Assembly: GCA_964520325.1 (NCBI GenBank) | Contig: CAZFOB010000005.1 | Span: forward strand, 20,661-84,660 | Direction: 5' to 3' | Source: an uncultured Actinomycetes bacterium | Lineage (GTDB): Bacteria; Actinomycetota; JAICYB01 | DNA: 64,000 bases | Shown here: positions 1 to 64,000 of the stretch, in pieces | How positions within the stretch are numbered: position 1 is the stretch's first letter | How the letters are laid out: every line of letters begins with the position of its first letter | Position numbers and translations under genes: made by a program | Notes under the pieces: model-generated | The model's input: only the letters and a program-made list of their open reading frames with translations | What the model was told of the DNA's origin: nothing | Database searches by the model: none

Positions 1-313
1 CCTCGAGCGGGTGGTCGGGGGCGCGGCCAACAGCCACCGTTCCGGCGTTGTTCACGAGCACGTCCAACCGTGCGAAGTCGGTGAACACGTCATCGACCAC
101 CTTGGTCACGGCATCCATGTCGCCGACGTCGGTGGCATACGCCTTGGCGTTACCGCCGAGCTCCTTGGCAACGGCGGCGTTGCGCTCCTCGTTGCGCGAC
201 GCGATCGCGACCAGGGCGCCGTGCTCCGCGAACGCCAAAGCGATCGCACGTCCGATCCCGGAGTTGCCCCCCGTGACGAGGGCGACCTTGCCGTCAAGCG
301 AGAAGTCGGGCAT
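1..313 (-). CDS. Short-chain dehydrogenase/reductase (SDR), N-terminal part; gene runs off the left edge
   Basis: Not in the ORF track because it is open at the window edge. Reverse translation from ATG (311-313) gives MPDFSLDGKVALVTGGNSGIGRAIALAFAEHGALVAIASR...LDVLVNNAGT. It has the TGxxxGIG Rossmann loop and NNAG motif of classical SDRs, with GC-rich third codon positions. Confidence 0.85.
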   Translation of the reverse strand, partial: MPDFSLDGKVALVTGGNSGIGRAIALAFAEHGALVAIASRNEERNAAVAKELGGNAKAYATDVGDMDAVTKVVDDVFTDFARLDVLVNNAGTVAVGRAPDHPLE

Positions 314-368
314 GGCGATGAGCTTCGCAGGGTCGCCGGGCCCGCGTCACGTCGGCCATAGTCGTGAG

Positions 369-1292
369 GTGAATATCGAGGTCATCCACGAGGTCGATCC
401 GAGCCAGCTCGACGCGCTCACGTCGTTCTTCGACGAGGTCCGCCGGCACGACCACCACGCTGCGCTCGGTGAGCACAAGTGGCTCGACCTCGTCCACGGG
501 GGCAAGGCCGGCTTCGCCGGTCTGCTCGCCACCGAACCCGAGCACGACCCATCTGGGGAGGTGTGGCCGATCGGCTACGCGCAGCTCTCCCGCCACCACG
601 ACCCAGAGCAAGCGCAGTGGGGCCTCGAGATCGTCGTCCATCCCGAGCATCGCGGTGTCGGTGTAGAGCTCGACCTCGTGCGCGGCGCGCTCGATGTCGT
701 GAAGGACGCGGGCGGGGGGCACCTGCACCTGTGGGTGTTCCAGCCCACCGAGATCCACGACGCCGTTGCGCACGGCCTCGGCATGCAGCGTGGACGCGAC
801 CTGCTCCACATGCGCATCCCTTTGCCGGTGCAGACCACGCCGAAGCTTCCGGACGGCGTCCAGATCCGAGCCTTCGAACCGGAACACGACGTTGATGCGT
901 GGCTCGACCTGAACAACCGCGCGTTCCAGCACCACCCGGAGCAGGGCGCGTGGGATCGCGAAACGATACAGCGCCGGATGAAGGAGCCGTGGTTCGATGC
1001 GCAGGATCTGCTGCTCGCCGTCGAGGGGTCGGCCCTCGTCGGGTCGAACTGGACGAAGCTCGATCGCGAGCACGGCGTCGGTGAGATCTATGTCATCGCC
1101 GTGGACCCGTCCCGCCACGGGTCGGGTCTCGGGAAAGCGCTGTCGGTGGCGGGCCTGCGTCACATGGCAGATCGCGGCATGCGTGAGGGCAGCCTCTACG
1201 TCGATGCCGCCAACGACGCGGCCCTCTCGATGTACCGCGGGATCGGCTTCACGGTGCAGCACCTCGACCGAGCGTACGTGACCGACGTCTAG
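369..1292 (+). CDS. mshD: Mycothiol synthase (mycothiol acetyltransferase), two tandem GNAT domains
   Basis: About 307 aa with two GNAT-like halves (..LEIVVHPEHRGVGV.. and ..IYVIAVDPSRHGSGLGKAL..SMYRGIGF..), matching MshD length and architecture. The first ~100 aa of the 414-aa track ORF are antisense to the SDR gene and are rejected. GTG 369 is chosen as start; ATG 312/318 remain possible. Confidence 0.7.
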   Translation: MNIEVIHEVDPSQLDALTSFFDEVRRHDHHAALGEHKWLDLVHGGKAGFAGLLATEPEHDPSGEVWPIGYAQLSRHHDPEQAQWGLEIVVHPEHRGVGVELDLVRGALDVVKDAGGGHLHLWVFQPTEIHDAVAHGLGMQRGRDLLHMRIPLPVQTTPKLPDGVQIRAFEPEHDVDAWLDLNNRAFQHHPEQGAWDRETIQRRMKEPWFDAQDLLLAVEGSALVGSNWTKLDREHGVGEIYVIAVDPSRHGSGLGKALSVAGLRHMADRGMREGSLYVDAANDAALSMYRGIGFTVQHLDRAYVTDV

Positions 1293-1319
1293 GTCTAGTC
1301 TAGGTTCTGGCCTTATCGC

Positions 1320-1345
1320 GTCCAGGTTGCAAGAACGAGCTGGAC
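1320..1345. promoter_or_regulatory. Candidate operator upstream of the NicO-like gene: GTCCAG-N14-CTGGAC enclosing a TTGCAA hexamer
   Basis: Perfect 6-bp inverted arms at 1320-1325 and 1340-1345, with TTGCAA at 1327-1332, 17 nt before ATG 1362. TTGCAA is the half-site I recall for the Fur-family nickel regulator Nur. Only one half-site is present. Confidence 0.3.
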
Positions 1346-1361
1346 CCGCTATCAAGTACTC

Positions 1362-2147
1362 ATGGACGGTGCCTTCAGTCTCACGCTGGTCGTGTCGGCG
1401 TTCGCCTTCGGGTTCCGTCACGGTCTTGACTGGGACCACATCGCGGCCATCACCGACATCACGTCGTCCCAAGGGTCGGTGCGCACGGGCCTGCGGTTCG
1501 CGACGCTGTACGCGGGGGGCCACGCGATCGTCGTCTTCCTGATCGGCATCGTCGCGATCGTTGCCGGCGAAAGCCTGCCCGACTCGATCGATGCCGCCAT
1601 GGGCCGCGTCGTCGGGTTCACGCTCGTGGCGCTCGGGATCTACGTGATCTATTCACTCATCCGCTACCGGGGCGATTTCCGGCTCCGGAGCCGATGGATG
1701 CTGATGTTCGCAGGCGGCCGCTCGGCCTTCCGCTGGGTGCGCGAACGCGTCGGCGCGGGCGATCGGGTACTCGTCGGCGCCGAAGCGCACACGCATCAGC
1801 ACGCACACGCCGATCCCTTCGTGAACTACGGCACCGGTACTTCGGTCGCCGTCGGAGCGTTGCACGGCGTCGGCGCCGAAACGCCGACGCAGGTGCTCAT
1901 CTTTCTCGCGGCGGCCGGAGCGGGCGGAACCTCGGCCGGCATCGCGACGCTCCTCGTGTTTCTGCTCGGGCTGTTCACGGCGAACTCGATGCTCGCCGTT
2001 GCGAGCGCATCGGGGTTCCTCGCCGCGACGAAGCGCTTCACCATCTACGCAACCGTGTCCGTCGTCACCGCGGTCGCGAGCCTTGTGCTCGGCGTCTCTT
2101 ACCTCACCGGCAACCACGCCTGGATCCCGGCGCTCTTCGGCGGCTAA
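1362..2147 (+). CDS. NicO/RcnA-like nickel/cobalt transporter family membrane protein
   Basis: Polytopic protein carrying RHGLDWDHIAAITD (HX4DH NiCoT/NicO signature) and a His-rich loop AEAHTHQHAHAD like RcnA-type exporters. Confidence 0.75.
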   Translation: MDGAFSLTLVVSAFAFGFRHGLDWDHIAAITDITSSQGSVRTGLRFATLYAGGHAIVVFLIGIVAIVAGESLPDSIDAAMGRVVGFTLVALGIYVIYSLIRYRGDFRLRSRWMLMFAGGRSAFRWVRERVGAGDRVLVGAEAHTHQHAHADPFVNYGTGTSVAVGALHGVGAETPTQVLIFLAAAGAGGTSAGIATLLVFLLGLFTANSMLAVASASGFLAATKRFTIYATVSVVTAVASLVLGVSYLTGNHAWIPALFGG

Positions 2148-2584
2148 CGAGTTCTGGGCCGGCACCGCTTACAGACACCGACGATCGCGAAATGCCTGCG
2201 GTCGACCTCGAACCCGTAGTCGCGCTCGAGCGCTGCTACGAACGACTTGAGCGTCGACGCGGGGAGCTCCTCCACGCGCTCGCACCGCTCGCAGTACAGA
2301 TGCTGGTGGTCCTCGTGGGCCAGGTGATAGACGGCGCGACCGTGGCCGAGGTGCACGTGGTCGACGATGCCGAGCTCTTCGAGGAGCTCGAGGGTCCGGT
2401 ACACCGTCGAGATGTTCACGGACGGGTAGCGGGACTGGACGTCGGCCGCGACCTCGTCGGCCGTGAGATGGCCCTTGGCTCTCACGAGACGTTCGACGAT
2501 CGCGTACCGCGCCGTCGTCCGCCTGCCACCGGCCGCCGCCAGTCGTTGGACGATCTCCTCGACCCTCGCGCTTATTGCAGTCAT
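2144..2584 (-). CDS. Fur-family metalloregulator (Fur/Zur/Nur type)
   Basis: 146 aa with a winged-helix N-terminus (..RYAIVERLVRAKGHLTADEV..STVYRTLELLEELGIV), the metal-site block HLGHGRAVYHLAHEDHQHLYCERCERV, and a second CxxC (CKRC). Its 3' end overlaps the convergent NicO-like gene by 4 nt. Confidence 0.85.
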   Translation of the reverse strand: MTAISARVEEIVQRLAAAGGRRTTARYAIVERLVRAKGHLTADEVAADVQSRYPSVNISTVYRTLELLEELGIVDHVHLGHGRAVYHLAHEDHQHLYCERCERVEELPASTLKSFVAALERDYGFEVDRRHFAIVGVCKRCRPRTR

Positions 2585-2613
2585 CTGCTCTTGCGAGAGT
2601 ATCGCGATAGGGC

Positions 2614-3348
2614 CTACGGCTTACGGCGCCTGGGCTGCGACTTTCGCTTCCGGCGCTTCTTGCGCCGTCCGGACCTGCGTCCCCAGAGGTATCCGCCGAC
2701 CCCGAAGACCACTCCAGCTGCACCCGCCGCGTACGGGAGCCAGGTGCGTCCGCGGTGCGGACGACCCGCGGCCGCGAAGGTGCCGAGGTTGTCGCTCGAA
2801 GCAAAGAGCTGGAGACTCGCTTCCGAGAGCTGCGTCACGACCTTTCGCCAGTCGTCGCCGTCGCGGCGCACGACCGTGGATCCGTAGACCGGGTAGCGGA
2901 TGACGACCGTCATGGCGTCCACGAGCTCGGCTGCATCCTTCGACTTCGCGTATCGCGCCCGCACCTGATACGCGTTGCCGTCGATGATCGAACCATCGCC
3001 GAGCTCGTGCGGCTGTGGCGGGACGAGTGGGACGATGTCGATCTGGATCGTCAACTCCGCCTTGCGTGCTTCAAACGCATCCTTCGGGAACACCACCTGC
3101 AACTGCCCGTCACCGGTTGAGATGGTCTGTGGCGACGATCCCGCCTTCGTTACGACGATCTTCCCGCTCCCCACCGCGGGCGGTTCGTTGTCGTCGGCGA
3201 GATCGTCCGGCGGGTCGAGGTAGCGATACGCCGCAGGCGGCGCAAGTCCGTCGTACAGGACGCGGGGCGCGCCCGGCAGATGCAAGAGCATCGCCGCTGC
3301 GATGTACGCGACGATGACGACGCCGCCGGAGACCATCCGCGATCTCAT
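2614..3348 (-). CDS. Hypothetical bitopic protein (N- and C-terminal TM helices, polybasic tail)
   Basis: Start chosen at MRSRMVSGGVVIVAYIAAAMLL (ATG 3346-3348), 7 nt after the upstream stop. A C-terminal TM segment (AAGAAGVVFGVGGYLWG) is followed by RRSGRRKKRRKRKSQPRRRKP. I recognise no family. Confidence 0.55.
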   Translation of the reverse strand: MRSRMVSGGVVIVAYIAAAMLLHLPGAPRVLYDGLAPPAAYRYLDPPDDLADDNEPPAVGSGKIVVTKAGSSPQTISTGDGQLQVVFPKDAFEARKAELTIQIDIVPLVPPQPHELGDGSIIDGNAYQVRARYAKSKDAAELVDAMTVVIRYPVYGSTVVRRDGDDWRKVVTQLSEASLQLFASSDNLGTFAAAGRPHRGRTWLPYAAGAAGVVFGVGGYLWGRRSGRRKKRRKRKSQPRRRKP

Positions 3349-3355
3349 GCCGATC

Positions 3356-4579
3356 TCAGTTGGGAGCCACGATCGCGTGGGTGGCAAGCTCGGGCGGCCA
3401 GACAACCGCCTTCTGACGAGGCGCGACCCACTCCCAGATCACGTGCGTCGCGCGCCGGTTGTTGCCGGCATCGGATCCGGACGTCCCGAACCTCAAGCCG
3501 CCGCCGTCCGGAAGCCCGCCGCGCGGCACATCGACCTTGCGCGCAGCCGCAGCGACGGCGTGCGCGGTCGCGCTTGATGCCGCCGGGAGCACGTGCCTGA
3601 ACAGTCCGAGCGCTCCAGAGAAGCCGGTGAGCACCGGCGCGCTGAACTCGGTCTTGAAGCGCTCCTTGTAGACCGGACGCGCCCATCGCAACGCTTCGGC
3701 CGCCTCGGGGCTCAGCTGCTCGAGATCGGGGACGGTGCCGTCCGGCTTGTCGGATGCGAAGAGTCCGACGGCGTCGTCACCCAAGGCTCCCCCGAAAGAC
3801 GTCATGCAATAGCTGGATGACGTCCCGATGTTGGCTTTCAATGCAACATCCCGCTTCACGATCTGTTTGCGCAGCTTCACACCGTCCTCGAGGTAGGCAG
3901 CAACGACGAGAACATCGGTCTTCGCGTCGGCGATGCGCCGCGCCAGCTCTGCGTAGTCGGCCGTGGCTACGACGTAGGGAAGCTCCTCGGCAAGCGTGAG
4001 TCCTCTGTCGCGTATCTCTTCGAGCGCCCCGCCACCGACGGAACGTCCGTAGACATCGTCTGCGTATGCAACGGTGTAGCGCAGGTCATCGCCGAGCTCG
4101 AGCCGATCATGTACGAAGGCCACGGCTTGGCGTCCGAGGTACTGGCCCGCGTTCGGGTACCGGAAGACGGGCTGCGTCCCATCTGCAACGCCTAGCTCCA
4201 TCCCGAGCTCGCCGACGGCGCCGGTCTCCCAGAACACGAGACCGCGCCGCACCGCCGCCTTCGCCGCGGGCTGACTGATCGTGCTCCCGTAACTCCCGAG
4301 GACAACCTCGACACCGTCGTCGGCCAGCCTGTCGACGGCGTCCGGCGCTTGTTCGCGGCGCTCGGTCTTCTCGAGCTTCAGCCGGACCGGACGTCCGCGG
4401 ACGCCACCTCGCATGTTTGCGAACTCGGCAGCGAGCTCGACGCCGCGCCACTCCTCGATCCCCCCATGGCCTTGCGCACCGCCGGTGGGATACACAGCTC
4501 CGACGACGAACGCCCGCTCACCAACGGCACAGGCCGGCGCGACAAGGGCTAGGCACAGAGCGACGACGACGCGACGCAT
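3356..4579 (-). CDS. ABC-transporter substrate-binding protein, Leu/Ile/Val-binding (type 1 PBP) family; orphan, no cognate permease adjacent
   Basis: Start is MRRVVVALCLALVAPACAV (signal or lipoprotein-like). The body shows ..VVGAVYPTGGAQGHGG..VRLKLEKTE..VVLGSYGST..AAVRRGLVFWETGA.., typical of Peripla_BP_6-like proteins. The upstream 121 aa of the track ORF are rejected. The start shares 1 nt with the CPBP stop (TGATG). Confidence 0.8.
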   Translation of the reverse strand: MRRVVVALCLALVAPACAVGERAFVVGAVYPTGGAQGHGGIEEWRGVELAAEFANMRGGVRGRPVRLKLEKTERREQAPDAVDRLADDGVEVVLGSYGSTISQPAAKAAVRRGLVFWETGAVGELGMELGVADGTQPVFRYPNAGQYLGRQAVAFVHDRLELGDDLRYTVAYADDVYGRSVGGGALEEIRDRGLTLAEELPYVVATADYAELARRIADAKTDVLVVAAYLEDGVKLRKQIVKRDVALKANIGTSSSYCMTSFGGALGDDAVGLFASDKPDGTVPDLEQLSPEAAEALRWARPVYKERFKTEFSAPVLTGFSGALGLFRHVLPAASSATAHAVAAAARKVDVPRGGLPDGGGLRFGTSGSDAGNNRRATHVIWEWVAPRQKAVVWPPELATHAIVAPN

Positions 4580-5079
4580 CACAACGTCGCCATCAGGTTC
4601 GCGGATACGTGCGTGGCAGCGGCAGAGGTCCATCCTCCGGTGACCCAACGCTGCCAGCCGAAGAGCAGACCGGCTGCGACGTCCAGCGGGACGACAGACC
4701 ATCCGTACATAGGAGCGTGAACGAGCCCGAACAGCAACGCTGCAACGCAGACCGCGACCGCCGGACCCCACCGTGCGAGCCATCCGTACAACGCGTGGCG
4801 GAACAGCAGCTCCTCGCCGACTGCGGCGACGACGGTTGCCAGAAGCGCGAGAGTCGTCGCGTGGATCGGTCTGGGCGCAGCCGGGAGCGCGAGCCGAACC
4901 GCGGCGAAAGCGCCAACACCGGCCCCCGTGACGACCAGCCATCGCATCGTGCCTGCGTGCGCCTGCACGCGGGGGGTCACGGCCAGCGCGGTCGCTCCTG
5001 CCAGCGCGGGCACTACGAAGGAGTACGGACCCACAGCTCTGAGCGCGAGCGCCACGAGAAACAACGCGATGGCGATCAT
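4579..5079 (-). CDS. CPBP-family intramembrane glutamic endopeptidase (CAAX protease/Abi family)
   Basis: Membrane protein with the three family motifs: GEELLFR (EExxxR), LFGLVHAP (FxxxH) and THVSAN (HxxxN). Confidence 0.8.
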   Translation of the reverse strand: MIAIALFLVALALRAVGPYSFVVPALAGATALAVTPRVQAHAGTMRWLVVTGAGVGAFAAVRLALPAAPRPIHATTLALLATVVAAVGEELLFRHALYGWLARWGPAVAVCVAALLFGLVHAPMYGWSVVPLDVAAGLLFGWQRWVTGGWTSAAATHVSANLMATL

Positions 5080-5483
5080 CCGACCTCGAACGGGACGCTC
5101 GCGAGCACGCGCGGGTTGAAGGGTCCGTGGTCCTTCGCGACGAACTCGGCGGTGAGCAGGTGCGTGCCCCTCTTCTTCGGAACCGCCAGCTTGTCGTTGA
5201 GACCGAAGGTCTGACTCTGGATCTTGCCGTCGATGAGTACGTGGACGTGCCCCTCAGTCGGCGTGAGGTCCCGGCTCACCTGGTCCACGATCTTCCCGCC
5301 GTCGAGCTTGATGCCGACTTCAAACGTCTTGCCGGTCACGAGCTCGCCCGCGTCGGGCTCCCCGATCGCGATCGAGGCCGACGATCGTGGCCGCTCGTCG
5401 GCTACCGGTACGTCGCTCTCGGCACATGCAGACAGAGACAGGAGGAACAGGACCGGCAAGAACACTCGAACAACTCGCATCAT
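5076..5483 (-). CDS. Lipoprotein, DUF4399-like (GHxHxxxD motif)
   Basis: Lipobox LSLSAC, and EGHVHVLIDGK resembling the DUF4399 His motif as I recall it. ATG 5483 forms an ATGA overlap with the CopCD stop, and GAGGAGG lies upstream. Confidence 0.55.
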   Translation of the reverse strand: MMRVVRVFLPVLFLLSLSACAESDVPVADERPRSSASIAIGEPDAGELVTGKTFEVGIKLDGGKIVDQVSRDLTPTEGHVHVLIDGKIQSQTFGLNDKLAVPKKRGTHLLTAEFVAKDHGPFNPRVLASVPFEVG

Positions 5484-7399
5484 CTGATCACCTCCTCGAA
5501 GCATGTACTCATACGATCACCATCCTTTGTATCGCCGGCCTTGGCATCGCCGGCGAAATCGAACAGCCACTCACCGGCTCGGAGCCTTCCGCCGGCAACG
5601 AAGTGCCCGGCCGTCAAGCGCTCGACATCGAGATCGACGACTCGCTCGCCGAGCTGGCCATCGATCCGCGCGTCCTTGGACATCGGGAACTCGACACCTT
5701 CTGCGTCGAAGAACGTGAAGTGCACCTCGTTGTGTCCCTCGCGCGCGGGGTCGACGTACATCTGCACCGTGCGTCCCCCGCCGATCTCGACGGTGTGCAG
5801 AAGCAGATCCCCCGCGACGGTCGTCGTCGGCGCCGGACAACGCGTGTGGAAGACGAGCGGGATCTCGACCGAGTCGGCTCCCCGGTCGATGAGCAGCACG
5901 GCTCGCCAGCGTCCGGGCGTCGCGATCGCACTCCCGCGCGTCTGGTACACATCACCGTCGCGCTCGAGCTCGATCGTCGTGGGTTCGACCTCGCCGTCCA
6001 GCGGCGAGAGCCTGATCCGGACTCGCTTCACCGACGACCCGCGCCGCACATCGACTTCCACGGTGAACGTGTTGACACCGGCCTGGCTCGGCGAGATCTC
6101 GAGGGTGGCCTCGACCGAGCGCGCGAAGTCGGAGCCTTCCACCACGACACTTCTGCGTTCGACCGCGAGCGACTTCGACGGCACGAGACTCGCCAGCAGT
6201 CCGGCGAGCACGAGCACCGCAAGCATCACCGTGAGCTCCACACGCGCCGCCCGTCGCAGGCGCGACGGATCGGCTTCGACTGCGCGGACGCTGCGATAGC
6301 GTTGGTAGGCACCGATGGCAGCAAGCACGCCGATGCCGGCGAGCTTGCCGAGCACGGCGCGCCCGTATCCGGTCGAGAGCAGCGCACCCCACGAGCCGAC
6401 CTCCTGCATGGCGCGGGCCGTTCCCGTGGCCGCGACGACGAGGAGCGCGAAGCCCGCGACGTTCGAGTACCGCCGCACGGTCACTACTCGCGTCTGCGGA
6501 TCGACCCCCTTGATCGCAACGAGCAGCGCGCACAGTCCACCGACCCAGATCCCGGCGGCGGCGAAGTGCACGAAGTGCGTGGCGACGCGGAGCCACACGA
6601 TGCCCCCGGCCGCCGCATGGCCGGCCGTGCCGTGCAGGAACATCGTGGCGCCTGCCGCCGCGGCGGTGAGGTCCCACGCGAAGCGCTTCGATGTCACAAC
6701 GGCGGTCACGACGGCGGCCCCCGCGACAACGAGCCCGACCGTGCGGCCGGCGAGCGCCCGTCCGATCGGCGTCAAGAACAGCTCGGAGAACGCCACGCCG
6801 GCCGACGCCCTCTGTGCGAACGCCAGCACCAAGAGTCCGGCGAACGAAAGGGCGACACCCAAGAATGCGAGCCCCGTTGCGCGCGACGCCGGCGCCCTGA
6901 TCAAGAACCCGAACACCACGGCCGCACCGAGAAGCACCATCAACCCGATGTAGAGCAGCACGCGACCGGCCACTTCCCCCGGGACGACGACCGTGGCCAA
7001 CGCCACCGGGAGCTCGGCGTCCTCGATCTCCGAAGGCGACACGCCGACCCCGAATGCGTACGCACCAACGGTGAGGTGACCGTCCACGCGCGAGACGACC
7101 TTCCAGCTCACGGTGTAGACGCCCTTGTCCAGAGGCTCGACGGCGATACGCAGACCCCCGGCGACCGACGTCGCGTCCCCCTTGGTGTGTCGCGCGCCCA
7201 AGGTGTCGAGGACGTCGATGCTTGACAGCTTCGCGTCGGGCGCCTCGGTGAACGTCAGGGTAACGGCCGAGGGCGGCGAGCCGAGGCTCGCGCCCTCGGC
7301 GGGATCGGCGTCGGCCAACAGCGCGTGTGCGCCGGCGCGCGGCGCTGCAAGCAGCGCCATCGCGCCGGCACACACAACAACCACGAACAGTCGCCTCAC
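5480..7399 (-). CDS. Copper resistance CopC-CopD fusion protein (YcnJ-like) with C-terminal Ig-like/YtkA-like domains
   Basis: The signal peptide ends ..PRAGA|HALLADADPAEGASL..VTLTFTE..VSWKVVSRVDGH (CopC with a mature N-terminal His). This is followed by ~8 TM helices of CopD type and two beta-rich C-terminal domains. Confidence 0.85.
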   Translation of the reverse strand: MRRLFVVVVCAGAMALLAAPRAGAHALLADADPAEGASLGSPPSAVTLTFTEAPDAKLSSIDVLDTLGARHTKGDATSVAGGLRIAVEPLDKGVYTVSWKVVSRVDGHLTVGAYAFGVGVSPSEIEDAELPVALATVVVPGEVAGRVLLYIGLMVLLGAAVVFGFLIRAPASRATGLAFLGVALSFAGLLVLAFAQRASAGVAFSELFLTPIGRALAGRTVGLVVAGAAVVTAVVTSKRFAWDLTAAAAGATMFLHGTAGHAAAGGIVWLRVATHFVHFAAAGIWVGGLCALLVAIKGVDPQTRVVTVRRYSNVAGFALLVVAATGTARAMQEVGSWGALLSTGYGRAVLGKLAGIGVLAAIGAYQRYRSVRAVEADPSRLRRAARVELTVMLAVLVLAGLLASLVPSKSLAVERRSVVVEGSDFARSVEATLEISPSQAGVNTFTVEVDVRRGSSVKRVRIRLSPLDGEVEPTTIELERDGDVYQTRGSAIATPGRWRAVLLIDRGADSVEIPLVFHTRCPAPTTTVAGDLLLHTVEIGGGRTVQMYVDPAREGHNEVHFTFFDAEGVEFPMSKDARIDGQLGERVVDLDVERLTAGHFVAGGRLRAGEWLFDFAGDAKAGDTKDGDRMSTCFEEVIR

Positions 7400-7402
7400 G
7401 AT

Positions 7403-7996
7403 CTAGCCGCTGCGTCTGCGGGTTCCGAGCACGATCGCTGCGGCACCCAGCACGATCCCGACGATGCCGAGAGTGCGCGGCAGGGCCGCAGCAGACCTCG
7501 CGTCCGCGATCTCGCCCTCGAGGGTGACGATGCGGTCGGTGAGCTCCGTCGTCGTCGGTGCCTCCTTGGGGAATGCGATCTCGGAGTTGCCTTGAACCTC
7601 GCTGAAGTCGTCCTTCGGGGAGGTGAAGGATTCGTCCAACTTCTCGCCGTCGATGTCGCCGGTGAAGTGGAAGGTGTAACCGCCCGGAGCCGTCGGGATC
7701 AGATCGGCTCTGTACTCACCGGGCGAGTCGAACACCGTTCGCATCTCCAACGGCTCGGTCTTCGCCTCCCCGAGAGCGACTTCGACCTCGAGCGACTTCT
7801 CGGCTCCTTCGACGGGCTTGCCGTCGCGTTCGATGTTCAGCTGGACGGCGTTCGGCTCGCCGGCGAACGCCGGCTCGCTCGCCCAGCCGACCGTGAAGAC
7901 CAGAGATCCGACGTCGCGGTGACCGTGCGCGAGCGCGGGCGATGCGAACGCACCGACGAACGCACCAACGAACGTGAACAACATCAAACGTTTCAT
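7403..7996 (-). CDS. Secreted, C-terminally membrane-anchored protein with mature N-terminal His; occupies the YcnI position of ycnI-ycnJ type operons
   Basis: Signal peptide ..ASPALA|HGHRDVG, a beta-rich body, and a C-terminal TM segment LGIVGIVLGAAAIVLG followed by RRRSG. It ends 3 nt upstream of the copCD start. I could not confirm the DUF1775 signature by eye. Confidence 0.5.
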   Translation of the reverse strand: MKRLMLFTFVGAFVGAFASPALAHGHRDVGSLVFTVGWASEPAFAGEPNAVQLNIERDGKPVEGAEKSLEVEVALGEAKTEPLEMRTVFDSPGEYRADLIPTAPGGYTFHFTGDIDGEKLDESFTSPKDDFSEVQGNSEIAFPKEAPTTTELTDRIVTLEGEIADARSAAALPRTLGIVGIVLGAAAIVLGTRRRSG

Positions 7997-8027
7997 GGGA
8001 AGACTCCCTTAACTGAGTGAGTAGGTA

Positions 8028-8606
8028 TCAGGCAGCAGCCGCGACGGGAGGACCGCGGACACGATCGCGGACGGGCGAACGCGAGAACACTGCCAGGTCC
8101 GAGGAGACGACCACCCGCTCCTGTCCGCCGACGGCCTGGACGACCGCGTCGTCCCGGATCCGCTCGCCGATCCGGCGCAGACCGGAGACGACAAGACCGA
8201 GGACGAGAGCGACGACCACCTGCGCGAGCAGGCCGATCGACAGAAGCGCAAGTGACAGCGACGCCATCGACGCACCGGTTACGAGGCGCTCGACGATCTC
8301 GAGCGTGACGAACGCCGCGACTTGAAGCGCAACGAGCCGAGCAGCGACGCGGCCGTACCTCAGGTGTTTCCGGCGAGATCGGTGGAGCGCTCCCGCGGCG
8401 ATCCCCGTCACGAGTGCGGCGATACCGAAGACCACGGCAAGCCAGGAGGCCGACGGGAGGTAGCCGTGGCCGGTGCCGGCCAGCGCGACCGTACGGTGAT
8501 GGACGTCGGGGATGGCGATCGCGTAGCCGAGGGCGTGCCCGCCGATCAGTCCGGCCGCGCCGAGGCCGAGGATCGTCAGTGCGCGCAGGATCGATATGCG
8601 GCGCAT
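8028..8606 (-). CDS. Hypothetical 4-TM membrane protein with His-rich first loop
   Basis: 192 aa with GGHALGYAIAIPDVHHRTVALAGTGHGY between the first two TM segments. Codon bias looks coding. No family recognised. Confidence 0.5.
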   Translation of the reverse strand: MRRISILRALTILGLGAAGLIGGHALGYAIAIPDVHHRTVALAGTGHGYLPSASWLAVVFGIAALVTGIAAGALHRSRRKHLRYGRVAARLVALQVAAFVTLEIVERLVTGASMASLSLALLSIGLLAQVVVALVLGLVVSGLRRIGERIRDDAVVQAVGGQERVVVSSDLAVFSRSPVRDRVRGPPVAAAA

Positions 8607-8648
8607 GTCGAAAGTGTATTCGCGCCGTCGGGTCGCGCCGGACGGTGC

Positions 8649-11024
8649 CTAGAGCAGCGGGACGCGGCGCAGGCCTCCACCAAGTGGTTGGGAACGCAAC
8701 AGCCGCAGACCATTGGCGACCACCATGAGCGTGGCACCCACGTCGGCGAGAACGGCCATCCACAATGTGAGCAGGCCGGCGAGCGCGAGAACCGCCGCCA
8801 CCACCTTCACTCCGAGGGAGAACGCGATGTTCTGGCGCACCACTGCCGCCGTCCAGCGTGAGAGACCGATGAGTCCCGCCACTTTCCCGATGTCCTCGCC
8901 CATGAGCGCGACATCGGCCGTCTCGATCGCCGTCGGACTCCCCGCGCTGCCCATCGCGATCCCCAGCGAAGAGCGCGCCAGCGCCGGCGCATCGTTGACA
9001 CCATCGCCCACCATGGCCGTCGCGCCGAACTCAGCTTGCAACTCTTCGAGCGCCGCGACCTTCTCTTCCGGCAACAGCTCCGGACGCACATCGTCGACGC
9101 CGGCCTCACGCATCACGCGCTGAGCGGCGGCGGCGTGATCACCGGTAAGCAGAACAGTCCGCTTCACGCCAACACGCCCGAGAGCCGCAACGCCCTCCCG
9201 CGCTCCGGTGCGCACCGCATCGTCGATGCCGATCACACCCGCGAGCTGATCCTCACTTCCGACGACCACGACCGTGCGCCCCTCGCGCTCGAGCTCGCCG
9301 ATCGCCTCGGCGGCTTCAGCGATCCGTGGATGCCCGCTGAAGGCAGCCGGCTTGCCGAGGCGCAACACAGACCCGTCGACCGTTCCCTCGACACCGGAGC
9401 CGCGCATGGCTTCGAACGCCTCGAGCCGGCCGGGCTCGACGTTGTGGCGCTCGGCTTCCTCGACGATCGCTCGCGCAAGCGGGTGCTCCGACCCGGACTC
9501 GAGCGTCGCTGCGAGCCGGAGCAGCTGCGCGTCGGTGTGTGCACCCAAGGGCAAGATCTTCGTGACGCGCGGCCGCCCCGCCGTGAGCGTCCCCGTCTTG
9601 TCGAACGCGACCGCACGAACCGACGCGGCGGCCTCGAGATACGCGCCGCCCTTGACGAGAACACCGGCCGCCGACGCGCGCGCGAGCGCGGAGACGACCG
9701 CGACCGGAGTCGCGATGACGAGCGCACACGGGCACGCGAGTATCAAGAACGCGAGCCCGCGATAGAGCCAGTCGGCGAAGGACCCGAAGCCGAACAGCGC
9801 GGGAAAAACCGCCGTCGCCAAGGCCACACCCATCACGATCGGCGTGTACACACGGGCGAAGCGGTCGACCCATCGCTCAGCCGGAGAGCGCTGCGCCTGC
9901 GCTTCCGCGACGGCGCGGCCGATGCGAGCGAGGGTGCTGTCTCCCGGCGCCCGATCGACGCGGATCTCGAGCCGGCCTTCGCCGTTGAACGTCCCGGCGA
10001 AGACCTCGTCCCCAACTGTCTTATCGACCGGGATCGCCTCACCGGTGATCGGCGCCTGGTCGACGGCACCAGAACCCGCGACGACCACTCCATCCGCCGA
10101 GATCCGCTCACCCGGACGTACCACGACGACATCACTCACCACCAGATCAGAGGCCGGAACCTCCACCTCGTCGGTACCGCGCAGCACTCTCGCGCTTTCC
10201 GGAGCGAGAGCGAGCAGCTCCGAGAGTGACCGCCGGGATCGAGCGACCGCGTACCGCTCGAGGTCTGATCCGATGGAGAACAGCACGACGACGAGCGCTG
10301 CCTCGAGCCACGCTCCGATGGCGCCGGCGCCGATCACGGCGATCGTCATCAGGATGTTGATGTCGGGGCGCCGGGTGGCGCGCAACGCCGCGACACCCGA
10401 CCGGGCGACCGTCCATCCGCCGGCGACGACGGCGATGACGTACAACGCTCGCGCGATCGCATCGGCCCCGTAGGCCGAAGCGGCGACGGCCGTGAGCATC
10501 GCAACGACGGCTGCACCGGTCTGCACCTCGCGCTTGCGGCGCGCCAAGAAGCCACGTGGTTCGGCCTCAACTCCCGTCTCATCTTTGATCGGGATGCGAT
10601 AGCCGAGAGCAGACACCTGGTTGCGGAGTCGCTCGAGAAAATCGGGAGCAGCAACGTCGTACTCGACACGCATCCGCGCCGCCGCGAAGTTCACCGAGCA
10701 CGCGGTCGCGCCGTCCATACGCAAGGCTGCGCGCTCGATCGTTTGCGCGCAGTCGTAGCAGTCCATCCCTTCGACGCGCAGGATCTCGTGGTGGTAGCGG
10801 CGGGCCAGCGTTGCCCCCACGGTGTCGGCCGCCTGCGTCACGCACGAGAGCGAACAGTGCTCGGGGTCGTAGGCAACGCGGACGGCGCTCGTACCGACGG
10901 GCTCGACGGCAACAACACCCCGGTGCCGGCTGAGCTCGGTGAAGAGGCGTCCCGCGCAACTCTCACAGTCGTCGCCGGCTGCGAGGTGGACCGGGATCTC
11001 CGCGGTCTGTGTCGGTGGAGTCAT
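8649..11024 (-). CDS. Heavy-metal P1B-type ATPase, Zn/Cd/Pb (CadA/ZntA)-like
   Basis: Two N-terminal CxxC metal-binding modules (DDCESCAG, MDCYDCAQ), a TM6 ACPCALVIATP, DKTGTLT, GDGVNDAP, a TM7 Lys (LGVKV) and a TM8 ADVGATLMVVANGLRLL (DxG). That combination is typical of P1B-2 rather than Cu-type pumps. Confidence 0.9.
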   Translation of the reverse strand: MTPPTQTAEIPVHLAAGDDCESCAGRLFTELSRHRGVVAVEPVGTSAVRVAYDPEHCSLSCVTQAADTVGATLARRYHHEILRVEGMDCYDCAQTIERAALRMDGATACSVNFAAARMRVEYDVAAPDFLERLRNQVSALGYRIPIKDETGVEAEPRGFLARRKREVQTGAAVVAMLTAVAASAYGADAIARALYVIAVVAGGWTVARSGVAALRATRRPDINILMTIAVIGAGAIGAWLEAALVVVLFSIGSDLERYAVARSRRSLSELLALAPESARVLRGTDEVEVPASDLVVSDVVVVRPGERISADGVVVAGSGAVDQAPITGEAIPVDKTVGDEVFAGTFNGEGRLEIRVDRAPGDSTLARIGRAVAEAQAQRSPAERWVDRFARVYTPIVMGVALATAVFPALFGFGSFADWLYRGLAFLILACPCALVIATPVAVVSALARASAAGVLVKGGAYLEAAASVRAVAFDKTGTLTAGRPRVTKILPLGAHTDAQLLRLAATLESGSEHPLARAIVEEAERHNVEPGRLEAFEAMRGSGVEGTVDGSVLRLGKPAAFSGHPRIAEAAEAIGELEREGRTVVVVGSEDQLAGVIGIDDAVRTGAREGVAALGRVGVKRTVLLTGDHAAAAQRVMREAGVDDVRPELLPEEKVAALEELQAEFGATAMVGDGVNDAPALARSSLGIAMGSAGSPTAIETADVALMGEDIGKVAGLIGLSRWTAAVVRQNIAFSLGVKVVAAVLALAGLLTLWMAVLADVGATLMVVANGLRLLRSQPLGGGLRRVPLL

Positions 11025-11398
11025 TCGGCCGTGTGCCGGACGTGCTCGGCCGACAGATCGAGCAGGAGTCGGACGTGCGCATCGTGCAGGCTGTAGTACA
11101 CGGTGCGCCCGGCGCGGCGGTTGCGGACGATCCCGGCTGTGCGCAGAAGCCGCAACGCGTGAGACACCGACGTCTCGGGCATGTCGATGGTCGCGGCAAG
11201 ATCGCAGACACAGAGCTCACCCGCCTCGAGGAGCGCATAGAGAAGCCGCACGCGCCCGGGGTCGCCGAGGAGCCGGAACTGGTCGGCCAATTGCTGGGCC
11301 TCGGTCTGCGGCAACAATCGTTCGCGCGCCGCCTGCACGCGCTCGGGATCGATCGCTCGCACCGGGCAGGCGTCGAGGCCGACGATGTTCTCGGTCAT
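11021..11398 (-). CDS. ArsR/SmtB-family metal-sensing repressor
   Basis: ..LLGDPGRVRLLYALLEAGELCVCDLAATIDMPETSVSHALRLLRTAGIV.. with the CVC alpha-3 site. Its stop overlaps the ATPase start by 4 nt. Confidence 0.9.
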   Translation of the reverse strand: MTENIVGLDACPVRAIDPERVQAARERLLPQTEAQQLADQFRLLGDPGRVRLLYALLEAGELCVCDLAATIDMPETSVSHALRLLRTAGIVRNRRAGRTVYYSLHDAHVRLLLDLSAEHVRHTAE

Positions 11399-11421
11399 CT
11401 CGCTCCTTCCAAGATTATCTG

Positions 11422-11439
11422 AATATCTGTTCAGATATT
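11422..11439. promoter_or_regulatory. ArsR/SmtB-type operator: perfect 8-2-8 palindrome AATATCTG-TT-CAGATATT
   Basis: Read directly in the AT-rich divergent spacer, 24 nt from the arsR-like start and 54 nt from the DUF3105 start. It contains the TGAACA core of classic 12-2-12 SmtB/CadC operators. An extra upstream TATCTGA half-site is also present. Confidence 0.6.
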
Positions 11440-11492
11440 AGGACTGACATGTGCCTTGGTCAAGGTGAGAGCCTCGTATCCTTCGCTCAGTC

Positions 11493-12065
11493 ATGGCTCT
11501 CCGTCACGCGGCTCAAGCTCGAAGGCGACCTCGCTCATTCGTTCTCACGGTCGGGATCGTGCTCGCCACGGCCGGTGCGGTGAACTTTTTCGGATGCTCC
11601 CAACAACAGGACGTCGAGACCGTCGCGCCACCGAAAGGCGTCCGCACATTCGACGTCGAGGGTGGCCACTCCGATCTCCCGGTCGAGTACGACGTCACCC
11701 CGCCGGTTGGGGGGAAGCACGACCCGCTGCCACAGACGTGCGCGTTCTACGCCGAGCCCGTACGCAGTGAGCACGCCGTCCATTCCTTGGAGCATGGCGC
11801 CGTCTGGATCACGTACCGTCGAGGCCTCGCCGACGACCAGATCGACATCTTGCGCGGGCTGGCGGAGACCAGCGCGAAGGTCTTGGTCAGCGAATGGCGA
11901 GGTGACCTGCCCGCGACGGTCGTCGCCTCAGCTTGGGGCCGCCAGCTCCGCCTTCGGTCGGCCAGAGATGATCGCCTCGTGAGATTCATCGACGTATTCC
12001 AAAGCGCCACAACAGCGCCCGAACCGGCAGCCCGATGCGGAGGCGTTGGCCAGCCCCTCGCGTGA
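11493..12065 (+). CDS. DUF3105 domain-containing membrane-anchored protein
   Basis: N-terminal TM or lipoprotein-like segment (..ATAGAVNFFGCS), then ..TPPVGGKHDP..EHAVHSLEHGAVWITY.., matching my memory of DUF3105. Confidence 0.65.
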   Translation: MALRHAAQARRRPRSFVLTVGIVLATAGAVNFFGCSQQQDVETVAPPKGVRTFDVEGGHSDLPVEYDVTPPVGGKHDPLPQTCAFYAEPVRSEHAVHSLEHGAVWITYRRGLADDQIDILRGLAETSAKVLVSEWRGDLPATVVASAWGRQLRLRSARDDRLVRFIDVFQSATTAPEPAARCGGVGQPLA

Positions 12066-12085
12066 ACGTTTACCAACGGATCGCG

Positions 12086-12115
12086 TTGACACTCCCGACC
12101 GGACGGCCGTAGGTT
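12086..12115 (+). promoter_or_regulatory. Candidate promoter: TTGACA-N18-TAGGTT
   Basis: TTGACA at 12086-12091 and TAGGTT (TANNNT) at 12110-12115. This would place the transcription start just upstream of the riboswitch core. Confidence 0.35.
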
Positions 12116-12119
12116 CCTG

Positions 12120-12280
12120 GCATAGAGCAAACGTGAGGGTGCCCCCAAGGCCCGGATGCCCGGGGCAGAAGCAGCGAAGCCGGTTGGAGTCCGGCGCTGA
12201 CCCGCAACTGTGAGCGATCCGGCGAACCGTCCATCCAGGGCGGCGCCGAGTTCGTGAGCCAGGACGCCTCGCCGTCACGT
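12120..12280 (+). promoter_or_regulatory. Cobalamin (B12) riboswitch
   Basis: GGTGCC (12138) ... GAAGCCGGTTGGAGTCCGGCGCTGACCCGCAACTGTGAGC (B12-box region) ... GAGCCAGGACGCC, in the order of the Rfam cobalamin consensus. Downstream, CTCCT (12290-94) can pair with the SD AGGAG (12305-09) of the first gene. Confidence 0.8.
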
Positions 12281-12319
12281 TGCTCCGGTCTCCTTCGAGG
12301 AAAGAGGAGGTGGAGCTGT

Positions 12320-12808
12320 ATGAAGCGAGTGTCGCTTCACGTCTTGGTGGTCGCCATGTCCATGGCACTGCTCGGGACCACGCTCGTCGCGCCCCAGGCG
12401 GACGCGCGTGGCCGCGGCAAGGCCGGTGTCGTCGTCGTCCACGGCGACGGACGCGTTGTGACCGAGTGTGTACGTCTCGACCGTGCCACTATCTCTGGCT
12501 TGCAGCTGCTCGAGCGAACCGGCATCCCGTTCAGCGCTGCGCGGTTCGGCTTCGGTACGGCGATCTGCCGGCTCGACGGAGAAGGACCCGATACCACCGA
12601 CTCGAGCGACTGCTTCTCGGATCCGCAAGACCGGTTCTGGGGCTACTGGACACAGGACAAGGGCGACGCGGGTCCGGTGTCCTCCGAGTTCGGCGCGGGT
12701 GATCGCAGGGTCAGGAGGCGCTCGATCGATTACTGGGTGTGGGACGCACTTCCGTCGGAGGCGCCGGCCACGCTCACGTTCGCCCAGGTCTGCGGGGCGG
12801 CGGCGTAG
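12320..12808 (+). CDS. Secreted DUF4430-like (transcobalamin beta-domain-like) protein
   Basis: ATG 12320 preceded by AGGAGG, with signal peptide MKRVSLHVLVVAMSMALLGTTLVAPQADA. It is a paralog of the 14061-14708 product. ..FWGYWTQ..GAGDRRV..IDYWVW fits the DUF4430 pattern as I recall it. Confidence 0.7.
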   Translation: MKRVSLHVLVVAMSMALLGTTLVAPQADARGRGKAGVVVVHGDGRVVTECVRLDRATISGLQLLERTGIPFSAARFGFGTAICRLDGEGPDTTDSSDCFSDPQDRFWGYWTQDKGDAGPVSSEFGAGDRRVRRRSIDYWVWDALPSEAPATLTFAQVCGAAA

Positions 12809-12813
12809 GACTC

Positions 12814-14064
12814 GTGCGTCGACCCATCGCGTTGCTGTTCGTCGTCGGTCTTGTGTCTGCGTCCGCCTCGTCTGCGGCCTCCTCTGCGGCTCTTGGCGAC
12901 GACCGAACCATGAATGCGCAACGTGGCGCCGAGTGGCTGTCGCGCCAGCAACACAGCAACGGCGCATTCGAGAACCCCGACCAGGCCGCCGAGGAGACCG
13001 CGTCCATCGTTGTCGCCGTAGTCGCCGGCGGCGGCGAGCAGCCCGTCATCGAGAAGGCGCTCGGCTATCTCGCGGCCAACGGACGCGCTGCGAGTGTGCG
13101 CGGCGCGTACACCGGGCGCATCGTCGCGGCGATCGTCGCCGGGGGCGGCGATCCGAGCGATCATGGCGGTTTCGACTTCGTCGCGAAGTTGCGCTCGCAG
13201 CAACGCCCGGATGGCGCCTACGACGACAAGTTCTTCGGACACCTCGAGGCCGTCAACGGGCTCCTCGCCGCCAAGGCTGCAGTCCCGAGCGGAGCGTTGG
13301 CGTCGATCCGAGACAGTGAGTGCAGCGGAGGAGGGTTCGGAGACGACTATGGATGCCCGAACGGTGCCAACGTCGACAGCACCGCGCTGGCCGTCGATGC
13401 ACTGATCGCGGCGAAGGAACGCGATGCGGTCGTCACGCGCGCGCGCAGCTACCTCCTCTCGGCCCAGCACGCAGACGGCGGATTCGGGTTCACCGAAGCA
13501 ACCAGTTCCGACTCGACCGGCCTCGCGCTCTCGGCGATCGCGAGCCTGAAAGAGGACGCGCAAGCCACACCCTGGCGACAGAACGATGACGACGATCCGG
13601 TGAGCGCGTTGCTGCAGCTGCAGACCAAGAGCGGTGCATTCAGGTTCGTCGCGACGGGCAAGGCGAACGTACGGTCGACGTCCAACGCCGTCCCTGGTCT
13701 TGCCGGCGTCGCGTATCCGGTTCCCCGCCGCGCCGTTGCCGCCGCAACCCCCAAGCCCGCACGAAGCCCGAAACCCTCCGCGCCAGGTGACAGCGCCGGC
13801 GCTGGTCCGATCGCGCCGCCGGGTTCGCCAGTTCCGGGCCTCGTCGCCGGCAACGGCGAGGGTGCACCGCCAACGTCGGCGGCGACCACGCCGATGCCGT
13901 CGGCCTCGGCTCTCAGCCACCCCGCACCATTCGGTGGTGCGTCCGAAGAGAGCGCTGATGAAAGCGATGGTCTGCCGCGCGCCGTGGCCGCGACGCTGCT
14001 CGGGGCCGGGATCGTCGGTGCGGGCTACGGCGGGTTCAGGTGGCGGCGCAGCATACGACGATGA
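12814..14064 (+). CDS. Exported prenyltransferase/squalene-oxidase-repeat (alpha/alpha toroid) protein with Pro-rich linker and C-terminal TM anchor
   Basis: GTG 12814 lies 5 nt after the upstream stop, followed by a signal peptide. Five QxxxG[AG]F-type repeats are present (QQHSNGAF, QQRPDGAY, ECSGGGF, AQHADGGF, QTKSGAF). The tail is ..PKPARSPKPSAP.. then AVAATLLGAGIVGAGYGGF-RWRR. Confidence 0.75.
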   Translation: MRRPIALLFVVGLVSASASSAASSAALGDDRTMNAQRGAEWLSRQQHSNGAFENPDQAAEETASIVVAVVAGGGEQPVIEKALGYLAANGRAASVRGAYTGRIVAAIVAGGGDPSDHGGFDFVAKLRSQQRPDGAYDDKFFGHLEAVNGLLAAKAAVPSGALASIRDSECSGGGFGDDYGCPNGANVDSTALAVDALIAAKERDAVVTRARSYLLSAQHADGGFGFTEATSSDSTGLALSAIASLKEDAQATPWRQNDDDDPVSALLQLQTKSGAFRFVATGKANVRSTSNAVPGLAGVAYPVPRRAVAAATPKPARSPKPSAPGDSAGAGPIAPPGSPVPGLVAGNGEGAPPTSAATTPMPSASALSHPAPFGGASEESADESDGLPRAVAATLLGAGIVGAGYGGFRWRRSIRR

Positions 14065-14708
14065 TCCGATGGCGCGGCCCCGCCGCCGCTGCGTGCATCG
14101 CGGCGATCGCGGTCTTGCAATCACCGACGCTCGATGCCGCCGAGCCCAACCGCGCCGGACTCGTCGTGCGCTCGGCAGACGGCGAGGTGGCTCGGATGTG
14201 TGTCTTCTTCGACGAGTTGCAGATCAGCGGTCTCGATCTGCTCGAGCGCTCTGCTCTGCCTCTCGTGACCGATCGCTCTTCGCTCGGCGCCGCGATCTGC
14301 AAGCTCGGCAACAAAGGCTGCGCCACCGGCGACTGTTTCTGCCGCTACCCGACGTTCTGGGGCTACTGGGTGCACGAGCCCAAGTTGGACGAGTGGACGT
14401 TCTCCGAAGTCGGTGCGGCCGACCGCATGATCCGCAACGGCGACGTGGACGGTTGGTCGTTCGGCAAGGACGGCAAGCCGCCTCCAGGCAACGAGTCGTT
14501 CAAGAAGCTCTGCGGACCCGGCGCGCGCGATGCCGCAACGACCGCTGCGGCCGGACGAAAGGCTGCCGCACCACTCGCACAGCCGGTGTCCAACACCCGA
14601 GGCAACTACCTCGGGTTTGGGGCATCCGTCGCGTTGTTCACCTCCGCTGGAGCGGGGCTATGGCTGATGCAGCGCCGGCGGCTCAGGCCGCCACGAGCAG
14701 ACCTGTGA
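14061..14708 (+). CDS. DUF4430-like paralog with C-terminal TM anchor
   Basis: ATG 14061 overlaps the upstream stop (ATGA). It aligns by eye with the 12320 product (GLVVRSADGEV..CV....ISGLDLLERS..P..GAAICKL..GC..DCF..FWGYW..GAADR..D.W). C-terminal TM segment GFGASVALFTSAGAGLWLM-QRRR. Confidence 0.7.
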   Translation: MIRWRGPAAAACIAAIAVLQSPTLDAAEPNRAGLVVRSADGEVARMCVFFDELQISGLDLLERSALPLVTDRSSLGAAICKLGNKGCATGDCFCRYPTFWGYWVHEPKLDEWTFSEVGAADRMIRNGDVDGWSFGKDGKPPPGNESFKKLCGPGARDAATTAAAGRKAAAPLAQPVSNTRGNYLGFGASVALFTSAGAGLWLMQRRRLRPPRADL

Positions 14709-15864
14709 GGTACATCACGAGCACACCGGCGACGAAGCCGACGCCGTTGAGCGGTGACGCTGCGTCCTTACTGTTGCGCCGGAGCAGCTTGAGGATCTCC
14801 CACACCACTTGCACGATCGCTCCGGCCCCCACCGACAGGAACAGCACCGCGAGCGTCGGCGAGTAGGACAGACCGCCCGACCACGTGCCGACGATCGTCG
14901 GCACGCCGGCGAGCAAGCCCAGTCCGAGCAACGCCTTGAGGCTCGGGTTCGCGCGCGCGAGCGGCGACACGATGCCCAGGCCCTCGGTGACGTTGTGCAG
15001 CATGAACCCGATGATGAGGAACGTCGTGAGGCCAACCTCGCCGATCGCGAACGCCGCTCCGATCGCGAGTCCCTCGCCGAGGTTATGCAGGCCGATGCCG
15101 ACCGCGATCAAAGCAGAGACGTAGAGCGGCGTCATCTCACCGCCGCGACGATTACGCATCCATCCGTCCACTGCATAGAGCGCAGCAAGTGCGCCGACGA
15201 CACCGACAACGATGAGTCCAACGCCTTGGAACGCACCCGGAACGCTTCCCGAGATCTCCAACGCCTCGTCGAGCGCGTCGACGGCGAGGAATACGAGCAG
15301 ACCGGCAGTGAGCGCAAGGAAGAAGTCGATCCAGGCTTGCGGGAGCCGGCGGAGGAACGGGAGCCAGAACAGTCCGAGCAGAACGGGGATCACACCGACG
15401 AAGATGCCGATGAGGGTGAACGTCCACAGTGTGCGGGCGCTGCCCTCCGGCGTCGCGACCGCAACCGCGATGTCATGGGTGAACACCACACCGGACGCAG
15501 TGATCACCTTGACCGCGTGGGCTTCACCGTCGACCCACGGGTACGGGATCGTGATCGTTGCGCGGGCGAGACGGCCGATCTCGGACCCCGGCGAGATCTC
15601 GTATGTCCAGTACGCATCGTCCACGAGAACCTGCGCGACGGTCAGCGGATCGGGACCCCCGTTGGTCACCGAGAGAACGATCTCGTACGGGTCATCGTCC
15701 AGAACAGCCCGCGTGACGGTGAGCTCCTCCACCGCCGGGACGTCCGGACGCAGACTCTGCAACGGATCCATGCGGACGAACGCGAAGATGACGAGCCCGA
15801 GGACGATCAACGGCATCAGCGCGAACGCAACCGTCGATCCACCGGAGCGGTCTTGCGTCTTCAT
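14683..15864 (-). CDS. ZIP-family divalent metal transporter with an extra ~130-aa extracytoplasmic N-terminal domain
   Basis: GLHNLGEGLAIG and MLHNVTEGLGI (HNxxEG ZIP motifs). There is an N-terminal TM segment plus a beta-rich domain before the ZIP core. ATG 15864 is chosen, 7 nt after the MCO stop. Confidence 0.8.
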   Translation of the reverse strand: MKTQDRSGGSTVAFALMPLIVLGLVIFAFVRMDPLQSLRPDVPAVEELTVTRAVLDDDPYEIVLSVTNGGPDPLTVAQVLVDDAYWTYEISPGSEIGRLARATITIPYPWVDGEAHAVKVITASGVVFTHDIAVAVATPEGSARTLWTFTLIGIFVGVIPVLLGLFWLPFLRRLPQAWIDFFLALTAGLLVFLAVDALDEALEISGSVPGAFQGVGLIVVGVVGALAALYAVDGWMRNRRGGEMTPLYVSALIAVGIGLHNLGEGLAIGAAFAIGEVGLTTFLIIGFMLHNVTEGLGIVSPLARANPSLKALLGLGLLAGVPTIVGTWSGGLSYSPTLAVLFLSVGAGAIVQVVWEILKLLRRNSKDAASPLNGVGFVAGVLVMYLTGLLVAA

Positions 15865-15871
15865 CCCGTGC

Positions 15872-16978
15872 CTATCCTTTGACAACATCGAAGAAGCCCA
15901 TCCAGCCGAGCTCGACGAACTCGGTCTGGTGCGCGTGGAACATGTACGGCCCTGGCTCGAAGCCTTTGTATGTGAACTCGAGGATCCCGCGCTGGGCTTG
16001 GGCTTGCACGATCATGTCGGTGAACACCGTCGGCTCAAGTGACGTGCCGGTGTCGTAGTAGTTGAAGAAGTTTGCGTGCAGATGAAGCGAGTTCATCGGA
16101 TCGAACTCGGTGATGTTGATCAGGTACAGACGCACGCTCTCGTCGCCGTTGCTGATCCTGATCGGTGACTCGTTGTAAGCGAACGCGACGGTGTTCACCG
16201 CGTACACCTCGTTCTCTCCGTCGAAGTCGGTGTCGAAGGCATTCATCACCATGACCATCTCGCGGATGCCATCATCCCGCGCGCCCTTGAGGGTGCGTTT
16301 GGTCGCAGCCCCCGACTTGTCCGAATGCTTCTTCGGGTCGGGGTCGATGATGAAGCCGCCGTACAGACCCTTGTGGATGTGTCGCTTCAACGGCAGCGTG
16401 TGGCAGTGGTACAGGTGACACCCGAACGGACCGGCGACGAAGTCGTAGACCGTGCTGTCGCCGGGCTGCACTGAGCCGGCACCGACACCGGGTACACCGT
16501 CCATGCGGGCTGAGTGGAAACCGTGGAAGTGTATCGAGTGCGGGTGTGCTCCCCCGTTGGTGAACTTCACGCGGACGCGATCACCCTCCATGCAGCGGAT
16601 GGTCGGACCGGGGACGCGTCCGTTGTACGTCCACGCCGGGAAGAACAGACCGGGGGCGATCTCGATCTCCTTGTCCTGCGCGAAGATCTCGTACTCGCGC
16701 ACGGTCTGGCCGTTGCGCCCCTTGGACGCCTCGCCCATGTCGAAGTCGTAGAGGATCTCGCTGGGGTTGAAGCCGTTGCGTGCGTGATCGACGGAACCGA
16801 CCACGCCCGACTCGCCGTGCTGCCCGCTGTGGGCTTGCGCGAGTGTGTGCTTCACGCGCTCCTTGTGGTGGGTGTTCGGCTCGGCGCTCACGACCTTGCT
16901 CAGCACACCGCCTGAGACCACGGCCGCTGCGCCGACACCGCCGGCTCGCAGAAGATCCCGTCTCGACACGTTCTTCAC
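15872..16978 (-). CDS. Tat-exported two-domain multicopper oxidase (T1 Cys in the N-terminal domain)
   Basis: Twin-arginine signal SRRDLLRAG. Copper motifs are HSIHFHG, YHCHTLPLKRH (HCH), SLHLHAN and MFHAHQ. The GTG start overlaps the MntR-like stop (GTGA). Confidence 0.85.
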   Translation of the reverse strand: MKNVSRRDLLRAGGVGAAAVVSGGVLSKVVSAEPNTHHKERVKHTLAQAHSGQHGESGVVGSVDHARNGFNPSEILYDFDMGEASKGRNGQTVREYEIFAQDKEIEIAPGLFFPAWTYNGRVPGPTIRCMEGDRVRVKFTNGGAHPHSIHFHGFHSARMDGVPGVGAGSVQPGDSTVYDFVAGPFGCHLYHCHTLPLKRHIHKGLYGGFIIDPDPKKHSDKSGAATKRTLKGARDDGIREMVMVMNAFDTDFDGENEVYAVNTVAFAYNESPIRISNGDESVRLYLINITEFDPMNSLHLHANFFNYYDTGTSLEPTVFTDMIVQAQAQRGILEFTYKGFEPGPYMFHAHQTEFVELGWMGFFDVVKG

Positions 16979-17637
16979 GCGGCGTCCACCTCGATCGCAT
17001 CAGCGGCATCGGAGCCGACGACGTGCTCGGCGCTCCCGACACACACGCGAACGCCGCCGCGATACGGGATGCGCTCTTCCACGAGCACGCGCGCGCCGGG
17101 ACGAAGTCCCAGATCGTCGAGGTGTCGCAGCAGTTCGGCGTCGCGGTCCTCAACGCGCCGGACGACGTACTCGCCGGGCTCGACGACCGCGAGCGTCGGG
17201 AGCTCGTCGTTGTCGAGCTCGAGCCGCACGGTCGGGATCGGATGACCGTGCGGGTCCTCGGTCGGATAGCCGAGGAGCTCGTCCAGGCGCGCCTCGAGGT
17301 CTTCAGAGATCACGTGCTCGAGCGCGTCGGCCTCGGCGTGCACGAGCTCCCACGGCATGCCGACAACTTTGGCCAGATAAAGCTCGAGCAAACGGTGGTG
17401 GCGGATCATCTCGACCGCTTCGCGCGCACCACGGCGCGTGAGCCGCACGCCCTGGTAGCGCTTGTGCGTGACCAACCGCTGCTCGTCGAGGCGTTTGAGC
17501 ATCCCGGAGACCGACGCCGGCGAGACCTCGAGGCGCTCGGCCACCGCCGATGTCGGCACGACGGAGCGGTCGCCACCCAATTGATAGATGGCTTTCAGGT
17601 AGTCCTGGACGGCGCTCGTAGGCAGAGTTTTAGGCAT
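16975..17637 (-). CDS. mntR: DtxR/IdeR/MntR-family metal-dependent regulator with SH3-like (FeoA) C-terminal domain; Mn-type ligand pattern
   Basis: ..AVQDYLKAIYQL..VSGMLKRLDEQRLV..HAEADALEHVIS... The positions equivalent to DtxR Met10 and Cys102 read Asp and Asp, as in Mn-selective members (from memory of DtxR numbering). Confidence 0.8.
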   Translation of the reverse strand: MPKTLPTSAVQDYLKAIYQLGGDRSVVPTSAVAERLEVSPASVSGMLKRLDEQRLVTHKRYQGVRLTRRGAREAVEMIRHHRLLELYLAKVVGMPWELVHAEADALEHVISEDLEARLDELLGYPTEDPHGHPIPTVRLELDNDELPTLAVVEPGEYVVRRVEDRDAELLRHLDDLGLRPGARVLVEERIPYRGGVRVCVGSAEHVVGSDAADAIEVDAA

Positions 17638-17669
17638 GACGAACTTTCATGTTCGGAGAGCATAACGAA

Positions 17670-18275
17670 TCAGCCGGCTGATCGCACGACGGCTGCGGCG
17701 ACATCGGCTGCGGTCAAGACCCCGGACACGCCGCGCTTTCCCAGGAGATAGGCCATGATCTCGTCGTCCGAGGAGCCGTGCGACTCACGGAGACCGTCCG
17801 CGATGTGGCTGAGGTACGCAGCCGAGGGAGCGGCGGCTTTCACACCGGCCGGTTGCGAGATCGTCAGCACCGGACGTGCGTCGTGGTCGGGAAAGCGCAT
17901 CACGCGGCGATAGGTGTGACCGCCGTCCAGCACGACGAGGGCTTCGGGCACCTCGTCGAACGTGATGCTCCCCGGCGGCAGCCAATTCTCCTGCGCGACG
18001 ACGTCCGAGAACTGCTCGAGAGTGAGCAGATAGATGCGGGCCTTCGTCGGGCCGGGACCATCGTCCACCAGCGCAACGCCGCCGCCCCACGTCTGCGAAG
18101 AGCCGCCGAACGCGAGCTCGATCGCGAGCTCGATCGCCGCATCGCCGTCCGGCGGTGCAGAGTCGCGACACCCCGGGTACGTGTGCGCTGCACCCGACGG
18201 CGTGCCGCCGTTCAGATAGATGTCGAAGCGGGCGCGGCTGAGGTTGGAGCCGTACGCGGCGTACCAGACCTTCAC
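17670..18275 (-). CDS. Gamma-glutamylcyclotransferase/AIG2-like fold protein (putative)
   Basis: GTG 18275 overlaps the YchF-like stop (GTGA). The N-terminus VKVWYAAYGSNLSRARF resembles the GGCT-like YGSN motif. The function call is weak. The 71-aa upstream extension of the track ORF is rejected. Confidence 0.45.
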   Translation of the reverse strand: MKVWYAAYGSNLSRARFDIYLNGGTPSGAAHTYPGCRDSAPPDGDAAIELAIELAFGGSSQTWGGGVALVDDGPGPTKARIYLLTLEQFSDVVAQENWLPPGSITFDEVPEALVVLDGGHTYRRVMRFPDHDARPVLTISQPAGVKAAAPSAAYLSHIADGLRESHGSSDDEIMAYLLGKRGVSGVLTAADVAAAVVRSAG

Positions 18276-19249
18276 GCGGAATGCAGGATCAACAGGACGT
18301 CGGCCTCCTGCACCACGTAGTCCTTGCCCTGCATCCGCAGCAATCCCTTCGAACGCGCCACCTCTTCCGAGCCGCACTCGAGGATGTCGTCGTAACCGAC
18401 GCGCTCGGCGCGGATGAACGCTCGCTCGAAGTCGGAGTGGATCGTGCCCGCGGCCTCCGGGGCTTTGGCCCCCTTGCGCACTTCCCACGCACGCGACTCC
18501 GTCGGACCGGCGGTGAAGAAGGTGACGAGGCCGATCGCGTCATAGGCGGCGCGGATGAATGCTCCGGCGCCGGGCTCGTCGATGCCGAGCTCCTGAAGGA
18601 GCTGCGCCCCTTCCGCTTCGGACATCTCCGTCGCCTCGGCCTCGAGCGCTCCACACATGACGACCCGCGGGTGCGGGACGTCGTCCGCGGTCGCGTCGGG
18701 GTCGTCGGCGTTGACGACGTGGATAGCGGGCTTGAGCGTCAGCGGCGTCCAGAGCGACAGGATCCTGCGCTCGTCATCGGTCCACTGCTCCTCGGAGAGC
18801 CAGCGGCCGTCCGAGAGCACGACCTCGGCGCGCGCGCACAGGTCGAGCTCCGCCTTGGCGTCCGGATCCTTCTTCACCTGTCTCTCGACGCGTTCATGAA
18901 CCTTCTCGATCGTCGCGAGGTCGGTGACGGCGAGCTCGGCGCGGAACGACTCGAGATCCCCCTTGACGTCGACGTCGCTTCCGAACGCCCGAAGCACGAT
19001 CGCGAGCGCGTCGGTGGCGCGGGCCTGGCCGATCGCCCGCGCGTCGATGCCGTCGATGTCGACCAGGCGTACCTGTGCGTGGGTGATCTTCTTCGACTCA
19101 TAGATCTCGACGAGCCGGAACAGCCGCTCGTCCGGAACTTCGACGACGGCCTGCGATTCCTTCCCGCGGCTCGCGACATGGCGTGAGATGGCTGTGAACA
19201 CGGTCGACTTTCCGGCGCCGCTGAGCCCGACGAGCGCGACGTCCTTCAT
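18272..19249 (-). CDS. YchF/OLA1-like P-loop NTPase (short, divergent)
   Basis: P-loop VGLSGAGKST. The C-terminus ..FFTAGPTESRAWEVRKGAKAPEAAGTIHSDFERAFIRAE..GKDYVVQEADVLL matches the YchF TGS-like domain. It is 325 aa versus ~363 for canonical YchF. Confidence 0.8.
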   Translation of the reverse strand: MKDVALVGLSGAGKSTVFTAISRHVASRGKESQAVVEVPDERLFRLVEIYESKKITHAQVRLVDIDGIDARAIGQARATDALAIVLRAFGSDVDVKGDLESFRAELAVTDLATIEKVHERVERQVKKDPDAKAELDLCARAEVVLSDGRWLSEEQWTDDERRILSLWTPLTLKPAIHVVNADDPDATADDVPHPRVVMCGALEAEATEMSEAEGAQLLQELGIDEPGAGAFIRAAYDAIGLVTFFTAGPTESRAWEVRKGAKAPEAAGTIHSDFERAFIRAERVGYDDILECGSEEVARSKGLLRMQGKDYVVQEADVLLILHSA

Positions 19250-19287
19250 CGAAGGCTCACTGACTTCCGCGGGCTCACTGTCATGCT

Positions 19288-20211
19288 GTGCACGTTATGG
19301 ACACCAAAGTGGCGCGAGCGTACACGTCTGTAGGGCTCGCCGCTGCCGGGGCCGGGGTCTGCGCGTGGGGTGTGGGGATCATCATCATCAAGCTCACGGT
19401 CTCACCGTTCCTCATCGTGTCGTTCTACCGGCACGTGTTCTCGATCCCGATCCTGCTCGTCGCATGGGCGTTCGCCCGCGACCGGACGTTGCCGTGGAGA
19501 GCAGCCGGCCTCGGCGGCGTGCTTTTCGCCGTTCATCAGGTCGCACACATCAGCGCACTGCGGTACTCCACAGCCGCGGTCGTGACGATCCTGTTCGCAC
19601 TCCAGCCGATCCTCGTCGGGATCGCCGCGGGCCGCTTCGTCGGCGAACGAGCTACACCGAGATTCTTCCTGTGGTCGAGCGTGGCCATCACTGGGTGTGC
19701 CGTCGTCGTCGTGTCGTCGTCCGGAGTCGATGAGGCCACGCCGCTCGGCACGTTGCTCGCCGTTGTGAACCTCGTCGTGTGGTCGGCGTACTACCTGGCG
19801 ACGAAGCGAGCACGTGCGACGGTCTCGACGATCTCGTGGCTGCTCGTCATGACGCTTGTGTCGGGGGCTCTCGTCGGGATGGCTGCCCTCGTCACCGGCC
19901 AGCCGTTCGCGAGCGCAAGCAACGCCGATTGGTGGCTGCTCGTGATCCTCGCCGTCGGCCCGGCCACGTGCGGACACCTGCTCGTGACGTGGGCGCAGCC
20001 GCGCATCCACGTCGCGGCTTCGTCCTCGATGAATCTCGGAGTGCCGATCGTCGCGTCGATCGGCGCCGCGATATTCCTGGACGAGCCCTTCGGTCGCTTC
20101 CAGATCTTCGGCACACTCATCGCGCTCGGCGGCGCAGCGATGGCGATGAGACATCTGCCTCCGCCGGTGAACGAAGAAGCAGCCGAACGCTTCGGCGAGG
20201 TCGCAACCTAG
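19288..20211 (+). CDS. EamA/DMT-family transporter
   Basis: About 10 TM helices in two EamA-like halves (..GVGIIIIKL.., ..AVVNLVVWSAYYLATKR..). GTG 19288 or ATG 19297 as start. Confidence 0.8.
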   Translation: MHVMDTKVARAYTSVGLAAAGAGVCAWGVGIIIIKLTVSPFLIVSFYRHVFSIPILLVAWAFARDRTLPWRAAGLGGVLFAVHQVAHISALRYSTAAVVTILFALQPILVGIAAGRFVGERATPRFFLWSSVAITGCAVVVVSSSGVDEATPLGTLLAVVNLVVWSAYYLATKRARATVSTISWLLVMTLVSGALVGMAALVTGQPFASASNADWWLLVILAVGPATCGHLLVTWAQPRIHVAASSSMNLGVPIVASIGAAIFLDEPFGRFQIFGTLIALGGAAMAMRHLPPPVNEEAAERFGEVAT

Positions 20212-20226
20212 GCCGAAGGTCGGAGA

Positions 20227-21036
20227 TCAGAAATAGAACTGGCGCCAGGCTTCGAGCCAGGTGTCGGCGCGCGAGACGATCGTGCGCGGGTCGACGATCT
20301 CGATGCCTTGCCGGTAGCGGTACTTGGTTGTCAGGTCGGGCGTTGCGAACTCGACTTTGATCTCGCTCTGGGGGCCGGGGACATAGGGACGGATCGCGCC
20401 GACGTCCTCGAGCGCGCTTGCCGCGGCGTTCTCGATGAGCTGTCTCGCGCGTTCTGGTGGGATGTTGCGTGCGCTGAACCGTCCGAAGCTCTTCTTGACC
20501 GCGACCGTGGTGAGCTTGTCCCCGAGCAGCTCGCGACCTTCGCGGCAGGCCGCTTCGTCCCCCGTCACGAGCACGACCGGTGTGGCGAAGCTGCCGCACA
20601 ACGCTGCGTTGATGCCGGTCTCGCCGACGAGGCGGTCGTTGAACCACAGGTTGTGCCACTGGCTTCCGGAGACGGTGTGACAGAGACCACCATCCGGCGT
20701 TCCAGCCATGGCGTGCATCGCGATGAAAAGCGCCGCGTCGCAGCCCTGCTCGAGCGCTTCCGTGTACTCCGTCCACTCGTTCTGGACGACCCACTCGCAC
20801 GCCGGGTCGAGGCGCTCGGGGATGAGCGAGTTGAACGTCCAGCCCTTGCCGGCTCCGTGGCAGTCGAGGACGACGATGTCGGTGGCACCGGCGCGCTTGG
20901 CTCCGCGCACAGCGGCGTTGATCTCTTCGGTGTAGAGCACGCGTCCCTCTTCGTAGAGGCTCTCGCCGCCCGACACCTGCTCCCACTTCACGATCCCGGA
21001 CACGCCCTCCATATCCGAGAAGATCAGAACGCGCAT
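20227..21036 (-). CDS. dppA: M55-family D-aminopeptidase (DppA-like)
   Basis: MRVLIFSDMEGVSGI...VLDCHG...IAMHAMAGT.. is characteristic of peptidase M55. ATG at 21034-21036. The 194-aa upstream extension of the track ORF is rejected. Confidence 0.85.
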   Translation of the reverse strand: MRVLIFSDMEGVSGIVKWEQVSGGESLYEEGRVLYTEEINAAVRGAKRAGATDIVVLDCHGAGKGWTFNSLIPERLDPACEWVVQNEWTEYTEALEQGCDAALFIAMHAMAGTPDGGLCHTVSGSQWHNLWFNDRLVGETGINAALCGSFATPVVLVTGDEAACREGRELLGDKLTTVAVKKSFGRFSARNIPPERARQLIENAAASALEDVGAIRPYVPGPQSEIKVEFATPDLTTKYRYRQGIEIVDPRTIVSRADTWLEAWRQFYF

Positions 21037-21040
21037 GTGC

Positions 21041-22522
21041 TTACCTCGACCGCACGCGCTTCTTCGGCGCTGTGCGTTTGGCTTGGACCTTCGCCTTCGA
21101 CCTGGCTGGGGCCTTCGCTTTCGGCTTCGGTGCAGTCTTCTTGGCCACCTCGGTGGTGCGCTTCGACACCCGGCCCCCGACGTGCAGGTACTTGGGACGT
21201 CCCTGCTTGTCGAAGTCGATGAACTGAGCCTCGACCTCATCGCCGCCGAGGTTGACGAGGAAGAGTTCTTTGTCGATCGGGCGCACGCGTGCGACCTGCT
21301 TGGGTGCGAACTCGGCGAGAGGCCCGGACGCCTGCAGCTCGGCGGACAACGTACCTTCGTCGAGCTTGACCTCGATGTCGATCCCCAGACGCGAGTAGAT
21401 GCCGACGTACTTGGCGAGATCGAGCTTCGGCGCAACCTCCGGGGCTTTCGGGTTCTCGGCGACGTGCACGCCGGTGAGCTCGTCGAAGAGAAAGCGGCCG
21501 AGGTCCCGCCACAGCGCCCCACCGGTGGCTGAGTTGGTGAGCAAACAGACACCGAAGGGACGATCGGGAAGCACTTGCAAGAACGACGTCTGACCGATAG
21601 TGCCACCGCCGTGGCCAATGACGCGTTCGCCGTCCCACGATGAGAGGATCCACCCCAGACCCATCTCGCTGCCGAGCGACGACTTCGGCAGTTTCACTTG
21701 CGCCTGCTGCATAGCCTTGGCGCTCTTGGCGGACAGCACCTGCGCGCCGTCTTTCGCGCGTCCGTTGCGAAGGTGCATCCGGACGAAGGCGAGCACTTCC
21801 GCAGGCGTCGACGCCGTCATGCTCCCGGCCGGCGCATGAGACGGCGACATGATCACGACAGGAGCGACGGCCGGCTCGGTCGTCCCGGGCATGATCAGGT
21901 GTCCGACCGCGCAGCTGTGCGCGAGCATCTCTTCCATCAGGACGGTCGTCTTGTTGGCACCGATCGGCGCGAGGATCTTCTCGCGCAGCACCGTGGCGTA
22001 CGGCTGGCCTCGGAGCTTCTCGACGAGGCGCCCGAGAACCGTCCACCCCGAGTTGCAGTACGACCACATCTCGCCGGGTGGGTAGATCTGACCGATGTCC
22101 TTGAGCGATGCGACGTACTGCTCGATCCCGTCGTCGCCGCGTCCGAACGCCTCGAAGTAGTCGCCTTCGATGCCGCTGGTGTGCGTCAACAGGTTGCGCA
22201 CCGTGATCGAGTCGCGAGCCTTCTTGTCGGCGAGCTCGAAGTCCTTCAGGTACTTCTTCACCGGTGCGTCGAGATCGACGAGTCCTTCGTCGACCAGCTG
22301 CATCACGAGGGCAGCGGTGTAGACCTTGGTGTTCGAGCCGATCTGAAAGAGCGTGTTCACGGTGACGGGAACTCCGGTGTTGCGGTTGGCGACACCGGTC
22401 GCGAACTCCACGAGCTCGGATCCGCTGAGGACACCGAGCGATGCGCCAGGCACCTTGTGCTGCCGCGCGAGTGAGTCGAGTGCTGCCTGGATGTCCGAAA
22501 CCTTCGATGCGAGTGTGCTCAT
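21041..22522 (-). CDS. Serine hydrolase of the beta-lactamase/transpeptidase-like family (class C/D-aminopeptidase-like), cytoplasmic, with Lys/Ala/Pro-rich C-terminal tail
   Basis: SxxK = SNTK (..FQIGSNTKVYTA..), and ..LLTHTSG... No signal peptide. The last ~40 aa read KRTTEVAKKTAPKPKAKAPARSKAKVQAKRTAPKKRVRSR. Confidence 0.85.
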   Translation of the reverse strand: MSTLASKVSDIQAALDSLARQHKVPGASLGVLSGSELVEFATGVANRNTGVPVTVNTLFQIGSNTKVYTAALVMQLVDEGLVDLDAPVKKYLKDFELADKKARDSITVRNLLTHTSGIEGDYFEAFGRGDDGIEQYVASLKDIGQIYPPGEMWSYCNSGWTVLGRLVEKLRGQPYATVLREKILAPIGANKTTVLMEEMLAHSCAVGHLIMPGTTEPAVAPVVIMSPSHAPAGSMTASTPAEVLAFVRMHLRNGRAKDGAQVLSAKSAKAMQQAQVKLPKSSLGSEMGLGWILSSWDGERVIGHGGGTIGQTSFLQVLPDRPFGVCLLTNSATGGALWRDLGRFLFDELTGVHVAENPKAPEVAPKLDLAKYVGIYSRLGIDIEVKLDEGTLSAELQASGPLAEFAPKQVARVRPIDKELFLVNLGGDEVEAQFIDFDKQGRPKYLHVGGRVSKRTTEVAKKTAPKPKAKAPARSKAKVQAKRTAPKKRVRSR

Positions 22523-22535
22523 TCCTTACCTCCCT

Positions 22536-23717
22536 TTAGTGTTTCACCGACAGTAGTTCGCTGATAAGAGCGGCGACGAGTGCCGCGCGCTCCGGCATTT
22601 TGTTCACTATCACGTGTTCGTCCTCGGCGTGCGCGCCACCGCCGACGGCGCCGAGCCCATCGAGTGTCGGAGTGCCAACGCCCGCTGTGAAGTTACCGTC
22701 CGACGCGCCGCCGACCTCACACCCATCGAGAGCGACCAGACCCAGTCGCTCCGCGACGACGTTGGCGCGAGCGAACAACACTTCGGTGGCCGACCGCTCC
22801 ATCGGGGGCCGATTGGGGCCACCGACGATCTCGAGCTCAACGCCCGATACAACCGGACGCAATCGTTTCATCTCGTCGTCGACCCGGGCCTGCTCGTCAC
22901 GCGTCCACGCCCGGACATCGACGGTCATCTGCGCGAGAGGCGGGACGGTGTTCTTCGCCGTCCCGGCCGAGGCTGTCGTCGGAACAACGGTCGTCTGCCC
23001 TCTTGCGATCCCTTCGAGCGCCAGCACCTGGTGCGCGAGCTCGACGAGTGCGTTGGCACCGTCTTCCGGCGCAAGCCCAGAGTGCGACGCTCGTCCGCGC
23101 GCGTGTACCTCGTAGAGCGAGACCCCCTTGCGAGCGAGCTTGAGCGCTCCCGCCTCAGATGGCTCGAGCACCAAGACGGCGCCGGCTCGGCGAGCCGAGC
23201 CTTCGATGAGCTCGCGCGAGCTCGGCGAGCCGAGCTCCTCGTCACTCGTCACCAAGAGCTCAAGCCCATCGAGATTTCCGGCCGGTGTCGCGACACGGGC
23301 GAGCGCGAAGAGGCCCTGGACGAGTCCTGCCTTCATGTCGAAGACGCCCGGCCCCCGCGCGACACCGTCGCGAACTTCGAATGGCTTTCGATCGATCGTG
23401 CCGAGCGGCCACACCGTGTCGAGGTGGGCGAGCAGGAGCACGGCAACATCGCCCGTCCCACGCCAGCGCAGGTGCGGACGACCGTCGGTCTCGATGATCT
23501 CCGGTGGCGCGCCGAGCCACTCGGTGCCGAGCTTGGCAACGAGATCGGCGCACCCGCGCACAGCGTCGAGATCGCTCGACGGCGACTCCGCGTTCACGAT
23601 CTCACCCAGCACGTCGACCATCTCGGGAAGAAGATCTTTGAAGGCCTCTACCCGGGGGAGACCCCCGGACCCCCCAGGCCGGGGGAGACCCCCGGACCCC
23701 CCGGACATTCGCGTCAC
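22536..23717 (-). CDS. M20-family metallo-amidohydrolase (carboxypeptidase G2/desuccinylase-like)
   Basis: ..VNAESPSSD.., LLAHLDTVWP, GPGVFDMKAG, ..TSDEELGS.., ..GGGAHAEDEHV.. The GTG 23717 start overlaps the upstream stop (GTGA); ATG 23708 is an alternative. Confidence 0.85.
   Translation of the reverse strand: MTRMSGGSGGLPRPGGSGGLPRVEAFKDLLPEMVDVLGEIVNAESPSSDLDAVRGCADLVAKLGTEWLGAPPEIIETDGRPHLRWRGTGDVAVLLLAHLDTVWPLGTIDRKPFEVRDGVARGPGVFDMKAGLVQGLFALARVATPAGNLDGLELLVTSDEELGSPSSRELIEGSARRAGAVLVLEPSEAGALKLARKGVSLYEVHARGRASHSGLAPEDGANALVELAHQVLALEGIARGQTTVVPTTASAGTAKNTVPPLAQMTVDVRAWTRDEQARVDDEMKRLRPVVSGVELEIVGGPNRPPMERSATEVLFARANVVAERLGLVALDGCEVGGASDGNFTAGVGTPTLDGLGAVGGGAHAEDEHVIVNKMPERAALVAALISELLSVKH
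23652..23705. repeat. Tandem 27-bp duplication, each unit containing a CCGGGGG-AGA-CCCCCGG hairpin
   Basis: Read directly: CCGGGGGAGACCCCCGGACCCCCCAGG / CCGGGGGAGACCCCCGGACCCCCCGGA. It encodes GGLPRPGGSGGLPR at the N-terminus of the M20 protein. Confidence 0.9.
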
Positions 23718-24817
23718 GGTCTGATCAACTCGACAGACCTTGTGAAGTCCTCGAGCACTTCAGGGATCGGCAGAACTCCGATACCGGGCCCGCTGGGCAC
23801 AGCGAGGTAGCCGTCGTCGAGAACGAACGGCTCGGTCACGTCTTGAGCGAAGTACCTGTCCGATGCCGAGGTGTCGCCGGGCAGGGTGAAGTTGGGGAGC
23901 GCCGCGAGCGCGACGTTCGCTGCTCTACCGAGCCCGGTCTCGAGCATGCCCCCGCACCACACGGGGACGCCGTTGGCGGCACACACGTCGTGCGCTCGTC
24001 GCGCCTCGAGATACCCGCCCATACGACCGGGCTTGATGTTCACGATCGAGCACGCGCCGATGGCGATGGCATCGGCGGCTGCGCGCGCGTCGACGATCGA
24101 TTCGTCCAGGCAGATCGGAGTGCGCACGATCTTCGCAAGCTCCGCGTGGTCTCGCACATTGTCTTCAGGCAACGGCTGCTCGATGAGGAGCAGGTCGAAG
24201 TCGTCGAGCTTGGCCAGGTGGCGCGCGTCGCCCAGTGCGTACGCGCTGTTCGCATCGACCTGCAGCACGATGTCGCCGAACCGCTCGCGCACCGCGCGCA
24301 CCGGCTCCACATCCCATCCCGGCTCGATCTTGAGCTTGATACGGCGATAACCCTCCGAAAGATAGCCGTCGACGTGGTCGATGAGCTCGGCGATCTCGTC
24401 GAAGATGCCGACGGAGACACCGCACTCAACACGCTCGCGCACCGCGCCGAGGTGCGACGACAACGACTGATCACGAGCGCGAAGCTCGGCGTCGAGCACG
24501 GCCGTTTCGATCGCCGCCTTCGCCATCCGGTGACCCAGAACCGACGACGTGACAGGACCAACATCGGACGCGCTCAAGCCGTCGGCTGCGAAGAGTGGCG
24601 GCAGGATGAAACGCCGAAGGACGTCGACCGCGCCGTCGACGTACTCGGACGAATATGACGGCTCCGAGAGCGCAACGCACTCCGCCCATCCATCGGCGTC
24701 CGGCGTGATGGCGCGCACGAGCAGGATGTCGCGTTCGGTCTGTGTACCGAAGGAGGTCCGGAACGGGACGCGTAGCGGCATGTCGATCCGTCTGAGCTCG
24801 ACGGCGTCGAGTTTCAT
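23714..24817 (-). CDS. Enolase-superfamily N-acyl/N-succinylamino acid racemase / o-succinylbenzoate synthase family
   Basis: MKLDAVELRRIDMPL.., KxK (RIKLKI), VDAN, IEQP, LDES and NIKPGRMGG are the OSBS/NSAR catalytic motifs. ATG at 24815-24817 is preceded by AAGGAG and forms ATGA with the PucR stop. Confidence 0.85.
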   Translation of the reverse strand: MKLDAVELRRIDMPLRVPFRTSFGTQTERDILLVRAITPDADGWAECVALSEPSYSSEYVDGAVDVLRRFILPPLFAADGLSASDVGPVTSSVLGHRMAKAAIETAVLDAELRARDQSLSSHLGAVRERVECGVSVGIFDEIAELIDHVDGYLSEGYRRIKLKIEPGWDVEPVRAVRERFGDIVLQVDANSAYALGDARHLAKLDDFDLLLIEQPLPEDNVRDHAELAKIVRTPICLDESIVDARAAADAIAIGACSIVNIKPGRMGGYLEARRAHDVCAANGVPVWCGGMLETGLGRAANVALAALPNFTLPGDTSASDRYFAQDVTEPFVLDDGYLAVPSGPGIGVLPIPEVLEDFTRSVELIRP

Positions 24818-26526
24818 ATGGGGCTCCTTTCGGTCAGGCCGTTCAGGCCCAGTCGAAGCTCCAGCTCGACCAGCAAACGTGACTGGGGATCGGCGAGGTC
24901 GACTCCGGACAGCTCGACGAGACGGCGCAGCCGGTAACGCAGCGTGTTCGGATGCACACTTGCCAACGCCGCCGCACGCGGCACGTCCCCGAAGGCATCG
25001 AGGTAACAACGGAGCGTGTGGATGTAGCTCGTCGAGTGCTCGGCGTCGTGACGGTGAAGGGTCGCCAAGCCTTGCGAACGCAGGTGCGGACGATCCGCAG
25101 CGAAGTCCCGAAGCTCGAGCAGCGCGATCTGTCCACGTGAGGATGCGAAATCGGCGACAGCGGGGCTCGCTGGGTCCTGGGCGAGGGCGCGCAGCACCTG
25201 GTCGGCTTCGCGCCGTGAGGACGCAACGTCGCGCAGGTGCGAGACGACTCCACCGATCCCGGCACGCAAGCTGACGCCGAGGGTTTCGTACGCGCGTGAC
25301 ACGATGTCGTGCCCAAGCTCGAGAAGTCTCGCGGGACGCTCCGGGTCGGGCCCCGGAAGCAGGACGTAGATCGTGCGTCCGAGTTGGGCGACAGCACTTC
25401 GTTGACGGAATGTCTCACCGTAGAGTCCGACCAGGTCGAGCACTCGCTCGCGCGCCAGCGCGCTCTCAACGTCGTCGGGCGACTGGGGCTCGAACGCAAG
25501 CACGGCGAATGTGCCGTCGGCCGGCACTCCAAGCCCGTATGCAACCTCGTCGAGGCCGCCGCTGCCACCCTCGACGGCTCGTCCTTCGAGGATCACGCGC
25601 AGCAGATCGCCGCGGCTGCTCCGCTCGAGGTCCTCGACCGCGCGGTGCTTGATCAGATGCAACGCCGCGATCCTGGCGGCGTCCCGGAGCGCATCCTCCG
25701 CGAGGGCGGTGAGCGGAACCTCGCCCTCGGAAACCCAGATCGAGCCGAGGATCACGTCTCGGGCCCGGATCGCGATCGCCAGGCGGGGATAGAGATCGAG
25801 CTCCGGCGGAGCGACGTAGCGGACGAGCTCGCCTTCCCACAGGCGGGCGAACACACCCGCGTCTTCGAGACGCTGCAGCCATTCGTCGGGGACGCGCCGT
25901 CCGAGGATCGTTTGCCGGCGCGGCTCGTCCACACCCTCGCTTTGCGATGAGTAGGCGAGCACGCGCGACTGCCGGTCCTCGATCGTGACCGCACCACCGA
26001 CCATCGCAGCAACAGCATTGGCGAGCGCGAAGAGGTCACCAAGCGGGAAGGTCGTCGCATCGGCCTCATCGGGCAGCGCGACGCTCGCGAGAGCCGTGCG
26101 CACCAGTGAGTGGGCCTGACTCCACGTCATCTCCGTCGGAACGGCCAGAAGCGCTACCCCCGCCCGTTCGGCAGCTTGCCGCAGGGCATCCGGTTCGTAG
26201 CGCTCGGTATCACCCCAGAGCTTGAGCGCGACCGCGGCTGCACCGGCCGCTCCGGCGCGCCGCAACAGCTCGACAGCATCCTGCGATGCACCTCCCCGCG
26301 GCATCACACCGACGCCGAGAACGATCGCACCGGCCTCGAGCTCCGGTGGAGTCGCCGGGTCGTGGATGATCGCCTCGCCGACTCCGATCTCCAATCCCTT
26401 CGGCGCACACACGAGATCCATGACCGCAAGGTTCTTCAGTACTGCGCCGAGAAGCGGCGAACCCGGCGCCTGCGCGTACGGGCGAACCTCGGGACGTGGT
26501 CGGCCGCGTCTAGTACGCGACGTCAT
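24814..26526 (-). CDS. PucR/CdaR-family transcriptional regulator
   Basis: C-terminal ..ASVHPNTLRYRLRRLVELSGVDL.. (PucR HTH) with a GGDEF-like/PucR middle region. ATG 26526 is chosen and overlaps the GNAT 3' end by 17 nt. Confidence 0.8.
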   Translation of the reverse strand: MTSRTRRGRPRPEVRPYAQAPGSPLLGAVLKNLAVMDLVCAPKGLEIGVGEAIIHDPATPPELEAGAIVLGVGVMPRGGASQDAVELLRRAGAAGAAAVALKLWGDTERYEPDALRQAAERAGVALLAVPTEMTWSQAHSLVRTALASVALPDEADATTFPLGDLFALANAVAAMVGGAVTIEDRQSRVLAYSSQSEGVDEPRRQTILGRRVPDEWLQRLEDAGVFARLWEGELVRYVAPPELDLYPRLAIAIRARDVILGSIWVSEGEVPLTALAEDALRDAARIAALHLIKHRAVEDLERSSRGDLLRVILEGRAVEGGSGGLDEVAYGLGVPADGTFAVLAFEPQSPDDVESALARERVLDLVGLYGETFRQRSAVAQLGRTIYVLLPGPDPERPARLLELGHDIVSRAYETLGVSLRAGIGGVVSHLRDVASSRREADQVLRALAQDPASPAVADFASSRGQIALLELRDFAADRPHLRSQGLATLHRHDAEHSTSYIHTLRCYLDAFGDVPRAAALASVHPNTLRYRLRRLVELSGVDLADPQSRLLVELELRLGLNGLTERSPI

Positions 26527-27391
26527 CTCGCCCCAGCACGTACCAACCCGATCGCACGAAGCCGACGATCCTGTATCCACCCTCGAGGGCCGGGAGAAGT
26601 GTCTCTCTCAAGCCGACTCGCCACTGTCTGCACAGCTCCGGATCGGCAGCGCGCATGCCGACGATGTCTTCCGGGACGAAGCACACGAGAGTTGCCGCAC
26701 GCGATGAGCTCGCGTGCGGACCTCCACGCTCGTCGGCCCGCAACACGGTGTCGGCGCCCTGCGCCACGAGAGCTTCGACGTCCGGGTCGGACAACCTCGC
26801 ATCGGCGGCGCTCACGATGCGAGCCGAGCGAAGGTCCCACGTCACCAACAAGCGATCCGACTCGTCGCCCCCGTTGATGCCGTCGGTCATGGAGCCATAG
26901 AAGTTGACGAGGTAGGACGCGGCGTCGACGCCCAGCTTCTGGAAGTTGAAATGCGCGTTGCGCCGGACGAGCGGATCGAACGTCCACGTGATGCGGTCGA
27001 TGCCGTGGCGCAGCGCCCACGCACGCTGATGCTGCTTGAGCGCATACCCGACGCTTTTCGTTTGGCGGCCGGGGAAGACACCGAGGATGTGCGAGTGCAG
27101 ATACACGCCGTTGCCGTTTTCTCCGAGGAATCCGACCACGGCTCCGGTCAGCTCGTCGCCAACGAAGGCGCCCGCGGCGTAGCTCCCCGAATGGGTGAGT
27201 GCACGGATGAGCTCGGCCGGCATCTGCGAGTTGGCGGGACCGGTCCCCCACACCGATTCGAACACCTCGGTCGCCCGGCGGAAATGGTCGGGCTGGTCGA
27301 GGAGCCGCACATCGACGCCGGCACCGGCGGCCGCCCGGCGGGCCTGCTCGCCGGCGCGCTCGACCGTGGTTTCGAACTCCGTGCGCATCAC
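26510..27391 (-). CDS. GNAT-family acyltransferase (candidate amino-acid N-succinyl/acetyltransferase)
   Basis: 293 aa. ..HSHILGVFPGRQTKSVGYALKQHQRAWALRHG..FDPLVRRNAHFNFQKLG.. has an acyl-CoA-binding-like core. It is the first gene of the racemase operon. Confidence 0.65.
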   Translation of the reverse strand: MMRTEFETTVERAGEQARRAAAGAGVDVRLLDQPDHFRRATEVFESVWGTGPANSQMPAELIRALTHSGSYAAGAFVGDELTGAVVGFLGENGNGVYLHSHILGVFPGRQTKSVGYALKQHQRAWALRHGIDRITWTFDPLVRRNAHFNFQKLGVDAASYLVNFYGSMTDGINGGDESDRLLVTWDLRSARIVSAADARLSDPDVEALVAQGADTVLRADERGGPHASSSRAATLVCFVPEDIVGMRAADPELCRQWRVGLRETLLPALEGGYRIVGFVRSGWYVLGRDDVAY

Positions 27392-27504
27392 CCGACCCTC
27401 CCATCTGGGGCAGTTCCTTCATATGTAGGATGCGACAAAAAGCTAGCAGACGCTTCGTAAGTTGCGCCTAGCCGCTCTGGCCAGAGGTACGCTACCGATC
27501 AGTT

Positions 27505-27750
27505 GTGGGTATCCCGCGGGTCTGTTGGCCGCAGCTCACGGCGGGGTTTCCCGACGGAGTGAAGCTTGCGGCCAAGACGGGAACGCTGCCCGGCATCCGC
27601 AACGAGGCCGGCGTCGTCGCGTATCCGGACGGCAAGCGTTACGCGGTCGCGGTGTTCACGCGGTCACGCGTCTTCCGCGATCGACAGCCCGAGGTCGATG
27701 CGGCGATCGGGAGCGCGGCGTGCGCTGCGGTCGAGGCGTTGCGAGCGTAG
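27505..27750 (+). pseudogene. 3' fragment of a class A beta-lactamase/PBP-like serine hydrolase (KTG box to C-terminus only)
   Basis: ..LTAGFPDGVKLAAKTGTLPGIRNEAGVVAYPDGKRYAVAVFT.. matches the class A region around the KTG motif. No SxxK- or SDN-containing upstream part exists; an in-frame TAG lies at 27469. Confidence 0.6.
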
Positions 27751-27756
27751 GGACCG

Positions 27757-28962
27757 TCAGTCCCAGATGACGGCGAGGCGCGGCGGTTTGCGGAACTCGT
27801 GTCCGCGCGGTGCGCTCGGCACATCGGGGTCGAGCCGGAGTCCGGGCAGACGGTCGAGCAGCTGGTCGATCACCGCGCCCGTCTCGAGGCGCGCGAGGTG
27901 CAAGCCGAGACAGAGATGGCGGCCCCACCCGAACGTCAGGTGATCGGAAGCGTTGTCTCGATCGATGAGATAGAGATCGGGATCGCGGAAGTGGTCCGGG
28001 TCGCGGTTAGCGCCTCCGATCATGCATTCGACGATCTCGCCTTCGCCGATGTCGGCACCGTCAAGCCCGACATCGCGGGTCGCAAAGCGGGTCAGTGTCT
28101 GCACGGCCGGCTCCCACCGCAGGGACTCTTCGATGGCCCTCGGAAGGTGCGCACGATCGGCACGCACCGCCTCGAGGGCGTCGGCGTGCCGCAAGAGCGC
28201 CCACGTTGCGTTGAGGATCATCGATTCCATCGTCTCGATCCCCCCGAAGAGGATCAGCAAGACGTTGGCGCCGAACGCCTCATCGTCCAGGCCGCTGGAT
28301 CGGCTCTGCTCGGCGATCGCGTCGAGGCGGCTTGGCGTCACGTCGAGTGCGCCCGCAAGTTGTTGACCGATCTGTTCGCGGACGAGCGCCGCCGTTGCGC
28401 GTCCCCTCTCAGCGATCGCCGGTGCGTTCTCAACGTTGGCGAGCGCGGCTGCGAAGTCGTCGTACCAGGAACGCACGAGTCCCAGATCGTCGGTTGCCAG
28501 CCCCAGTACATCGACGACCGTTCCCACCGAGACGATCGCAGCGAGGTTCCGTATGTCGGCGCGTCGCTGCGGCGCGCCAGGCTCGTCCGCGATGGCATCG
28601 ACGAGACGCGCGACGCGCTCGCGCACCGCTGGCTCGATGCCGTCGGCAAGCGCACGGCGGCGGAAGGTTGGGGCGAAGGGTGCGCGGTGATGGCGTTGCG
28701 CTTCGCCGTCCGTCGACAGCATCTGGGGGCCGAAGGTTGCCTTGATCGGCGAAGAGGCAGAGTCCGTCGTGAACGATGCGGTATCCATAAGTACGCGGAC
28801 GCAGAGCTCGCGAGGCGTAACGAGCCATCGCCGCAATGCATCGGACCACGTCACGGGTTCACGTAACCGCAGCTGCGCAAGCAAGGGATACGGATCTGCG
28901 TCGAGGGTCTCGAGTGTCACGGTCGCCCCAAGAGGGAACTCTGTAGCGCGATCCGAGATCAT
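27757..28962 (-). CDS. Cytochrome P450
   Basis: FGWGRHLCLG heme-thiolate loop, EESLRW (ExxR) and an I-helix-like LILFGGIETM. Confidence 0.9.
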   Translation of the reverse strand: MISDRATEFPLGATVTLETLDADPYPLLAQLRLREPVTWSDALRRWLVTPRELCVRVLMDTASFTTDSASSPIKATFGPQMLSTDGEAQRHHRAPFAPTFRRRALADGIEPAVRERVARLVDAIADEPGAPQRRADIRNLAAIVSVGTVVDVLGLATDDLGLVRSWYDDFAAALANVENAPAIAERGRATAALVREQIGQQLAGALDVTPSRLDAIAEQSRSSGLDDEAFGANVLLILFGGIETMESMILNATWALLRHADALEAVRADRAHLPRAIEESLRWEPAVQTLTRFATRDVGLDGADIGEGEIVECMIGGANRDPDHFRDPDLYLIDRDNASDHLTFGWGRHLCLGLHLARLETGAVIDQLLDRLPGLRLDPDVPSAPRGHEFRKPPRLAVIWD

Positions 28963-29174
28963 GCCGCCTTCATCATGCGAATGGATTGAAGGGTATGTGC
29001 CCGGAACGGGGCTTTGTCGACGAGAAGCTGCGGGGCTGTAGCCGGGGACCGAGGCGGCTCACCTACAACGCAAGGTGGAGGCGCAGCGCCTCGTCGAGTG
29101 CGGCGAGAGCTCGGTTGCAACGACGCCGACGCGTGTTCCGATGCGCTCAACGGCGATCGCGTGACGGGAAGACC

Positions 29175-31784
29175 TCACTCGTAGCGAAGCGCTTCTACAG
29201 GCGTGAGTTGTGCGGCCCGGCGGGCCGGGACCATCGCCGCCGCGAGAGCGATGACCATGGCGAGCACGGCGACGAAGGGAAGTGCCGACCATGCGAAGCG
29301 GATCGGAACCCTCGATCCCGTCATCTCCGTTATCCCGCCGATGAACGCCCACAGGAGCAGGAAGCCGAGACCGAGCGAGAGCAAGTAGGCGGCGCTCGTG
29401 AGCAGGACCGACTCGGCGACCACCATGCGTCTGATGTGGGAGCGGGTTCCTCCGATCGCTTGGAGGGTCCCGAGCTCCCGCGTCCGTAGGACGACCGAAG
29501 TAGCCAGTGCCGTGGCCATCCCGAGCGCCCCGGCGATCACGATCACGCCGATCACGGCCGAGAAGAGCCGGACGTAGCCGCCGAGCTCGCGGCGGGCGCC
29601 TTCCTTCATCTCGGCCCCCGAGATGGCGAAGTACGGCCCGAGGTTCACGCCGAGGCCGTCGCCGTCGAGATCGCTCCACTCGGCGCGCTTGGTGAGTCCG
29701 CCGTGCTCGCGCAACAGCGGCACAGTGCGATCGAGCACCTGTTTGCGCGTCGTGCCTTGTTCGAAGTTCATGTAAACCGCCGACTGCGTTCGCTCGTCGC
29801 TGCGGAGGTGGTCGTCGGACGCGTTCGCGACCACACCGATCTGCTCTCCCGGGCCGCCGACCCCGTAGCTCCCGGATACCTCGTAGCGGCGGTCGCCAGC
29901 GGCGGTTCGCAGGATGATCTCGTCACCTCGCTCGAGCTCGTGCCGTGCGGCGAGGCGTGACGGCAGCAGGACACCGGTGCCATCGTCCAGCGCCCGCCTC
30001 GCGTCGGCGTCGTTGCCGTCCTCCCATGGGAACCCGGCGATGTCGAAGAAGGGTGCAGGCTCGATGAGGACGACGTTCGCCGTCTCGAGTCCTTTACCGA
30101 CGACGCCGACGCGGTTCCCGAAAGACACGGTCGTCGCTCCGGACACCCCTTCGATCTTCGCGAAGTTGCCCGCCAGCTCGCCTACGTCCCGTCCGTTGAC
30201 GATCAGATCGGCGCCGAAGCGCGCATCGATCACCCGGTCGGCGTTCGCCTGGAGGGACCTCGTCGCACTCATCAAAGCCACGACCGCGGCCAGCACGAGC
30301 ATCACGAGAGAGAGCGTGTACGAGGAGCGTCCGGCTTCCCGCGTGAGATGACGGAAGACGACGATCCCTGATCCGGGGACGAGCCGCGTCACGATGCCGC
30401 GTGTCGTAGCGGCGAGAGCGGCCACTCCCAAAGGCACTACGAACACGGCTCCGAGCAGGATCGCGGACACGGACATCTGACTCAAGAGATCCGAGGAAAG
30501 ACCGCGCAGCGAGATGGTTGCTATCCCGCCGGCGATGAACGGCAGACCTGCGTACCAGGCTCTCGGACGCCGAGCCGACTCGGTGCGTCCGGTGACCGCC
30601 TCGACGGGCGTTGCGCGAGCTGCCCGGACGGCCGGGACCGCTGCGCCCACAAGCGTCGCGACGATCCCTACGACGACGGCAGCGATGAAGGGCGAGACGG
30701 TGAGCCGGAGCGGCGCTTCGATCCCGATCACCCCGATGCGGGCGACGAGCGACAGGAGACTCCAACCGATCCCGATGCCGAGAACGATCCCGGCGATGGT
30801 CGAGGCCACGCCCAACAAGAGCGCTTCGGTGAGGACGACCGTTGCGACCTGCGCCGGGGAGGCTCCTACGGCATGGAACAAGCCGACGAGCCGGGTTCGT
30901 TCCGCGAGCGCCAGCGTGAAGATCAGGTAGATCAGGAACGCGCCGATGAACAGCGCGAGCGCTGCTGTTCCCGTCAGGAGAGCACGGAACGACGTTAGGA
31001 ACTCGCGGAGGAACGGGTCCGGAGTGCCAGACCTGATCGAGAGATGCGGCAGAGCCACCTCTGCCGAAGACGTCCAATCGGCAGGATCGGTCCCGCGCTC
31101 GAGAAGGATGCCGACCTCGGAGACGCGATCGGGCTCCTCGATGTCCCACAGGAACTCGTTGGAGGTGAACGAGCCGTAGTCGTTCTCCTCGTTCAGTAAC
31201 GGGTAGTCGGCAACGATGGCTGTGACCGTGAGGACGATGCGTCCCGGTTTGACCCGGCGCAGGACGAGGTCTGGATCCGGCGTCGCCTTCCGGTCGTAGA
31301 CATCCTCCTTGCGTTTCGGGCGCTTCGGGGTCGCTTCCTTCACGCGGTCGCCGATGCCGGCACCGATCAGCTTCGCCGCACGTACCGTGAGCGCCACCTC
31401 GGCGGCTCCGTCCTTCGGCAAGCGCCCGCTCCGGAGCTCGATCAACTCGCGCGTAGCACCGATGTCGACGCCCTGGATGAAGACGTCCGTGCGTCCCTCG
31501 GCTTCGAGCTCCTTGTAGGTACCCCATCGCATGAAGCGCCGGACGTCCGGCAGCGCCTCGATCCGCTCGACTTCGTCGTCGGTGAGCCATGGGCGGTCCT
31601 CGGGATGGAACATCGCATCGGCGCCGCCGGCTCCAGAGCTGGCGCGCTTGTCGGCTGCGTCCTGCATGCTCTCGTTCGTCACGAAGACGCCGAAGACGTT
31701 CGCGACGCCGAGCGCGATGGCGGTCGCGGTGAAGAATGTTCGGAGCTTGCGGCGCCGCAAGCTACGCCAGGCGATCCGTGGCAT
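29175..31784 (-). CDS. ABC transporter permease with two FtsX domains (MacB/DevC-like)
   Basis: MPRIAWRSLRRRKLRTFFTA.. N-terminus, two 4-TM FtsX modules separated by large extracytoplasmic regions, and a C-terminus ..PARRAAQLTPVEALRYE. GTG 31793 is an alternative start. Confidence 0.85.
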   Translation of the reverse strand: MPRIAWRSLRRRKLRTFFTATAIALGVANVFGVFVTNESMQDAADKRASSGAGGADAMFHPEDRPWLTDDEVERIEALPDVRRFMRWGTYKELEAEGRTDVFIQGVDIGATRELIELRSGRLPKDGAAEVALTVRAAKLIGAGIGDRVKEATPKRPKRKEDVYDRKATPDPDLVLRRVKPGRIVLTVTAIVADYPLLNEENDYGSFTSNEFLWDIEEPDRVSEVGILLERGTDPADWTSSAEVALPHLSIRSGTPDPFLREFLTSFRALLTGTAALALFIGAFLIYLIFTLALAERTRLVGLFHAVGASPAQVATVVLTEALLLGVASTIAGIVLGIGIGWSLLSLVARIGVIGIEAPLRLTVSPFIAAVVVGIVATLVGAAVPAVRAARATPVEAVTGRTESARRPRAWYAGLPFIAGGIATISLRGLSSDLLSQMSVSAILLGAVFVVPLGVAALAATTRGIVTRLVPGSGIVVFRHLTREAGRSSYTLSLVMLVLAAVVALMSATRSLQANADRVIDARFGADLIVNGRDVGELAGNFAKIEGVSGATTVSFGNRVGVVGKGLETANVVLIEPAPFFDIAGFPWEDGNDADARRALDDGTGVLLPSRLAARHELERGDEIILRTAAGDRRYEVSGSYGVGGPGEQIGVVANASDDHLRSDERTQSAVYMNFEQGTTRKQVLDRTVPLLREHGGLTKRAEWSDLDGDGLGVNLGPYFAISGAEMKEGARRELGGYVRLFSAVIGVIVIAGALGMATALATSVVLRTRELGTLQAIGGTRSHIRRMVVAESVLLTSAAYLLSLGLGFLLLWAFIGGITEMTGSRVPIRFAWSALPFVAVLAMVIALAAAMVPARRAAQLTPVEALRYE

Positions 31785-31823
31785 GCCTCGCACGTCGATG
31801 GAAGGTTAGCCTCTCGACAGCCC

Positions 31824-32558
31824 ATGGCGATGATCGAGGCCCGAGGCCTCCGCAAGACCTACCGGACGTTGCAGGCCGAGGTCCGCGCCCTGGACGGCGT
31901 CGACATATCTGTTGCCGAAGGCGAGTTCGTCGCCATCATGGGTCCGTCGGGCTCGGGGAAGTCGACGCTTCTGCACATGCTCGGCGCCCTGGACACCCCC
32001 GACGACGGGGAGGTGGCGCTCGCCGGACGTAGCCTCGCGGGACTCTCGGCGTCCGAGCTCGCGCGCGTGCGCAGGCGCGATGTGGGCTTCGTCTTCCAGC
32101 TCTTCAACCTCGTGCCGGTCCTTTCGGTGGCAGAGAACATCGGGCTCCCGCTCTCGCTCGACGGTGTGCGCGACAAGGAGCGAGACGCTCGTGTCGCCGA
32201 GCTCGTCGTCCAGCTCGGTCTCGGGCCTCGCGCCGACCTGCTGCCGTCGCAGATCTCGGGTGGCGAGCAGCAGAGAGCGGCCATCGCTCGAGCGTTGGTA
32301 AACCGTCCGAAGATCATCTTGGGGGACGAACCGACGGGCAATCTCGACCGCGCGAACTCACGGGACGTCATGGAGCGGCTCGCGTCCCTCTCGGATGCGG
32401 GACAGACACTTGCCATCGTCACCCACGACCCATCGGTCGCGTCCTTCGCGAGACGTGTCGTCTTCATGAGGGACGGCCGTCTCGTCGACGAAGCCTTACC
32501 GGAGAGTCGGGGATCGACGAGCGAGATCCTTGATCGTTTGTCCGAATTGGAAACCTGA
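31824..32558 (+). CDS. ABC transporter ATP-binding protein (MacB/LolD-type)
   Basis: [24 protein letters not shown] and [14 protein letters not shown] 31824 is chosen; the upstream track extension is rejected. Confidence 0.9.
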
Positions 32559-32698
32559 TGAACAGGATCGGCGTGATGGGCGGGACGTTCGATCCGATCC
32601 ATACCGGACACCTGGTGGCAGCCGACGAAGCGCTGCACGCATTCGAGCTCGTCGTGCAGCCTATGGGCATGCTCAAGCGCAAACAGGACGAGGCGTAG
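32558..32698 (+). pseudogene. nadD: 46-codon remnant of nicotinate-nucleotide adenylyltransferase (nadD) 5' end
   Basis: Below the ORF-track size cutoff. My translation is [46 protein letters not shown]. The (H/T)xGH nucleotidyltransferase motif [11 protein letters not shown] is intact and the rest is missing. The ATG overlaps the ABC ATPase stop (TGATG). Confidence 0.6.
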
Positions 32699-32700
32699 CC

Positions 32701-34689
32701 GTGGCCAATCGAGCCCGCGCCAAGCGATCGCTCACGTTCGAAGACCTGTACCGGCTGAAAGACGCTTCCGACCCGCAGCTGCGTCCCGACGGCGGATGCG
32801 TCGCCTTCGTCGTCGGCACTGTCGACAAGGACGCCGACACCACGAACCGGTCCATCTATGTCGTCGACAGCACAGGCGGCGAGCCCAAGACGCTGACCCG
32901 CGGGAAGAGCGACACCGCACCGCGGTGGTCGCCCGACGGGCGCTTCCTCGCATTCCAACGTAGCGAGGAAGGCAAACGGCCGCAGATCTGGCTCCTGCCC
33001 ACCGGTGGAGGCGAGGCACGCAAGCTCACCGATCTGCGCAACGGCGTCACCGTCATGCAATGGTCGCCCGATTCCGCGAGGCTCGCCGTGACCGCGATCG
33101 TCGATATCGGACTCTCCGATGAGGCCGACCCCGAACCCGACGAAGATCCCGACGCGGAGCACAAGCGCCGGGCGAGCGCTCCCGTCGTCGTGCGCACAAA
33201 CGCATTCAAGGTCGACGGAACCGGACTGCTCGGCACACGTCGCGTGCACCTGTCCGTCGTCGACATCAACACGGGTGAGGCTCGCACGCTCACGTCGGGA
33301 GACTTGAGCGTCGGGAGTCTCGCATGGTCGCCCGACGGCAAGCGCATCGCGTACTCGGCCTCCATCGTTGCCGACCGCGACGTGTGGGGACGGTCGCACC
33401 TCTTCGCTGTCGACGCATCCGGCGGCGAGCCGAAGGACGTCGCGACTTGGGACGGATCGGCCGGAGCTCCGACCTTCTCCCCGGACGGCGAGCGGATCCT
33501 GTTCGTCGGATCGCCCGGACCTGCCGCCGGCCACTCGCGCCTATTCATCGTCGCGTCAGACGGTGGGGCACCCGAGCCGTTGCTCACCGACTTCGATCGC
33601 AACGTCATGGTCGGGGGCCCCGGCTATCCCGGAGCGCCCCCGAGGTTCTGCGGCGCCGACACCGTCCTGTTCTGCGCGAGAGACCGCGGGTGCACGCACA
33701 TCTACGCAGCGGAGTCGCGCGAGGCCACGAAGCTCGTCGGCGGCGGCGATCGTGTTGCGGCTTCTTTCTCGATCGCTGGAACGCGAATGGCGTACATGGT
33801 CTCGGCCCCCGACTGTCCGAGTGACGTTTACATCGCCGGCACCGACGGAAGCGACGAGCAACGCCTCACCGACCTCAATCGAGAGCTCATCGACGAAGTG
33901 CGCTTACACGTGGCGCAGCCGCGCACCTTCGAAGCGCCGGACGGAACGCCGATCCACGGATGGCTCGTCCGCGGTGACGGCGACGGCCCGCAACCGCTGT
34001 TGCTCGACGTGCACGGCGGCCCACACAACGCGTGGAACCCGGCGTTCCTTCCCTCGGTGCACATGTACATCGAGGTGCTGGCATCGAAAGGCTGGAGCGT
34101 GCTGCTCGTCAACCCCCGCGGCAGCGACGGGTACGGCGAAGCGTTCTACCGTGGCGTCGTCAACGGGTGGGGTGAGAACGACCAGGACGACTTCCTATGC
34201 GCCATCGATGACCTCGTGGCCGAGGGCCTCGTCGATCCGGATCGCCTTGCGGTATATGGGTACAGCTACGGCGGTTACATGACCAACTGGCTGACGAGCC
34301 GCACCGACCGCTTCGCCGCAGCCGTGTCCGGCGGGTGCGTCACCAACATCGCGAGCATGTACGGCACGTCCGATTTCGGCCCCCTGTTCGCCGTAAGTGA
34401 ACACGGCTTCGAGCTGCACGAGGGCCGGGCGCGCTTCGCCGAGCTGTCGCCCTTGAGTTACGTCGAGCACGTCACGGCGCCGACGCTGATCCTGCACGGC
34501 GAGTCCGACGACCGGTGTCCCATCGGGCAGGCCGAGGAATGGTTCTCGTCATTGCGGCGCCTGGGGTGCACGACCGAGCTCGTGCGCTACCCGGGCGCGA
34601 GCCACCTGTTCATCTTGAACGGACGACCCTCGCACCGCGTCGACTACTCCCGCCGCATCGTCGACTGGCTCACGCAACACGTCGGGTAG
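32701..34689 (+). CDS. S9-family serine peptidase (acylaminoacyl-peptidase/dipeptidyl-peptidase-like)
   Basis: Beta-propeller N-terminal half (..PRWSPDGRFLAF.., ..WSPDSARLAV.., ..AWSPDGKRIAY..), then GYSYGGYM (GxSxGG), and a ..LILHGESDDRCP.. and ..HLF.. catalytic region. GTG 32701. Confidence 0.85.
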   Translation: MANRARAKRSLTFEDLYRLKDASDPQLRPDGGCVAFVVGTVDKDADTTNRSIYVVDSTGGEPKTLTRGKSDTAPRWSPDGRFLAFQRSEEGKRPQIWLLPTGGGEARKLTDLRNGVTVMQWSPDSARLAVTAIVDIGLSDEADPEPDEDPDAEHKRRASAPVVVRTNAFKVDGTGLLGTRRVHLSVVDINTGEARTLTSGDLSVGSLAWSPDGKRIAYSASIVADRDVWGRSHLFAVDASGGEPKDVATWDGSAGAPTFSPDGERILFVGSPGPAAGHSRLFIVASDGGAPEPLLTDFDRNVMVGGPGYPGAPPRFCGADTVLFCARDRGCTHIYAAESREATKLVGGGDRVAASFSIAGTRMAYMVSAPDCPSDVYIAGTDGSDEQRLTDLNRELIDEVRLHVAQPRTFEAPDGTPIHGWLVRGDGDGPQPLLLDVHGGPHNAWNPAFLPSVHMYIEVLASKGWSVLLVNPRGSDGYGEAFYRGVVNGWGENDQDDFLCAIDDLVAEGLVDPDRLAVYGYSYGGYMTNWLTSRTDRFAAAVSGGCVTNIASMYGTSDFGPLFAVSEHGFELHEGRARFAELSPLSYVEHVTAPTLILHGESDDRCPIGQAEEWFSSLRRLGCTTELVRYPGASHLFILNGRPSHRVDYSRRIVDWLTQHVG

Positions 34690-34744
34690 TTCGTCCGGCC
34701 GAAGCCCGGGCGGCTGTGCGCTGGCGAAACGCTGATTCTGCTGC

Positions 34745-34760
34745 TATATTGCATGCATGC
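34745..34760 (+). promoter_or_regulatory. Candidate -10 (TATATT) placed for a leaderless vapB transcript, overlapping a 10-bp palindrome GCATGCATGC
   Basis: TATATT at 34745-34750 ends 6 nt before ATG 34757. GCATGCATGC at 34751-34760 spans the start codon. No SD is visible. Confidence 0.35.
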
Positions 34761-34996
34761 CACCACGCAGCATCACGATCCGGGACGTCCCGGTGCGCGT
34801 CCACCGCGAGCTCGCAGCACGTGCCGCTCGAAGAGGCCAGTCGCTGCAGGAGTATCTGCTGGCCGAGCTCGATCGATACGCGGCGCGTCCGGCCATGGCC
34901 GACCTCGTGGAAGACATGCGGACGCGAAAACAGGCGGCCGGCACGCGCCTGCGTGCGGCGCGGATCCTCGAACACCGCGACGCCTCACGGACGTGA
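34757..34996 (+). CDS. vapB: Ribbon-helix-helix type II antitoxin (VapB/FitA-like)
   Basis: MPPRSITIRDVPVRVHRELAARAARRGQSLQEYLLAEL.. is a typical RHH. Its stop overlaps the PIN gene start (GTGA). Confidence 0.75.
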   Translation: MPPRSITIRDVPVRVHRELAARAARRGQSLQEYLLAELDRYAARPAMADLVEDMRTRKQAAGTRLRAARILEHRDASRT

Positions 34997-35394
34997 CAAC
35001 CGCCGTCGTCGATGCGTCCGTGATCGTCGCAGCGCTCCTCGACTCAGGTGACGACGGTCGATGGGCCGAAGCCCAACTCCTCTCCTTCGACCTCGCCGCT
35101 CCGCATCACGTCCTGATGGAGGCCTCCAACGTCATCCGCCGCGCCGTCTTATCCAAGGACGTCGGTGTCGTGGAGGCATCGCTAGCGCATGCGGATCTGG
35201 CTCGTTTCGACCTCGAGCTGTTCGCGTTCGCACCGTTTTCTTCTCGAGTGTGGGAGCTGCGTAGCAACGTCACGTCGCACGACGCATGGTACGTCGCCGT
35301 AGCCGAGGCGCTCGACTGCGCGCTCCTCACGCTGGATCGTCGTCTCGCTCGCGCGAGCGGGACCACGTGCCAGTTCCGCGTCCCGTCGCTTTAG
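34993..35394 (+). CDS. vapC: PIN-domain toxin (VapC)
   Basis: VTTAVVDASVIVAALL.. (first acidic residue), ..HVLMEASNVI.., ..SHDAWYVAVAEAL..LLTLDRRL.. follow the PIN pattern. Confidence 0.8.
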   Translation: MTTAVVDASVIVAALLDSGDDGRWAEAQLLSFDLAAPHHVLMEASNVIRRAVLSKDVGVVEASLAHADLARFDLELFAFAPFSSRVWELRSNVTSHDAWYVAVAEALDCALLTLDRRLARASGTTCQFRVPSL

Positions 35395-35419
35395 ATTCCT
35401 GACGCCGGAACGTCCTGCG

Positions 35420-35917
35420 CTACGGGATCATCGGTGCGCGCGCGAAGGCGTCGAGCAAGAGGACCGTTCGCGTGTCGCGCACCTCGGGGTTGGCGTGAAG
35501 GCGCTCGAGCACGACGTCGCGCAGCGTGTCGGCGTTGGACGTTCGCACGAGCACAACGAAGTCGAAGTCTCCCGCTCCAAGACCGACGAACTCGACCTCG
35601 GGCACCGAGGCCAGGAAGTCACGGATCTCGCGCCAGCGCGATTGGTCGACCGTCACGAAGATCATCGCCGTGACATCGAGGCCGACGGCTCGCGGGTCGA
35701 CGCGCGTCTCGAAGCCCTCGATGATCCGGTCGGTCGTGAGGCGGTCGAGCCGGGCGTAGGCGTTGGCGCGGGAGATGTTCGCCCGCTTCGCAAGCTCGGC
35801 AACCGAGATCCGCGCGTCGTCACGAAGCACCCGGAGCAGAGCCCGATCCACGTCATCGACGGTTCGTCGTGCGAGAGCCGGCTCCGATGCCACTTCACGA
35901 GACGGATCGCTCTTCAT
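35420..35917 (-). CDS. Lrp/AsnC-family transcriptional regulator
   Basis: ..DRALLRVLRDDARISVAELAKRANISRANAYARLDRL.. HTH plus a RAM domain (..VTAMIFVTV..FDFVVLVR..). ATG 35917 is chosen; ATG 35956 is possible. Confidence 0.85.
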   Translation of the reverse strand: MKSDPSREVASEPALARRTVDDVDRALLRVLRDDARISVAELAKRANISRANAYARLDRLTTDRIIEGFETRVDPRAVGLDVTAMIFVTVDQSRWREIRDFLASVPEVEFVGLGAGDFDFVVLVRTSNADTLRDVVLERLHANPEVRDTRTVLLLDAFARAPMIP

Positions 35918-35995
35918 CAGACCATTCTTGCACACATCGTCTTGATTCTCGCGCATGGGCTAGACAAGCAGCTCGATCGGAGCCACATTGGTGGC

Positions 35996-37606
35996 ATGGC
36001 AAAAGCGGTTTTCGCCGACGCGGTCGTCGTCGATGGCCGTCACCTCACCCTCGACGACGTGGCCGCCGTCGCGCGCGCCGCCCGGCCGGTCAAGCTGTCC
36101 GAAGACTCAGGCGTCCGCGACCCGATCGAGCGCAGCCGCGCGCTCTGTCAGAAGCTCATCGAGAGCGGTACTCCTCTTTATGGGATCACGACGGGGTTCG
36201 GAGACTCCGTCCACCACCAGATCGCGCCAGACAAAGCCCGGATCCTCCAGCAGAACCTCATCAGCAACCTCGGCAACGGCACGGGAAACGCCACGCCCAC
36301 CGACGCCGCACGCGCCGTCGTGGTCGTGCGGGCCAACGCGCTCGCCCGCGGACACTCCGGTGTGCGCGCCGAGCTCATCGAAGCACTGCTCGGCCTCCTG
36401 AACGCGGGGATCACTCCGGTCATCCCAGAAGAAGGCTCGGTCGGCGCCAGCGGCGACCTCGTGCCTCTGTCCTACGTGGCTGCGGCGATCATGGGCACGA
36501 GAACCGTGCGCTACCGCGGCGAGATCCGCGAGGCTGCCGATGCGCTGACGGACGAGGGCCTCGAGCCGATCGTGCTCGAGCCGAAGGAAGGTCTCGCGCT
36601 CGTCAACGGAACGGCGTTCATGACCGGACTCGCGGCGCTCGCCACCATCGATGCGCGACGTCTGGCTCTGCTGACCGACATATGCACTGCCATGACGACC
36701 GAAGTCCTGTGCGGGATCACGGGCCCGTTCCAAGCCTTCCTTCATGAGGAAGCCAAACCCCACCCCGGACAGATCCGCTCGGCGGCGAACGTCCGTTCCT
36801 TGCTCGATGGCAGCGGTCTCGCGACGCCCTACGATCAGGTGGTCGAAGCAGCCGGCACCGCGAACGGTCACTCGCGCGAGCTGCCGGTCAAGATCCAGGA
36901 TCAGTATTCCGTGCGCTGCGCCCCGCAATTCACCGGTGTGCTGTGGGACACGCTCACATGGGTCGAGCGATGGCTCGAGATCGAGATCAACTCGACCAAC
37001 GACAATCCTCTCTTCGATACGGCCGCCGATGTCGTGGTGAGCGGCGGCAACTTCGCCGGCGGCCATGTCGCGCTTGCGATGGACACGCTCAAGACTGCCG
37101 TCGCCAGCCTCGGCGACTTGATGGACCGCCAGCTCGAGCTCGTCGTCGACGAGAAGTTCAACCACGGTCTCACGCCGAACCTGGTCCCCAGGTTGCCCGA
37201 AGGCCATCCCGACGAGGGGCTGAATCACGGTTTCAAAGGGATGCAGCTCGCGTGCTCGTCGCTCGCGGCAGAAGCGCTGAGCCGGTGCATGCCGCTCTCG
37301 GTCTTCTCCCGCTCGACCGAATGTCACAACCAGGACAAAGTCTCGATGGGCGCCACGGCCGCGCGGCAAGCCCGCGATGTCGTTGCGCTCGTCGAGAAAG
37401 TGGCGGCGATCCACCTTCTGGCCTTGTGCCAAGCTGCCGACCTGCGCGGAGCGGACAAGCTTGGTGCAACGCGCGTGGTCTACGACCGCGTGCGCGCGAG
37501 GGTGCCTGCTCTGAACGAGGCGCGGCCGATGGCCGACGACATCGTCACGGTGCTCGGCATGATCCACGACGGCACCATCACGGAGGACCTCCCGCTCGAG
37601 CAGTAA
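35996..37606 (+). CDS. MIO-dependent aromatic amino acid ammonia-lyase family protein (HAL/PAL/TAL family; specificity unclear)
   Basis: ..YGITTGFG.., GSVGASGDLVPLSY (the Ala-Ser-Gly MIO triad), ..NDNPL.. ATG 35996 is chosen; the 167-aa upstream extension (antisense to lrp) is rejected. Confidence 0.85.
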   Translation: MAKAVFADAVVVDGRHLTLDDVAAVARAARPVKLSEDSGVRDPIERSRALCQKLIESGTPLYGITTGFGDSVHHQIAPDKARILQQNLISNLGNGTGNATPTDAARAVVVVRANALARGHSGVRAELIEALLGLLNAGITPVIPEEGSVGASGDLVPLSYVAAAIMGTRTVRYRGEIREAADALTDEGLEPIVLEPKEGLALVNGTAFMTGLAALATIDARRLALLTDICTAMTTEVLCGITGPFQAFLHEEAKPHPGQIRSAANVRSLLDGSGLATPYDQVVEAAGTANGHSRELPVKIQDQYSVRCAPQFTGVLWDTLTWVERWLEIEINSTNDNPLFDTAADVVVSGGNFAGGHVALAMDTLKTAVASLGDLMDRQLELVVDEKFNHGLTPNLVPRLPEGHPDEGLNHGFKGMQLACSSLAAEALSRCMPLSVFSRSTECHNQDKVSMGATAARQARDVVALVEKVAAIHLLALCQAADLRGADKLGATRVVYDRVRARVPALNEARPMADDIVTVLGMIHDGTITEDLPLEQ

Positions 37607-38501
37607 CAGCTCGCGCGGTAACAGTGGGATCCGCATCGGCGAACCACTCGGCCGCCTGATCGCCCCAGGCCGCGTGGCGGTCGTGGAAGAGATCGTGCGC
37701 CACGATGCCACTCCAGTCGGATGGAAGCAGCCGCTGCGGAAGGCCGGGATCGAGGAACGGAAACTTGCGCCACTCGTGCACGAGTCGAGTGGACGCCTCG
37801 AAGGTCGAAACCGGATCCGCCGGAGCTGAGCCGGCGAAGTCGGTGATGAACTCCTCGTATCGTTGCTCGAGTCCGTCGAGGTCCCATGCGGCCGACACGA
37901 TCTCTGCCTCGTCGCCGATCGATCCGAGATCACCGACGAAGGAGACAGCCGACCCAAGCAGGCCCGTCTCTTCGAGCACACGCCGCGCCTCTTCCTCGCG
38001 CTCGGGGCGCTCGGGGCGCTCGGGACGTGCAGCCACCCACACACCGGGAGCCAAGCGTCCGAAACCGGCCCACGTCAGTCGTGTGCGCGATCGGTGGCGA
38101 GCCTGTTGCGATATCTCGGTTGTGTGCGTGACGAGCACGACCCATCTGCCGTCCCAATCTGTGAGCGGTTCACCGAACGAGTAGATGCGCTCGGCCCCTT
38201 GACGCAGCAGGGCCCGGCCGGGATCGGTCAGCCTCCAGCGCACATGACGACCGATCCGCTCGCGTTCGATGAAGCCGTCGAGCGCCGCGCGCGCCATCGC
38301 TTGGCGGGAGGCCTTCTCCTCGACTCCGAGCACACGCAGCGCTCGCATCAACGTTGCCGTCCAAACGACGCCGCCTGTTGGAAAGACGTATTCGCCGAGG
38401 ATCGTGAAGAGCAGCGAGCGCGCACTCGGCCCCGCGAGCGCGCGTCGGCGGAGCTCGCGATCTTCCGGAGAGCGCCGATCTTCCAGGGAGGCCGCTCTCA
38501 C
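37578..38501 (-). CDS. paaX: PaaX-family transcriptional regulator
   Basis: ..LLFTILGEYVFPTGGVVWTATLMRALRVLGVEEKASRQAMAR.. and ..LVHEWRKFPFLDPGLP.. are PaaX N- and C-terminal domain hallmarks. GTG 38501 overlaps the boxB stop (GTGA). Confidence 0.8.
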   Translation of the reverse strand: MRAASLEDRRSPEDRELRRRALAGPSARSLLFTILGEYVFPTGGVVWTATLMRALRVLGVEEKASRQAMARAALDGFIERERIGRHVRWRLTDPGRALLRQGAERIYSFGEPLTDWDGRWVVLVTHTTEISQQARHRSRTRLTWAGFGRLAPGVWVAARPERPERPEREEEARRVLEETGLLGSAVSFVGDLGSIGDEAEIVSAAWDLDGLEQRYEEFITDFAGSAPADPVSTFEASTRLVHEWRKFPFLDPGLPQRLLPSDWSGIVAHDLFHDRHAAWGDQAAEWFADADPTVTARAVTARAGGPP

Positions 38502-39922
38502 GCGAGACGAACGTACTCGAAGTCGATCGGCCTTCCGGCCACCCCAGTCTTCGGCGGAGCGATCCAACCCGCCATCTTTCCGCGCTCGTGCACGCCGGTC
38601 ATGAGCGAGTTCACGTAGTCGCGATCCTCCGACCTCGGCAGCCAATCACCGATCCGCGCGTCCCATTCTTGCTTGGTGAGCACTTCACCCGAGGGCGAGA
38701 CGTGATGTCCGGCGAACAGTCCAACCTCGCGGTTGAAGCCGCGGTGCGGCAATGCGAGCTCGACATCGAGCCCGTGGTCGTGGAGCACCTTGTTCCAGCG
38801 CCGGAGTCCCTTCGCGCAATCCTCGACGTAGTCGTCCTGGAGCACACGGTTGAGCGCGAGGAGCATCGGGACCTCCACGTCGACGATCTCGCCGTCGCGC
38901 GGCTCCTGGATGATGGTGAACGCGTTGGTCAGCTGATGATCGTCGTTGCGTTCGTCCTCACGGAAACGTCCCTTCAGTCCGGCTGTGTAGTAGTTCGCGG
39001 CGTTGGTCGACCGGTCGCCGCCGAACAGATCGAAGGAGATGCTCGCGTACAGATTGAGGAAGCGCTGGATGGTCTTGAGGTCGATGCCACCGAACCGCCG
39101 GACGTCGTCGGTGTCGTGCTCGCGCATGAGCTCGGCCGTTCGCTGCACGATGCGCTCAACGCCCGTCGAGCCGACGGACATGTGGTACGCCTCTTCCTTC
39201 AGCATGAACGACGACGTACGCGACAGAGGATCGAACGCACTCTCACGCAATGCGGAGAGCTGAAACTTGCCGTCGCGATCGGTGAAGTAGGCGAACATGA
39301 ACATCGACAGCCAGTCGGACGTATCGGTGTTGAACGTCTCGAGGATCCGCGGACGATCGATGCTGCCGGAGTGACGCTCGAGGAGGCCGTCGGCTTCGTC
39401 GCGTCCCTCACGTCCGAAATGGGCGTGCAGGAGATAGACCATCGCCCACAGGTGGCGGCCCTCTTCGACGTTGACCTGGAACAAGCTCCGGAGGTCGTAG
39501 AGGCTCGGCGCCGAAAGACCCAGGTGTCGCTGCTGCTCGACCGACGCCGGCTCTGTGTCGCCCTGGATGACGATGAGGTTGCGCAGATCTGCTCGGTACT
39601 CGCCGGGCACGTCCTGCCACGCCGGCTTGCCCATGTGCTCGCCGAATCCGATGCGCCTGTCGGCCTCCGGTTCGGCGAGAAAGATGCCCCAGCGGTACTC
39701 GGGCAAGGGAACGAAGTCGTAATGCGCCCACCCGTCGTGACCGACCGAGACCGCGGTGCGCAAGAAGACCTCGTTCTCCTTGAATGCAACCGGCCCTTGA
39801 TCTCGCCACCAGTCGATGAAGCGCGGCTGCCAGCTCTCGAGCGCCCTCTGCAGCCGTTTGTCATCGGCAAGGCCGACGTTGTTCGGGATGCGCTCTGAGT
39901 AATCGACCGCGGTACCTGTCAT
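38498..39922 (-). CDS. boxB: Benzoyl-CoA 2,3-epoxidase, oxygenase component BoxB
   Basis: Near-colinear match to my memory of Azoarcus BoxB: ..YSERIPNNV.., QGDTEPASVEQQRHLGLSAPSLYDLRSLFQVNVEEGRHLWAMVYLLHAHFGREGR, ..TDRDGKFQL.., ..FEYVRLA end. ATG at 39920-39922. Confidence 0.9.
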   Translation of the reverse strand: MTGTAVDYSERIPNNVGLADDKRLQRALESWQPRFIDWWRDQGPVAFKENEVFLRTAVSVGHDGWAHYDFVPLPEYRWGIFLAEPEADRRIGFGEHMGKPAWQDVPGEYRADLRNLIVIQGDTEPASVEQQRHLGLSAPSLYDLRSLFQVNVEEGRHLWAMVYLLHAHFGREGRDEADGLLERHSGSIDRPRILETFNTDTSDWLSMFMFAYFTDRDGKFQLSALRESAFDPLSRTSSFMLKEEAYHMSVGSTGVERIVQRTAELMREHDTDDVRRFGGIDLKTIQRFLNLYASISFDLFGGDRSTNAANYYTAGLKGRFREDERNDDHQLTNAFTIIQEPRDGEIVDVEVPMLLALNRVLQDDYVEDCAKGLRRWNKVLHDHGLDVELALPHRGFNREVGLFAGHHVSPSGEVLTKQEWDARIGDWLPRSEDRDYVNSLMTGVHERGKMAGWIAPPKTGVAGRPIDFEYVRLA

Positions 39923-39944
39923 CGGGAGTCGCTCCGCTCCATCC

Positions 39945-41612
39945 TCACACCCTCCCCTTGTCGAAATCGGCACGGATCCCCGTCCCGTAGCGCGGCAATG
40001 CACCGTTCTCGCCCGTGGCGTTCGGGCGCGAGAAGATCCAGTTCTGCCAGCAGGACAGCCGTCCGAAGATCTTCGTCTCGAGCGTCTCCGGTCCGGCGAA
40101 GCGGTGGTTGGACTCCATCGCCGTCAGCGCGTCGGGTGAGAAGCTCGCGCGTTCCTCGAGCGCGAGACGGACCTCGTCCTCGAAATCCAGACCGTCCGGT
40201 GTGAAGGTGACGAGACCGAGCTCGAGGCACTCCTGCGCTGACAGAGGTGCTCCGACGCGCTCGCGGATCTTGTCGACCATCGCCGGATCGCCGAGGAACC
40301 GCGTCTGCAGTCGCGTGAGGCCGTTGCCCATAGCCAGGAGCCCGAAGTTCATCTCCGTGAGCGTGAGAGATGAGCCATCGTCATCGAGCATGTAGCTGCG
40401 ATCGGCGGCGAGAGCGAGCTCGAGGAGCGTCCCCGCGAAGCAGCTACTGGGCTCGATCAGCGCGAACATGCTTCGCGACGTGACGTCGAGACGCTTGAGC
40501 GTCCGCTTCCACATCAGGACGATCTCACGCACGAGCCAGTCATCTCGTTGTTCGAGGAGGGCGTCGAGGAGCACGTCATCCACAGCCACGACCGCGGACG
40601 GATCGCCCTTCGTGCGCAGTGCAAACGTCCCGAGCTCCGTCTCGTTGAATCGCAGGTGGAGGATGAGGTCGTCGAGCTCCCGGGCGACGGCGAGTGGCCA
40701 GTAGTCGGACCCGGCGGCCGCGATCGCTTGGACGTCACGTGGCTGTTCGCCCGTCGGTCCGGCCACCGTGACCGTCACCACGCCGAGCGTCCGGTCGATC
40801 TCGGCCGTGACGTTGGGATAGCGGATCGACGCCTCATCGAGCTCGCGTCCGAGCGGCTTCAGGACGATGCCCATGCCTTCGAAGTCAACGACGATCGGAC
40901 GTGACGACGTCCTCGCCCGTTCCGATGCGCGTTCACGAACGGTCTCGTCCAATCGGCTGCGCGCGACGACTTCATCGACGAGACCCCATTCGAGAGCCTG
41001 CCGTCCCTTCACGCCTTCGGCGCGTGTCGCGAACACGTCCGCGATGTCGCGCCGGACCCCACGCTTGTCGACCAGTCGCGTCAGCCCGCCGGTGCCGGGA
41101 AGAACAGCCAGGAGCGGAAGCTCAGGCAGTGACACAGCCGAGCTTCCGTCGTCGACGAGGATGATGTGGTCGGCGGCCAGCGCGATCTCGTAGCCGCCGC
41201 CGGAGGCCGTGCCGTTGAGTGCGCACAGATAGATCTGTCCGGAGTGCTCGGTCGCATCCTCGATGGCCAGTCGCGTTTCGTTGGTGAACTTGCAGAAGTT
41301 CACCTTGTGCGCGTGGGTGGCCTGCGCGAGCATCCCGATGTTGGCTCCGGCGCAGAAGACCTTGCCTTTTCCACCTGGGCCGCCGGTGATCACGACCGCG
41401 CGCACCTCGGGGTGCTCGAAGCGAAGTCGCTGAACCGCGTCGTTGAGCTCGATGTCGACGCCGAGGTCGTAGGAGTTCAGCTTGAGGACGTACCCCGGCA
41501 AGAGCCCTGCGTCTTCCTGGACGTCGAGGGTGAGGATCGCCAGGGGCGGCTCGATCGCGATGCGCCAGTGCCGATAGCGATCCGGATGGGTGCCGAACGA
41601 GATAGCCGCCAT
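39945..41612 (-). CDS. boxC: 2,3-epoxybenzoyl-CoA dihydrolase BoxC (crotonase superfamily)
   Basis: 555 aa, the BoxC length. Crotonase core ..VFCAGANIGML.., ..ALNGTASGGGYEIALAADHIILVDD... Immediately upstream of boxB. Confidence 0.85.
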   Translation of the reverse strand: MAAISFGTHPDRYRHWRIAIEPPLAILTLDVQEDAGLLPGYVLKLNSYDLGVDIELNDAVQRLRFEHPEVRAVVITGGPGGKGKVFCAGANIGMLAQATHAHKVNFCKFTNETRLAIEDATEHSGQIYLCALNGTASGGGYEIALAADHIILVDDGSSAVSLPELPLLAVLPGTGGLTRLVDKRGVRRDIADVFATRAEGVKGRQALEWGLVDEVVARSRLDETVRERASERARTSSRPIVVDFEGMGIVLKPLGRELDEASIRYPNVTAEIDRTLGVVTVTVAGPTGEQPRDVQAIAAAGSDYWPLAVARELDDLILHLRFNETELGTFALRTKGDPSAVVAVDDVLLDALLEQRDDWLVREIVLMWKRTLKRLDVTSRSMFALIEPSSCFAGTLLELALAADRSYMLDDDGSSLTLTEMNFGLLAMGNGLTRLQTRFLGDPAMVDKIRERVGAPLSAQECLELGLVTFTPDGLDFEDEVRLALEERASFSPDALTAMESNHRFAGPETLETKIFGRLSCWQNWIFSRPNATGENGALPRYGTGIRADFDKGRV

Positions 41613-41680
41613 GACAGGGATAGTCTACATATCTCTGTCAATCCCTCACGGTTCTGTAGAGTTTCATCCCTGCGTATCCT
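41613..41680. promoter_or_regulatory. Divergent boxC/cupin control region with AGGGAT/ATCCCT hexamers spaced exactly 25 bp apart
   Basis: AGGGAT at 41616-21, ATCCCT at 41641-46 and ATCCCT at 41666-71. TCTACA (41624-29) and TGTAGA (41655-60) form a larger imperfect inverted repeat. GACAG (41613) and CTGTC (41635) also pair. Confidence 0.4.
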
Positions 41681-41702
41681 CGACCATCAAGCGGAGGGCG
41701 TC

Positions 41703-42098
41703 ATGACCGAGTCGTACTTCGGCAACACGGGTGAGCGGGCCGACGATGCGAAGGGAACCTTCGGATCCGTCACTCGCGGTCCCGCCATCGAGGTCTCACC
41801 CGGCGTGCGGATCCGCGCGATCCCTGGGAACAACCTGATGCTGAGCTACGTGACGATCGACGCGCACAGCTCAGCCGCCGTTCACACGCACAGCGAGGAA
41901 CAGATGGGGCTCGTGCTGTCCGGCTCGTGCGCGTTCTCACTCGACGGAGACGAGAAAGATCTCAAGGAGGGCGACACCTACCACGCGCCGCCCGGCGTGC
42001 CGCACGGAGTGCGAACCGGCGACGAGTCGTGCGTCATCCTCGACGTGTTCTCCCCGCCGCGTGCGGCACTGCTCTCCCTGATCGAGTCGGCGCAGTAG
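41703..42098 (+). CDS. Cupin-domain protein
   Basis: ..AAVHTHSEEQMGLVLSG..GDTYHAPPGVPHGV.. are the two cupin motifs. ATG 41703. Confidence 0.7.
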   Translation: MTESYFGNTGERADDAKGTFGSVTRGPAIEVSPGVRIRAIPGNNLMLSYVTIDAHSSAAVHTHSEEQMGLVLSGSCAFSLDGDEKDLKEGDTYHAPPGVPHGVRTGDESCVILDVFSPPRAALLSLIESAQ

Positions 42099-42103
42099 TC
42101 ACC

Positions 42104-43339
42104 GTGCACCCGCATCCGGCCGTTACGGCCAACGCCGCGAGCGTTGCGCCGTCCGGCATCCGGGAGATCTTCAACCTGGCCGTTGGACGTCCCGACGTCG
42201 TACACCTCGAGGTCGGCGAGCCCGACTTTGCGACTCCGGCACACATCGTCGACGCAGCTTTCGCATCCGCGCGAGCCGGCACCGGCTACACGCAGACCGC
42301 CGGCCTGCTCGAGCTCCGCGAGGTGATCGCCTCGCGCCTGGCGCGCGTTCACAGCCTCAGCTACGCAACCGACCAGATCCAGGTGACGCACGGCGGCGCT
42401 CAGGCAATCGCGACGATCGTCGCGGCCACGATCGGTGACGGCGACGAAGTCCTCATCCCCGATCCCGCATGGCCGAACTACGAGATGCTCGTTCGCGCGC
42501 ACGGTGGCACGCCGGTCTTCTACGGCTTGCGCGCAGCGAACGGATTCATTCCCGATCCGGACGAGGTGCGAGCGCTGATCACCGGACGCACGAAGCTCCT
42601 CGTGGTGAACAGCCCCAGCAACCCAACGGGCGCCGTGATCGGGGAAGAGGTCCTCGATCAGCTCGTCGCGCATGCACGGTCGGCAGGAGTGCTCGTGGTT
42701 TCCGACGAGGTCTACGACGAGATCTCGTTCGACCGCTCGCCCGCGCCGTCGGCGACGACGTGCGATCCCGAGTGGGTCGTCGGTGTGTGGAGCTGCTCGA
42801 AGACCTACGCGATGACGGGATGGCGTGTCGGCTATCTCGCGGCTCCTCGATCCCTCGCCCCGACTCTCGTCACGCTCCAGGAGCCGGCCATCACGTGCGT
42901 GACATCGGTGTCCCAGGCCGCCGCGATGGCCGCGATAACCGGACCTCAGCGCGTCGTCGGGCAGATGCGAGATGCGTATCGCCGGCGACGCGACCTGGTG
43001 CTGACACTCGCCGAACAGGCCGGGCTCGACCTCGTGAAGCCTCAAGGAGCGTTCTACGCCATGCTCCCGCTCGCTCCGGGCGCCGACTCCCGGCGAGCAG
43101 CCATCGATCTCGTGGAGTCCGGAGTGGCGCTGGCTCCGGGCAGCGCGTTCGGCGCAGTGGCCGCCGACCATCTGCGCATCTCGCTCGCCGCGAGCGAAGA
43201 AGCACTCGGTCTGGGGCTCGAGCGCTTGCTCGGCTGGCTCGAAGATACCGACGGAGGCGCGCATCTGAGCGGAGGCGACGCCGCCATCGGGCCGGATTAC
43301 GGTTCGGTCGCCGGCACCATCCGGAACCCCTCGGCCTGA
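42104..43339 (+). CDS. Class I/II PLP-dependent aminotransferase (aspartate/aromatic type)
   Basis: ..LEVGEPDF.., ..NSPSNPTGAV.., SCSKTYAMTGWRVGY (PLP lysine), ..PGSAFG... GTG 42104. Confidence 0.85.
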   Translation: MHPHPAVTANAASVAPSGIREIFNLAVGRPDVVHLEVGEPDFATPAHIVDAAFASARAGTGYTQTAGLLELREVIASRLARVHSLSYATDQIQVTHGGAQAIATIVAATIGDGDEVLIPDPAWPNYEMLVRAHGGTPVFYGLRAANGFIPDPDEVRALITGRTKLLVVNSPSNPTGAVIGEEVLDQLVAHARSAGVLVVSDEVYDEISFDRSPAPSATTCDPEWVVGVWSCSKTYAMTGWRVGYLAAPRSLAPTLVTLQEPAITCVTSVSQAAAMAAITGPQRVVGQMRDAYRRRRDLVLTLAEQAGLDLVKPQGAFYAMLPLAPGADSRRAAIDLVESGVALAPGSAFGAVAADHLRISLAASEEALGLGLERLLGWLEDTDGGAHLSGGDAAIGPDYGSVAGTIRNPSA

Positions 43340-43734
43340 GCCGCCCGCCACAGGCGGCCATCCCAGCACAGGAAACCGACCGGTTCTCGGACGCCCTCGG
43401 AGAACGCAAGCGCGGCGGCCAGATGCACGGCGTCGGCGCTGCGCAGATGGTGGCGTTGCGCGAGGCCGACGGCTCGATCAGCGATGACCTCGTCGATGGC
43501 AACGACGAACAGATCTTGCCATCGATCGCGGAACTCCTGGTCGGCTCGCTCTCGTTGCGTCTGCGTGAGTCGTCGGTCTTCGGCCATTCGCAAAAACGTC
43601 ACGCGGCATTCCACGGAACTGAGAACGCAGGTCGCAGTCACTCTCGCTTGGCCGAGCGCGTGGACGACGTCGACGCTGCCGGACTCCGCGACGAACGCCT
43701 TCACGAGAGCGCTCGCGTCGATGTAGTCGTTCAG
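43297..43734 (-). CDS. vapC: PIN-domain toxin (VapC); start codon uncertain
   Basis: ..SADAVHLAAAL..FLCWDGRL.. is PIN-like. The first conserved Asp (LNDYIDASALV) lies upstream of the first canonical start (GTG 43704) and is reachable only from CTG 43734, which overlaps the antitoxin stop (CTGA). Confidence 0.65.
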   Translation of the reverse strand: MNDYIDASALVKAFVAESGSVDVVHALGQARVTATCVLSSVECRVTFLRMAEDRRLTQTQRERADQEFRDRWQDLFVVAIDEVIADRAVGLAQRHHLRSADAVHLAAALAFSEGVREPVGFLCWDGRLWRAAQAEGFRMVPATEP

Positions 43735-44006
43735 TCTCTGTCCCGGCTGATCGAATCGGAAGCCAGAATGGACCCCGGTCGGGGTTCTTGAGGGTTACGC
43801 GGAGGTACGAACGTGCGTCCCGACCACGTCGCTCGCCCTTCTGCCAGGAGCTTGGCCAACCCCACTCCAACACCGGCGGAGATGATGCGAGCGACCGGCT
43901 CACCGCGATCGGTGATCTCGATGATCTCTCCGCTGCGGGCGCGACGGATGTAGTGACTCAGGGCGTTCTTCAGGTCACGTATCCCGACGGAGGCCATTGT
44001 GGCCAT
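43731..44006 (-). CDS. Phd/YefM-type antitoxin
   Basis: ..MASVGIRDLKNALSHYIRRARSGEIIEITDRGEPVARI.. is the typical Phd/YefM N-terminal domain. Confidence 0.75.
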   Translation of the reverse strand: MATMASVGIRDLKNALSHYIRRARSGEIIEITDRGEPVARIISAGVGVGLAKLLAEGRATWSGRTFVPPRNPQEPRPGSILASDSISRDRD

Positions 44007-44074
44007 CTTAGCACGGATGAGGCCACATGCCGTCCGGCCGCCTGTGGGCCGGAGCGGCGTTACGCTCGTCTGTC

Positions 44075-45997
44075 GTGATCACCATCAGCAATGTCCGGAA
44101 GTCCTTCGGCGCACGCGACCTGCTCAAGGACGCGTCCCTGCGCCTGGGTGTGCGCGACCGTGTTGCGCTGGTCGGCCCGAACGGCTCGGGCAAGACCACC
44201 CTGCTCGAGATGATCGTGGGCTCCCAGGCCGTCGACGAGGGCAGGGTCGAGCGCGCAGGCGACGTCGTGGTCGGGTATCTCCCTCAGGAGACCGACGCGC
44301 TTCGCGGTCGAAGCATCCTCACCGAGGTCATCTCGGCGGGGCCGGCCATGTCGCATGCCGGACACCGGCTTCACATCCTCGAGCAGGAGCTCGAGGAAGC
44401 CACCGATCCGGACGAACGCGAGGCGTTGCTGGCTGAGTTCACCCACCTCCAAGGGCGGTTCGACGAGCTCGGCGGGTACTCGCTCGAGGCGCAGGCACGA
44501 AAGATCCTCAGCGGACTCTCCTTCACCGACGAAGACCTCGCACGTCAAACCGATTCACTGTCGGGAGGCTGGCTGATGCGCGTCGCTCTGGCCAAGCTGC
44601 TGCTTGCGGCCCCCGACGCGTTGCTCCTCGACGAGCCGACGAACCATCTCGACCTCGAATCGATGAAGTGGCTCGAGCGGTTCCTCGTCAGCTACGACGG
44701 AACGATCCTGCTCGTCTCTCACGATCGCGACTTCATGAACGTGCTCGCCACACGCGTGGTCGAGATCCGGGACGCGAGTCTGTTGTCATACACAGGCGAC
44801 TACGAAGCGTTCGTCGAGCAGCGAGCGCAAGAGATGATGCAAGCCGAGGCGGCTGCCAAGAACCAGGCGAAACGGATCGCGCATACCGAGAAGTTCATCG
44901 AACGGTTCCGCTACAAGAGCTCGAAGGCACGACAGGTGCAGAGCCGGATCAAGGCGCTCGACAAGGTCGATCGGCTGCAGGCGCCGGTGAAGAGCCGGAA
45001 GGCGATGAAGTTCGGGTTCCCTCCCCCGCCGCGGTCGGGCCAGGTCGTCATCGAGCTCGACAAGGTCGGTTTTTTCTACGAACCCGACAAGCCCGTCTAC
45101 GGATCACTGGACATCTCCATCGAGAGAGGACGCAAGGTCGCGCTCGTCGGTCCAAACGGTGCCGGCAAGACGACGCTGCTCAAGCTCTTGGCCGGAGCCC
45201 TCTCGCCGACGTCCGGCGAACGCCGATTGGGCCACAACGTCTCGCTCGGATACTTCGCGCAGCACCAGATCGAAGCGCTCGATCCTGCCAACCGCGTGTA
45301 CGAAGAGGTCGAACGCTCGATGCCACCCGGCGTGACCATGCATCCGCGCGATCTGCTGGGCCGCTTCCTGTTCTCCGGTGACGACGTCAACAAGCCGGTG
45401 TCGGTGCTCTCAGGCGGCGAGCGCACCCGCTTGGCGCTGGCGAAACTCCTGATCCAGCCGGTGAACTTCCTCTGCCTAGACGAGCCCACCAACCACCTCG
45501 ACATCTCCAGCCGCGACGTCCTCGAGGATGCGCTGGTCGAGTACACGGGCTCACTCGTCCTCGTGACGCACGACCGTCACCTCATCCGAAGCGTCGCCGA
45601 CCACATCATCGAGGTGGAGTCGGGCGTGGTGCGCTGGTTCGTCGGCGACTACGAGCACTACCTCTACCGCAAGGCACAGGAACAAGAGGCGGCCCAGGCT
45701 CCGGCCCCCATGGTCGCCGCAAAGGCCGCCGCAAAGACCGCTGCGAAAGCAGGATCCCGGGTGGACAAGGCAGAGCTGCGACGCCGGCGCGCGGCCGTGC
45801 GAAAGGTCGAGGCGGAGATCACGGAGGTGAACGCCGAGCGCGACCGCCTTGCGGCGCTCCTCGCCGACACCAAGACGTATGCCTCAGGCGAGATGTCTCG
45901 CAACGCCTTGCGCGCCCACGATGCGGCTGAGCAGAATCTCGCCAAGCTCGAATCCGACTGGGAGAGATTGACCGAGAGTCTCGACTCAACCGCGTAG
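44075..45997 (+). CDS. ABC-F family ATPase (Uup/YheS/EttA-like), two NBDs plus C-terminal coiled coil
   Basis: GPNGSGKTT and GPNGAGKTT Walker A motifs, LSGGW and LSGGERTR signatures, no TM segments, and an Ala/Lys/Arg-rich coiled-coil tail. GTG 44075. Confidence 0.9.
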   Translation: MITISNVRKSFGARDLLKDASLRLGVRDRVALVGPNGSGKTTLLEMIVGSQAVDEGRVERAGDVVVGYLPQETDALRGRSILTEVISAGPAMSHAGHRLHILEQELEEATDPDEREALLAEFTHLQGRFDELGGYSLEAQARKILSGLSFTDEDLARQTDSLSGGWLMRVALAKLLLAAPDALLLDEPTNHLDLESMKWLERFLVSYDGTILLVSHDRDFMNVLATRVVEIRDASLLSYTGDYEAFVEQRAQEMMQAEAAAKNQAKRIAHTEKFIERFRYKSSKARQVQSRIKALDKVDRLQAPVKSRKAMKFGFPPPPRSGQVVIELDKVGFFYEPDKPVYGSLDISIERGRKVALVGPNGAGKTTLLKLLAGALSPTSGERRLGHNVSLGYFAQHQIEALDPANRVYEEVERSMPPGVTMHPRDLLGRFLFSGDDVNKPVSVLSGGERTRLALAKLLIQPVNFLCLDEPTNHLDISSRDVLEDALVEYTGSLVLVTHDRHLIRSVADHIIEVESGVVRWFVGDYEHYLYRKAQEQEAAQAPAPMVAAKAAAKTAAKAGSRVDKAELRRRRAAVRKVEAEITEVNAERDRLAALLADTKTYASGEMSRNALRAHDAAEQNLAKLESDWERLTESLDSTA

Positions 45998-46084
45998 TCG
46001 TGGGGTTGAAGTCTTGAGGTGAACTCAACGAGGATCGCTCACGACGCTGGTGCTCGTCTTGGCCAGCGCGGGAGAGGAGACGGC

Positions 46085-47485
46085 ATGGACCTGGCGCAGC
46101 TCCAAGGATGGCTCGACACCAATGCAGCAGCGCTCGAGGTGCCGGGCGTTGCGATGGGCGTGTACCACGACGGGCAGGAGCACTACGCCTTCCACGGCAT
46201 CACGAGCGTGGACAACCCGCTCCCAGTCGACGAGAACACGCTCTTCCTGTACGGCTCGACACAGAAGACGTACACCGCGACCGCGATCATGGTGCTCGTC
46301 GATCAAGGGCTCATCGATCTCGATGCACCAGTGCGGGCGTACATCCCCGAGCTCACGCTCAAGGACGAATCCGTTGCCGCAGCAGTGACGGTTCTCCAAC
46401 TTCTCAATCACACGGCCGGATGGCAGGGCGATGCCCGCGAAGGGTGCGGCGACGGTGACGATGCCATCGAGCGATTCGTCACGTCGATGGCAGAGATCGA
46501 GCAAGTAACGCCGCTTGGGTCGGCGTTCTCCTATAACAACGCGTCCTTGAACCTCGCGGGACGCGTGATCGAGAAGGTCACCGGCAAGACCTACGAGAAG
46601 GCGATGAAGGACCTGCTTCACCGTCCGCTCGGTCTCGAGGACACACTGTTCTTCCCCGTCGACGTCATGCTGCGTCGCTTCTCTGTCGGCCATCGGCAGG
46701 ATCCCGACGGGACGATGAAGGTGGCACGCCCGTATTCGCTCGGTCGCTGCAGCGCGCCCGCCGGCGGGTTCGGCGTTTCGTCCACGGCCCACGACCAGAT
46801 CGCGTGGGCACGATTCCACCTCGGTGACGGGACCGGCCCCGATGGCACTCATGTGCTCTCGAAGCAGCTCCTCGACCTGATGAAGCAGCCAACCTACGAG
46901 ATCGCCGGAAGCGCGCTGGGTGACGCCGTCGGGATCAGCTGGTTCCTCCGCGACGTGGACGGCGTCCTCGTCGTCGGACACGGCGGCGACGTGATCGGCC
47001 AGCACGCAGAGTTCGTCATGGTTCCCGAACGCGACTTCGCTGTCGCCGTGCTCACGAACAGCGACGGTGGCGGCTCGCAGCTCAAGGATCTGGCCGTGAA
47101 ATACGCGCTCGAGGCCTTCCTCGGCTTGATCGACAAGGACCCCGAACCGATCTCGCTCGGCGACGAGGCGCTTGCTCCCTACGTCGGAACGTACGAAACC
47201 GTCGCGGCGGTCGCTACGATCAGCGCGGTGGCAGGAGGCCTCGTCCTCAACGTCGAGATCAAGCCAGAGGCACGAGCGCAGCTGTTCGCCGAAGACGAAG
47301 AGGTTCCCGAGCAGCCACCGTTCCCCCTCGGGATGCTCGAAGGGGACGACGACCGCTACATCGTCTCCGATGGCCCGGCGAAAGGGATGCGCGGTTACTT
47401 CGTACGGGACGCCGACGGCAACATCGAGTCGGTGCACGTCGGGGGACGCCTCGCGACACGCGTGAAGGCGAACGTCGGAGCCTGA
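46085..47485 (+). CDS. Serine hydrolase, beta-lactamase/transpeptidase-like family
   Basis: SxxK = STQK (..LYGSTQKTYTA..), and ..LLNHTAG... Same family as the 21041-22522 product. ATG 46085. Confidence 0.85.
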   Translation: MDLAQLQGWLDTNAAALEVPGVAMGVYHDGQEHYAFHGITSVDNPLPVDENTLFLYGSTQKTYTATAIMVLVDQGLIDLDAPVRAYIPELTLKDESVAAAVTVLQLLNHTAGWQGDAREGCGDGDDAIERFVTSMAEIEQVTPLGSAFSYNNASLNLAGRVIEKVTGKTYEKAMKDLLHRPLGLEDTLFFPVDVMLRRFSVGHRQDPDGTMKVARPYSLGRCSAPAGGFGVSSTAHDQIAWARFHLGDGTGPDGTHVLSKQLLDLMKQPTYEIAGSALGDAVGISWFLRDVDGVLVVGHGGDVIGQHAEFVMVPERDFAVAVLTNSDGGGSQLKDLAVKYALEAFLGLIDKDPEPISLGDEALAPYVGTYETVAAVATISAVAGGLVLNVEIKPEARAQLFAEDEEVPEQPPFPLGMLEGDDDRYIVSDGPAKGMRGYFVRDADGNIESVHVGGRLATRVKANVGA

Positions 47486-47602
47486 CTAACTGCCGGCGTC
47501 GGCCTTGTCCTTCGCTTCCGTCCACTCGCGGATCATGACGTCGACCTTCTCCTTGTAGTCCTCGAAGGCCTGCTCGATCTCTTCTCGACTGAAGCGGCTC
47601 AC
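47486..47602 (-). CDS. Possible 38-aa charged helical small protein
   Basis: My translation is VSRFSREEIEQAFEDYKEKVDVMIREWTEAKDKADAGS*. The GTG overlaps the LivHMG stop (GTGA). By my count 33 of 38 third positions are G/C. No homolog is known to me. Confidence 0.4.
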   Translation of the reverse strand: MSRFSREEIEQAFEDYKEKVDVMIREWTEAKDKADAGS

Positions 47603-50430
47603 GGTTTGGAGCGTACCGGCTTGCGTCGCCGCTTCGCCTTGGATGGCGCCGGACCCGACCGCTCGATCGCCTCCAGCTTCCCCCCGAGGTACGCCTCGAT
47701 GACTTTCGGATCGCTGCGCACATCGTTCGGCGATCCGGTTGCGATCACCCTTCCCGCGTCCATCACGATCATCCGGTCGGCAAGTTCCATGATCAGCGGA
47801 ATATCGTGCTCGATCACGAGCAGCGTCATCGCGTGCTCCTCCTTCAGGTCGACGAGCAGTTCGCCGAGGGCCTCGGTTTCGCGCTGCGCGATCCCGGACG
47901 ACGGTTCGTCCAGAAGCAACAGCTTCGGACGAAGCGCCACGATGCATGCGAGCTCGCAGATGCGGCGGGTCCCCGTCGATAGCTCCTGGATCGGCTTGTT
48001 GCGGTAGTCCCAGAGACCCATGGATCCCACGAGCTCACGCGCTATGTGTTCCCGCTTCTTGTCGCGGCCCCGGAATCCAACGATCGACCCCGCGAAGCTC
48101 GTCGGAACCTGGCGTTCGAGAGAAAGCTGCACGGTCTCGAGCACCGATAGCGTCGGGAAGAGCGCGACGTCTTGGAACGACCGGATCAGACCGAGCGATG
48201 CGCGGCCCTCGGCGGACCACGTCGTGATGTCGCGTCCGTCGAAGTGCACGGCGCCAGTGTCGGGGCGTACGAAGCCGGCGATCAGCTCGAACAGAGTCGT
48301 TTTCCCGGCGCCGTTCGGACCGATGAGCCCGAGTGTGGATCCCGTCGTAACGTCAAGCGACACGTCGTCGACCGCGACGAGGCCGCCGTAGGACTTTCTG
48401 ATGTCTGTGGCCCGAAGGATCGTGGTTTCGGGCGCCTTGCCGTCTACATCGATGCGCCGCATCCGGAGCGTCGCAGGAGCGGCTGCTGGAACCGCGTCCC
48501 CGGGGTCCGCATCTTCCAACGACGCCGCGGTCACACCGGCTCTGCGCCCGAGCCAAGAGATGACGCGGTCTCGAAGCGGCGCGACCAGCTGAACGATGCC
48601 GCCGGGGAAGTACAGGATCAGCAGCAACAGGCCGAACCGGGAAGCGACAAGCGCGATGGACTCGATCGGGATGAATGCCGGAACGCCTTGGACGAGCGCC
48701 ACCCCGAGCAACGGCCCGGCCAAGATCCCGATCCCGCCGACGACCGTGAAGACCACGGCGTCGATGCTGTACTGCGTCACGAAGTTCCCCGGACCGATCC
48801 CCGTGAAGGAATGCGCGTACGCCGCGCCGCCGACGCCGGCGATGAACCCGGCAAGAAGGAACCCCTGGAGCTTGATCGAGTTCACGCGAAGCGCGAACGC
48901 CCGCGCAGCGTCCTCGTTGTCCCGGACCGCGAGGAGCAACCGTCCGAACCCCGTCCGGCGGACGTTGCGAGCGATCAAGTAGAGACACACGAAGACGAAC
49001 AGCGCGAAGTAGTAGTACGAACGACCCGTATCGAGCGGACGGCCGGCGATGGAGATCGGACGGGGAACGACCCCGCCCCCGAGCGCCCATGTCTGCTTGA
49101 GCGCCCACGCCGACATGGCGACGGTGAACCCGAGCGTAGAAACCGCGAGGAAGAGCCCCCGGATCCGCAGAGAGGGAAGGCCGATCAGGGCCGCGACGAA
49201 CGCGGCCGCCAGCCCGCCCACCAGGATCGACACCGGACTGCCGCCCGTTCTCGAACCAAAGACGTACGAGGCGGTGGCCCCGACAGCGGCGAGAGCGAAC
49301 TGTCCCAGGGTGAGCTGACCACCGAGTCCGGTGACGATGCCCACCGAAAGCGCAATCATCACGGACCCGAGCAGTCCAGTAAGCGTCGTGGCGGTCACGT
49401 TCGACAGGAAGAGCGGGGCAACGAACAGCGCAACCAGACCGCCTCCGCCGAGGATCCAGCCGAGGTTGCGGATCGTCCAGACCTGTGCGAGCTCCTCCGG
49501 CAGCGCTCGCCACGGCTGCACTGCGGCCCACGCGCTTCCCTTCTCCTCTTCGCGCGACCCCTCACGCGATTGGATCAAGAGCGCGAGGAGGATGATCACG
49601 AACAGCGCGAGCTCGGTGATACCCCCGGAGCGGAAGTTGCGCAGCAGCACGCCCTCGATCACCCCGAGCCCGATCCCGGCTGACATCGCGATCGGGATGC
49701 TGGTCATCCGCGCGACGATCGCTCCGGCGAGGCCACGCATCAACAGCGAAGGCCCGAACGAAGCACCTGCGAGAAGACCCCCGGGGATGTTCGGTGCCAC
49801 GAGGACCGCGGTGAACGTCGACAACGCACCGCCGATCGCCCACGCAAGCGTGGACATGCGCGACGCATACACACCCGCCATGCGCGCGGCTTCGGGGTTC
49901 GCGGCAGCGCTTCGCAGGCCAAGGCCGAACCGGCTCCGCTTCAAGAAGATCGTGAGCCCACCGACGACAACAGGTGCGAAGATGAGCATCCCCGTCGCGG
50001 CGGGGTTCACGATCAGCGTGCCAACGTCGAAGCGCGGAAGGCCCGGTGGCGAAGGGAAGAACAGGCCCTGACTCGTCGCAGTGGTGGTCTGCAGCGTCAG
50101 GACGAAGAGCAGCTGACCCAGCCCGAGGGTCGCGACAACGCTCATGAGTCGCGGTGCGTTCCTCAGTCGGCGGATCACCGCGACCTCGGCCGCGGCGGCG
50201 ATCGCGGCGCCGAATCCGAGCGCGAGCGGCAGGGCGACGTAGTAGGGAAGACCGGCGCGGATGACGGCGAGCGCGAACATCGACGCGCCGAGCGCACCGA
50301 TCTCGCCGTGCGCGAAGTTGATGACGCGGTTCGACCGGTAGACGATCACCATCCCGGTGCTCAGCAGGCCATAGCCCAGCCCGGTGATGACCCCGAGAAC
50401 GACGACGGACGCCGGCAGCTCGAATGTCAT
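47599..50430 (-). CDS. Branched-chain-amino-acid-type ABC importer, LivH-LivM-LivG triple fusion (two permease domains + NBD)
   Basis: LivH-like N-terminus (..VINFAHGEIGALGA..), LivM-like middle (..GLGGQLTLGQFALAAVGA..), and a LivG-like NBD (GPNGAGKTT, LSTGTRR, LLLLDEPSSG). 943 aa in one frame. Confidence 0.85.
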   Translation of the reverse strand: MTFELPASVVVLGVITGLGYGLLSTGMVIVYRSNRVINFAHGEIGALGASMFALAVIRAGLPYYVALPLALGFGAAIAAAAEVAVIRRLRNAPRLMSVVATLGLGQLLFVLTLQTTTATSQGLFFPSPPGLPRFDVGTLIVNPAATGMLIFAPVVVGGLTIFLKRSRFGLGLRSAAANPEAARMAGVYASRMSTLAWAIGGALSTFTAVLVAPNIPGGLLAGASFGPSLLMRGLAGAIVARMTSIPIAMSAGIGLGVIEGVLLRNFRSGGITELALFVIILLALLIQSREGSREEEKGSAWAAVQPWRALPEELAQVWTIRNLGWILGGGGLVALFVAPLFLSNVTATTLTGLLGSVMIALSVGIVTGLGGQLTLGQFALAAVGATASYVFGSRTGGSPVSILVGGLAAAFVAALIGLPSLRIRGLFLAVSTLGFTVAMSAWALKQTWALGGGVVPRPISIAGRPLDTGRSYYYFALFVFVCLYLIARNVRRTGFGRLLLAVRDNEDAARAFALRVNSIKLQGFLLAGFIAGVGGAAYAHSFTGIGPGNFVTQYSIDAVVFTVVGGIGILAGPLLGVALVQGVPAFIPIESIALVASRFGLLLLILYFPGGIVQLVAPLRDRVISWLGRRAGVTAASLEDADPGDAVPAAAPATLRMRRIDVDGKAPETTILRATDIRKSYGGLVAVDDVSLDVTTGSTLGLIGPNGAGKTTLFELIAGFVRPDTGAVHFDGRDITTWSAEGRASLGLIRSFQDVALFPTLSVLETVQLSLERQVPTSFAGSIVGFRGRDKKREHIARELVGSMGLWDYRNKPIQELSTGTRRICELACIVALRPKLLLLDEPSSGIAQRETEALGELLVDLKEEHAMTLLVIEHDIPLIMELADRMIVMDAGRVIATGSPNDVRSDPKVIEAYLGGKLEAIERSGPAPSKAKRRRKPVRSKP

Positions 50431-52703
50431 CGCACCGTGCGCTTCTTGGCCCCGGCGGCCGCCGGCTTGGTTCGGCGGGTCGTTCTCGCCGAGGCGCCCT
50501 GCAAGAACACGGCGCGCAGAAGATCGTCGCGCTTCAGGAGGTCCTTACTGTTCCCGTCGAAGCGGATCTCGCCCTTCTCCATGAAGTACGCGTGCTCGAC
50601 GAGGTTCAATGCGATGTTCACGGACTGTTCGACGAGGACGACGGCCGTTCCGTCCAGATTGATCGCCTTCACCATGTCCAGCAATTGGCTGACGATCACC
50701 GGAGCCAGACCGAGCGACAACTCGTCGATGAGCAGGAGCTTCGGCCGTAGCATCAACGCCTTCGCCAAGCCGAGCATCTGCTGCTCCCCGCCGGACAGCG
50801 TGCTCGCTCGCTGGTCCTTGCGTTCAAGCAGCCGGGGAAACGCTTCGAAGCTCGTCTCGATCGCCGCGTCCACGACCTTGCGGTTGCGCCCGATCGAGTA
50901 CCCGAACACGCGGAGGTTCTCGACGACGTTCATCGGCCCAAACACGGCGCGTCCACCCGGGATCTGGGTGATCCCGAGACGCAAACGACGCTCCGCGTCC
51001 AGATACGTGATGTCCGCTCCCCGGAACCGCACACTCCCCGCAGACGGGAGCCCTATCCCCGAGGTGACCTTCAGGAGCGTGGACTTCCCAGCGCCGTTCG
51101 TCCCCAGTAGGGCAACCATCTCGCCGTCGTCGACGGTGAAGTCCACTCCGAAAAGCACCTGGACATGGCCATACGAGAAATCGATCTTGCGGCACGCCAA
51201 CATCGGAAGACGACCGCCCCGCGACGTGATCTGGCGCAGCTCCTCGTCCTCGAGCGTCTCGTCGATCATCCGGTCGAGGTCCTTGGGAACGAGCACCGCC
51301 GTCGATCTGAGGATCAGCGCCCCGACGATGCCGGGAACCGATAACGAGACGATCGTTCCGACGATCCCGTACTGACTGTCGACGCTGCCCAGCAGCAGCG
51401 CTCCGGCGAATCCACCGACACCGACGGCGATGCCGATCAGTGCCGAAGCATGAGGCCGCATCCCGGACGGGATCACCGACAACAGTGCGATGGCCAACGA
51501 CGGTGCGAGGATCGCCAGCAAGCCCGAGGCAACGGCGAACGCCGCCACCACCAACCCAAGGTGAGGCGCGATCGCGGCGAGGCAGATGAACACCACCGCG
51601 ATCGCGATGAGCCACGCGCCGACCTCGACCACTCGCGCCGGGTCCTTGCGATACATCGCTTCCCCGCGGCGGCCGTAGGCGGCCAGGGACGCGATCGCCA
51701 CGGCCGACAGGAACGCAGTGAAGATGCCGCGCGCACCGGGTCCGAGGTTCCATTCCTCATCCAAGAAGAACGCGACGAAGGTCTGATACGGGATCAGGAA
51801 CACACCGAAGGCCATCTCGACCGCGAGCAACCGGCGGATCGTCGGGATCAGCAACAGGCGTCGGACGATCTCGAAGAATCCCAGGGTCACGTCGGCCTCG
51901 TCGAGACCGGCGTCGGCGAGTTGGGCGACGCCGGTTTCCTTCTCACGGACGGTCGCGCGGATCTGCTCGGTGTCCCACCGTCCGAACCCCGGGTCGCGAA
52001 GCCTGATCGCGGACAACGAGGCGACGAGCGACATGCAACCGAGCGCGACGAAGGTGCCACGCCATGTGAAGCCGATCGCCGTCACGAACAACGCGATGAG
52101 CAATGGTGCCGCAACGTTGCCGAAGTTGTTCGCTGCGATGTAGTAGCTCAGCGCGCGTACGCGGCCCTCCGGTGGATAGGCGTCGAGGAGGACGGGGCCG
52201 TGCAACGCCGTAACGCTGGCGGTCGAGATCCCGTCCAGGATCAGAACGAGCGCAAGACCGGAGAGCGCGGTAACGAAGCCAGCCGTGATGGCGACGATAC
52301 TCCACGCGATCCCGGTGATCACGATGATCAGCGCGCGCCGAGCTTTCTGCGCCGTGAGGGCGGCGACCGGAAGCGGCCCGAGCGCGGAGGCGAGCGTCTT
52401 GATCGCGATGACGCCCGCGATCGCGCCCTTGCTCACCCCGAGCGTCGCGCTGATCTCGGGCGCGAGGACGCCGAACGCGTAGCCCAAGAACGTATCGACG
52501 ATCGAAAGGGTCCCCAGCGCGACGAGCGGGTACGCACTGATGTTGTGAGACCGGAGCACCTTGCGCAGCGAAGGCGCGTTTTCGTCGGTGCCGGTGACGC
52601 CGAGCCGGACGCGCGCCTCAGACCGAAGTTGCTCGCGCGTGGACTCAACACGCTCGATCAACTCGTCGGGTGCGGCCTTCTTGCGGCGAACGACCTTCGC
52701 CAT
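50427..52703 (-). CDS. MFS-like polytopic domain fused to a LivF-type ABC ATPase
   Basis: The N-terminal ~500 aa have about 12 hydrophobic helices with an MFS look. The C-terminus has GTNGAGKST, LSGGEQQM, LLLIDELSLGL and VLVEQS. ATGA overlap with the LivHMG start. Confidence 0.8.
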   Translation of the reverse strand: MAKVVRRKKAAPDELIERVESTREQLRSEARVRLGVTGTDENAPSLRKVLRSHNISAYPLVALGTLSIVDTFLGYAFGVLAPEISATLGVSKGAIAGVIAIKTLASALGPLPVAALTAQKARRALIIVITGIAWSIVAITAGFVTALSGLALVLILDGISTASVTALHGPVLLDAYPPEGRVRALSYYIAANNFGNVAAPLLIALFVTAIGFTWRGTFVALGCMSLVASLSAIRLRDPGFGRWDTEQIRATVREKETGVAQLADAGLDEADVTLGFFEIVRRLLLIPTIRRLLAVEMAFGVFLIPYQTFVAFFLDEEWNLGPGARGIFTAFLSAVAIASLAAYGRRGEAMYRKDPARVVEVGAWLIAIAVVFICLAAIAPHLGLVVAAFAVASGLLAILAPSLAIALLSVIPSGMRPHASALIGIAVGVGGFAGALLLGSVDSQYGIVGTIVSLSVPGIVGALILRSTAVLVPKDLDRMIDETLEDEELRQITSRGGRLPMLACRKIDFSYGHVQVLFGVDFTVDDGEMVALLGTNGAGKSTLLKVTSGIGLPSAGSVRFRGADITYLDAERRLRLGITQIPGGRAVFGPMNVVENLRVFGYSIGRNRKVVDAAIETSFEAFPRLLERKDQRASTLSGGEQQMLGLAKALMLRPKLLLIDELSLGLAPVIVSQLLDMVKAINLDGTAVVLVEQSVNIALNLVEHAYFMEKGEIRFDGNSKDLLKRDDLLRAVFLQGASARTTRRTKPAAAGAKKRTVR

Positions 52704-53212
52704 CAGCCCGTCCTTCCTGTTCCAACTTCGAACTGGACGGTGAAGGCGCTTTCGCCGATGCGCTCACCGCGTCCGTTCAGCAACACGATCGTCACCTCGT
52801 GGAAGTTCCTTCGCTTCGCCGCGTTCCCCGACGGCACAGGGAGCCGCTCGATCTCGAAGGTCGTCTCGTTCGTCGAGAAGACGTTCAGGCCCGCGAGGTA
52901 AGACTCGTCGGGACACGGCGGCTGACACTTGGGGTCGTTGCGGACGAGCCACTCCTGCGTGAGTCCGGGCGGCTGCGGTGCTCGGTCGACGTAGACACCG
53001 AAGTACCCGGCGCCGCTGCTCACCTCGCCATCGCGTCCTGTGACCTCGAACCTCTCCACGTCCCATGCGACGGTGAGCGGAAGACGGACCGCTTCGCGAT
53101 CATCGGGAGCGATGATCTCGACCCGTTCGTCGGCGACGAAGTTGAGTCCGGAGACACCGCACGCCGAGAGCAGGCTCAACAGGACGAGGAGCGCGACCCG
53201 AAAGCGGGTCAC
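52703..53212 (-). CDS. Lipoprotein, apparent His-less relative of the DUF4399-like protein at 5076-5483
   Basis: Lipobox LLSAC. It shares VADER..I..P.D.. near the N-terminus, a G.....VD block and a ..V.FEVG C-terminus with the 5076-5483 product (by-eye alignment). The GTG start overlaps the upstream stop (GTGA). Confidence 0.55.
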   Translation of the reverse strand: MTRFRVALLVLLSLLSACGVSGLNFVADERVEIIAPDDREAVRLPLTVAWDVERFEVTGRDGEVSSGAGYFGVYVDRAPQPPGLTQEWLVRNDPKCQPPCPDESYLAGLNVFSTNETTFEIERLPVPSGNAAKRRNFHEVTIVLLNGRGERIGESAFTVQFEVGTGRTG

Positions 53213-54852
53213 ACGGGGAGCACGCCAGTGCTGGGCTTGAAGCAGCTACAAGCATCGACCCAGCTGCCGATCTGGATCGCGGCGACCCCGTCGTGGCGGT
53301 CCGCCTTCGTCTGCATCCGGTACGTGCCCGCCGACGGGATGACCGGCACGTTGGCGACACCTTGCAACCACGTCTCGGGCGTCAGCTTCGGTCCGGCGGC
53401 CTTCGTCGCGGCGAGGTAGTACGCTCCGGTGTCGCAATAGCCCGGTATCTGCGCGAGCTTGTTGGAGCCCTCGTCGCCGCTGAACGACTCCCCGGCTTTC
53501 TCGAAGAGCGCTCGGCATTTCTTGAACGTTGGCGTTTCGATGCCGAACCCCTTGGGATCCCACGCGACGAGCATCGAATCCTTGAACTGCGGATAGCTCG
53601 CCGGTCCGAGGAAGTCGCGGACAAGCTCGGGGTGATCGTGCGGGTTGAATCCCAAGCGGGGCCTGTACTGCTGCTTCTCGGCGCCGTCGACGAAGAAGAG
53701 CGTGATCCGGACACCAGCCGACGAGCCGAGGAAGAGCATGTGCGTGCACGGTCCCCCCGGCCGGCTCTTGCAGTTCTGGATCGCGGCGTTGACCTCAGTG
53801 GCGTCGTCGAGCTGTTCCTGCACGTTGTCGGCGCTGTACGAGACCTTGAATTCACATCCGCTGCATAGCGATAGTCCGTTCGCGGCGAGGCGTTTCTTCA
53901 TCGCTGCGGCGGCCGCATCGTACGAAGGCTGGTCGTAGCGGATCAGCCCGATCCGCGGCTTGTTGTCCGACGGCTTGGATGGAGAGTACGGAGGTGTGTT
54001 CTCTTTGAACTCCTTAAAGAAGCGCTGCTTCACGAGCTGGTCGACTTGGAACTCGGCCATGCGGTCGAGAGCTGCGTCGGACGGCGTGATGAAGTAGGGG
54101 AAGTCCTTGTAGGTCTTGACGTACGACAAGCCCCCGCTGGCACCGATCTGAGGGATCTTCGCCTTGGTGAAGCACGCCTGCAACGAGTCGCCGCCCGATG
54201 TCCAGGCCATGTCCACCTTGTCGTCTTGCGTGAACTTGGCGCACACCTCCTGATCGATGCGCTCGGCCCCCTTCGAGGTCACGTCGTCGGTGGTGAACGA
54301 GTAGTAGACGGGAACGACCTTTCGGCCGTAGACCTTGTTCCGGTTGACCTCGGCGATGATCGTGTCCCACGCGCGCTTCTGGTCGACCTGCCCGATGCCC
54401 CCGAACCCGGCGGCAGCGTTGGCCGTGCCCGGGTCCGCGAGGTATGTAACACCGACCTTGACGGTCTCGCCGGGCGCAACCGCAACGCTTCCCGGACCGG
54501 GCGCTTGGCTCGGGCCCGTCACGGCACCGGTGCTCGCCCCTCCTCCGGCGCTGCCGCCGGCGCCACCGCCGCCCTTGACGTCGATCGGACTGAGCGTCGG
54601 AACTGCGGAACCGTCCGCGGAGGTGCCGTCCTCGGTGAGCGCCCCGTCCTGCGAAGCGATTGTGTTGGCATCGGTCGAGCTCGGGCTTTGGAGAAGGAGG
54701 GCGAGCAAGGCGACGGCGAGAACGATCGATGCCGCTGTGAGCTGAGTGGCCCGGTCGCCGAGGCGCACGCGCGAGCGGTAGTCGCGGATCCTCTCTTGAA
54801 GTTCGCTCAATGCGGCTCCCCCTAAAACGTTCAAGTCGAAGGCTAGCCGCAA
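53209..54852 (-). CDS. Membrane-anchored, Cys-rich putative substrate-binding protein (divergent type 1 PBP)
   Basis: N-terminal TM segment (AASIVLAVALLALLL), a Gly-rich linker, then ..VKVGVTYLADPG..NRNKVYGRKVVPVYYSF.. reminiscent of Liv-type SBPs. It sits at the head of the Liv-like operon. The start is uncertain. Confidence 0.5.
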   Translation of the reverse strand: MRLAFDLNVLGGAALSELQERIRDYRSRVRLGDRATQLTAASIVLAVALLALLLQSPSSTDANTIASQDGALTEDGTSADGSAVPTLSPIDVKGGGGAGGSAGGGASTGAVTGPSQAPGPGSVAVAPGETVKVGVTYLADPGTANAAAGFGGIGQVDQKRAWDTIIAEVNRNKVYGRKVVPVYYSFTTDDVTSKGAERIDQEVCAKFTQDDKVDMAWTSGGDSLQACFTKAKIPQIGASGGLSYVKTYKDFPYFITPSDAALDRMAEFQVDQLVKQRFFKEFKENTPPYSPSKPSDNKPRIGLIRYDQPSYDAAAAAMKKRLAANGLSLCSGCEFKVSYSADNVQEQLDDATEVNAAIQNCKSRPGGPCTHMLFLGSSAGVRITLFFVDGAEKQQYRPRLGFNPHDHPELVRDFLGPASYPQFKDSMLVAWDPKGFGIETPTFKKCRALFEKAGESFSGDEGSNKLAQIPGYCDTGAYYLAATKAAGPKLTPETWLQGVANVPVIPSAGTYRMQTKADRHDGVAAIQIGSWVDACSCFKPSTGVLPV

Positions 54853-54969
54853 GCGTAGCTGAGCGTGGACGACCGGCGTTGGTGCGCCCGGCTCAAAGCG
54901 CAGGTCAGACCTTGTGCAGTTGAACAGCCTGCGCCCGCTGTGCCCACCGTTCCCGTCGGGCCGCTTGGG

Positions 54970-55703
54970 TCAGCGGCGCCTCGTGGCCGTCCGGTAGCTG
55001 ATCGCCAGGCCCGCAGCGCACCACGCGGCCACAACGAGAAACGCCAGCCCCGGACGGGAGACGTTCCCGCCCGTCAGGCCGTGGCGCACGAGATCGGCCA
55101 TGTACTTCACCGGGAGGACCTGATGGACGACGCGCAGCGCCCCGGGCAGCCTCTCGAGTGGGAAGTTGATCGGCGAGAAGAGCAGGATCCCGATCGAGAT
55201 GAACGACGAGAGCTGCTGAGCGACTTGCGGCGCGAGCAGCATCGCCAGGGCGTATCCCACGCACGCTGCGGTGAGAGCGACGAACAAGATCGCCGGGACG
55301 ATCGTCCAGCCGATGTGAAGCGAGATGTCGAAACGCAACGACGCGACGACGAGAGCAAGGGCCGTCCCCGGGAGTTGTGCGAACAGCCAGAACGTGACGT
55401 CTGATGCGAGCGTGGCCAGGCGAGGGATCGGCAGCGACGAGAGATACTCGAACCGCCCGGTGACCTTTCCCTGGCTCACCTCTTGCGGCACGATCGACAG
55501 GCCCATCACGAGGAGAGACATCGTCGGTGCGCCGGTCGCGAGGAACAACGCCGTGCGCTGATCGATGTTCGGGATCAGGAAGGACAGGCCGTAGACGATC
55601 CCGAGCGCGAGCGCGACTTGGATGATGACGATGACCGGCAAGGATCGCTTGAACCGGTGGTACTGCCAGACGAGAAGGAGCCGGTACGCGCGCAGCGCTT
55701 GAC

Positions 55704-55707
<4 letters not shown>
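54970..55707 (-). CDS. ABC-2-type transporter permease
   Basis: Six TM helices. GTG 55707 overlaps the ATPase stop (GTGA). N-terminus VSQALRAYRLLLVWQYHRFKRS. Confidence 0.8.
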
Positions 55708-56653
<946 letters not shown>

Positions 56654-56657
<4 letters not shown>

Positions 56658-57256
56658 GCTTCGCCGTGTGGCCGGTACAGGGCCAGCAGCCCGTGATACT
56701 CCTGCTTGCCCTCACCCGGCTTGTTCGCGGAGAAGGCCTCCATCAACTCGATGAAGCGGCGCTGGACGTCCAGTACCTCATCGGGCGACAAGTGCCAGCC
56801 TGTAAACGTCAAGACCGGCACAGCGCTGGATGGATCCCCGATCGGTTTGCCCTCGGTCGCGCGCAGAGCGATCGCGAGCTCGGCAGCAACCACATCGAGC
56901 ATCGCCTTGACCACACCGCTTTCGACGAGTACCCCGGCAAGCAGCAACGAAGGGTCGATCGTCCATCCGTGAGCCGTCGCCTGATAGCTGCGTTCCTCGA
57001 TCCCCGACACCATCCGCGTGCCAACAACGCGAAGAAGCCCGTGCTTCTCGAGGATCTTCACGTGGTAGTAGAGCCGTGTTGGTGGCACAGCGAGGGACGC
57101 GGCCACCTCCTTCACGGTATGGGGGCCGTCCCGCATCTCCATGAACAGCCGCACGCGCAGAGGGTCCGCCACGGCCTTGAGCGTCTCGACGTCCTTGATG
57201 AGGAACTGGTCTTTCGACAGCTCCTCGATCGACGGTCTCGCGCCTTCGTTCGTCAT
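56654..57256 (-). CDS. ArsR-like winged-helix transcriptional regulator with C-terminal extension
   Basis: ..LKAVADPLRVRLFMEMRDGPHTVKEVAASLAVPPTRLYYHVKILEKHGLL... Its stop overlaps the ATPase start (ATGA). Confidence 0.75.
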
Positions 57257-57349
57257 TCTCTTTCAAGCATACTTGATTGTTCACTTGACATCAATGTTCA
57301 ATTAAACTTGAATGAAATTCTGCCAGCGATCCCACAGGGGAGAAGAGAC
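57257..57349. promoter_or_regulatory. AT-rich divergent promoter/operator region with repeated ACTTGA / TGTTCA half-sites and three short palindromes
   Basis: ACTTGA at 57271, 57283 and 57306. TGTTCA at 57278 and 57295. CAAG-CATA-CTTG at 57264-75, TTGA-CA-TCAA at 57285-94 and TTCAA-N6-TTGAA at 57297-312. TTGACA at 57285-90. Confidence 0.45.
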
Positions 57350-59227
57350 ATGACGATGCCCGACCTGATCCCGATCGACGTACTGTTCGGCAACCCCGAG
57401 CGCACCCAGCCGACGCTCTCACCGGACGGCACACGGCTCGCCTACCTGGCCTCCGACGACGGCGTGCTCAATGTGTTCGTCGCGACGGTTGGCAGCCCCC
57501 CGGGCGCGGCGCTCAGCGCCGACACGGCGGTGACCTCGGACCGCCTCCGGGGGATCCGGCAGTACCAGTGGGCCTACGACGGCATCCACCTGCTCTACCT
57601 GCAGGACACCGGCGGCGACGAGAACTGGCGGCTGCACACGGTGAACCTCGCCACCGGCGAAGTCGTCGACCGCACCCCCTTTCCCGGCGTGCAGGCGCAG
57701 ATCCTCGCGACCTCGTCGAGGAAGCCGGACGAGGTGCTCGTCGGGCTCAACCGCGACGACCCGCGTTTCCACGACGTCTACGCGTTGCGCCTGTCGACCG
57801 GCGAGCTGAGCAAGCACGTCGCAAGTCCCGGGTTCGACGAATGGTTCATCGACCACGACCTCGTCGTGCGCGGCGGCGTTGCCTCGACGGAGCAAGGCGG
57901 CGTCCGGTACGTGCTGGGCATCGGCGACGACGAGCGTGTCATCCACGAGATCGCTCCGGACGACTTCCTCATCAACATCACGCACCCGGTCGGGTTCTCG
58001 GGCGACGGTCGCCGGCTGTTCTTCGGGAGCGTCGCAACATCGGACACCGCAGAACTCGTCTCACTCGACGTCACCGACGGCACCATCCACGTGCTCGCTT
58101 CCGATCCGGACTACGACGTCTACGCGATCTTCCTGCGCGCCGAGAGCCTCGCCGACCCCGTGACGCACGAACCACAGCTTGCGCCGGTCATCAAAGACCG
58201 CCACACGTACGTCGTCATCGATCCGGCGATCGCGCCGGACATCGAAGCGCTGCGCGCGGACGCACGAGGCGAGGTGCACGTGCTCAGCCGCGATCTGGCC
58301 GACCGTCGCTGGATCGTTTCGGACGTGGTCGACAACGGACCCGTGAGGTACTCGCTCTACGAACGAGCGTCGAAGACGACGACGTTCCTCTTCGAGAGCG
58401 AACCGGCGCTGTCACAGTACGCGCTTGCAAACGTCGAGCCGATCTCGTTCACGTCGCGCGACGGCCTGTCCGTGCACGGCTATGTCACGTTCCCGCCCGG
58501 CGTCGACCGCACCAACCAACCGGCCGTGCTCCACGTGCACGGCGGACCGTGGGGCGGACGCCATATGTGGAGCTACAACCCCATCAACCAATGGATCGCC
58601 AACCGCGGCTACGTCTGCATCGAGATCGACTTCCGCGGATCCGGCGGGTACGGCAAGGCGTTCCTCAACGCGAGCGCGCACGAATGGGCTGGTGCGATGC
58701 ACGACGACCTGCTGGACGGGCTCGAGCACACGATCGATCAGGGTTGGGTCGACCGCGAACGCGTCGGCATCTTCGGCGGTTCGTACGGCGGCTATGCAGC
58801 GCTCGTCGGCGCGACATTCACACCCGACGTCTTCCGCTGCGCGGTCGACTACGTCGGGCCGTCGAACCTCATCACGCTGCTCGAATCGATCCCGCCGTAC
58901 TGGGTGCTCGCGGCGCGCCAGTTCACGAAGCTCCTCGGCGATCCGAAGAAGGACCGGGACGACCTGTGGGCGCGCTCGCCGCTGTCCCGCGTCGACGACA
59001 TCCGCATCCCGATCCTCATCGCGCAGGGCGCGAACGACCCTCGTGTGAAGCAGGCCGAATCGGAGCAGATCGTCGCGGCTCTCGAGGAGCGGGGAGTCCC
59101 CTACGAGTACCTGCTCTTCGAGGACGAAGGTCACGGGTTCGCGCGTCCCGAGAACCGGGAGGCGTTCCACTTGGCCAGCGAGCGGTTCCTCGCGAAGCAC
59201 CTCGGCGGCCGAGCGCAAGACGCGTAA
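57350..59227 (+). CDS. S9-family serine peptidase (second copy)
   Basis: ..LSPDGTRLAY.., GGSYGGYA (GxSxGG), ..ILIAQGANDPRV.., ..DEGHGF... ATG 57350; the 228-aa upstream track extension is rejected. Confidence 0.85.
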   Translation: MTMPDLIPIDVLFGNPERTQPTLSPDGTRLAYLASDDGVLNVFVATVGSPPGAALSADTAVTSDRLRGIRQYQWAYDGIHLLYLQDTGGDENWRLHTVNLATGEVVDRTPFPGVQAQILATSSRKPDEVLVGLNRDDPRFHDVYALRLSTGELSKHVASPGFDEWFIDHDLVVRGGVASTEQGGVRYVLGIGDDERVIHEIAPDDFLINITHPVGFSGDGRRLFFGSVATSDTAELVSLDVTDGTIHVLASDPDYDVYAIFLRAESLADPVTHEPQLAPVIKDRHTYVVIDPAIAPDIEALRADARGEVHVLSRDLADRRWIVSDVVDNGPVRYSLYERASKTTTFLFESEPALSQYALANVEPISFTSRDGLSVHGYVTFPPGVDRTNQPAVLHVHGGPWGGRHMWSYNPINQWIANRGYVCIEIDFRGSGGYGKAFLNASAHEWAGAMHDDLLDGLEHTIDQGWVDRERVGIFGGSYGGYAALVGATFTPDVFRCAVDYVGPSNLITLLESIPPYWVLAARQFTKLLGDPKKDRDDLWARSPLSRVDDIRIPILIAQGANDPRVKQAESEQIVAALEERGVPYEYLLFEDEGHGFARPENREAFHLASERFLAKHLGGRAQDA

Positions 59228-59267
59228 GGCAACAGCGACATCGGACCGAGGTTCATAGAGTGAGGAC

Positions 59268-60287
59268 ATGAACCTTCTCGACGGCGGTCACGAACAGGTC
59301 GTGTTCTGCAACGACCGCGCGAGCGGACTGCGCGCGATCGTGGCTATCCACTCGACCAAGCTCGGCCCGGCCCTCGGCGGCACTCGCTTCTATCCGTTCG
59401 CAACGGAGGCCGACGCGCTGGACGACGTGCTTCGTCTGTCCAAGGCGATGTCGTACAAGTCCTCGGCCGCCGGACTCGACTTCGGCGGCGGCAAGGCCGT
59501 GATCATCGGCGACCCGCGTGCAGACAAGACCGAGCCACTCATGCGCGCGTACGGACGCTACCTCGAGTCGATGTCCGGACGCTACGTCACGACGGAGGAC
59601 GTCGGAACCACGCAATCCGACATGGACCTCATCGCGCAAGAAACGCGTTACGTCACCGGGACCTCGAGGGGCTCGGGTGATCCGTCCGAAGCCACGGGGT
59701 GGGGCGTGTTCTCGGCGATGCGCACGATAGCCAAGCGCCTGTGGGACGCCGACTCACTTGCCGGACGACATGTCGCGATCCAAGGCGTCGGCAAGGTCGG
59801 TTCGTACATCGCCGGACACCTTGCGAACGACGGATGCCGGCTCACCGTTGCCGACATCTTCGAGGAAGCAGCGCTCCGGATCGCTACGCGTTACGGCGCG
59901 GAGGTCGTTACAGCGCAGGAGATCCACGCGGTCGAATGCGACATCCTCTCGCCTTGCGCACTAGCCGGCGAGATCAACGAGCGCACCGTGCCCGAGCTCG
60001 CCTGTGCGGCCGTCATCGGTTCCGCCAACAATCAGCTCACACATCCGTCGATGGCCGATGCACTCGCGCGACGGGGGGTCGTCTACGGACCCGATTTCAT
60101 CGTCAACGCAGGCGGCGTGATCAACATCGCCTACGAAGTAGGACGTACCTACGACCGCGACGAGGCCTTCGCGCACGCGTGGCGCATCGGTGAAACGCTT
60201 GCGCGCGTGCTCGACGTCGCCGGAAACGAAGGCATCACAACGGAACTCGCCGCCGAACGGATCGCCGAAGCGCGTCTGCTCGCCTAA
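59268..60287 (+). CDS. Leucine/valine (Glu/Leu/Phe/Val family) dehydrogenase
   Basis: ..GPALGGTRFYPF.., ..DFGGGKAVIIGDP.. (catalytic Lys block), GVGKVGS Rossmann motif, ..GSANNQL... Confidence 0.85.
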   Translation: MNLLDGGHEQVVFCNDRASGLRAIVAIHSTKLGPALGGTRFYPFATEADALDDVLRLSKAMSYKSSAAGLDFGGGKAVIIGDPRADKTEPLMRAYGRYLESMSGRYVTTEDVGTTQSDMDLIAQETRYVTGTSRGSGDPSEATGWGVFSAMRTIAKRLWDADSLAGRHVAIQGVGKVGSYIAGHLANDGCRLTVADIFEEAALRIATRYGAEVVTAQEIHAVECDILSPCALAGEINERTVPELACAAVIGSANNQLTHPSMADALARRGVVYGPDFIVNAGGVINIAYEVGRTYDRDEAFAHAWRIGETLARVLDVAGNEGITTELAAERIAEARLLA

Positions 60288-61066
60288 ACGTTTTCGAAGA
60301 GAACGGTCGCGCCCGTCGGATCGGTCAGCGGCTCCCGCGTCACACCGTCGCCGACGCACCATGTGTAGTCGATCAATCCCGTTGCACCAACGGGTACCGG
60401 GCGATCGGGCGCCCACGTGTTCGCGCCGACGTGGTGGTGGTAGTCGCCGGCGGCGTAGAACAACGCACCGGGGATCGTGGCCGTTTTCTTCAGTCCGAGC
60501 GTGCCTTCATAGAAGGTCTGCGCGTCACCGAGATCGCGCACGTGCATGTGGACGTGACCAAGACAAGTCTGCGGATCAACCACGCCCGAGTCGGACGTCG
60601 ACGCGAGGATTCCTTCGGCGTCGATGGGATCGCTCACCATCACGATCGAGCCGTCTTGCGTGAACGTCCACTCCTCCCGCGGACGGTCCCGATAGAGCTC
60701 GATGCCGTTGCCCTCCGGATCGCGGATATACAGCGCCTCCGAAACCAGATGGTCGGCCATCCCCTCGAACGGCTCACGCAGTTCGGTGAGCCGGCGGAAG
60801 ATCGCTCCGAACGACGGTCTGTCGGGGACGACCAGCGCGAAGTGGTAGAGGCCCGGACACGGATATGGACGGAGCGGCGCGAGCGGCGCGTCAACAAGAT
60901 CGATGTGGAAGCGCTCGCCCTCAGGAGCAACCGTGACCGTCGATGAGCCGCGGACGATCTCCCGCAATCCCAACGGACCGGTGTAGTACGCGAGCATGGC
61001 GTCGAGATCGCGCACGCGAAGCGAGAGACGGACCAGCGATGCGTCGTCCGGGAGGCAGGTCGTCAA
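60284..61066 (-). CDS. Two-domain VOC (glyoxalase/extradiol dioxygenase-like) protein
   Basis: Two repeats of the VOC module (..LSLRVRDLDAMLAYY..GLYHFAL..EALYIRDPEGNGIELY.. and ..HVHMHVRDLGDAQTFY..DYHHHVGAN..). Confidence 0.8.
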   Translation of the reverse strand: MTTCLPDDASLVRLSLRVRDLDAMLAYYTGPLGLREIVRGSSTVTVAPEGERFHIDLVDAPLAPLRPYPCPGLYHFALVVPDRPSFGAIFRRLTELREPFEGMADHLVSEALYIRDPEGNGIELYRDRPREEWTFTQDGSIVMVSDPIDAEGILASTSDSGVVDPQTCLGHVHMHVRDLGDAQTFYEGTLGLKKTATIPGALFYAAGDYHHHVGANTWAPDRPVPVGATGLIDYTWCVGDGVTREPLTDPTGATVLFENV

Positions 61067-61272
61067 AGGTGCCCCTTCACGCCTGAATCCGACCCCCAGC
61101 GCCTGAGCTTGTGAACAAGTTCATGAGAGGTTTGACAGATCGCTGTGCTTTGTAAGACTCGCCCCTGGTCCTTATTCGGCCGGGATGGTCAAACCACGGG
61201 ACCACACGGCGCGAGCCCCACTGGTGGCGAGCTCGCGCAGAGGCAGGCAAACCCCCATAGGAGGCGTTGCAT

Positions 61273-61869
61273 ATGTTCGTTCTCGATGGCACGAAGGCTC
61301 GTGCCGTAGCTCTGCTCATGGCGTTCGCTACAGCCGTACCCCTCATCTCCGAGGCGTACGCGGTCGAAACACCGAAGGCAACGGTGGCCGAGGGCGTCGA
61401 CGCCAAAACGCCGAAGAAGGCGAAGAAGAAGGCAGGGACGTCATATACGCATTGGGGGCACCGTGCGGCCTTCGGCATCACGCGCCTCTCGGATAGGCCG
61501 GTCGCAGAAACCGAGCACGACCGTAAGCGGAGCGCGTTGAAGGTGGTTCTCGCGACGGCGCGCAAACAGCTCGGCAAGCCGTACCGGTGGGCGGCGGTCG
61601 GTCCGTCCAGCTTCGACTGCTCGGGCTTCACGATGTACGTCTGGAACAAGGCCGGCGTGAACCTCCCGCACAACTCCTCGGCCCAGCGGGGGGCGACGCG
61701 GCCGGTCTCACGCAAGCAGGCTCGTCCGGGCGATCTCGTGTTCGCACCTGGGCATGTCGGCCTCTACCTCGGCGACGGCAAGATGATCCACTCGCCGCAA
61801 ACGGGCGATCACGTGAAGATCTCCCCGATCCACGCCGGCACCTACGGGTTCGGGCGGCCTGCGGACTAG
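61273..61869 (+). CDS. NlpC/P60 (C40) peptidoglycan endopeptidase, secreted
   Basis: Signal peptide, a Lys-rich linker, ..GKPYRWAAVGPSSFDCSGFTMYVW.. (catalytic Cys) and ..GHVGLYLGDGKMIHSP.. (His). ATG 61273 lies 8 nt after AGGAGG; the track uses TTG 61267. Confidence 0.85.
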   Translation: MFVLDGTKARAVALLMAFATAVPLISEAYAVETPKATVAEGVDAKTPKKAKKKAGTSYTHWGHRAAFGITRLSDRPVAETEHDRKRSALKVVLATARKQLGKPYRWAAVGPSSFDCSGFTMYVWNKAGVNLPHNSSAQRGATRPVSRKQARPGDLVFAPGHVGLYLGDGKMIHSPQTGDHVKISPIHAGTYGFGRPAD

Positions 61870-61900
61870 GAGTGACAGCCGGCGTCCGAATGCCCTAGCG

Positions 61901-63472
61901 TTGCCTACCGTGGCGCGACTGGCGGGCGTCCTTGCCTCGGTTCTCGTGATCGGGATCGGTCTACCGGTCGCGAGCGTGCGCGCCACGCAACCCCTGGTGA
62001 TCAACGGCGTCGGCGCCGCGCACGGCTTCGGCCTTGCGATGGACGGCGTCGAGGGACAGGCTCGCGCGGGCTGGACGCACGATCGCATCCTCGATCTCTT
62101 CTATCCGGGCTCGGCCCCCGGACGCGCCGCCGGTCCGATCCGCGTCGGGCTCGCTGAAGTCGGCCATGCCCGATTCACAGTCCCGAACGGCGGTATCGTC
62201 TCCGACGCCCCGCGCGGCAGCACAGCCGGTTTCTCCGTCCCACTTGCGGCCGGCAGCACCGTTTCGCTTACCCGGGCAGCGGGCGGAGTCGCGGTCTCGA
62301 TCAACGGCAAGCCACTCACCGCTCCAGTGCCGGCGCGACCCACAGCTGCCGCGACCGCCGACCAAGACCCCGCGCCGCCACCTCTGCTTCCGACACCGCC
62401 CCCGCTGATCGAGCCTGAGCCAACCCCATCGCCGAAACCGAAGAAGGGCGAGCCGGCGAGCGGGACGACGGGTCCGGCAGGCGCGCGCGTTGCGAAGACC
62501 GTCTGGCTCTTCGGAACGGGCACCCCGGCCATCGTCGGCGTCGACGCGACGGGCCGTCGCTACCGAGGAGCGATCTCGGCCACGTTGCGCGCATCGTTGC
62601 TCTCCGTCATCAACCACGTCGATCTCGAGACCTACGTCGCGGGCATCGCCGAGGAGAAGGGGGCCGGCTGGCCGCTCGAAGGGCTGAAGACACTCGCCGT
62701 CGCCGCGCGGACGCTCGCCGCCGCCACCCTCAGCTGGTACTCGAAGAACCACGAGAACGGTTACGACATCTGCCCAACCGACAGTTGCCAGGTCTACCTC
62801 GGCTACGACGGCGAGGAACCCCTGATGCAGCGCGCGACGTCGGAGACGGCGGGCGCGATCCGCACGTTCAAGGGCCGTCCGATCCTGGCGATGTACCACG
62901 GCAACGGCGGCGGTCAAACCGAGTCGTACGAGCGGGTGATCGACAACGGTACAGACCCACACCCCTACCTCAGCTCGGTCACGTACCCGTTCGCAGACCC
63001 AAGCTCATGGCAACGCAAGACGTCACTTCCCGAGATCGAAGCGGCCCTTCGCAACTCGGACGTCGCCGTGCCGGGCACGCTTGCGCGCGTCGAGATCATC
63101 GAGCGCGGAGAATCACCGCGGGTGATGAACCTTCGCCTGGTGACGACGAAGGGAGATCAAGAGGTCGGTGGCGTCCGCTTCGCCGATGCGCTCGATCTCC
63201 GCTCGACATGGTTCGAGATCGATGCCGACGCGCGCACGACCGGGGCGGTCGTGACCGGGCCGTCGGTGACCACGGAAGCGGCGACGGCTGGACTCATCGC
63301 GCCGGCTCGTCCCGGAACCAGCTGGTGGGCGGCCCCGCTCACCGCGTTGCTTGCGATCGCGGCGCTCATAGCGGCGTTGCTCGGCACGCCCGAAGCAAGC
63401 TCACTCCGCGCGAGGATCCCTCGCGGACTCGTGCGCCGCGCCCGCCTGCGTCTGCGCCATTCGACGACCTAG
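61901..63472 (+). CDS. SpoIID/LytB-domain protein with Pro-rich linker and C-terminal TM segment
   Basis: ..HGFGLAMDGV.., ..YVAGIAEEKGAGWPLEGLKTLAVAARTL.., ..CPTDSCQVYLG.., ..AMYHGNGGGQTES.. are SpoIID/LytB hallmarks. TTG 61901 or GTG 61910 as start. Confidence 0.8.
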   Translation: MPTVARLAGVLASVLVIGIGLPVASVRATQPLVINGVGAAHGFGLAMDGVEGQARAGWTHDRILDLFYPGSAPGRAAGPIRVGLAEVGHARFTVPNGGIVSDAPRGSTAGFSVPLAAGSTVSLTRAAGGVAVSINGKPLTAPVPARPTAAATADQDPAPPPLLPTPPPLIEPEPTPSPKPKKGEPASGTTGPAGARVAKTVWLFGTGTPAIVGVDATGRRYRGAISATLRASLLSVINHVDLETYVAGIAEEKGAGWPLEGLKTLAVAARTLAAATLSWYSKNHENGYDICPTDSCQVYLGYDGEEPLMQRATSETAGAIRTFKGRPILAMYHGNGGGQTESYERVIDNGTDPHPYLSSVTYPFADPSSWQRKTSLPEIEAALRNSDVAVPGTLARVEIIERGESPRVMNLRLVTTKGDQEVGGVRFADALDLRSTWFEIDADARTTGAVVTGPSVTTEAATAGLIAPARPGTSWWAAPLTALLAIAALIAALLGTPEASSLRARIPRGLVRRARLRLRHSTT

Positions 63473-64000
63473 CTTCGTCACGCCGAGGACCCTCATGATC
63501 CCGGACGCCGCGTCCGGGAACGCCTGAGCCAACACGAGCAGCGGACGCATCGGGGACGGATTGACGATCAGCTCGGACGAGTCGCGCTTGATCGCCTTGA
63601 CCACTGCCTCGGCTACCTTCTCCGGCTTCGAGATACCGAGGAACTTTGGAGCGCTCACCCCGGTGCTGCGCACCATGTCGGCGTACATCCCTTCATCGGC
63701 AACGAATCCGGGACAAACCACGGAGGTACCGACCGGTGAATCGACGAGCTCAGCGCGCAGCGTATGCGTGAACATCACGAGCGCGGCCTTCGAAGCCGCG
63801 TACGGCGCCTGGCACGGGAAACCGCCCTTCCCTGCGAGGGAAGCGATCTGCACGATGTGTCCGCGGCCGCGCTCGAGCATCCCGGGCAGAACCTTGCGCG
63901 TGAGCATCATCGGCGCCGTCAGGTTGACGTCGAGGAGCTTCACGATCTCCGCGGGCGGATAGTCCGCATAGGCATGGGTTGCTTCGATGCCCGCGTTGTT
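63401..64000 (-). CDS. Short-chain dehydrogenase/reductase, C-terminal part; gene runs off the right edge
   Basis: The frame stays open to the window end: NNAGIEATHAYADYPPAEIVKLLDVNL.. then ..IASLAGKGGFPCQAPYAASKAAL.. (YxxxK). It overlaps the convergent SpoIID-like 3' end by ~72 nt. Confidence 0.8.
   Translation of the reverse strand, partial: NNAGIEATHAYADYPPAEIVKLLDVNLTAPMMLTRKVLPGMLERGRGHIVQIASLAGKGGFPCQAPYAASKAALVMFTHTLRAELVDSPVGTSVVCPGFVADEGMYADMVRSTGVSAPKFLGISKPEKVAEAVVKAIKRDSSELIVNPSPMRPLLVLAQAFPDAASGIMRVLGVTKLGRRMAQTQAGAAHESARDPRAE

Follow-up and report, generated by a model that had tools for sequence, protein, structure and literature searches.

A cobalamin riboswitch-controlled actinobacterial operon with the predicted makings of a cell-surface corrinoid-capture complex resembling transcobalamin in separate pieces

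To characterise the operon, we analysed a 64-kb stretch of DNA from an uncultured Actinomycetes bacterium (hereafter the window), in which a cobalamin riboswitch is followed by three genes in the order g1 (a beta protein, predicted to be secreted), g2 (an alpha/alpha-toroid with a stalk and a transmembrane anchor) and g3 (a second beta protein with a stalk and a transmembrane anchor; Table 1). The riboswitch core strings that the original prediction had read in the leader were found in the sequence, and the Rfam check it had proposed returned a match to RF00174 above the gathering score. This match covers positions 1–189 of the 189-position model, ends 30 nt upstream of the g1 ATG and is the sole Rfam match in the 64-kb window.

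Table 1. Coordinates of the leader elements and genes within the window
Feature	Position	Strand	Evidence
Candidate promoter (TTGACA, 18 nt, TAGGTT)	12087..12116	+	Read from sequence; abuts aptamer
Cobalamin riboswitch aptamer (RF00174)	12120..12290	+	cmscan 49.0 bits versus gathering score 31.5, E=3.3e-9
Expression platform hairpin enclosing the g1 Shine–Dalgarno sequence	12282..12316	+	Minimum-free-energy fold, short and full leader
g1, predicted secreted beta protein, 162 aa	12320..12808	+	Signal peptide, 4 Cys, no membrane anchor, no lipobox
g2, predicted exported alpha/alpha-toroid protein, 416 aa	12814..14064	+	Family profiles, homolog model
g3, predicted membrane-anchored beta protein, 215 aa	14061..14708	+	AlphaFold model, Foldseek, precomputed PF28005

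A hairpin that might mask the Shine–Dalgarno sequence of g1 had also been proposed, and folding of the leader recovered one, with strands GCUCCG/UCUCCU...AGGAGG/UGGAGC. It encloses the Shine–Dalgarno sequence GAGGAGG (12304–12310), which lies 9 nt ahead of the ATG at 12320. All 12 of its 12 pairs are retained across five related leaders, in which the sequence is nearly invariant, and a search of these leaders for covariation or compensatory changes found none. The riboswitch and hairpin are conserved in the window and in the related loci L002, L006, L007 and L012 even though the encoded proteins share only 40–60% identity. No intrinsic terminator was found in the leader. Masking of the Shine–Dalgarno sequence by this hairpin would make control translational, with the logic of an OFF switch. 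Transcription may start from the candidate promoter upstream of the aptamer; its –10 hexamer matches the consensus at 3/6 positions, which is why a simple consensus scan missed it, and its sequence is not kept in L002, L006 or L007, each of which has a TAnnnT-like hexamer at this place.

The three genes are translationally coupled, as had been claimed: the g1 stop codon TAG (12806–12808) is followed by the g2 GTG at 12814, and g2 and g3 overlap in an ATGA at 14061–14064. The public gene call for g2 begins at ATG 12910 and loses the signal peptide, but homologs favour the GTG. All three open reading frames are intact and retain their signal peptides, cysteine patterns and anchors. The description of the operon as transporter-less was also accurate. 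It contains no permease or ATPase, tblastn and HMM searches of the 64 kb detected no ECF S or T homologs, and no BtuCD genes are present in the window, the ABC systems of which are MacB/FtsX, ABC-F, Liv-type and one unclassified ABC ATPase. Several metal-related genes (a Cu ATPase, CopCD, a ZIP-like protein, a multicopper oxidase and DtxR) lie near the operon, on the opposite strand and not behind the riboswitch.

The paralogy proposed for g1 and g3 was borne out by BLASTP (37% identity, E=2e-26), and profile–profile comparison of the g1-group (UP) and g3-group (DN) alignments gave a probability of 100% (E=4.5e-45). The only hydrophobic stretch of g1 is at its N terminus; the protein is matched by our BETA profile at 12410–12796 (136 bits) and has orthologs in L002, L006 and L007. 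In g3, a signal peptide is followed by a beta-grasp domain (residues 28–152) with six conserved cysteines (47, 80, 87, 92, 94 and 151), a short stalk and a transmembrane helix (residues 184–207). The beta-domain profile matches 4,861 clusters formed at 50% identity. Across the operon, the signal peptides, stalks and conserved cysteine pairs are consistent with a predicted extracytoplasmic location.

The AlphaFold model of g3 (pLDDT 86, core >95) resembles one group of known structures. Its best 11 PDB matches in Foldseek, the search that the original prediction had called for, are exclusively the beta domains of transcobalamin, intrinsic factor and haptocorrin and the DUF4430 structure 3u7z, with TM scores of 0.68–0.83 when normalised by the target beta domain; they include 5np4, the isolated transcobalamin beta domain with cyanocobalamin bound. 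A beta-hairpin inserted after the helix defines the transcobalamin-like clade of the SLBB beta-grasp superfamily (PMC1796856). In the model, the helix of g3 (residues 57–63) is followed by just such a hairpin (strands 68–73 and 76–82), which would place g3 within this clade on structural grounds.

Membership in DUF4430 by profile, by contrast, did not hold up. Neither g1 nor g3 matched PF14478 at E<=1, PF14478 was absent from the 25 most-matched families when 51 family members were scanned, and none of 49 homologs matches it. Comparison with a small DUF4430 alignment by hhalign gave weak scores for both the g3 group (E=1.2e-3, probability 19%) and the g1 group (E=5.5e-5, probability 66%), and g3 had no BLASTP match to a haptocorrin beta fragment. 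The likeness of g1 and g3 to DUF4430 is structural, and the proteins appear to belong to a divergent SCO2322 branch. PF28005 (SCO2322) is precomputed for g3 (P0001), where it is marked faint, and for most g3 homologs; g3 scores 28.6 bits against NF040672 (SCO2322_fam; cut-off 85), and g1 matched neither of these two models.

g2 comprises a signal peptide, a toroid at about residues 33–300, a stalk (residues 301–385) with 18 Pro and 18 Ala among its 85 residues, and a C-terminal transmembrane anchor with an Arg-rich tail. The Pro-rich linker and C-terminal transmembrane segment described earlier are thus both present, the hydrophobic segment being followed by RWRRSIRR. The count of five QxxxG[AG]F repeats was approximate: three are exact and two are near matches (QRPDGAY and ECSGGGF). 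Expectations from profile searches were similarly borne out in part, as g2 did match the prenyltransferase-type families (Prenyltrans, SQHop_cyclase_C and TED), all below threshold, and had no match to PF01122 at E<=1. The toroid homolog in L001 passes PF01122 (Cobalamin_bind; 29.0 bits versus 25). Among named families, the best matches for g2 and g3 are the Streptomyces SCO2321 and SCO2322 families (NF053823, NF040672 and PF28005), which carry no functional annotation; in a literature search, we found no biochemical data for any SCO2322-type protein. g2 scores 71.5 bits against NF053823 (SCO2321_fam), for which the equivalog cut-off is 300. Because this score and that of g3 against NF040672 fall far below the NCBIfam cut-offs, g2 and g3 appear from their sequences to be sister groups of these families, not members.

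By sequence, the toroid is nearest to terpene cyclases, not to transcobalamin: searched against structures, the g2-family profile matched both squalene-hopene cyclases (E=3e-30) and drimenyl diphosphate synthases (E=1e-26). The family consensus contains a DxDTT-like motif that recurs in these toroids as a generic repeat cap, and its middle Asp is replaced by N in 7/36 members and by A in 1/36. We considered g2 as a class II terpene cyclase and rejected this assignment, as g2 has NVDS in place of DxDD/DxDTT and, unlike the multi-domain cytoplasmic or membrane enzymes, consists of one toroid preceded by a signal peptide and followed by a stalk and anchor. The proposed resemblance to transcobalamin emerged from a toroid–beta fusion homolog, P0075, which is 41% identical to g2 and models as a toroid plus a beta domain. 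The best 12 PDB matches of this model are all full-length transcobalamin or haptocorrin (E down to 4e-10); at an rmsd of ~9 Å, the way in which the model places its two domains against each other is provisional.

To determine how the cassette is distributed, we compared 61 related loci. The co-occurrence with a cobalamin riboswitch that had been suggested as a check was nearly universal: a riboswitch-like match precedes the cassette on its own strand, within 1.2 kb, in 58 of the 61, and the Rfam gathering score is reached by the window and eight related loci (L001, L002, L004–L007, L012 and L087). Restricting the analysis of transporter linkage to the 36 loci with full flanks, we found that the toroid and beta genes adjoin ECF S/T genes in 28. 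Transporter genes are missing in the other 8 of 36 and in the actinobacterial clade of the window; an actinomycete metagenome-assembled genome, L008, has the ECF genes. The transporter-less form is intact, with a conserved riboswitch, in at least five related contigs and is a recurrent minority variant, not unique to the window. A profile of the linked S components had one significant PDB match, 6fnp_A, an entry for the B12 transporter ECF-CbrT (E=1.5e-7), and a PduO adenosyltransferase lies downstream of the cassette in L004, L039 and L083.

The relatives also join the chains that are separate in the window. Counted on stop-to-stop open reading frames, fusions comprise 17 beta–toroid, 4 toroid–beta and one beta–toroid–toroid–beta reading frame. 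The presence of two beta chains per toroid is conserved from Chloroflexota to Actinomycetota. The upstream beta slot of L005 is occupied by a canonical DUF4430 protein that scores above the Pfam threshold (the L008 equivalent is below it), and the toroid of L012 bears an LPDTG sortase signal.

Mammalian transcobalamin, intrinsic factor and haptocorrin share with this operon an alpha/alpha toroid and a beta-grasp domain with a post-helix hairpin, and transcobalamin has the domain order, toroid then beta, seen in fused homologs of g2. They differ in that the window distributes these domains over three polypeptides, two of them beta chains to one toroid, adds membrane anchors, Pro/Ala stalks and a Cys-rich beta domain, and places the genes under riboswitch control; for the window's own proteins, no sequence similarity to them is detectable. 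In Bacteroides, BtuG and BtuH are surface lipoproteins that capture B12 with high affinity ahead of a transporter. These proteins are a functional analogue of the predicted complex, although their fold is unrelated (beta-propeller) and, as lipoproteins, they act in an outer-membrane, TonB-dependent setting; BtuG is named in PMC12713380.

The idea of such a complex is not new. Burroughs, Balaji, Iyer and Aravind predicted in 2007 that bacterial transcobalamin-like SLBB and toroid surface proteins, encoded in CbiO/CbiQ operons, are B12 scavengers (PMC1796856). Like the window, their systems have a secreted or anchored SLBB protein, a fused or operonic toroid and often a second paralogous SLBB protein; like most relatives of the window operon, they are associated with ECF-type ATPase and T genes. 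However, the window operon itself has no transporter genes, and their members are mainly low-GC Gram-positive and archaeal proteins of the DUF4430 type, whereas the beta domains of the window appear to belong to the SCO2322 branch and are missed by PF14478. The link to riboswitches is not discussed in that study, the main text of which contains no word starting with 'Streptomyces' or 'Chloroflex' and refers to 'actinobacteria' solely in connection with the ComEA family (PMC1796856). Split chains are likewise already known from Lactobacillus sakei, in which lsa1836–1840 encode ECF S, AA' and T components together with exported Lsa1839 (beta) and Lsa1840 (alpha) (bioRxiv 10.1101/864751). As in the window, the transcobalamin-like alpha and beta chains are exported, split and encoded by adjacent genes; unlike the window, with two beta chains and no transporter, the L. 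sakei operon has a complete ECF transporter and one beta chain and is reported to take up heme. The closest solved structure to the S components of the relatives is ECF-CbrT of Lactobacillus delbrueckii (6FNP; PMC5997447). PduO neighbours both CbrT and the cassettes of the relatives, and the passages of the CbrT paper that we consulted mention no extracytoplasmic capture protein. Genes for S, T and A components are all lacking in the window.

Taken together, the RF00174 match, the fold of g3, the fusion homolog, the riboswitch linkage and the CbrT-like ECF linkage of relatives support the original prediction that the operon is repressed by B12 and encodes a corrinoid-capture complex at the cell surface, with the build of transcobalamin in pieces. 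We assign this predicted function a probability of roughly 0.7. At low adenosylcobalamin levels inside the cell, the ribosome-binding site of g1 would be left open by the riboswitch, allowing expression of the three coupled genes. All three products would be exported from the cytoplasm. g2 would present its toroid on the ~85-residue Pro/Ala stalk over its C-terminal membrane anchor, g3 would carry a beta-grasp (SLBB) domain of the transcobalamin type, with a stalk shorter than that of g2 and an anchor of its own, and g1 would be the same kind of beta domain released without an anchor. A beta domain would bind the corrinoid, which would then be sandwiched against the toroid, comparable to transcobalamin and to the ligand-induced reassembly of intrinsic-factor fragments. 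Free g1 may pick up ligand within the wall or outside it and deliver it to the anchored toroid. The ligand would then be handed to an importer, which in most relatives is a CbrT-like ECF transporter of the same operon and, in this actinobacterial clade, would be one encoded elsewhere. No such transporter is present in the operon or the 64 kb, so this uptake step is purely inferred.

A more speculative version, which we regard as unlikely, is that in this actinobacterial clade the cassette has become free of any dedicated ECF transporter. In this scenario, g1 would be a secreted 'corrinophore' that takes up B12 at a distance from the cell and docks by ligand-induced assembly on the anchored toroid, or the trio would be a competitive B12-hoarding device, and the two beta chains would reflect a mobile-to-fixed hand-over. 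If the 'corrinophore' reading is true, the system would parallel, in bacteria, the intrinsic-factor/transcobalamin relay. A related explanation, which we consider quite unlikely, is stand-alone extracellular sequestration or storage, or a secreted 'corrinophore' system, that hoards corrinoids or withholds them from competitors and feeds no dedicated importer. The lack of a transporter gene in the operon or the 64 kb, the intact transporter-less contigs with their conserved riboswitch, the unanchored g1 and the binding of cyanocobalamin by an isolated transcobalamin beta domain (5np4) are all compatible with it. However, most fully flanked relatives carry these genes in one operon with an ECF importer, and feeding uptake is therefore the ancestral context. 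Moreover, repression by intracellular B12 fits acquisition, and the absence of a transporter was established for the 64-kb window.

Capture of another tetrapyrrole such as heme is, in our judgement, very unlikely. The sole related system that has been studied experimentally, that of L. sakei, is a reported heme importer: an lsa1836–1840 mutant had reduced heme uptake, and heme was docked between the modelled alpha and beta chains (bioRxiv 10.1101/864751). The metal-related neighbourhood of the window operon could be read in the same way, but those genes are on the opposite strand and do not lie behind the riboswitch. Cobalamin riboswitch control of the cassette is nearly universal, the linked S component is nearest to B12-specific CbrT, and some cassettes include the corrinoid adenosyltransferase PduO, all of which argue for corrinoids. 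We consider it highly improbable that the operon is a decaying, functionless remnant of an ECF-linked cassette after transporter loss. Although the ECF genes present in most relatives, including L008, are missing here and g1 orthologs diverge faster (35–57% identity) than g3 orthologs (53–60%), the three coupled reading frames have kept all of their export and anchoring features, and the riboswitch and hairpin have been conserved despite the divergence of the proteins. Finally, an enzymatic role for g2 outside the cytoplasm, in which it would act on lipids of the envelope in the manner of a terpene cyclase or prenyltransferase and g1 and g3 would be accessory proteins with no part in B12 binding, is barely plausible. 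The profile matches to cyclases and the consensus motif speak for it, but g2 has NVDS in a motif that is a generic cap and consists of one exported domain of ~270 aa carried on a stalk, and such a role leaves the transcobalamin-type beta fusions, the riboswitch and the CbrT-like ECF linkage unexplained.

To our knowledge, ECF transporters are usually described as acting without an extracytoplasmic binding protein, and we know of little work on the capture of scarce B12 by monoderm bacteria. The locus is part of a large riboswitch-tied family whose members combine a toroid with beta domains of the transcobalamin type, both predicted to sit on the surface of the cell. Its transporter-less variant raises the question of which importer receives the ligand, a group II ECF, BtuFCD or BacA-type system. 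If corrinoid binding is true, the family would be to Gram-positive bacteria, Chloroflexi and actinobacteria what BtuG/BtuH are to Bacteroides and would offer a tractable experimental model for ligand-induced alpha/beta assembly, and it would be relevant to the proposal that animal transcobalamin has a bacterial origin.

The leader of the operon had been predicted to contain a cobalamin riboswitch, and we found there a full-length RF00174 aptamer that scores above the Rfam gathering threshold and is the sole Rfam family detected across the 64-kb window. The aptamer lies 30 nt from the ATG of the first gene, g1. RNA folding of the leader buried the Shine–Dalgarno sequence of g1 (GAGGAGG) inside a hairpin, in agreement with the CTCCT/AGGAG pairing proposed to mask it. 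The hairpin sequence is near-invariant in the leaders of four related loci, the more distant L012 among them, which argues for function without covariation, of which there was none across the related leaders compared. A terminator scan revealed no intrinsic terminator 3' of the aptamer, so control likely acts at translation initiation. A promoter-like site directly 5' of the aptamer was not conserved in the related leaders.

To place the operon in context, we applied home-made profiles to six homolog-bearing contigs and to 80 loci taken from species-representative genomes. Scanning those genomes had yielded 292 relatives, mostly from Chloroflexota, with a few Actinomycetes metagenome-assembled genomes and Polyangium. 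Rfam searches identified RF00174 upstream of the cassette in all six first loci and in two others, L012 and L087. Using an nhmmer profile built from confirmed aptamers and counting same-strand matches within 1.2 kb upstream, we observed a riboswitch-like match in 58 of the 61 toroid-bearing loci that had sufficient upstream sequence; in two of the remaining three, a match lies within the cassette. Co-occurrence of the cassette with a cobalamin riboswitch was found in most of the sample by nhmmer and in several loci at the Rfam level. RF00174 did not reach the gathering score in three transporter-less Chloroflexi loci (L015, L044 and L071) or in three loci with beta genes only (L051, L058 and L062). 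Paired riboswitch-like sequences, in tandem or before successive sub-cassettes, occurred in L016, L085 and L056 as nhmmer matches only.

The three genes are tightly spaced and the predicted coupling between them was confirmed. Translation of g2 from the GTG codon 5 nt past the g1 stop is backed by homologs with the same VRR...hydrophobic N terminus; the database model of g2 (P0051, 384 aa) begins at ATG 12910 and misses the signal peptide (12814–12909). The products of g1 and g3 are paralogs, as proposed (37% identity, E = 2e-26). All three proteins begin with a hydrophobic signal-peptide-like segment, and those of g2 and g3 end in a hydrophobic helix with an Arg-rich tail; g1 has neither a membrane anchor nor a lipobox. 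This pattern matches the soluble g1 and membrane-anchored g2 and g3 of the original prediction. The linker of g2 spans 85 residues, of which 42% are Pro plus Ala, and six cysteines of g3 are conserved family-wide; g1 contains four. Signal-like segments, anchors, linker and cysteine content fit extracytoplasmic, disulfide-bonded proteins, as judged from the sequences.

Features of the operon, its surroundings and selected related loci (coordinates without a locus name are those of the window)
Feature	Position	Strand	Basis or remark
CopC/CopD fusion	5480–7399	-	Copper-homeostasis cluster
HMA-containing P-type ATPase	8649–11024	-	Copper-homeostasis cluster
HTH_5/ArsR-type regulator	11021–11398	-	Copper-homeostasis cluster
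DUF3105 ORF (PF11303)	11493–12065	+	Pfam, 122 bits; ends 55 nt 5' of riboswitch
Promoter-like site TTGACA-18-TAGGTT	Directly 5' of aptamer	+	Read from sequence
Cobalamin riboswitch aptamer (RF00174)	12120–12290	+	Rfam, 49.0 bits (gathering score 31.5), E = 3.3e-9, full-length
SD-enclosing hairpin GCUCCG-UCUCCU ... AGGAGG-UGGAGC	12282–12316	+	RNA folding; between aptamer and g1 ATG
g1, predicted secreted beta protein, 162 aa	12320–12808	+	ATG 12320; stop TAG 12806–12808
g2, anchored toroid protein	12814–14064	+	GTG start at 12814
g3, anchored beta protein, 215 aa	14061–14708	+	Starts in ATGA overlap at 14061
ZIP-like / multicopper oxidase / DtxR block	14683–17637	-	Convergent to g3
Riboswitch-like pair	L016 3447–3588 and 5260–5363		nhmmer
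Riboswitch-like pair	L085 2758–2895 and 5206–5318		nhmmer
Two riboswitch-like sequences	L056 1037–1434		nhmmer
Beta-toroid-toroid-beta single ORF	L059 5092–7875		Stop-to-stop ORF
Beta-toroid ORF (one of 17 loci)	L004 6544–7944		Stop-to-stop ORF
Toroid-beta ORF (one of 4 loci)	L005 4546–6129		Stop-to-stop ORF

The beta proteins had been expected to belong to DUF4430, an assignment that did not hold at the sequence level: hmmscan returned no PF14478 match for g1, g3 or 49 homologs. The family instead probably corresponds to a recently defined Pfam family, PF28005 (SCO2322), and matches NCBIfam SCO2322_fam below threshold. A beta-family profile found nothing meaningful among PDB sequences, g1 alone as query found nothing, and a BLASTP comparison of g3 with the haptocorrin beta fragment gave no match. 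Alignment to a small DUF4430 alignment by hhalign was weak (E = 1e-3 to 5e-5, probability 19–66%). Because these tests were null or weak, structural search was decisive. The AlphaFold model of g3 has a mean pLDDT of 86, with a core above 95, and its best eleven PDB matches are only the beta domains of transcobalamin, intrinsic factor and haptocorrin and the bacterial DUF4430 structure 3u7z, as the proposed relationship had anticipated. TM-scores normalised to the target domain were 0.68–0.69 for the isolated transcobalamin beta domain and 0.82–0.83 for 3u7z; matches beyond the eleventh, to superantigen-like and ubiquitin-like beta-grasps, were far weaker. The model also contains a helix followed by an inserted beta-hairpin, the insert that defines the transcobalamin-like SLBB clade (Burroughs et al. 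2007, PMC1796856). Judged by this model, the beta protein is a transcobalamin-type domain in structure, not in sequence.

Three of the five QxxxG[AG]F repeats ascribed to g2 are exact and the other two degenerate. Sub-threshold Pfam matches of g2 were to prenyltransferase, squalene-hopene-cyclase and TED toroids, and a g2-family profile placed squalene-hopene cyclases nearest among PDB sequences (3e-30), with transcobalamin not among its matches. A terpene-cyclase enzyme is nevertheless rejected on motif, architecture and context: the DxDTT-like motif reads NVDS in g2, varies in other members and resembles a generic repeat cap, which makes cyclase activity unlikely. Resemblance of the toroid to the alpha half of transcobalamin is favoured by two other findings. 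The L001 toroid, homologous to that of g2, clears the Pfam cut-off for the eukaryotic cobalamin-binding protein family (PF01122). P0075, a natural fusion of 527 aa that is 41% identical to g2 and has the order toroid-linker-SCO2322 beta-TM, was modelled from a combined alignment (pLDDT 87.5). Only full-length transcobalamin and haptocorrin entries make up the best twelve PDB matches of the model, aligned over about 480 columns with E values down to 4e-10. Intrinsic factor follows at ranks 17 and 19, with single-domain cyclases and prenyltransferases after or between these matches. With an rmsd of about 9 Å, the model shows the presence and order of the two domains only, not their relative orientation.

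Relatives usually carry the cassette as [beta]-toroid-beta with ECF S, T and double ATPase genes after it. In 28 of the 36 loci flanked on each side by 4.5 kb or more, ECF S/T genes adjoin the cassette. The single significant PDB match of the S-component profile was 6fnp_A (E = 1.5e-7), from the vitamin B12 transporter ECF-CbrT, and a PduO adenosyltransferase lies 3' of the cassette in L004, L039 and L083. Judged stop-to-stop, fusion ORFs comprise 17 beta-toroid, 4 toroid-beta and one beta-toroid-toroid-beta. The occurrence of all parts as fusions in relatives is classical evidence for physical cooperation of both beta chains with the toroid. The upstream beta slot is occupied by an SCO2322-type paralog in the clade of the window and by a canonical DUF4430 protein in the actinobacterial locus L005 (25.4 bits, cut-off 23.8); its counterpart in L008 scores 16.3 bits against the same cut-off. 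This is a large family: the beta profile matched 4,861 clusters (50% identity) at E ≤ 1e-3 and 1,289 at E ≤ 1e-30. SCO2322-type beta genes stand alone in L051, L046, L058 and L062, two of which lie in Polyangium (Myxococcota) genomes, and neither a toroid gene nor ECF genes nor a riboswitch were detected in the vicinity of these loci; this domain is thus not always part of a B12 cassette.

The operon had been described as lacking a permease and an ATPase, and no ECF transporter emerged from the whole 64-kb window: tblastn and HMM searches with the ECF S, T and A proteins of relatives returned generic ABC ATPases only, and a BtuCD-type permease was likewise not found. Pfam assigns the ABC systems present to MacB/FtsX, ABC-F and Liv-type systems and one unclassified ABC ATPase. 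On the minus strand at 47599–52703, the longest ORFs would encode a Liv-type permease fused with an ABC ATPase (943 aa) and an MFS domain fused with an ABC ATPase (758 aa); either may be a genuine fusion or an artefact of choosing the longest ORF. With no ECF S/T or BtuCD genes in the window, the importer must be encoded in another part of the genome unless the trio functions without an importer. The beta/toroid/beta trio without ECF genes is common to the window, L002, L006 and L007, which share ZIP-like, TAT multicopper oxidase, DtxR-type repressor, YchF and EamA genes 3' of it. L012, from an 'uncultured Actinomycetes' MAG, has a riboswitch and most of this synteny (as checked for ZIP-like, multicopper oxidase and DtxR genes), and its operon consists of toroid plus beta, the upstream beta gene being absent. 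The C terminus of the L012 toroid protein (6721–7944) is a sortase cell-wall sorting signal, with LPDTG followed by a hydrophobic stretch and then RNKRAR, whereas the anchor of g2 is a plain TM. The Chloroflexi loci L015, L044 and L071 likewise lack ECF genes.

Downstream, the gene for the ZIP-like membrane protein (401 aa) shares 26 nt with the 3' end of g3; after it come genes for a TAT-signal multicopper oxidase and a FeoA-domain repressor of the DtxR/IdeR type. We rejected the ZIP-like gene as an operon partner, since it runs convergent to g3 and forms part of the multicopper oxidase/DtxR unit. Synteny of this block extends to L002, L007 and L012, with a degraded version in L006; confined to one lineage, it is no evidence of functional linkage to the B12 operon and looks like lineage synteny. 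Upstream, a copper-homeostasis cluster occupies the opposite strand (5480–11398). The database call across the DUF3105 stretch, a 79-aa opposite-strand ORF (11535–11774), is probably a mis-call.

We propose that at low AdoCbl the riboswitch would be unliganded and g1 would be translated, with g2 and g3 following by translational coupling, and that all three proteins would be exported from the cytoplasm. A corrinoid would be bound by a beta domain and the toroid would close over it, as in transcobalamin. Intrinsic-factor fragments IF30 and IF20 likewise reassemble on cobalamin. PDB 5np4 contains an isolated transcobalamin beta domain with cyanocobalamin bound. The ligand would be handed to a membrane transporter, a CbrT-like one in most relatives. 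A mobile g1 handing ligand to the anchored g3/g2 pair is a plausible, speculative idea for the two beta chains per toroid.

Systems of this kind are already known as a prediction. In the account of Burroughs, Balaji, Iyer and Aravind (2007, PMC1796856), transcobalamin-like SLBB domains of bacteria are fused to, or in operons with, alpha/alpha toroids; a second paralogous SLBB is often present, as in the window, and CbiO/CbiQ-type genes lie alongside, unlike in the window. The authors proposed B12 scavenging as the role of these systems and such bacteria as the source of animal transcobalamin. Lactobacillus sakei lsa1836–1840 (bioRxiv 10.1101/864751) encodes separate exported alpha-like and beta-like chains, similar to the window trio, but these adjoin an ECF transporter and have been assigned to heme uptake. 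The literature searched contained no report of corrinoid binding by any bacterial member, and nothing on SCO2321/SCO2322 function or on DUF4430 with B12 in bacteria.

The observation behind the original prediction is confirmed, and its interpretation is supported in that it agrees with every available computational test. We estimate a probability of roughly 70% that the operon is a riboswitch-controlled surface corrinoid binder, its ligand, assembly and hand-over being predicted. New here are a divergent SCO2322 beta branch that DUF4430 models do not detect, the near-universal coupling of the cassette to a riboswitch, its full set of fission and fusion permutations, and a recurrent ECF-less variant in an actinobacterial lineage.

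Follow-up and report, generated by a model that had tools for sequence, protein, structure and literature searches.

An uncultured actinobacterium carries an operon, recently fused from two modules, in which, on the reading we modestly favor, a D-peptide cleavage module feeds a D-to-L amino-acid shunt under the control of a PucR-family regulator. The operon lies in a 64,000-nucleotide stretch of DNA that was analyzed as a whole and is referred to here as the window. [quoted passage not shown] An earlier note drawn from the letters of this DNA had called the same six reading frames; their coordinates and family assignments are upheld, and the motifs it named (KxK, D, E, D, and K in the enolase; SNTK in the serine hydrolase) are found. 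Spacings recomputed from the DNA are -17, -4, -4, +13, and +4 nt in gene order, matching the 17-nt overlap (GNAT/PucR), the ATGA (PucR/enolase) and GTGA (enolase/M20) junctions, and the two short gaps described previously. The 13-nt gap between M20 and S12 contains AGGGAGG, a strong ribosome-binding site, while S12 and M55 are spaced by 4 nt. Upstream, the operon is bounded by a 365-nt gap followed by a P450 gene and, downstream, by the convergent EamA gene. There is no importer gene among the six.

Table 1. Features of the operon and its surroundings, in window coordinates.
Feature	Position	Strand	Basis
GNAT acyltransferase, 293 aa	26510..27391	-	PF00583 weak, 21.2 bits; AlphaFold model
PucR-family transcription regulator, 570 aa, within operon	24814..26526	-	HTH_30, GGDEF_2
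NSAR/OSBS subfamily enolase, 367 aa	23714..24817	-	MR_MLE_C; TIGR01928
M20 metallo-amidohydrolase, CPG2-like	22536..23717	-	PF01546, PF07687
S12 (PBP-like) serine hydrolase	21041..22522	-	PF00144, 218 bits
M55 DppA-like peptidase	20227..21036	-	PF04951, 249.5 bits
17-nt conserved element, candidate promoter or PucR operator	27422..27438	-	Shared with G004, G007
Class-A-like serine hydrolase C-terminal relic, 92 codons, KTG motif	27472..27747	+	PF13354, 44.5 bits
S9 peptidase (PD40 propeller and prolyl-oligopeptidase fold)	32470..34689	+	Pfam
EamA/DMT transporter, convergent with operon	19288..20211	+	PF00892

In the mechanism we propose, the first module (GNAT, NSAR, and M20) would be an actinobacterial form of the published irreversible D-to-L conversion. 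GNAT would N-acylate a free D-amino acid, with succinyl-CoA as the probable donor; NSAR would racemize the N-succinyl amino acid; and M20 would hydrolyze only the L-form, drawing flux to L-amino acids. The second module (S12, probably cytoplasmic, and M55) would most likely release free D-amino acids from short peptides containing D-residues, and these would pass into the first module. PucR, encoded between GNAT and NSAR, presumably activates the operon upon sensing a substrate or intermediate. We infer the substrates, the acyl donor, the stereospecificities, the hand-over between modules, and the PucR effector. The scheme builds on a known pathway rather than constituting a new one; what is new are the partners of the GNAT-NSAR-M20 shunt.

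By its sequence, the enolase is assigned as an N-succinylamino acid racemase, an orthologue of a characterized NSAR. It aligns over nearly its full length with the Amycolatopsis NSAR (1SJA; 559 bits, E 4e-167) and scores 333 bits with the Deinococcus NSAR and 252 bits with 3QLD. In the HMMER alignment to 1SJA, it keeps the residues typical of this subfamily, which belongs to the MLE subgroup of the enolase superfamily: K161 and K163 of the Amycolatopsis enzyme as the KxK general base, the carboxylates D189, E214, and D239 as metal ligands, and K263 as the second catalytic lysine, along with the second-shell arginine R266, which sits within an IKPGR motif. R266 marks the NSAR/OSBS subfamily and favors NSAR activity (PMC12006748), and the Amycolatopsis protein is itself a probable NSAR by its operon context (PMC12006748; bioRxiv 10.1101/2022.03.03.481873). 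The earlier note had left the choice between NSAR and OSBS clades to phylogenetic placement; scores and residues, rather than a tree, put the enolase with NSAR, given the 1SJA score, R266, and just 75 bits with the actinobacterial MenC model NF002782, whose cut-off is 288.

The enolase also passes the TIGR01928 "menC" model (308.9 bits; cut-off 200.65) and is the only OSBS-like gene detected in the 95%-complete assembly, and promiscuity is typical of NSAR/OSBS enzymes (PMC12006748). All three points would suit an enolase that serves as the cell's o-succinylbenzoate synthase in menaquinone synthesis. Against this, the 95%-complete genome yields no MenD (by two models, TIGR00173 and PF16582), no MenA (TIGR00751), no MenE above its cut-off, no MqnA, and no second OSBS, while a single MenB-like gene, at 340.4 bits, falls just short of its 342.7 cut-off and lacks men neighbors. 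A menaquinone role is therefore unlikely, and we give the synthase reading barely any weight. The earlier remark that no men genes lie near the operon is true, and these genes are missing from the whole assembly as well.

The GNAT fold is supported by an AlphaFold model (pLDDT 94) whose residues 26-188 match NatA/Ard1/RimI N-α-acetyltransferases with a Z-score of 15.9. The GNAT domain spans approximately residues 25-190 and is followed by a further C-terminal domain (190-293); its family holds more than 4000 members under a name that says no more than "predicted GNAT". M20 has carboxypeptidase G2 as its closest solved relative, and the His, Asp, Glu-Glu, Glu, and His ligand positions are aligned and conserved. 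We predict GNAT to be a probable D-amino-acid N-succinyl (acyl) transferase and M20 a probable N-succinyl-L-amino-acid desuccinylase. As summarized in two reports, the published D-to-L amino-acid pathway consists of GNAT, NSAR, and M20 (PMC12006748; bioRxiv 10.1101/2022.03.03.481873), and the latter assigns its GNAT as a succinyltransferase. Because the direction of such a shunt is set solely by the stereospecificities of GNAT and M20, which here we infer, a flow from L to D that supplies D-amino acids can be envisaged. We regard it as highly improbable, since the characterized Geobacillus system (bioRxiv 10.1101/2022.03.03.481873) goes from D to L, D-aminopeptidase-type enzymes in the operon would release rather than consume D-residues, and no biosynthetic consumer is encoded nearby.

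The AlphaFold model of S12 (pLDDT 89) consists of a PBP-like catalytic domain, a C-terminal lipocalin-like barrel, and a disordered tail rich in Lys, Ala, and Pro. Its SNTK, YCN, and HGG motifs align with IS11 and Pab87 in an SxxK, YxN, and H/K-x-G pattern. Model residues 4-457 superpose on IS11 with 439 residues aligned (Z 48.5, rmsd 2.6); SurE (Z 42.7), Ulm16 (Z 41.5), and the DL-peptidase Lip3 (Z 39.5) likewise match at full length across both domains, whereas Pab87 matches the catalytic domain only (Z 41.4). Identity to these structural matches, taken from the structural alignments, is 22-32%, with IS11 at 32%. Pab87 favors D-Ala-pNA as a substrate and also trims muropeptides (PMC2651629). 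Inspection by eye finds no obvious signal peptide at the N-terminus of S12, and the protein is probably cytoplasmic. The model points to a probable D-stereoselective peptidase. S12 might instead act on a non-peptide or macrocyclic substrate, either as an esterase or as a cyclase or thioesterase of the PBP type, given that its best solved match, IS11, has been characterized only as a carboxylesterase (PMC9972953) and that SurE and Ulm16 are cyclases. This we consider improbable, as the gene is paired here with M55 and M20, S12 genes elsewhere accompany S9 peptidases and Opp importers, and there is no NRPS context within the window.

M55 is a probable D-aminopeptidase, as predicted from its PF04951 domain, which is matched at full length, and from its similarity to Bacillus subtilis DppA (1HI9, 121 bits), with conserved DxE, His, His, and Glu positions that we take to be the metal ligands. 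It scores 150 bits with the DppA equivalog model NF058634, below the cut-off of 430. Orthologues with 60-83% identity occur in seven of nine sister genomes.

The regulator contains HTH_30 (PF13556, 70.7 bits) and GGDEF_2 (PF17853, 52.2 bits) domains; its N-terminal PucR domain reaches 25 bits, under the 33.5 cut-off, and its best NCBIfam match, AdeR-like, reaches 112 bits, also under the cut-off. The order GNAT-PucR-enolase is common to the sister genera G004 and G007. In all three genomes, a 17-nt element of consensus TTGTCGCATSCTACRTA lies upstream of GNAT, here 30 nt from the start codon and, in G007, with one extra mismatch. It has a single exact copy in its own genome and is a candidate promoter or PucR operator.

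Neighboring genes were counted within 7 kb of the enolase at 80 actinobacterial enolase loci. GNAT occurs at 69 loci, mostly immediately upstream of the enolase and on the same strand, followed by M20 (46), PucR (35), S12 (24), S9 (14), and M55 (3). The earlier pairing of the enolase with GNAT and M20, which are adjacent here, is thus borne out, and the M20 orthologues beside GNAT-NSAR at those 46 loci share 51-59% identity. Opp-type peptide importers also recur near the shunt, and a frequent one-strand layout runs Opp ABC importer, S9, S12, M20, GNAT, NSAR, PucR. Rhodococcus shows the arrangement M55, MFS, M20, GNAT, NSAR, PucR; two MAGs likewise have M55 close to the enolase, one from Nocardioides (L072) and one from Mycobacteriales (L037); in the latter it lies on the opposite strand just outside the 7-kb count. 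Across Actinomycetota, the shunt is recurrently linked to peptidases, peptide importers, and PucR. The earlier proposal that peptidases feed the shunt finds support in the recurrence of S12, S9, and the Opp importers; M55 is a rare partner.

Some NSAR neighborhoods contain a PRK09061-family amidohydrolase, the CDD title of that family being D-glutamate deacylase. Its presence, together with PDB names in which the Amycolatopsis enzyme was originally called an N-acylamino acid racemase, would fit a system for N-acyl-amino-acid utilization, with the enolase racemizing imported N-acyl-D-amino acids, M20 acting as an L-aminoacylase, and GNAT serving detoxification, recycling, or a similar purpose. 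We find such a system quite unlikely, because GNAT is the enolase's most constant partner, which suits a substrate-making step better than an accessory role, and because the GNAT of the published pathway is assigned as a succinyltransferase (bioRxiv 10.1101/2022.03.03.481873).

The six-gene set and order has no second instance in the 80 loci or the nine sister genomes; the co-occurrence that the earlier note had looked to elsewhere is not that of a conserved unit. In sister genera, S9-S12-S12 genes are divergent from GNAT-PucR-NSAR. An S12-M55 pair lies 3.4 kb from the NSAR neighborhood in G007, and the sister genus G003 has such a pair while lacking any NSAR gene, so the pair can work alone. 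In G002 and G006, M55 adjoins ABC ATPases, apart from NSAR. Since GNAT-PucR-NSAR and S12-M55 are separate in sister genera, the operon is a recent fusion of two modules. In a quick tree (support 86), the operon S12 sits in the M55-paired clade, a third clade distinct from the widely conserved S9-adjacent paralogue. An orthologue of this M20 was not found in G004 or G007, though GNAT-PucR-NSAR is present in both; the GNAT-NSAR-M20 trio is thus not obligatory.

The S9 gene, now 5 kb from the operon, is an orthologue of the S9 found within NSAR clusters elsewhere; it is 55-59% identical to the S9 genes divergent from GNAT in G004 and G007, and 44% identical over 660 aa to an in-cluster S9 (L024). 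In G004, an EamA gene (63% identical) is convergent with the enolase, so that M20-S12-M55 here sits between two once-neighboring genes. The class-A-like relic in the 365-nt gap, whose PF13354 match is limited to profile positions 172-214, is a trace of rearrangement; relic-like sequences with 55-59% identity stand beside the NSAR clusters of L016, L054, and L033, and the L016 counterpart is a full-length gene of 297 aa.

These observations bear on whether the two modules are independent and merely neighbors, the shunt acting on free or already N-acylated D-amino acids and S12-M55 being a cytoplasmic pair of general function in peptide or cell-wall turnover whose products do not specifically feed it. 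The NSAR-less G003, the M55 genes beside ABC ATPases, the restriction of the fused arrangement to this genome among those searched, and the recent shuffling evident from the relic and the displaced S9 all speak for independence. The 13-nt and 4-nt junctions, however, put S12 and M55 in one transcript frame with M20; S12, S9, or M55 has repeatedly been brought beside the shunt in independent lineages; and the G007 pair is only 3.4 kb from the NSAR neighborhood. On these grounds we rate independence as rather unlikely and prefer a cleavage module that supplies the shunt.

Characterized NSARs prefer hydrophobic N-succinyl amino acids, so that D-Ala or D-Glu from peptidoglycan fits poorly; peptidoglycan stem peptides as the source of D-residues, suggested earlier, are speculation. 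A broader reading, which we advance tentatively as possible, is that throughout Actinomycetota a dedicated system under PucR control imports D-residue peptides and breaks them down through D-tolerant S9, S12, and M55 peptidases, with the NSAR shunt as its final stage. The peptides may be non-ribosomal peptides, lipopeptides, and cell-wall fragments. If so, the operon described here would be a compact fusion without a transporter, and the system would constitute a widespread microbial route for using environmental D-peptides. It would also assign a physiological role to the "N-acylamino acid racemase" of the Amycolatopsis type, which since the 1990s has been known solely as a promiscuous relative of OSBS. 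The operon offers a testable natural role for this long-studied racemase.

Each component can be set beside a known system. M55 is homologous to B. subtilis DppA over its full length and keeps the metal-ligand positions, but it falls under the equivalog cut-off and lies outside any dpp transporter operon. S12 shares its catalytic domain, with SxxK, YxN, and HxG, with Pab87 (Pyrococcus abyssi, 2QMI), IS11, SurE, Ulm16, and Lip3; its barrel is matched structurally in all of these except Pab87, and it differs from all five in its additional disordered basic tail. Activity on D-configured residues is known for Pab87, SurE, and Lip3, and SurE, Ulm16, and Lip3 are counted as recognizing D-residues. 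Catalytic, metal-binding, and specificity residues are all common to the enolase and the Amycolatopsis sp. T-1-60 NSAR/OSBS (1SJA); this genome, however, has no detectable men pathway, and NSAR would thus be the enolase's only role. With the Geobacillus system, the operon shares the same three enzyme families, adjacent and co-directional, and an enolase of the NSAR/OSBS subfamily with R266, the likeness of GNAT and M20 being at the family level. It differs in that a PucR regulator lies between GNAT and NSAR, S12 and M55 peptidase genes are coupled downstream, and the host is an actinobacterium.

The earlier note had described a six-gene unit on the minus strand, and its ORFs, profile searches and junctions bear this out. 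Pfam and NCBIfam searches uphold all six family assignments, and the junctions, recomputed from the DNA, are -17, -4 (ATGA), -4 (GTGA), +13 and +4 nt, with AGGGAGG contained in the +13-nt junction. The G+C content of the window is 65-69%. A P450 gene on the same strand lies 365 nt upstream of the unit; downstream, the unit faces a convergent gene for an EamA transporter. The three genes of the D-to-L amino acid shunt (GNAT, enolase, and M20) are physically coupled to two D-aminopeptidase-type enzymes, S12 and M55, and the coupling is probably transcriptional as well.

Features of the operon, its surroundings, and related loci (window positions unless another locus is named)
Feature	Coordinates	Strand	Description
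Six-gene operon	27391-20227	minus	six ORFs
GNAT		minus	Pfam match weak by sequence, 21 bits
PucR		minus	HTH_30 and GGDEF_2 domains
Enolase		minus	MR/MLE family; TIGR01928 308.9 bits, cut-off 200.65
M20		minus	family upheld by Pfam/NCBIfam
S12		minus	beta-lactamase fold, PF00144
M55		minus	family upheld by Pfam/NCBIfam
M20 N-terminus	23620-23717	minus	short direct peptide repeat SGGLPRP / SGGLPRV
S12 C-terminus	21041-21140	minus	residues 461-493; basic Lys/Ala/Pro-rich tail
17-nt element	27422-27438	minus	30 nt upstream of GNAT start
Class-A-like (Beta-lactamase2) serine hydrolase relic	27472-27747	plus	C-terminal, 92 codons, KTG motif
Rejected ORF	27462-27770	plus	Arg-rich artefact
Rejected ORF	27566-27943	plus	Arg-rich artefact
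S9 orthologue	32470-34689	plus	55-59% identical to S9 of sister genomes G004 and G007
Aromatic amino-acid ammonia-lyase	35495-37606	plus	HAL/PAL family, after S9
ABC-F type ATPase	44027-45997		directly before the second S12 paralogue
Second S12 paralogue	46019-47485	plus	
PRK09061-family amidohydrolase	L016 2931-4406	minus	in a Rhodococcus enolase locus
LipJ-like lipase/adenylate-cyclase genes	C6:52041-57447 (L010 42-5448)		four in tandem

[quoted passage not shown] Its best solved relative is the Amycolatopsis NSAR 1SJA (E 4e-167, 559 bits, residues 1-360), followed by the Deinococcus NSAR (333 bits), a Thermus protein (302), the Enterococcus and Listeria enzymes of the NSAR/o-succinylbenzoate synthase (OSBS) type (281 and 277), and 3QLD (252), which we take to be an OSBS-only Alicyclobacillus enzyme. 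In the alignment the enolase keeps K161, K163, D189, E214, D239, and K263 together with R266, a specificity determinant (PMC12006748). The actinobacterial MenC model scores merely 75 bits on this protein against a cut-off of 288. The lack of men genes near the enolase, also remarked on in the earlier note, extends to the whole of its assembly (3.5 Mb, 42 contigs, 95% complete). There, the enolase is the sole OSBS-like gene recovered with two MenC models; MenD (two models), MenA, and MqnA were not found, and no MenE match exceeded the cut-off. One MenB-like crotonase, at 340.4 bits, falls just short of the 342.7-bit cut-off and has unrelated genes as neighbors. These whole-genome searches for MenC, MenB, MenD, MenA, MenE, and MqnA, with the inspection of the MenB-like locus, make a menaquinone role very unlikely. 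Since no pathway for an OSBS to serve is detectable, NSAR is the likely function of the enolase. As a separate observation, the same genome has no detectable men or futalosine genes, 29 crotonase-like and 35 acyl-CoA-ligase-like matches, and the tandem LipJ-like genes; this content suggests a lipid-degrading lifestyle and an as yet unrecognized quinone route.

The M20 enzyme is carboxypeptidase G2-like, with every metal-ligand position conserved. Its homology starts near residue 25, where the carboxypeptidase G2 alignment begins, which leaves the N-terminal repeat outside; translation may in fact begin at the ATG of codon 4. The GNAT yields a confident predicted model (pLDDT 94), and N-alpha-acetyltransferases match it over residues 26-188 (Z 15.9). 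Structural searches, in which the GNAT domain dominated, returned no match to the second domain (residues 190-293), and a sequence search of solved structures found no relative of the protein. More than 4000 proteins belong to its family, under no name other than ‘predicted GNAT’. A protein atlas search returned ‘GNAT’ clusters from Actinomycetota only, and the best 150 profile-search matches were close relatives only, with no Firmicutes homolog among them. None of the longer proteins carrying a homologous GNAT (P0122, P0148, and others) is fused to NSAR or M20; P0148 (485 aa) bears a C-terminal GatB_Yqey domain.

To place the operon in a wider context, we compared 80 loci, nearly all from Actinomycetota, whose enolases are 57-71% identical to that of the window, and counted homologs found by tblastn with the window’s proteins within 7 kb of the enolase. 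GNAT occurs in 69 of the 80 loci, M20 in 46, PucR in 35, S12 in 24, S9 in 14, and M55 in 3. A frequent layout places an Opp/Dpp-type ABC importer, S9 (a PD40 propeller with a prolyl-oligopeptidase fold), S12, M20, GNAT, NSAR, and PucR on one strand, as seen in Dactylosporangium, Nocardioides, Lentzea, Streptomyces, Microbacterium, and Arthrobacter. M55 lies beside the shunt in Rhodococcus qingshengii (M55, MFS, M20, GNAT, NSAR, PucR) and near the enolase in a Nocardioides MAG; in a Mycobacteriales MAG it is on the opposite strand about 7.2 kb away, hence outside the count. Co-occurrence of all six genes elsewhere, which the earlier note had raised, did not materialize: tblastn with all six proteins found the window’s exact set neither in the 80 loci nor in the sister genomes, ruling out the six genes as a conserved unit. 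Seven of the 80 loci, L016 included (729 bits, over the cut-off), also carry a PRK09061-family amidohydrolase near the NSAR cluster. This family is presumably, going by its CDD title, a D-glutamate deacylase, and would be another D-amino-acid link if that title holds.

The sister set comprises nine genomes, each from an uncultured member of the same family. In two of these, G004 and G007, GNAT-PucR-NSAR occupies one strand and S9-S12-S12 runs divergently on the other. In G004, NSAR faces a convergent EamA gene, and an S12-M55 pair follows 3.4 kb past the block in G007. Relative to this layout, M20-S12-M55 lies between NSAR and EamA in the window’s operon. The S9 orthologue now lies 5 kb off, separated by the P450 gene and a gene for a MacB-type permease, and the ammonia-lyase stands where the sister genera have two S12 genes. 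An orthologue of the operon’s M20 occurs in G006 alone among the sister genomes, there too beside NSAR. The relic upstream of GNAT, which takes up most of the gap, is further evidence of remodeling; sequences 55-59% identical to it neighbor NSAR clusters in Rhodococcus (L016, where the gene was confirmed to be full-length at 297 aa), Spirillospora (L054), and Streptomyces (L033). It is the real feature of the 365-nt gap, in a frame other than that of the two rejected ORFs, which have no homologs. A further point comes solely from an unpublished genome, G005: there NSAR is directly followed by an S12 (70% identical), and S9, an S12-like gene, and M55 adjoin on another short contig; these observations underpin no conclusion here.

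A quick maximum-likelihood tree built from 39 S12 sequences resolves three clades: one of S9-adjacent genes (21 rows, support 99), an M55-paired clade holding the operon’s S12 (support 86), and a ‘second S12’ clade, in which the window’s other paralogue groups with the genes located after S9-S12 in sister genera. The S12-M55 pair closest to that of the operon (70% and 83% identity) is in G003, a genome with no NSAR gene. This solitary pair is the main support for the strongest rival reading, in which GNAT-NSAR-M20 and S12-M55 are mere neighbors without metabolic hand-over; set beside the tight junctions of the operon, we consider that reading improbable.

On balance, we favor a fused operon under PucR control in which the two modules work in sequence. 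Short peptides would yield D-amino acids through the action of S12 and M55, and GNAT-NSAR-M20 would turn these into L-amino acids. A PucR gene sits inside the operon here and likewise in the sister genera. The 17-nt element TTGTCGCATSCTACRTA also lies upstream of GNAT in G004 and, carrying one further mismatch, in G007, and is a candidate operator or promoter; a whole-genome search found one exact copy, so no regulon can be inferred. Scans with a sigma-70 consensus, uninformative for such a high-GC organism, gave 0 promoter-like sites, and terminator-like sites, in a scan subject to the same limit, were no more numerous than in shuffles.

The natural feed of the three-enzyme shunt has not been settled so far. 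Its coupling here to two D-aminopeptidase-type enzymes, and its location elsewhere alongside S9 and S12 peptidases, Opp-type importers, and PucR, points to D-residue-containing peptides as the input. No result here backs the peptidoglycan origin that had been suggested. Characterized NSARs prefer hydrophobic side chains, which argues instead for non-canonical D-amino acids or non-ribosomal peptides as the source. Cultivable relatives, among them Rhodococcus qingshengii, Nocardioides taihuensis, and Lentzea albida, allow a direct test of this question, which also bears on D-amino-acid turnover in soil and water. The operon is also a source of candidate D-stereoselective peptidases and a ready-made deracemization cassette for biocatalysis.

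The core D-to-L shunt has been known since 2006. Two Glasner-group papers describe GNAT succinyltransferase, NSAR/OSBS, and M20 L-desuccinylase as a D-to-L pathway whose first example came from Geobacillus kaustophilus, and assign the Amycolatopsis NSARs as NSAR from genome context (PMC12006748; bioRxiv 10.1101/2022.03.03.481873); for the much-studied Amycolatopsis-type enzyme, the role is still worded, from operon context, as just ‘probable NSAR’ (PMC12006748). Among the papers covered by our literature search, none links NSAR operons to D-aminopeptidases or peptidase clusters. The operon’s S12 carries SNTK, YCN, and HGG motifs, and inspection of its N-terminus reveals no evident signal peptide. 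Its C-terminal tail is predicted to be disordered (pLDDT ~40) and resembles histone-like tails of some actinobacterial proteins. In the predicted S12 model (pLDDT 89), both domains align with IS11 (Z 48.5), SurE (42.7), Ulm16 (41.5), and the DL-peptidase Lip3 (39.5), and the catalytic domain alone with Pab87 (41.4). Pab87 shows an approximately 65-fold preference for D-Ala-pNA over the L-form and also trims D-Ala off muropeptides; its authors regard most S12 peptidases as D-specific (PMC2651629). Lip3 is reported to cut D-L bonds of lipopeptides, whereas IS11 is characterized as an esterase only (PMC9972953). The operon’s M55 aligns full-length to Bacillus subtilis DppA with conserved metal-ligand positions, yet falls below the NCBIfam equivalog cut-off.
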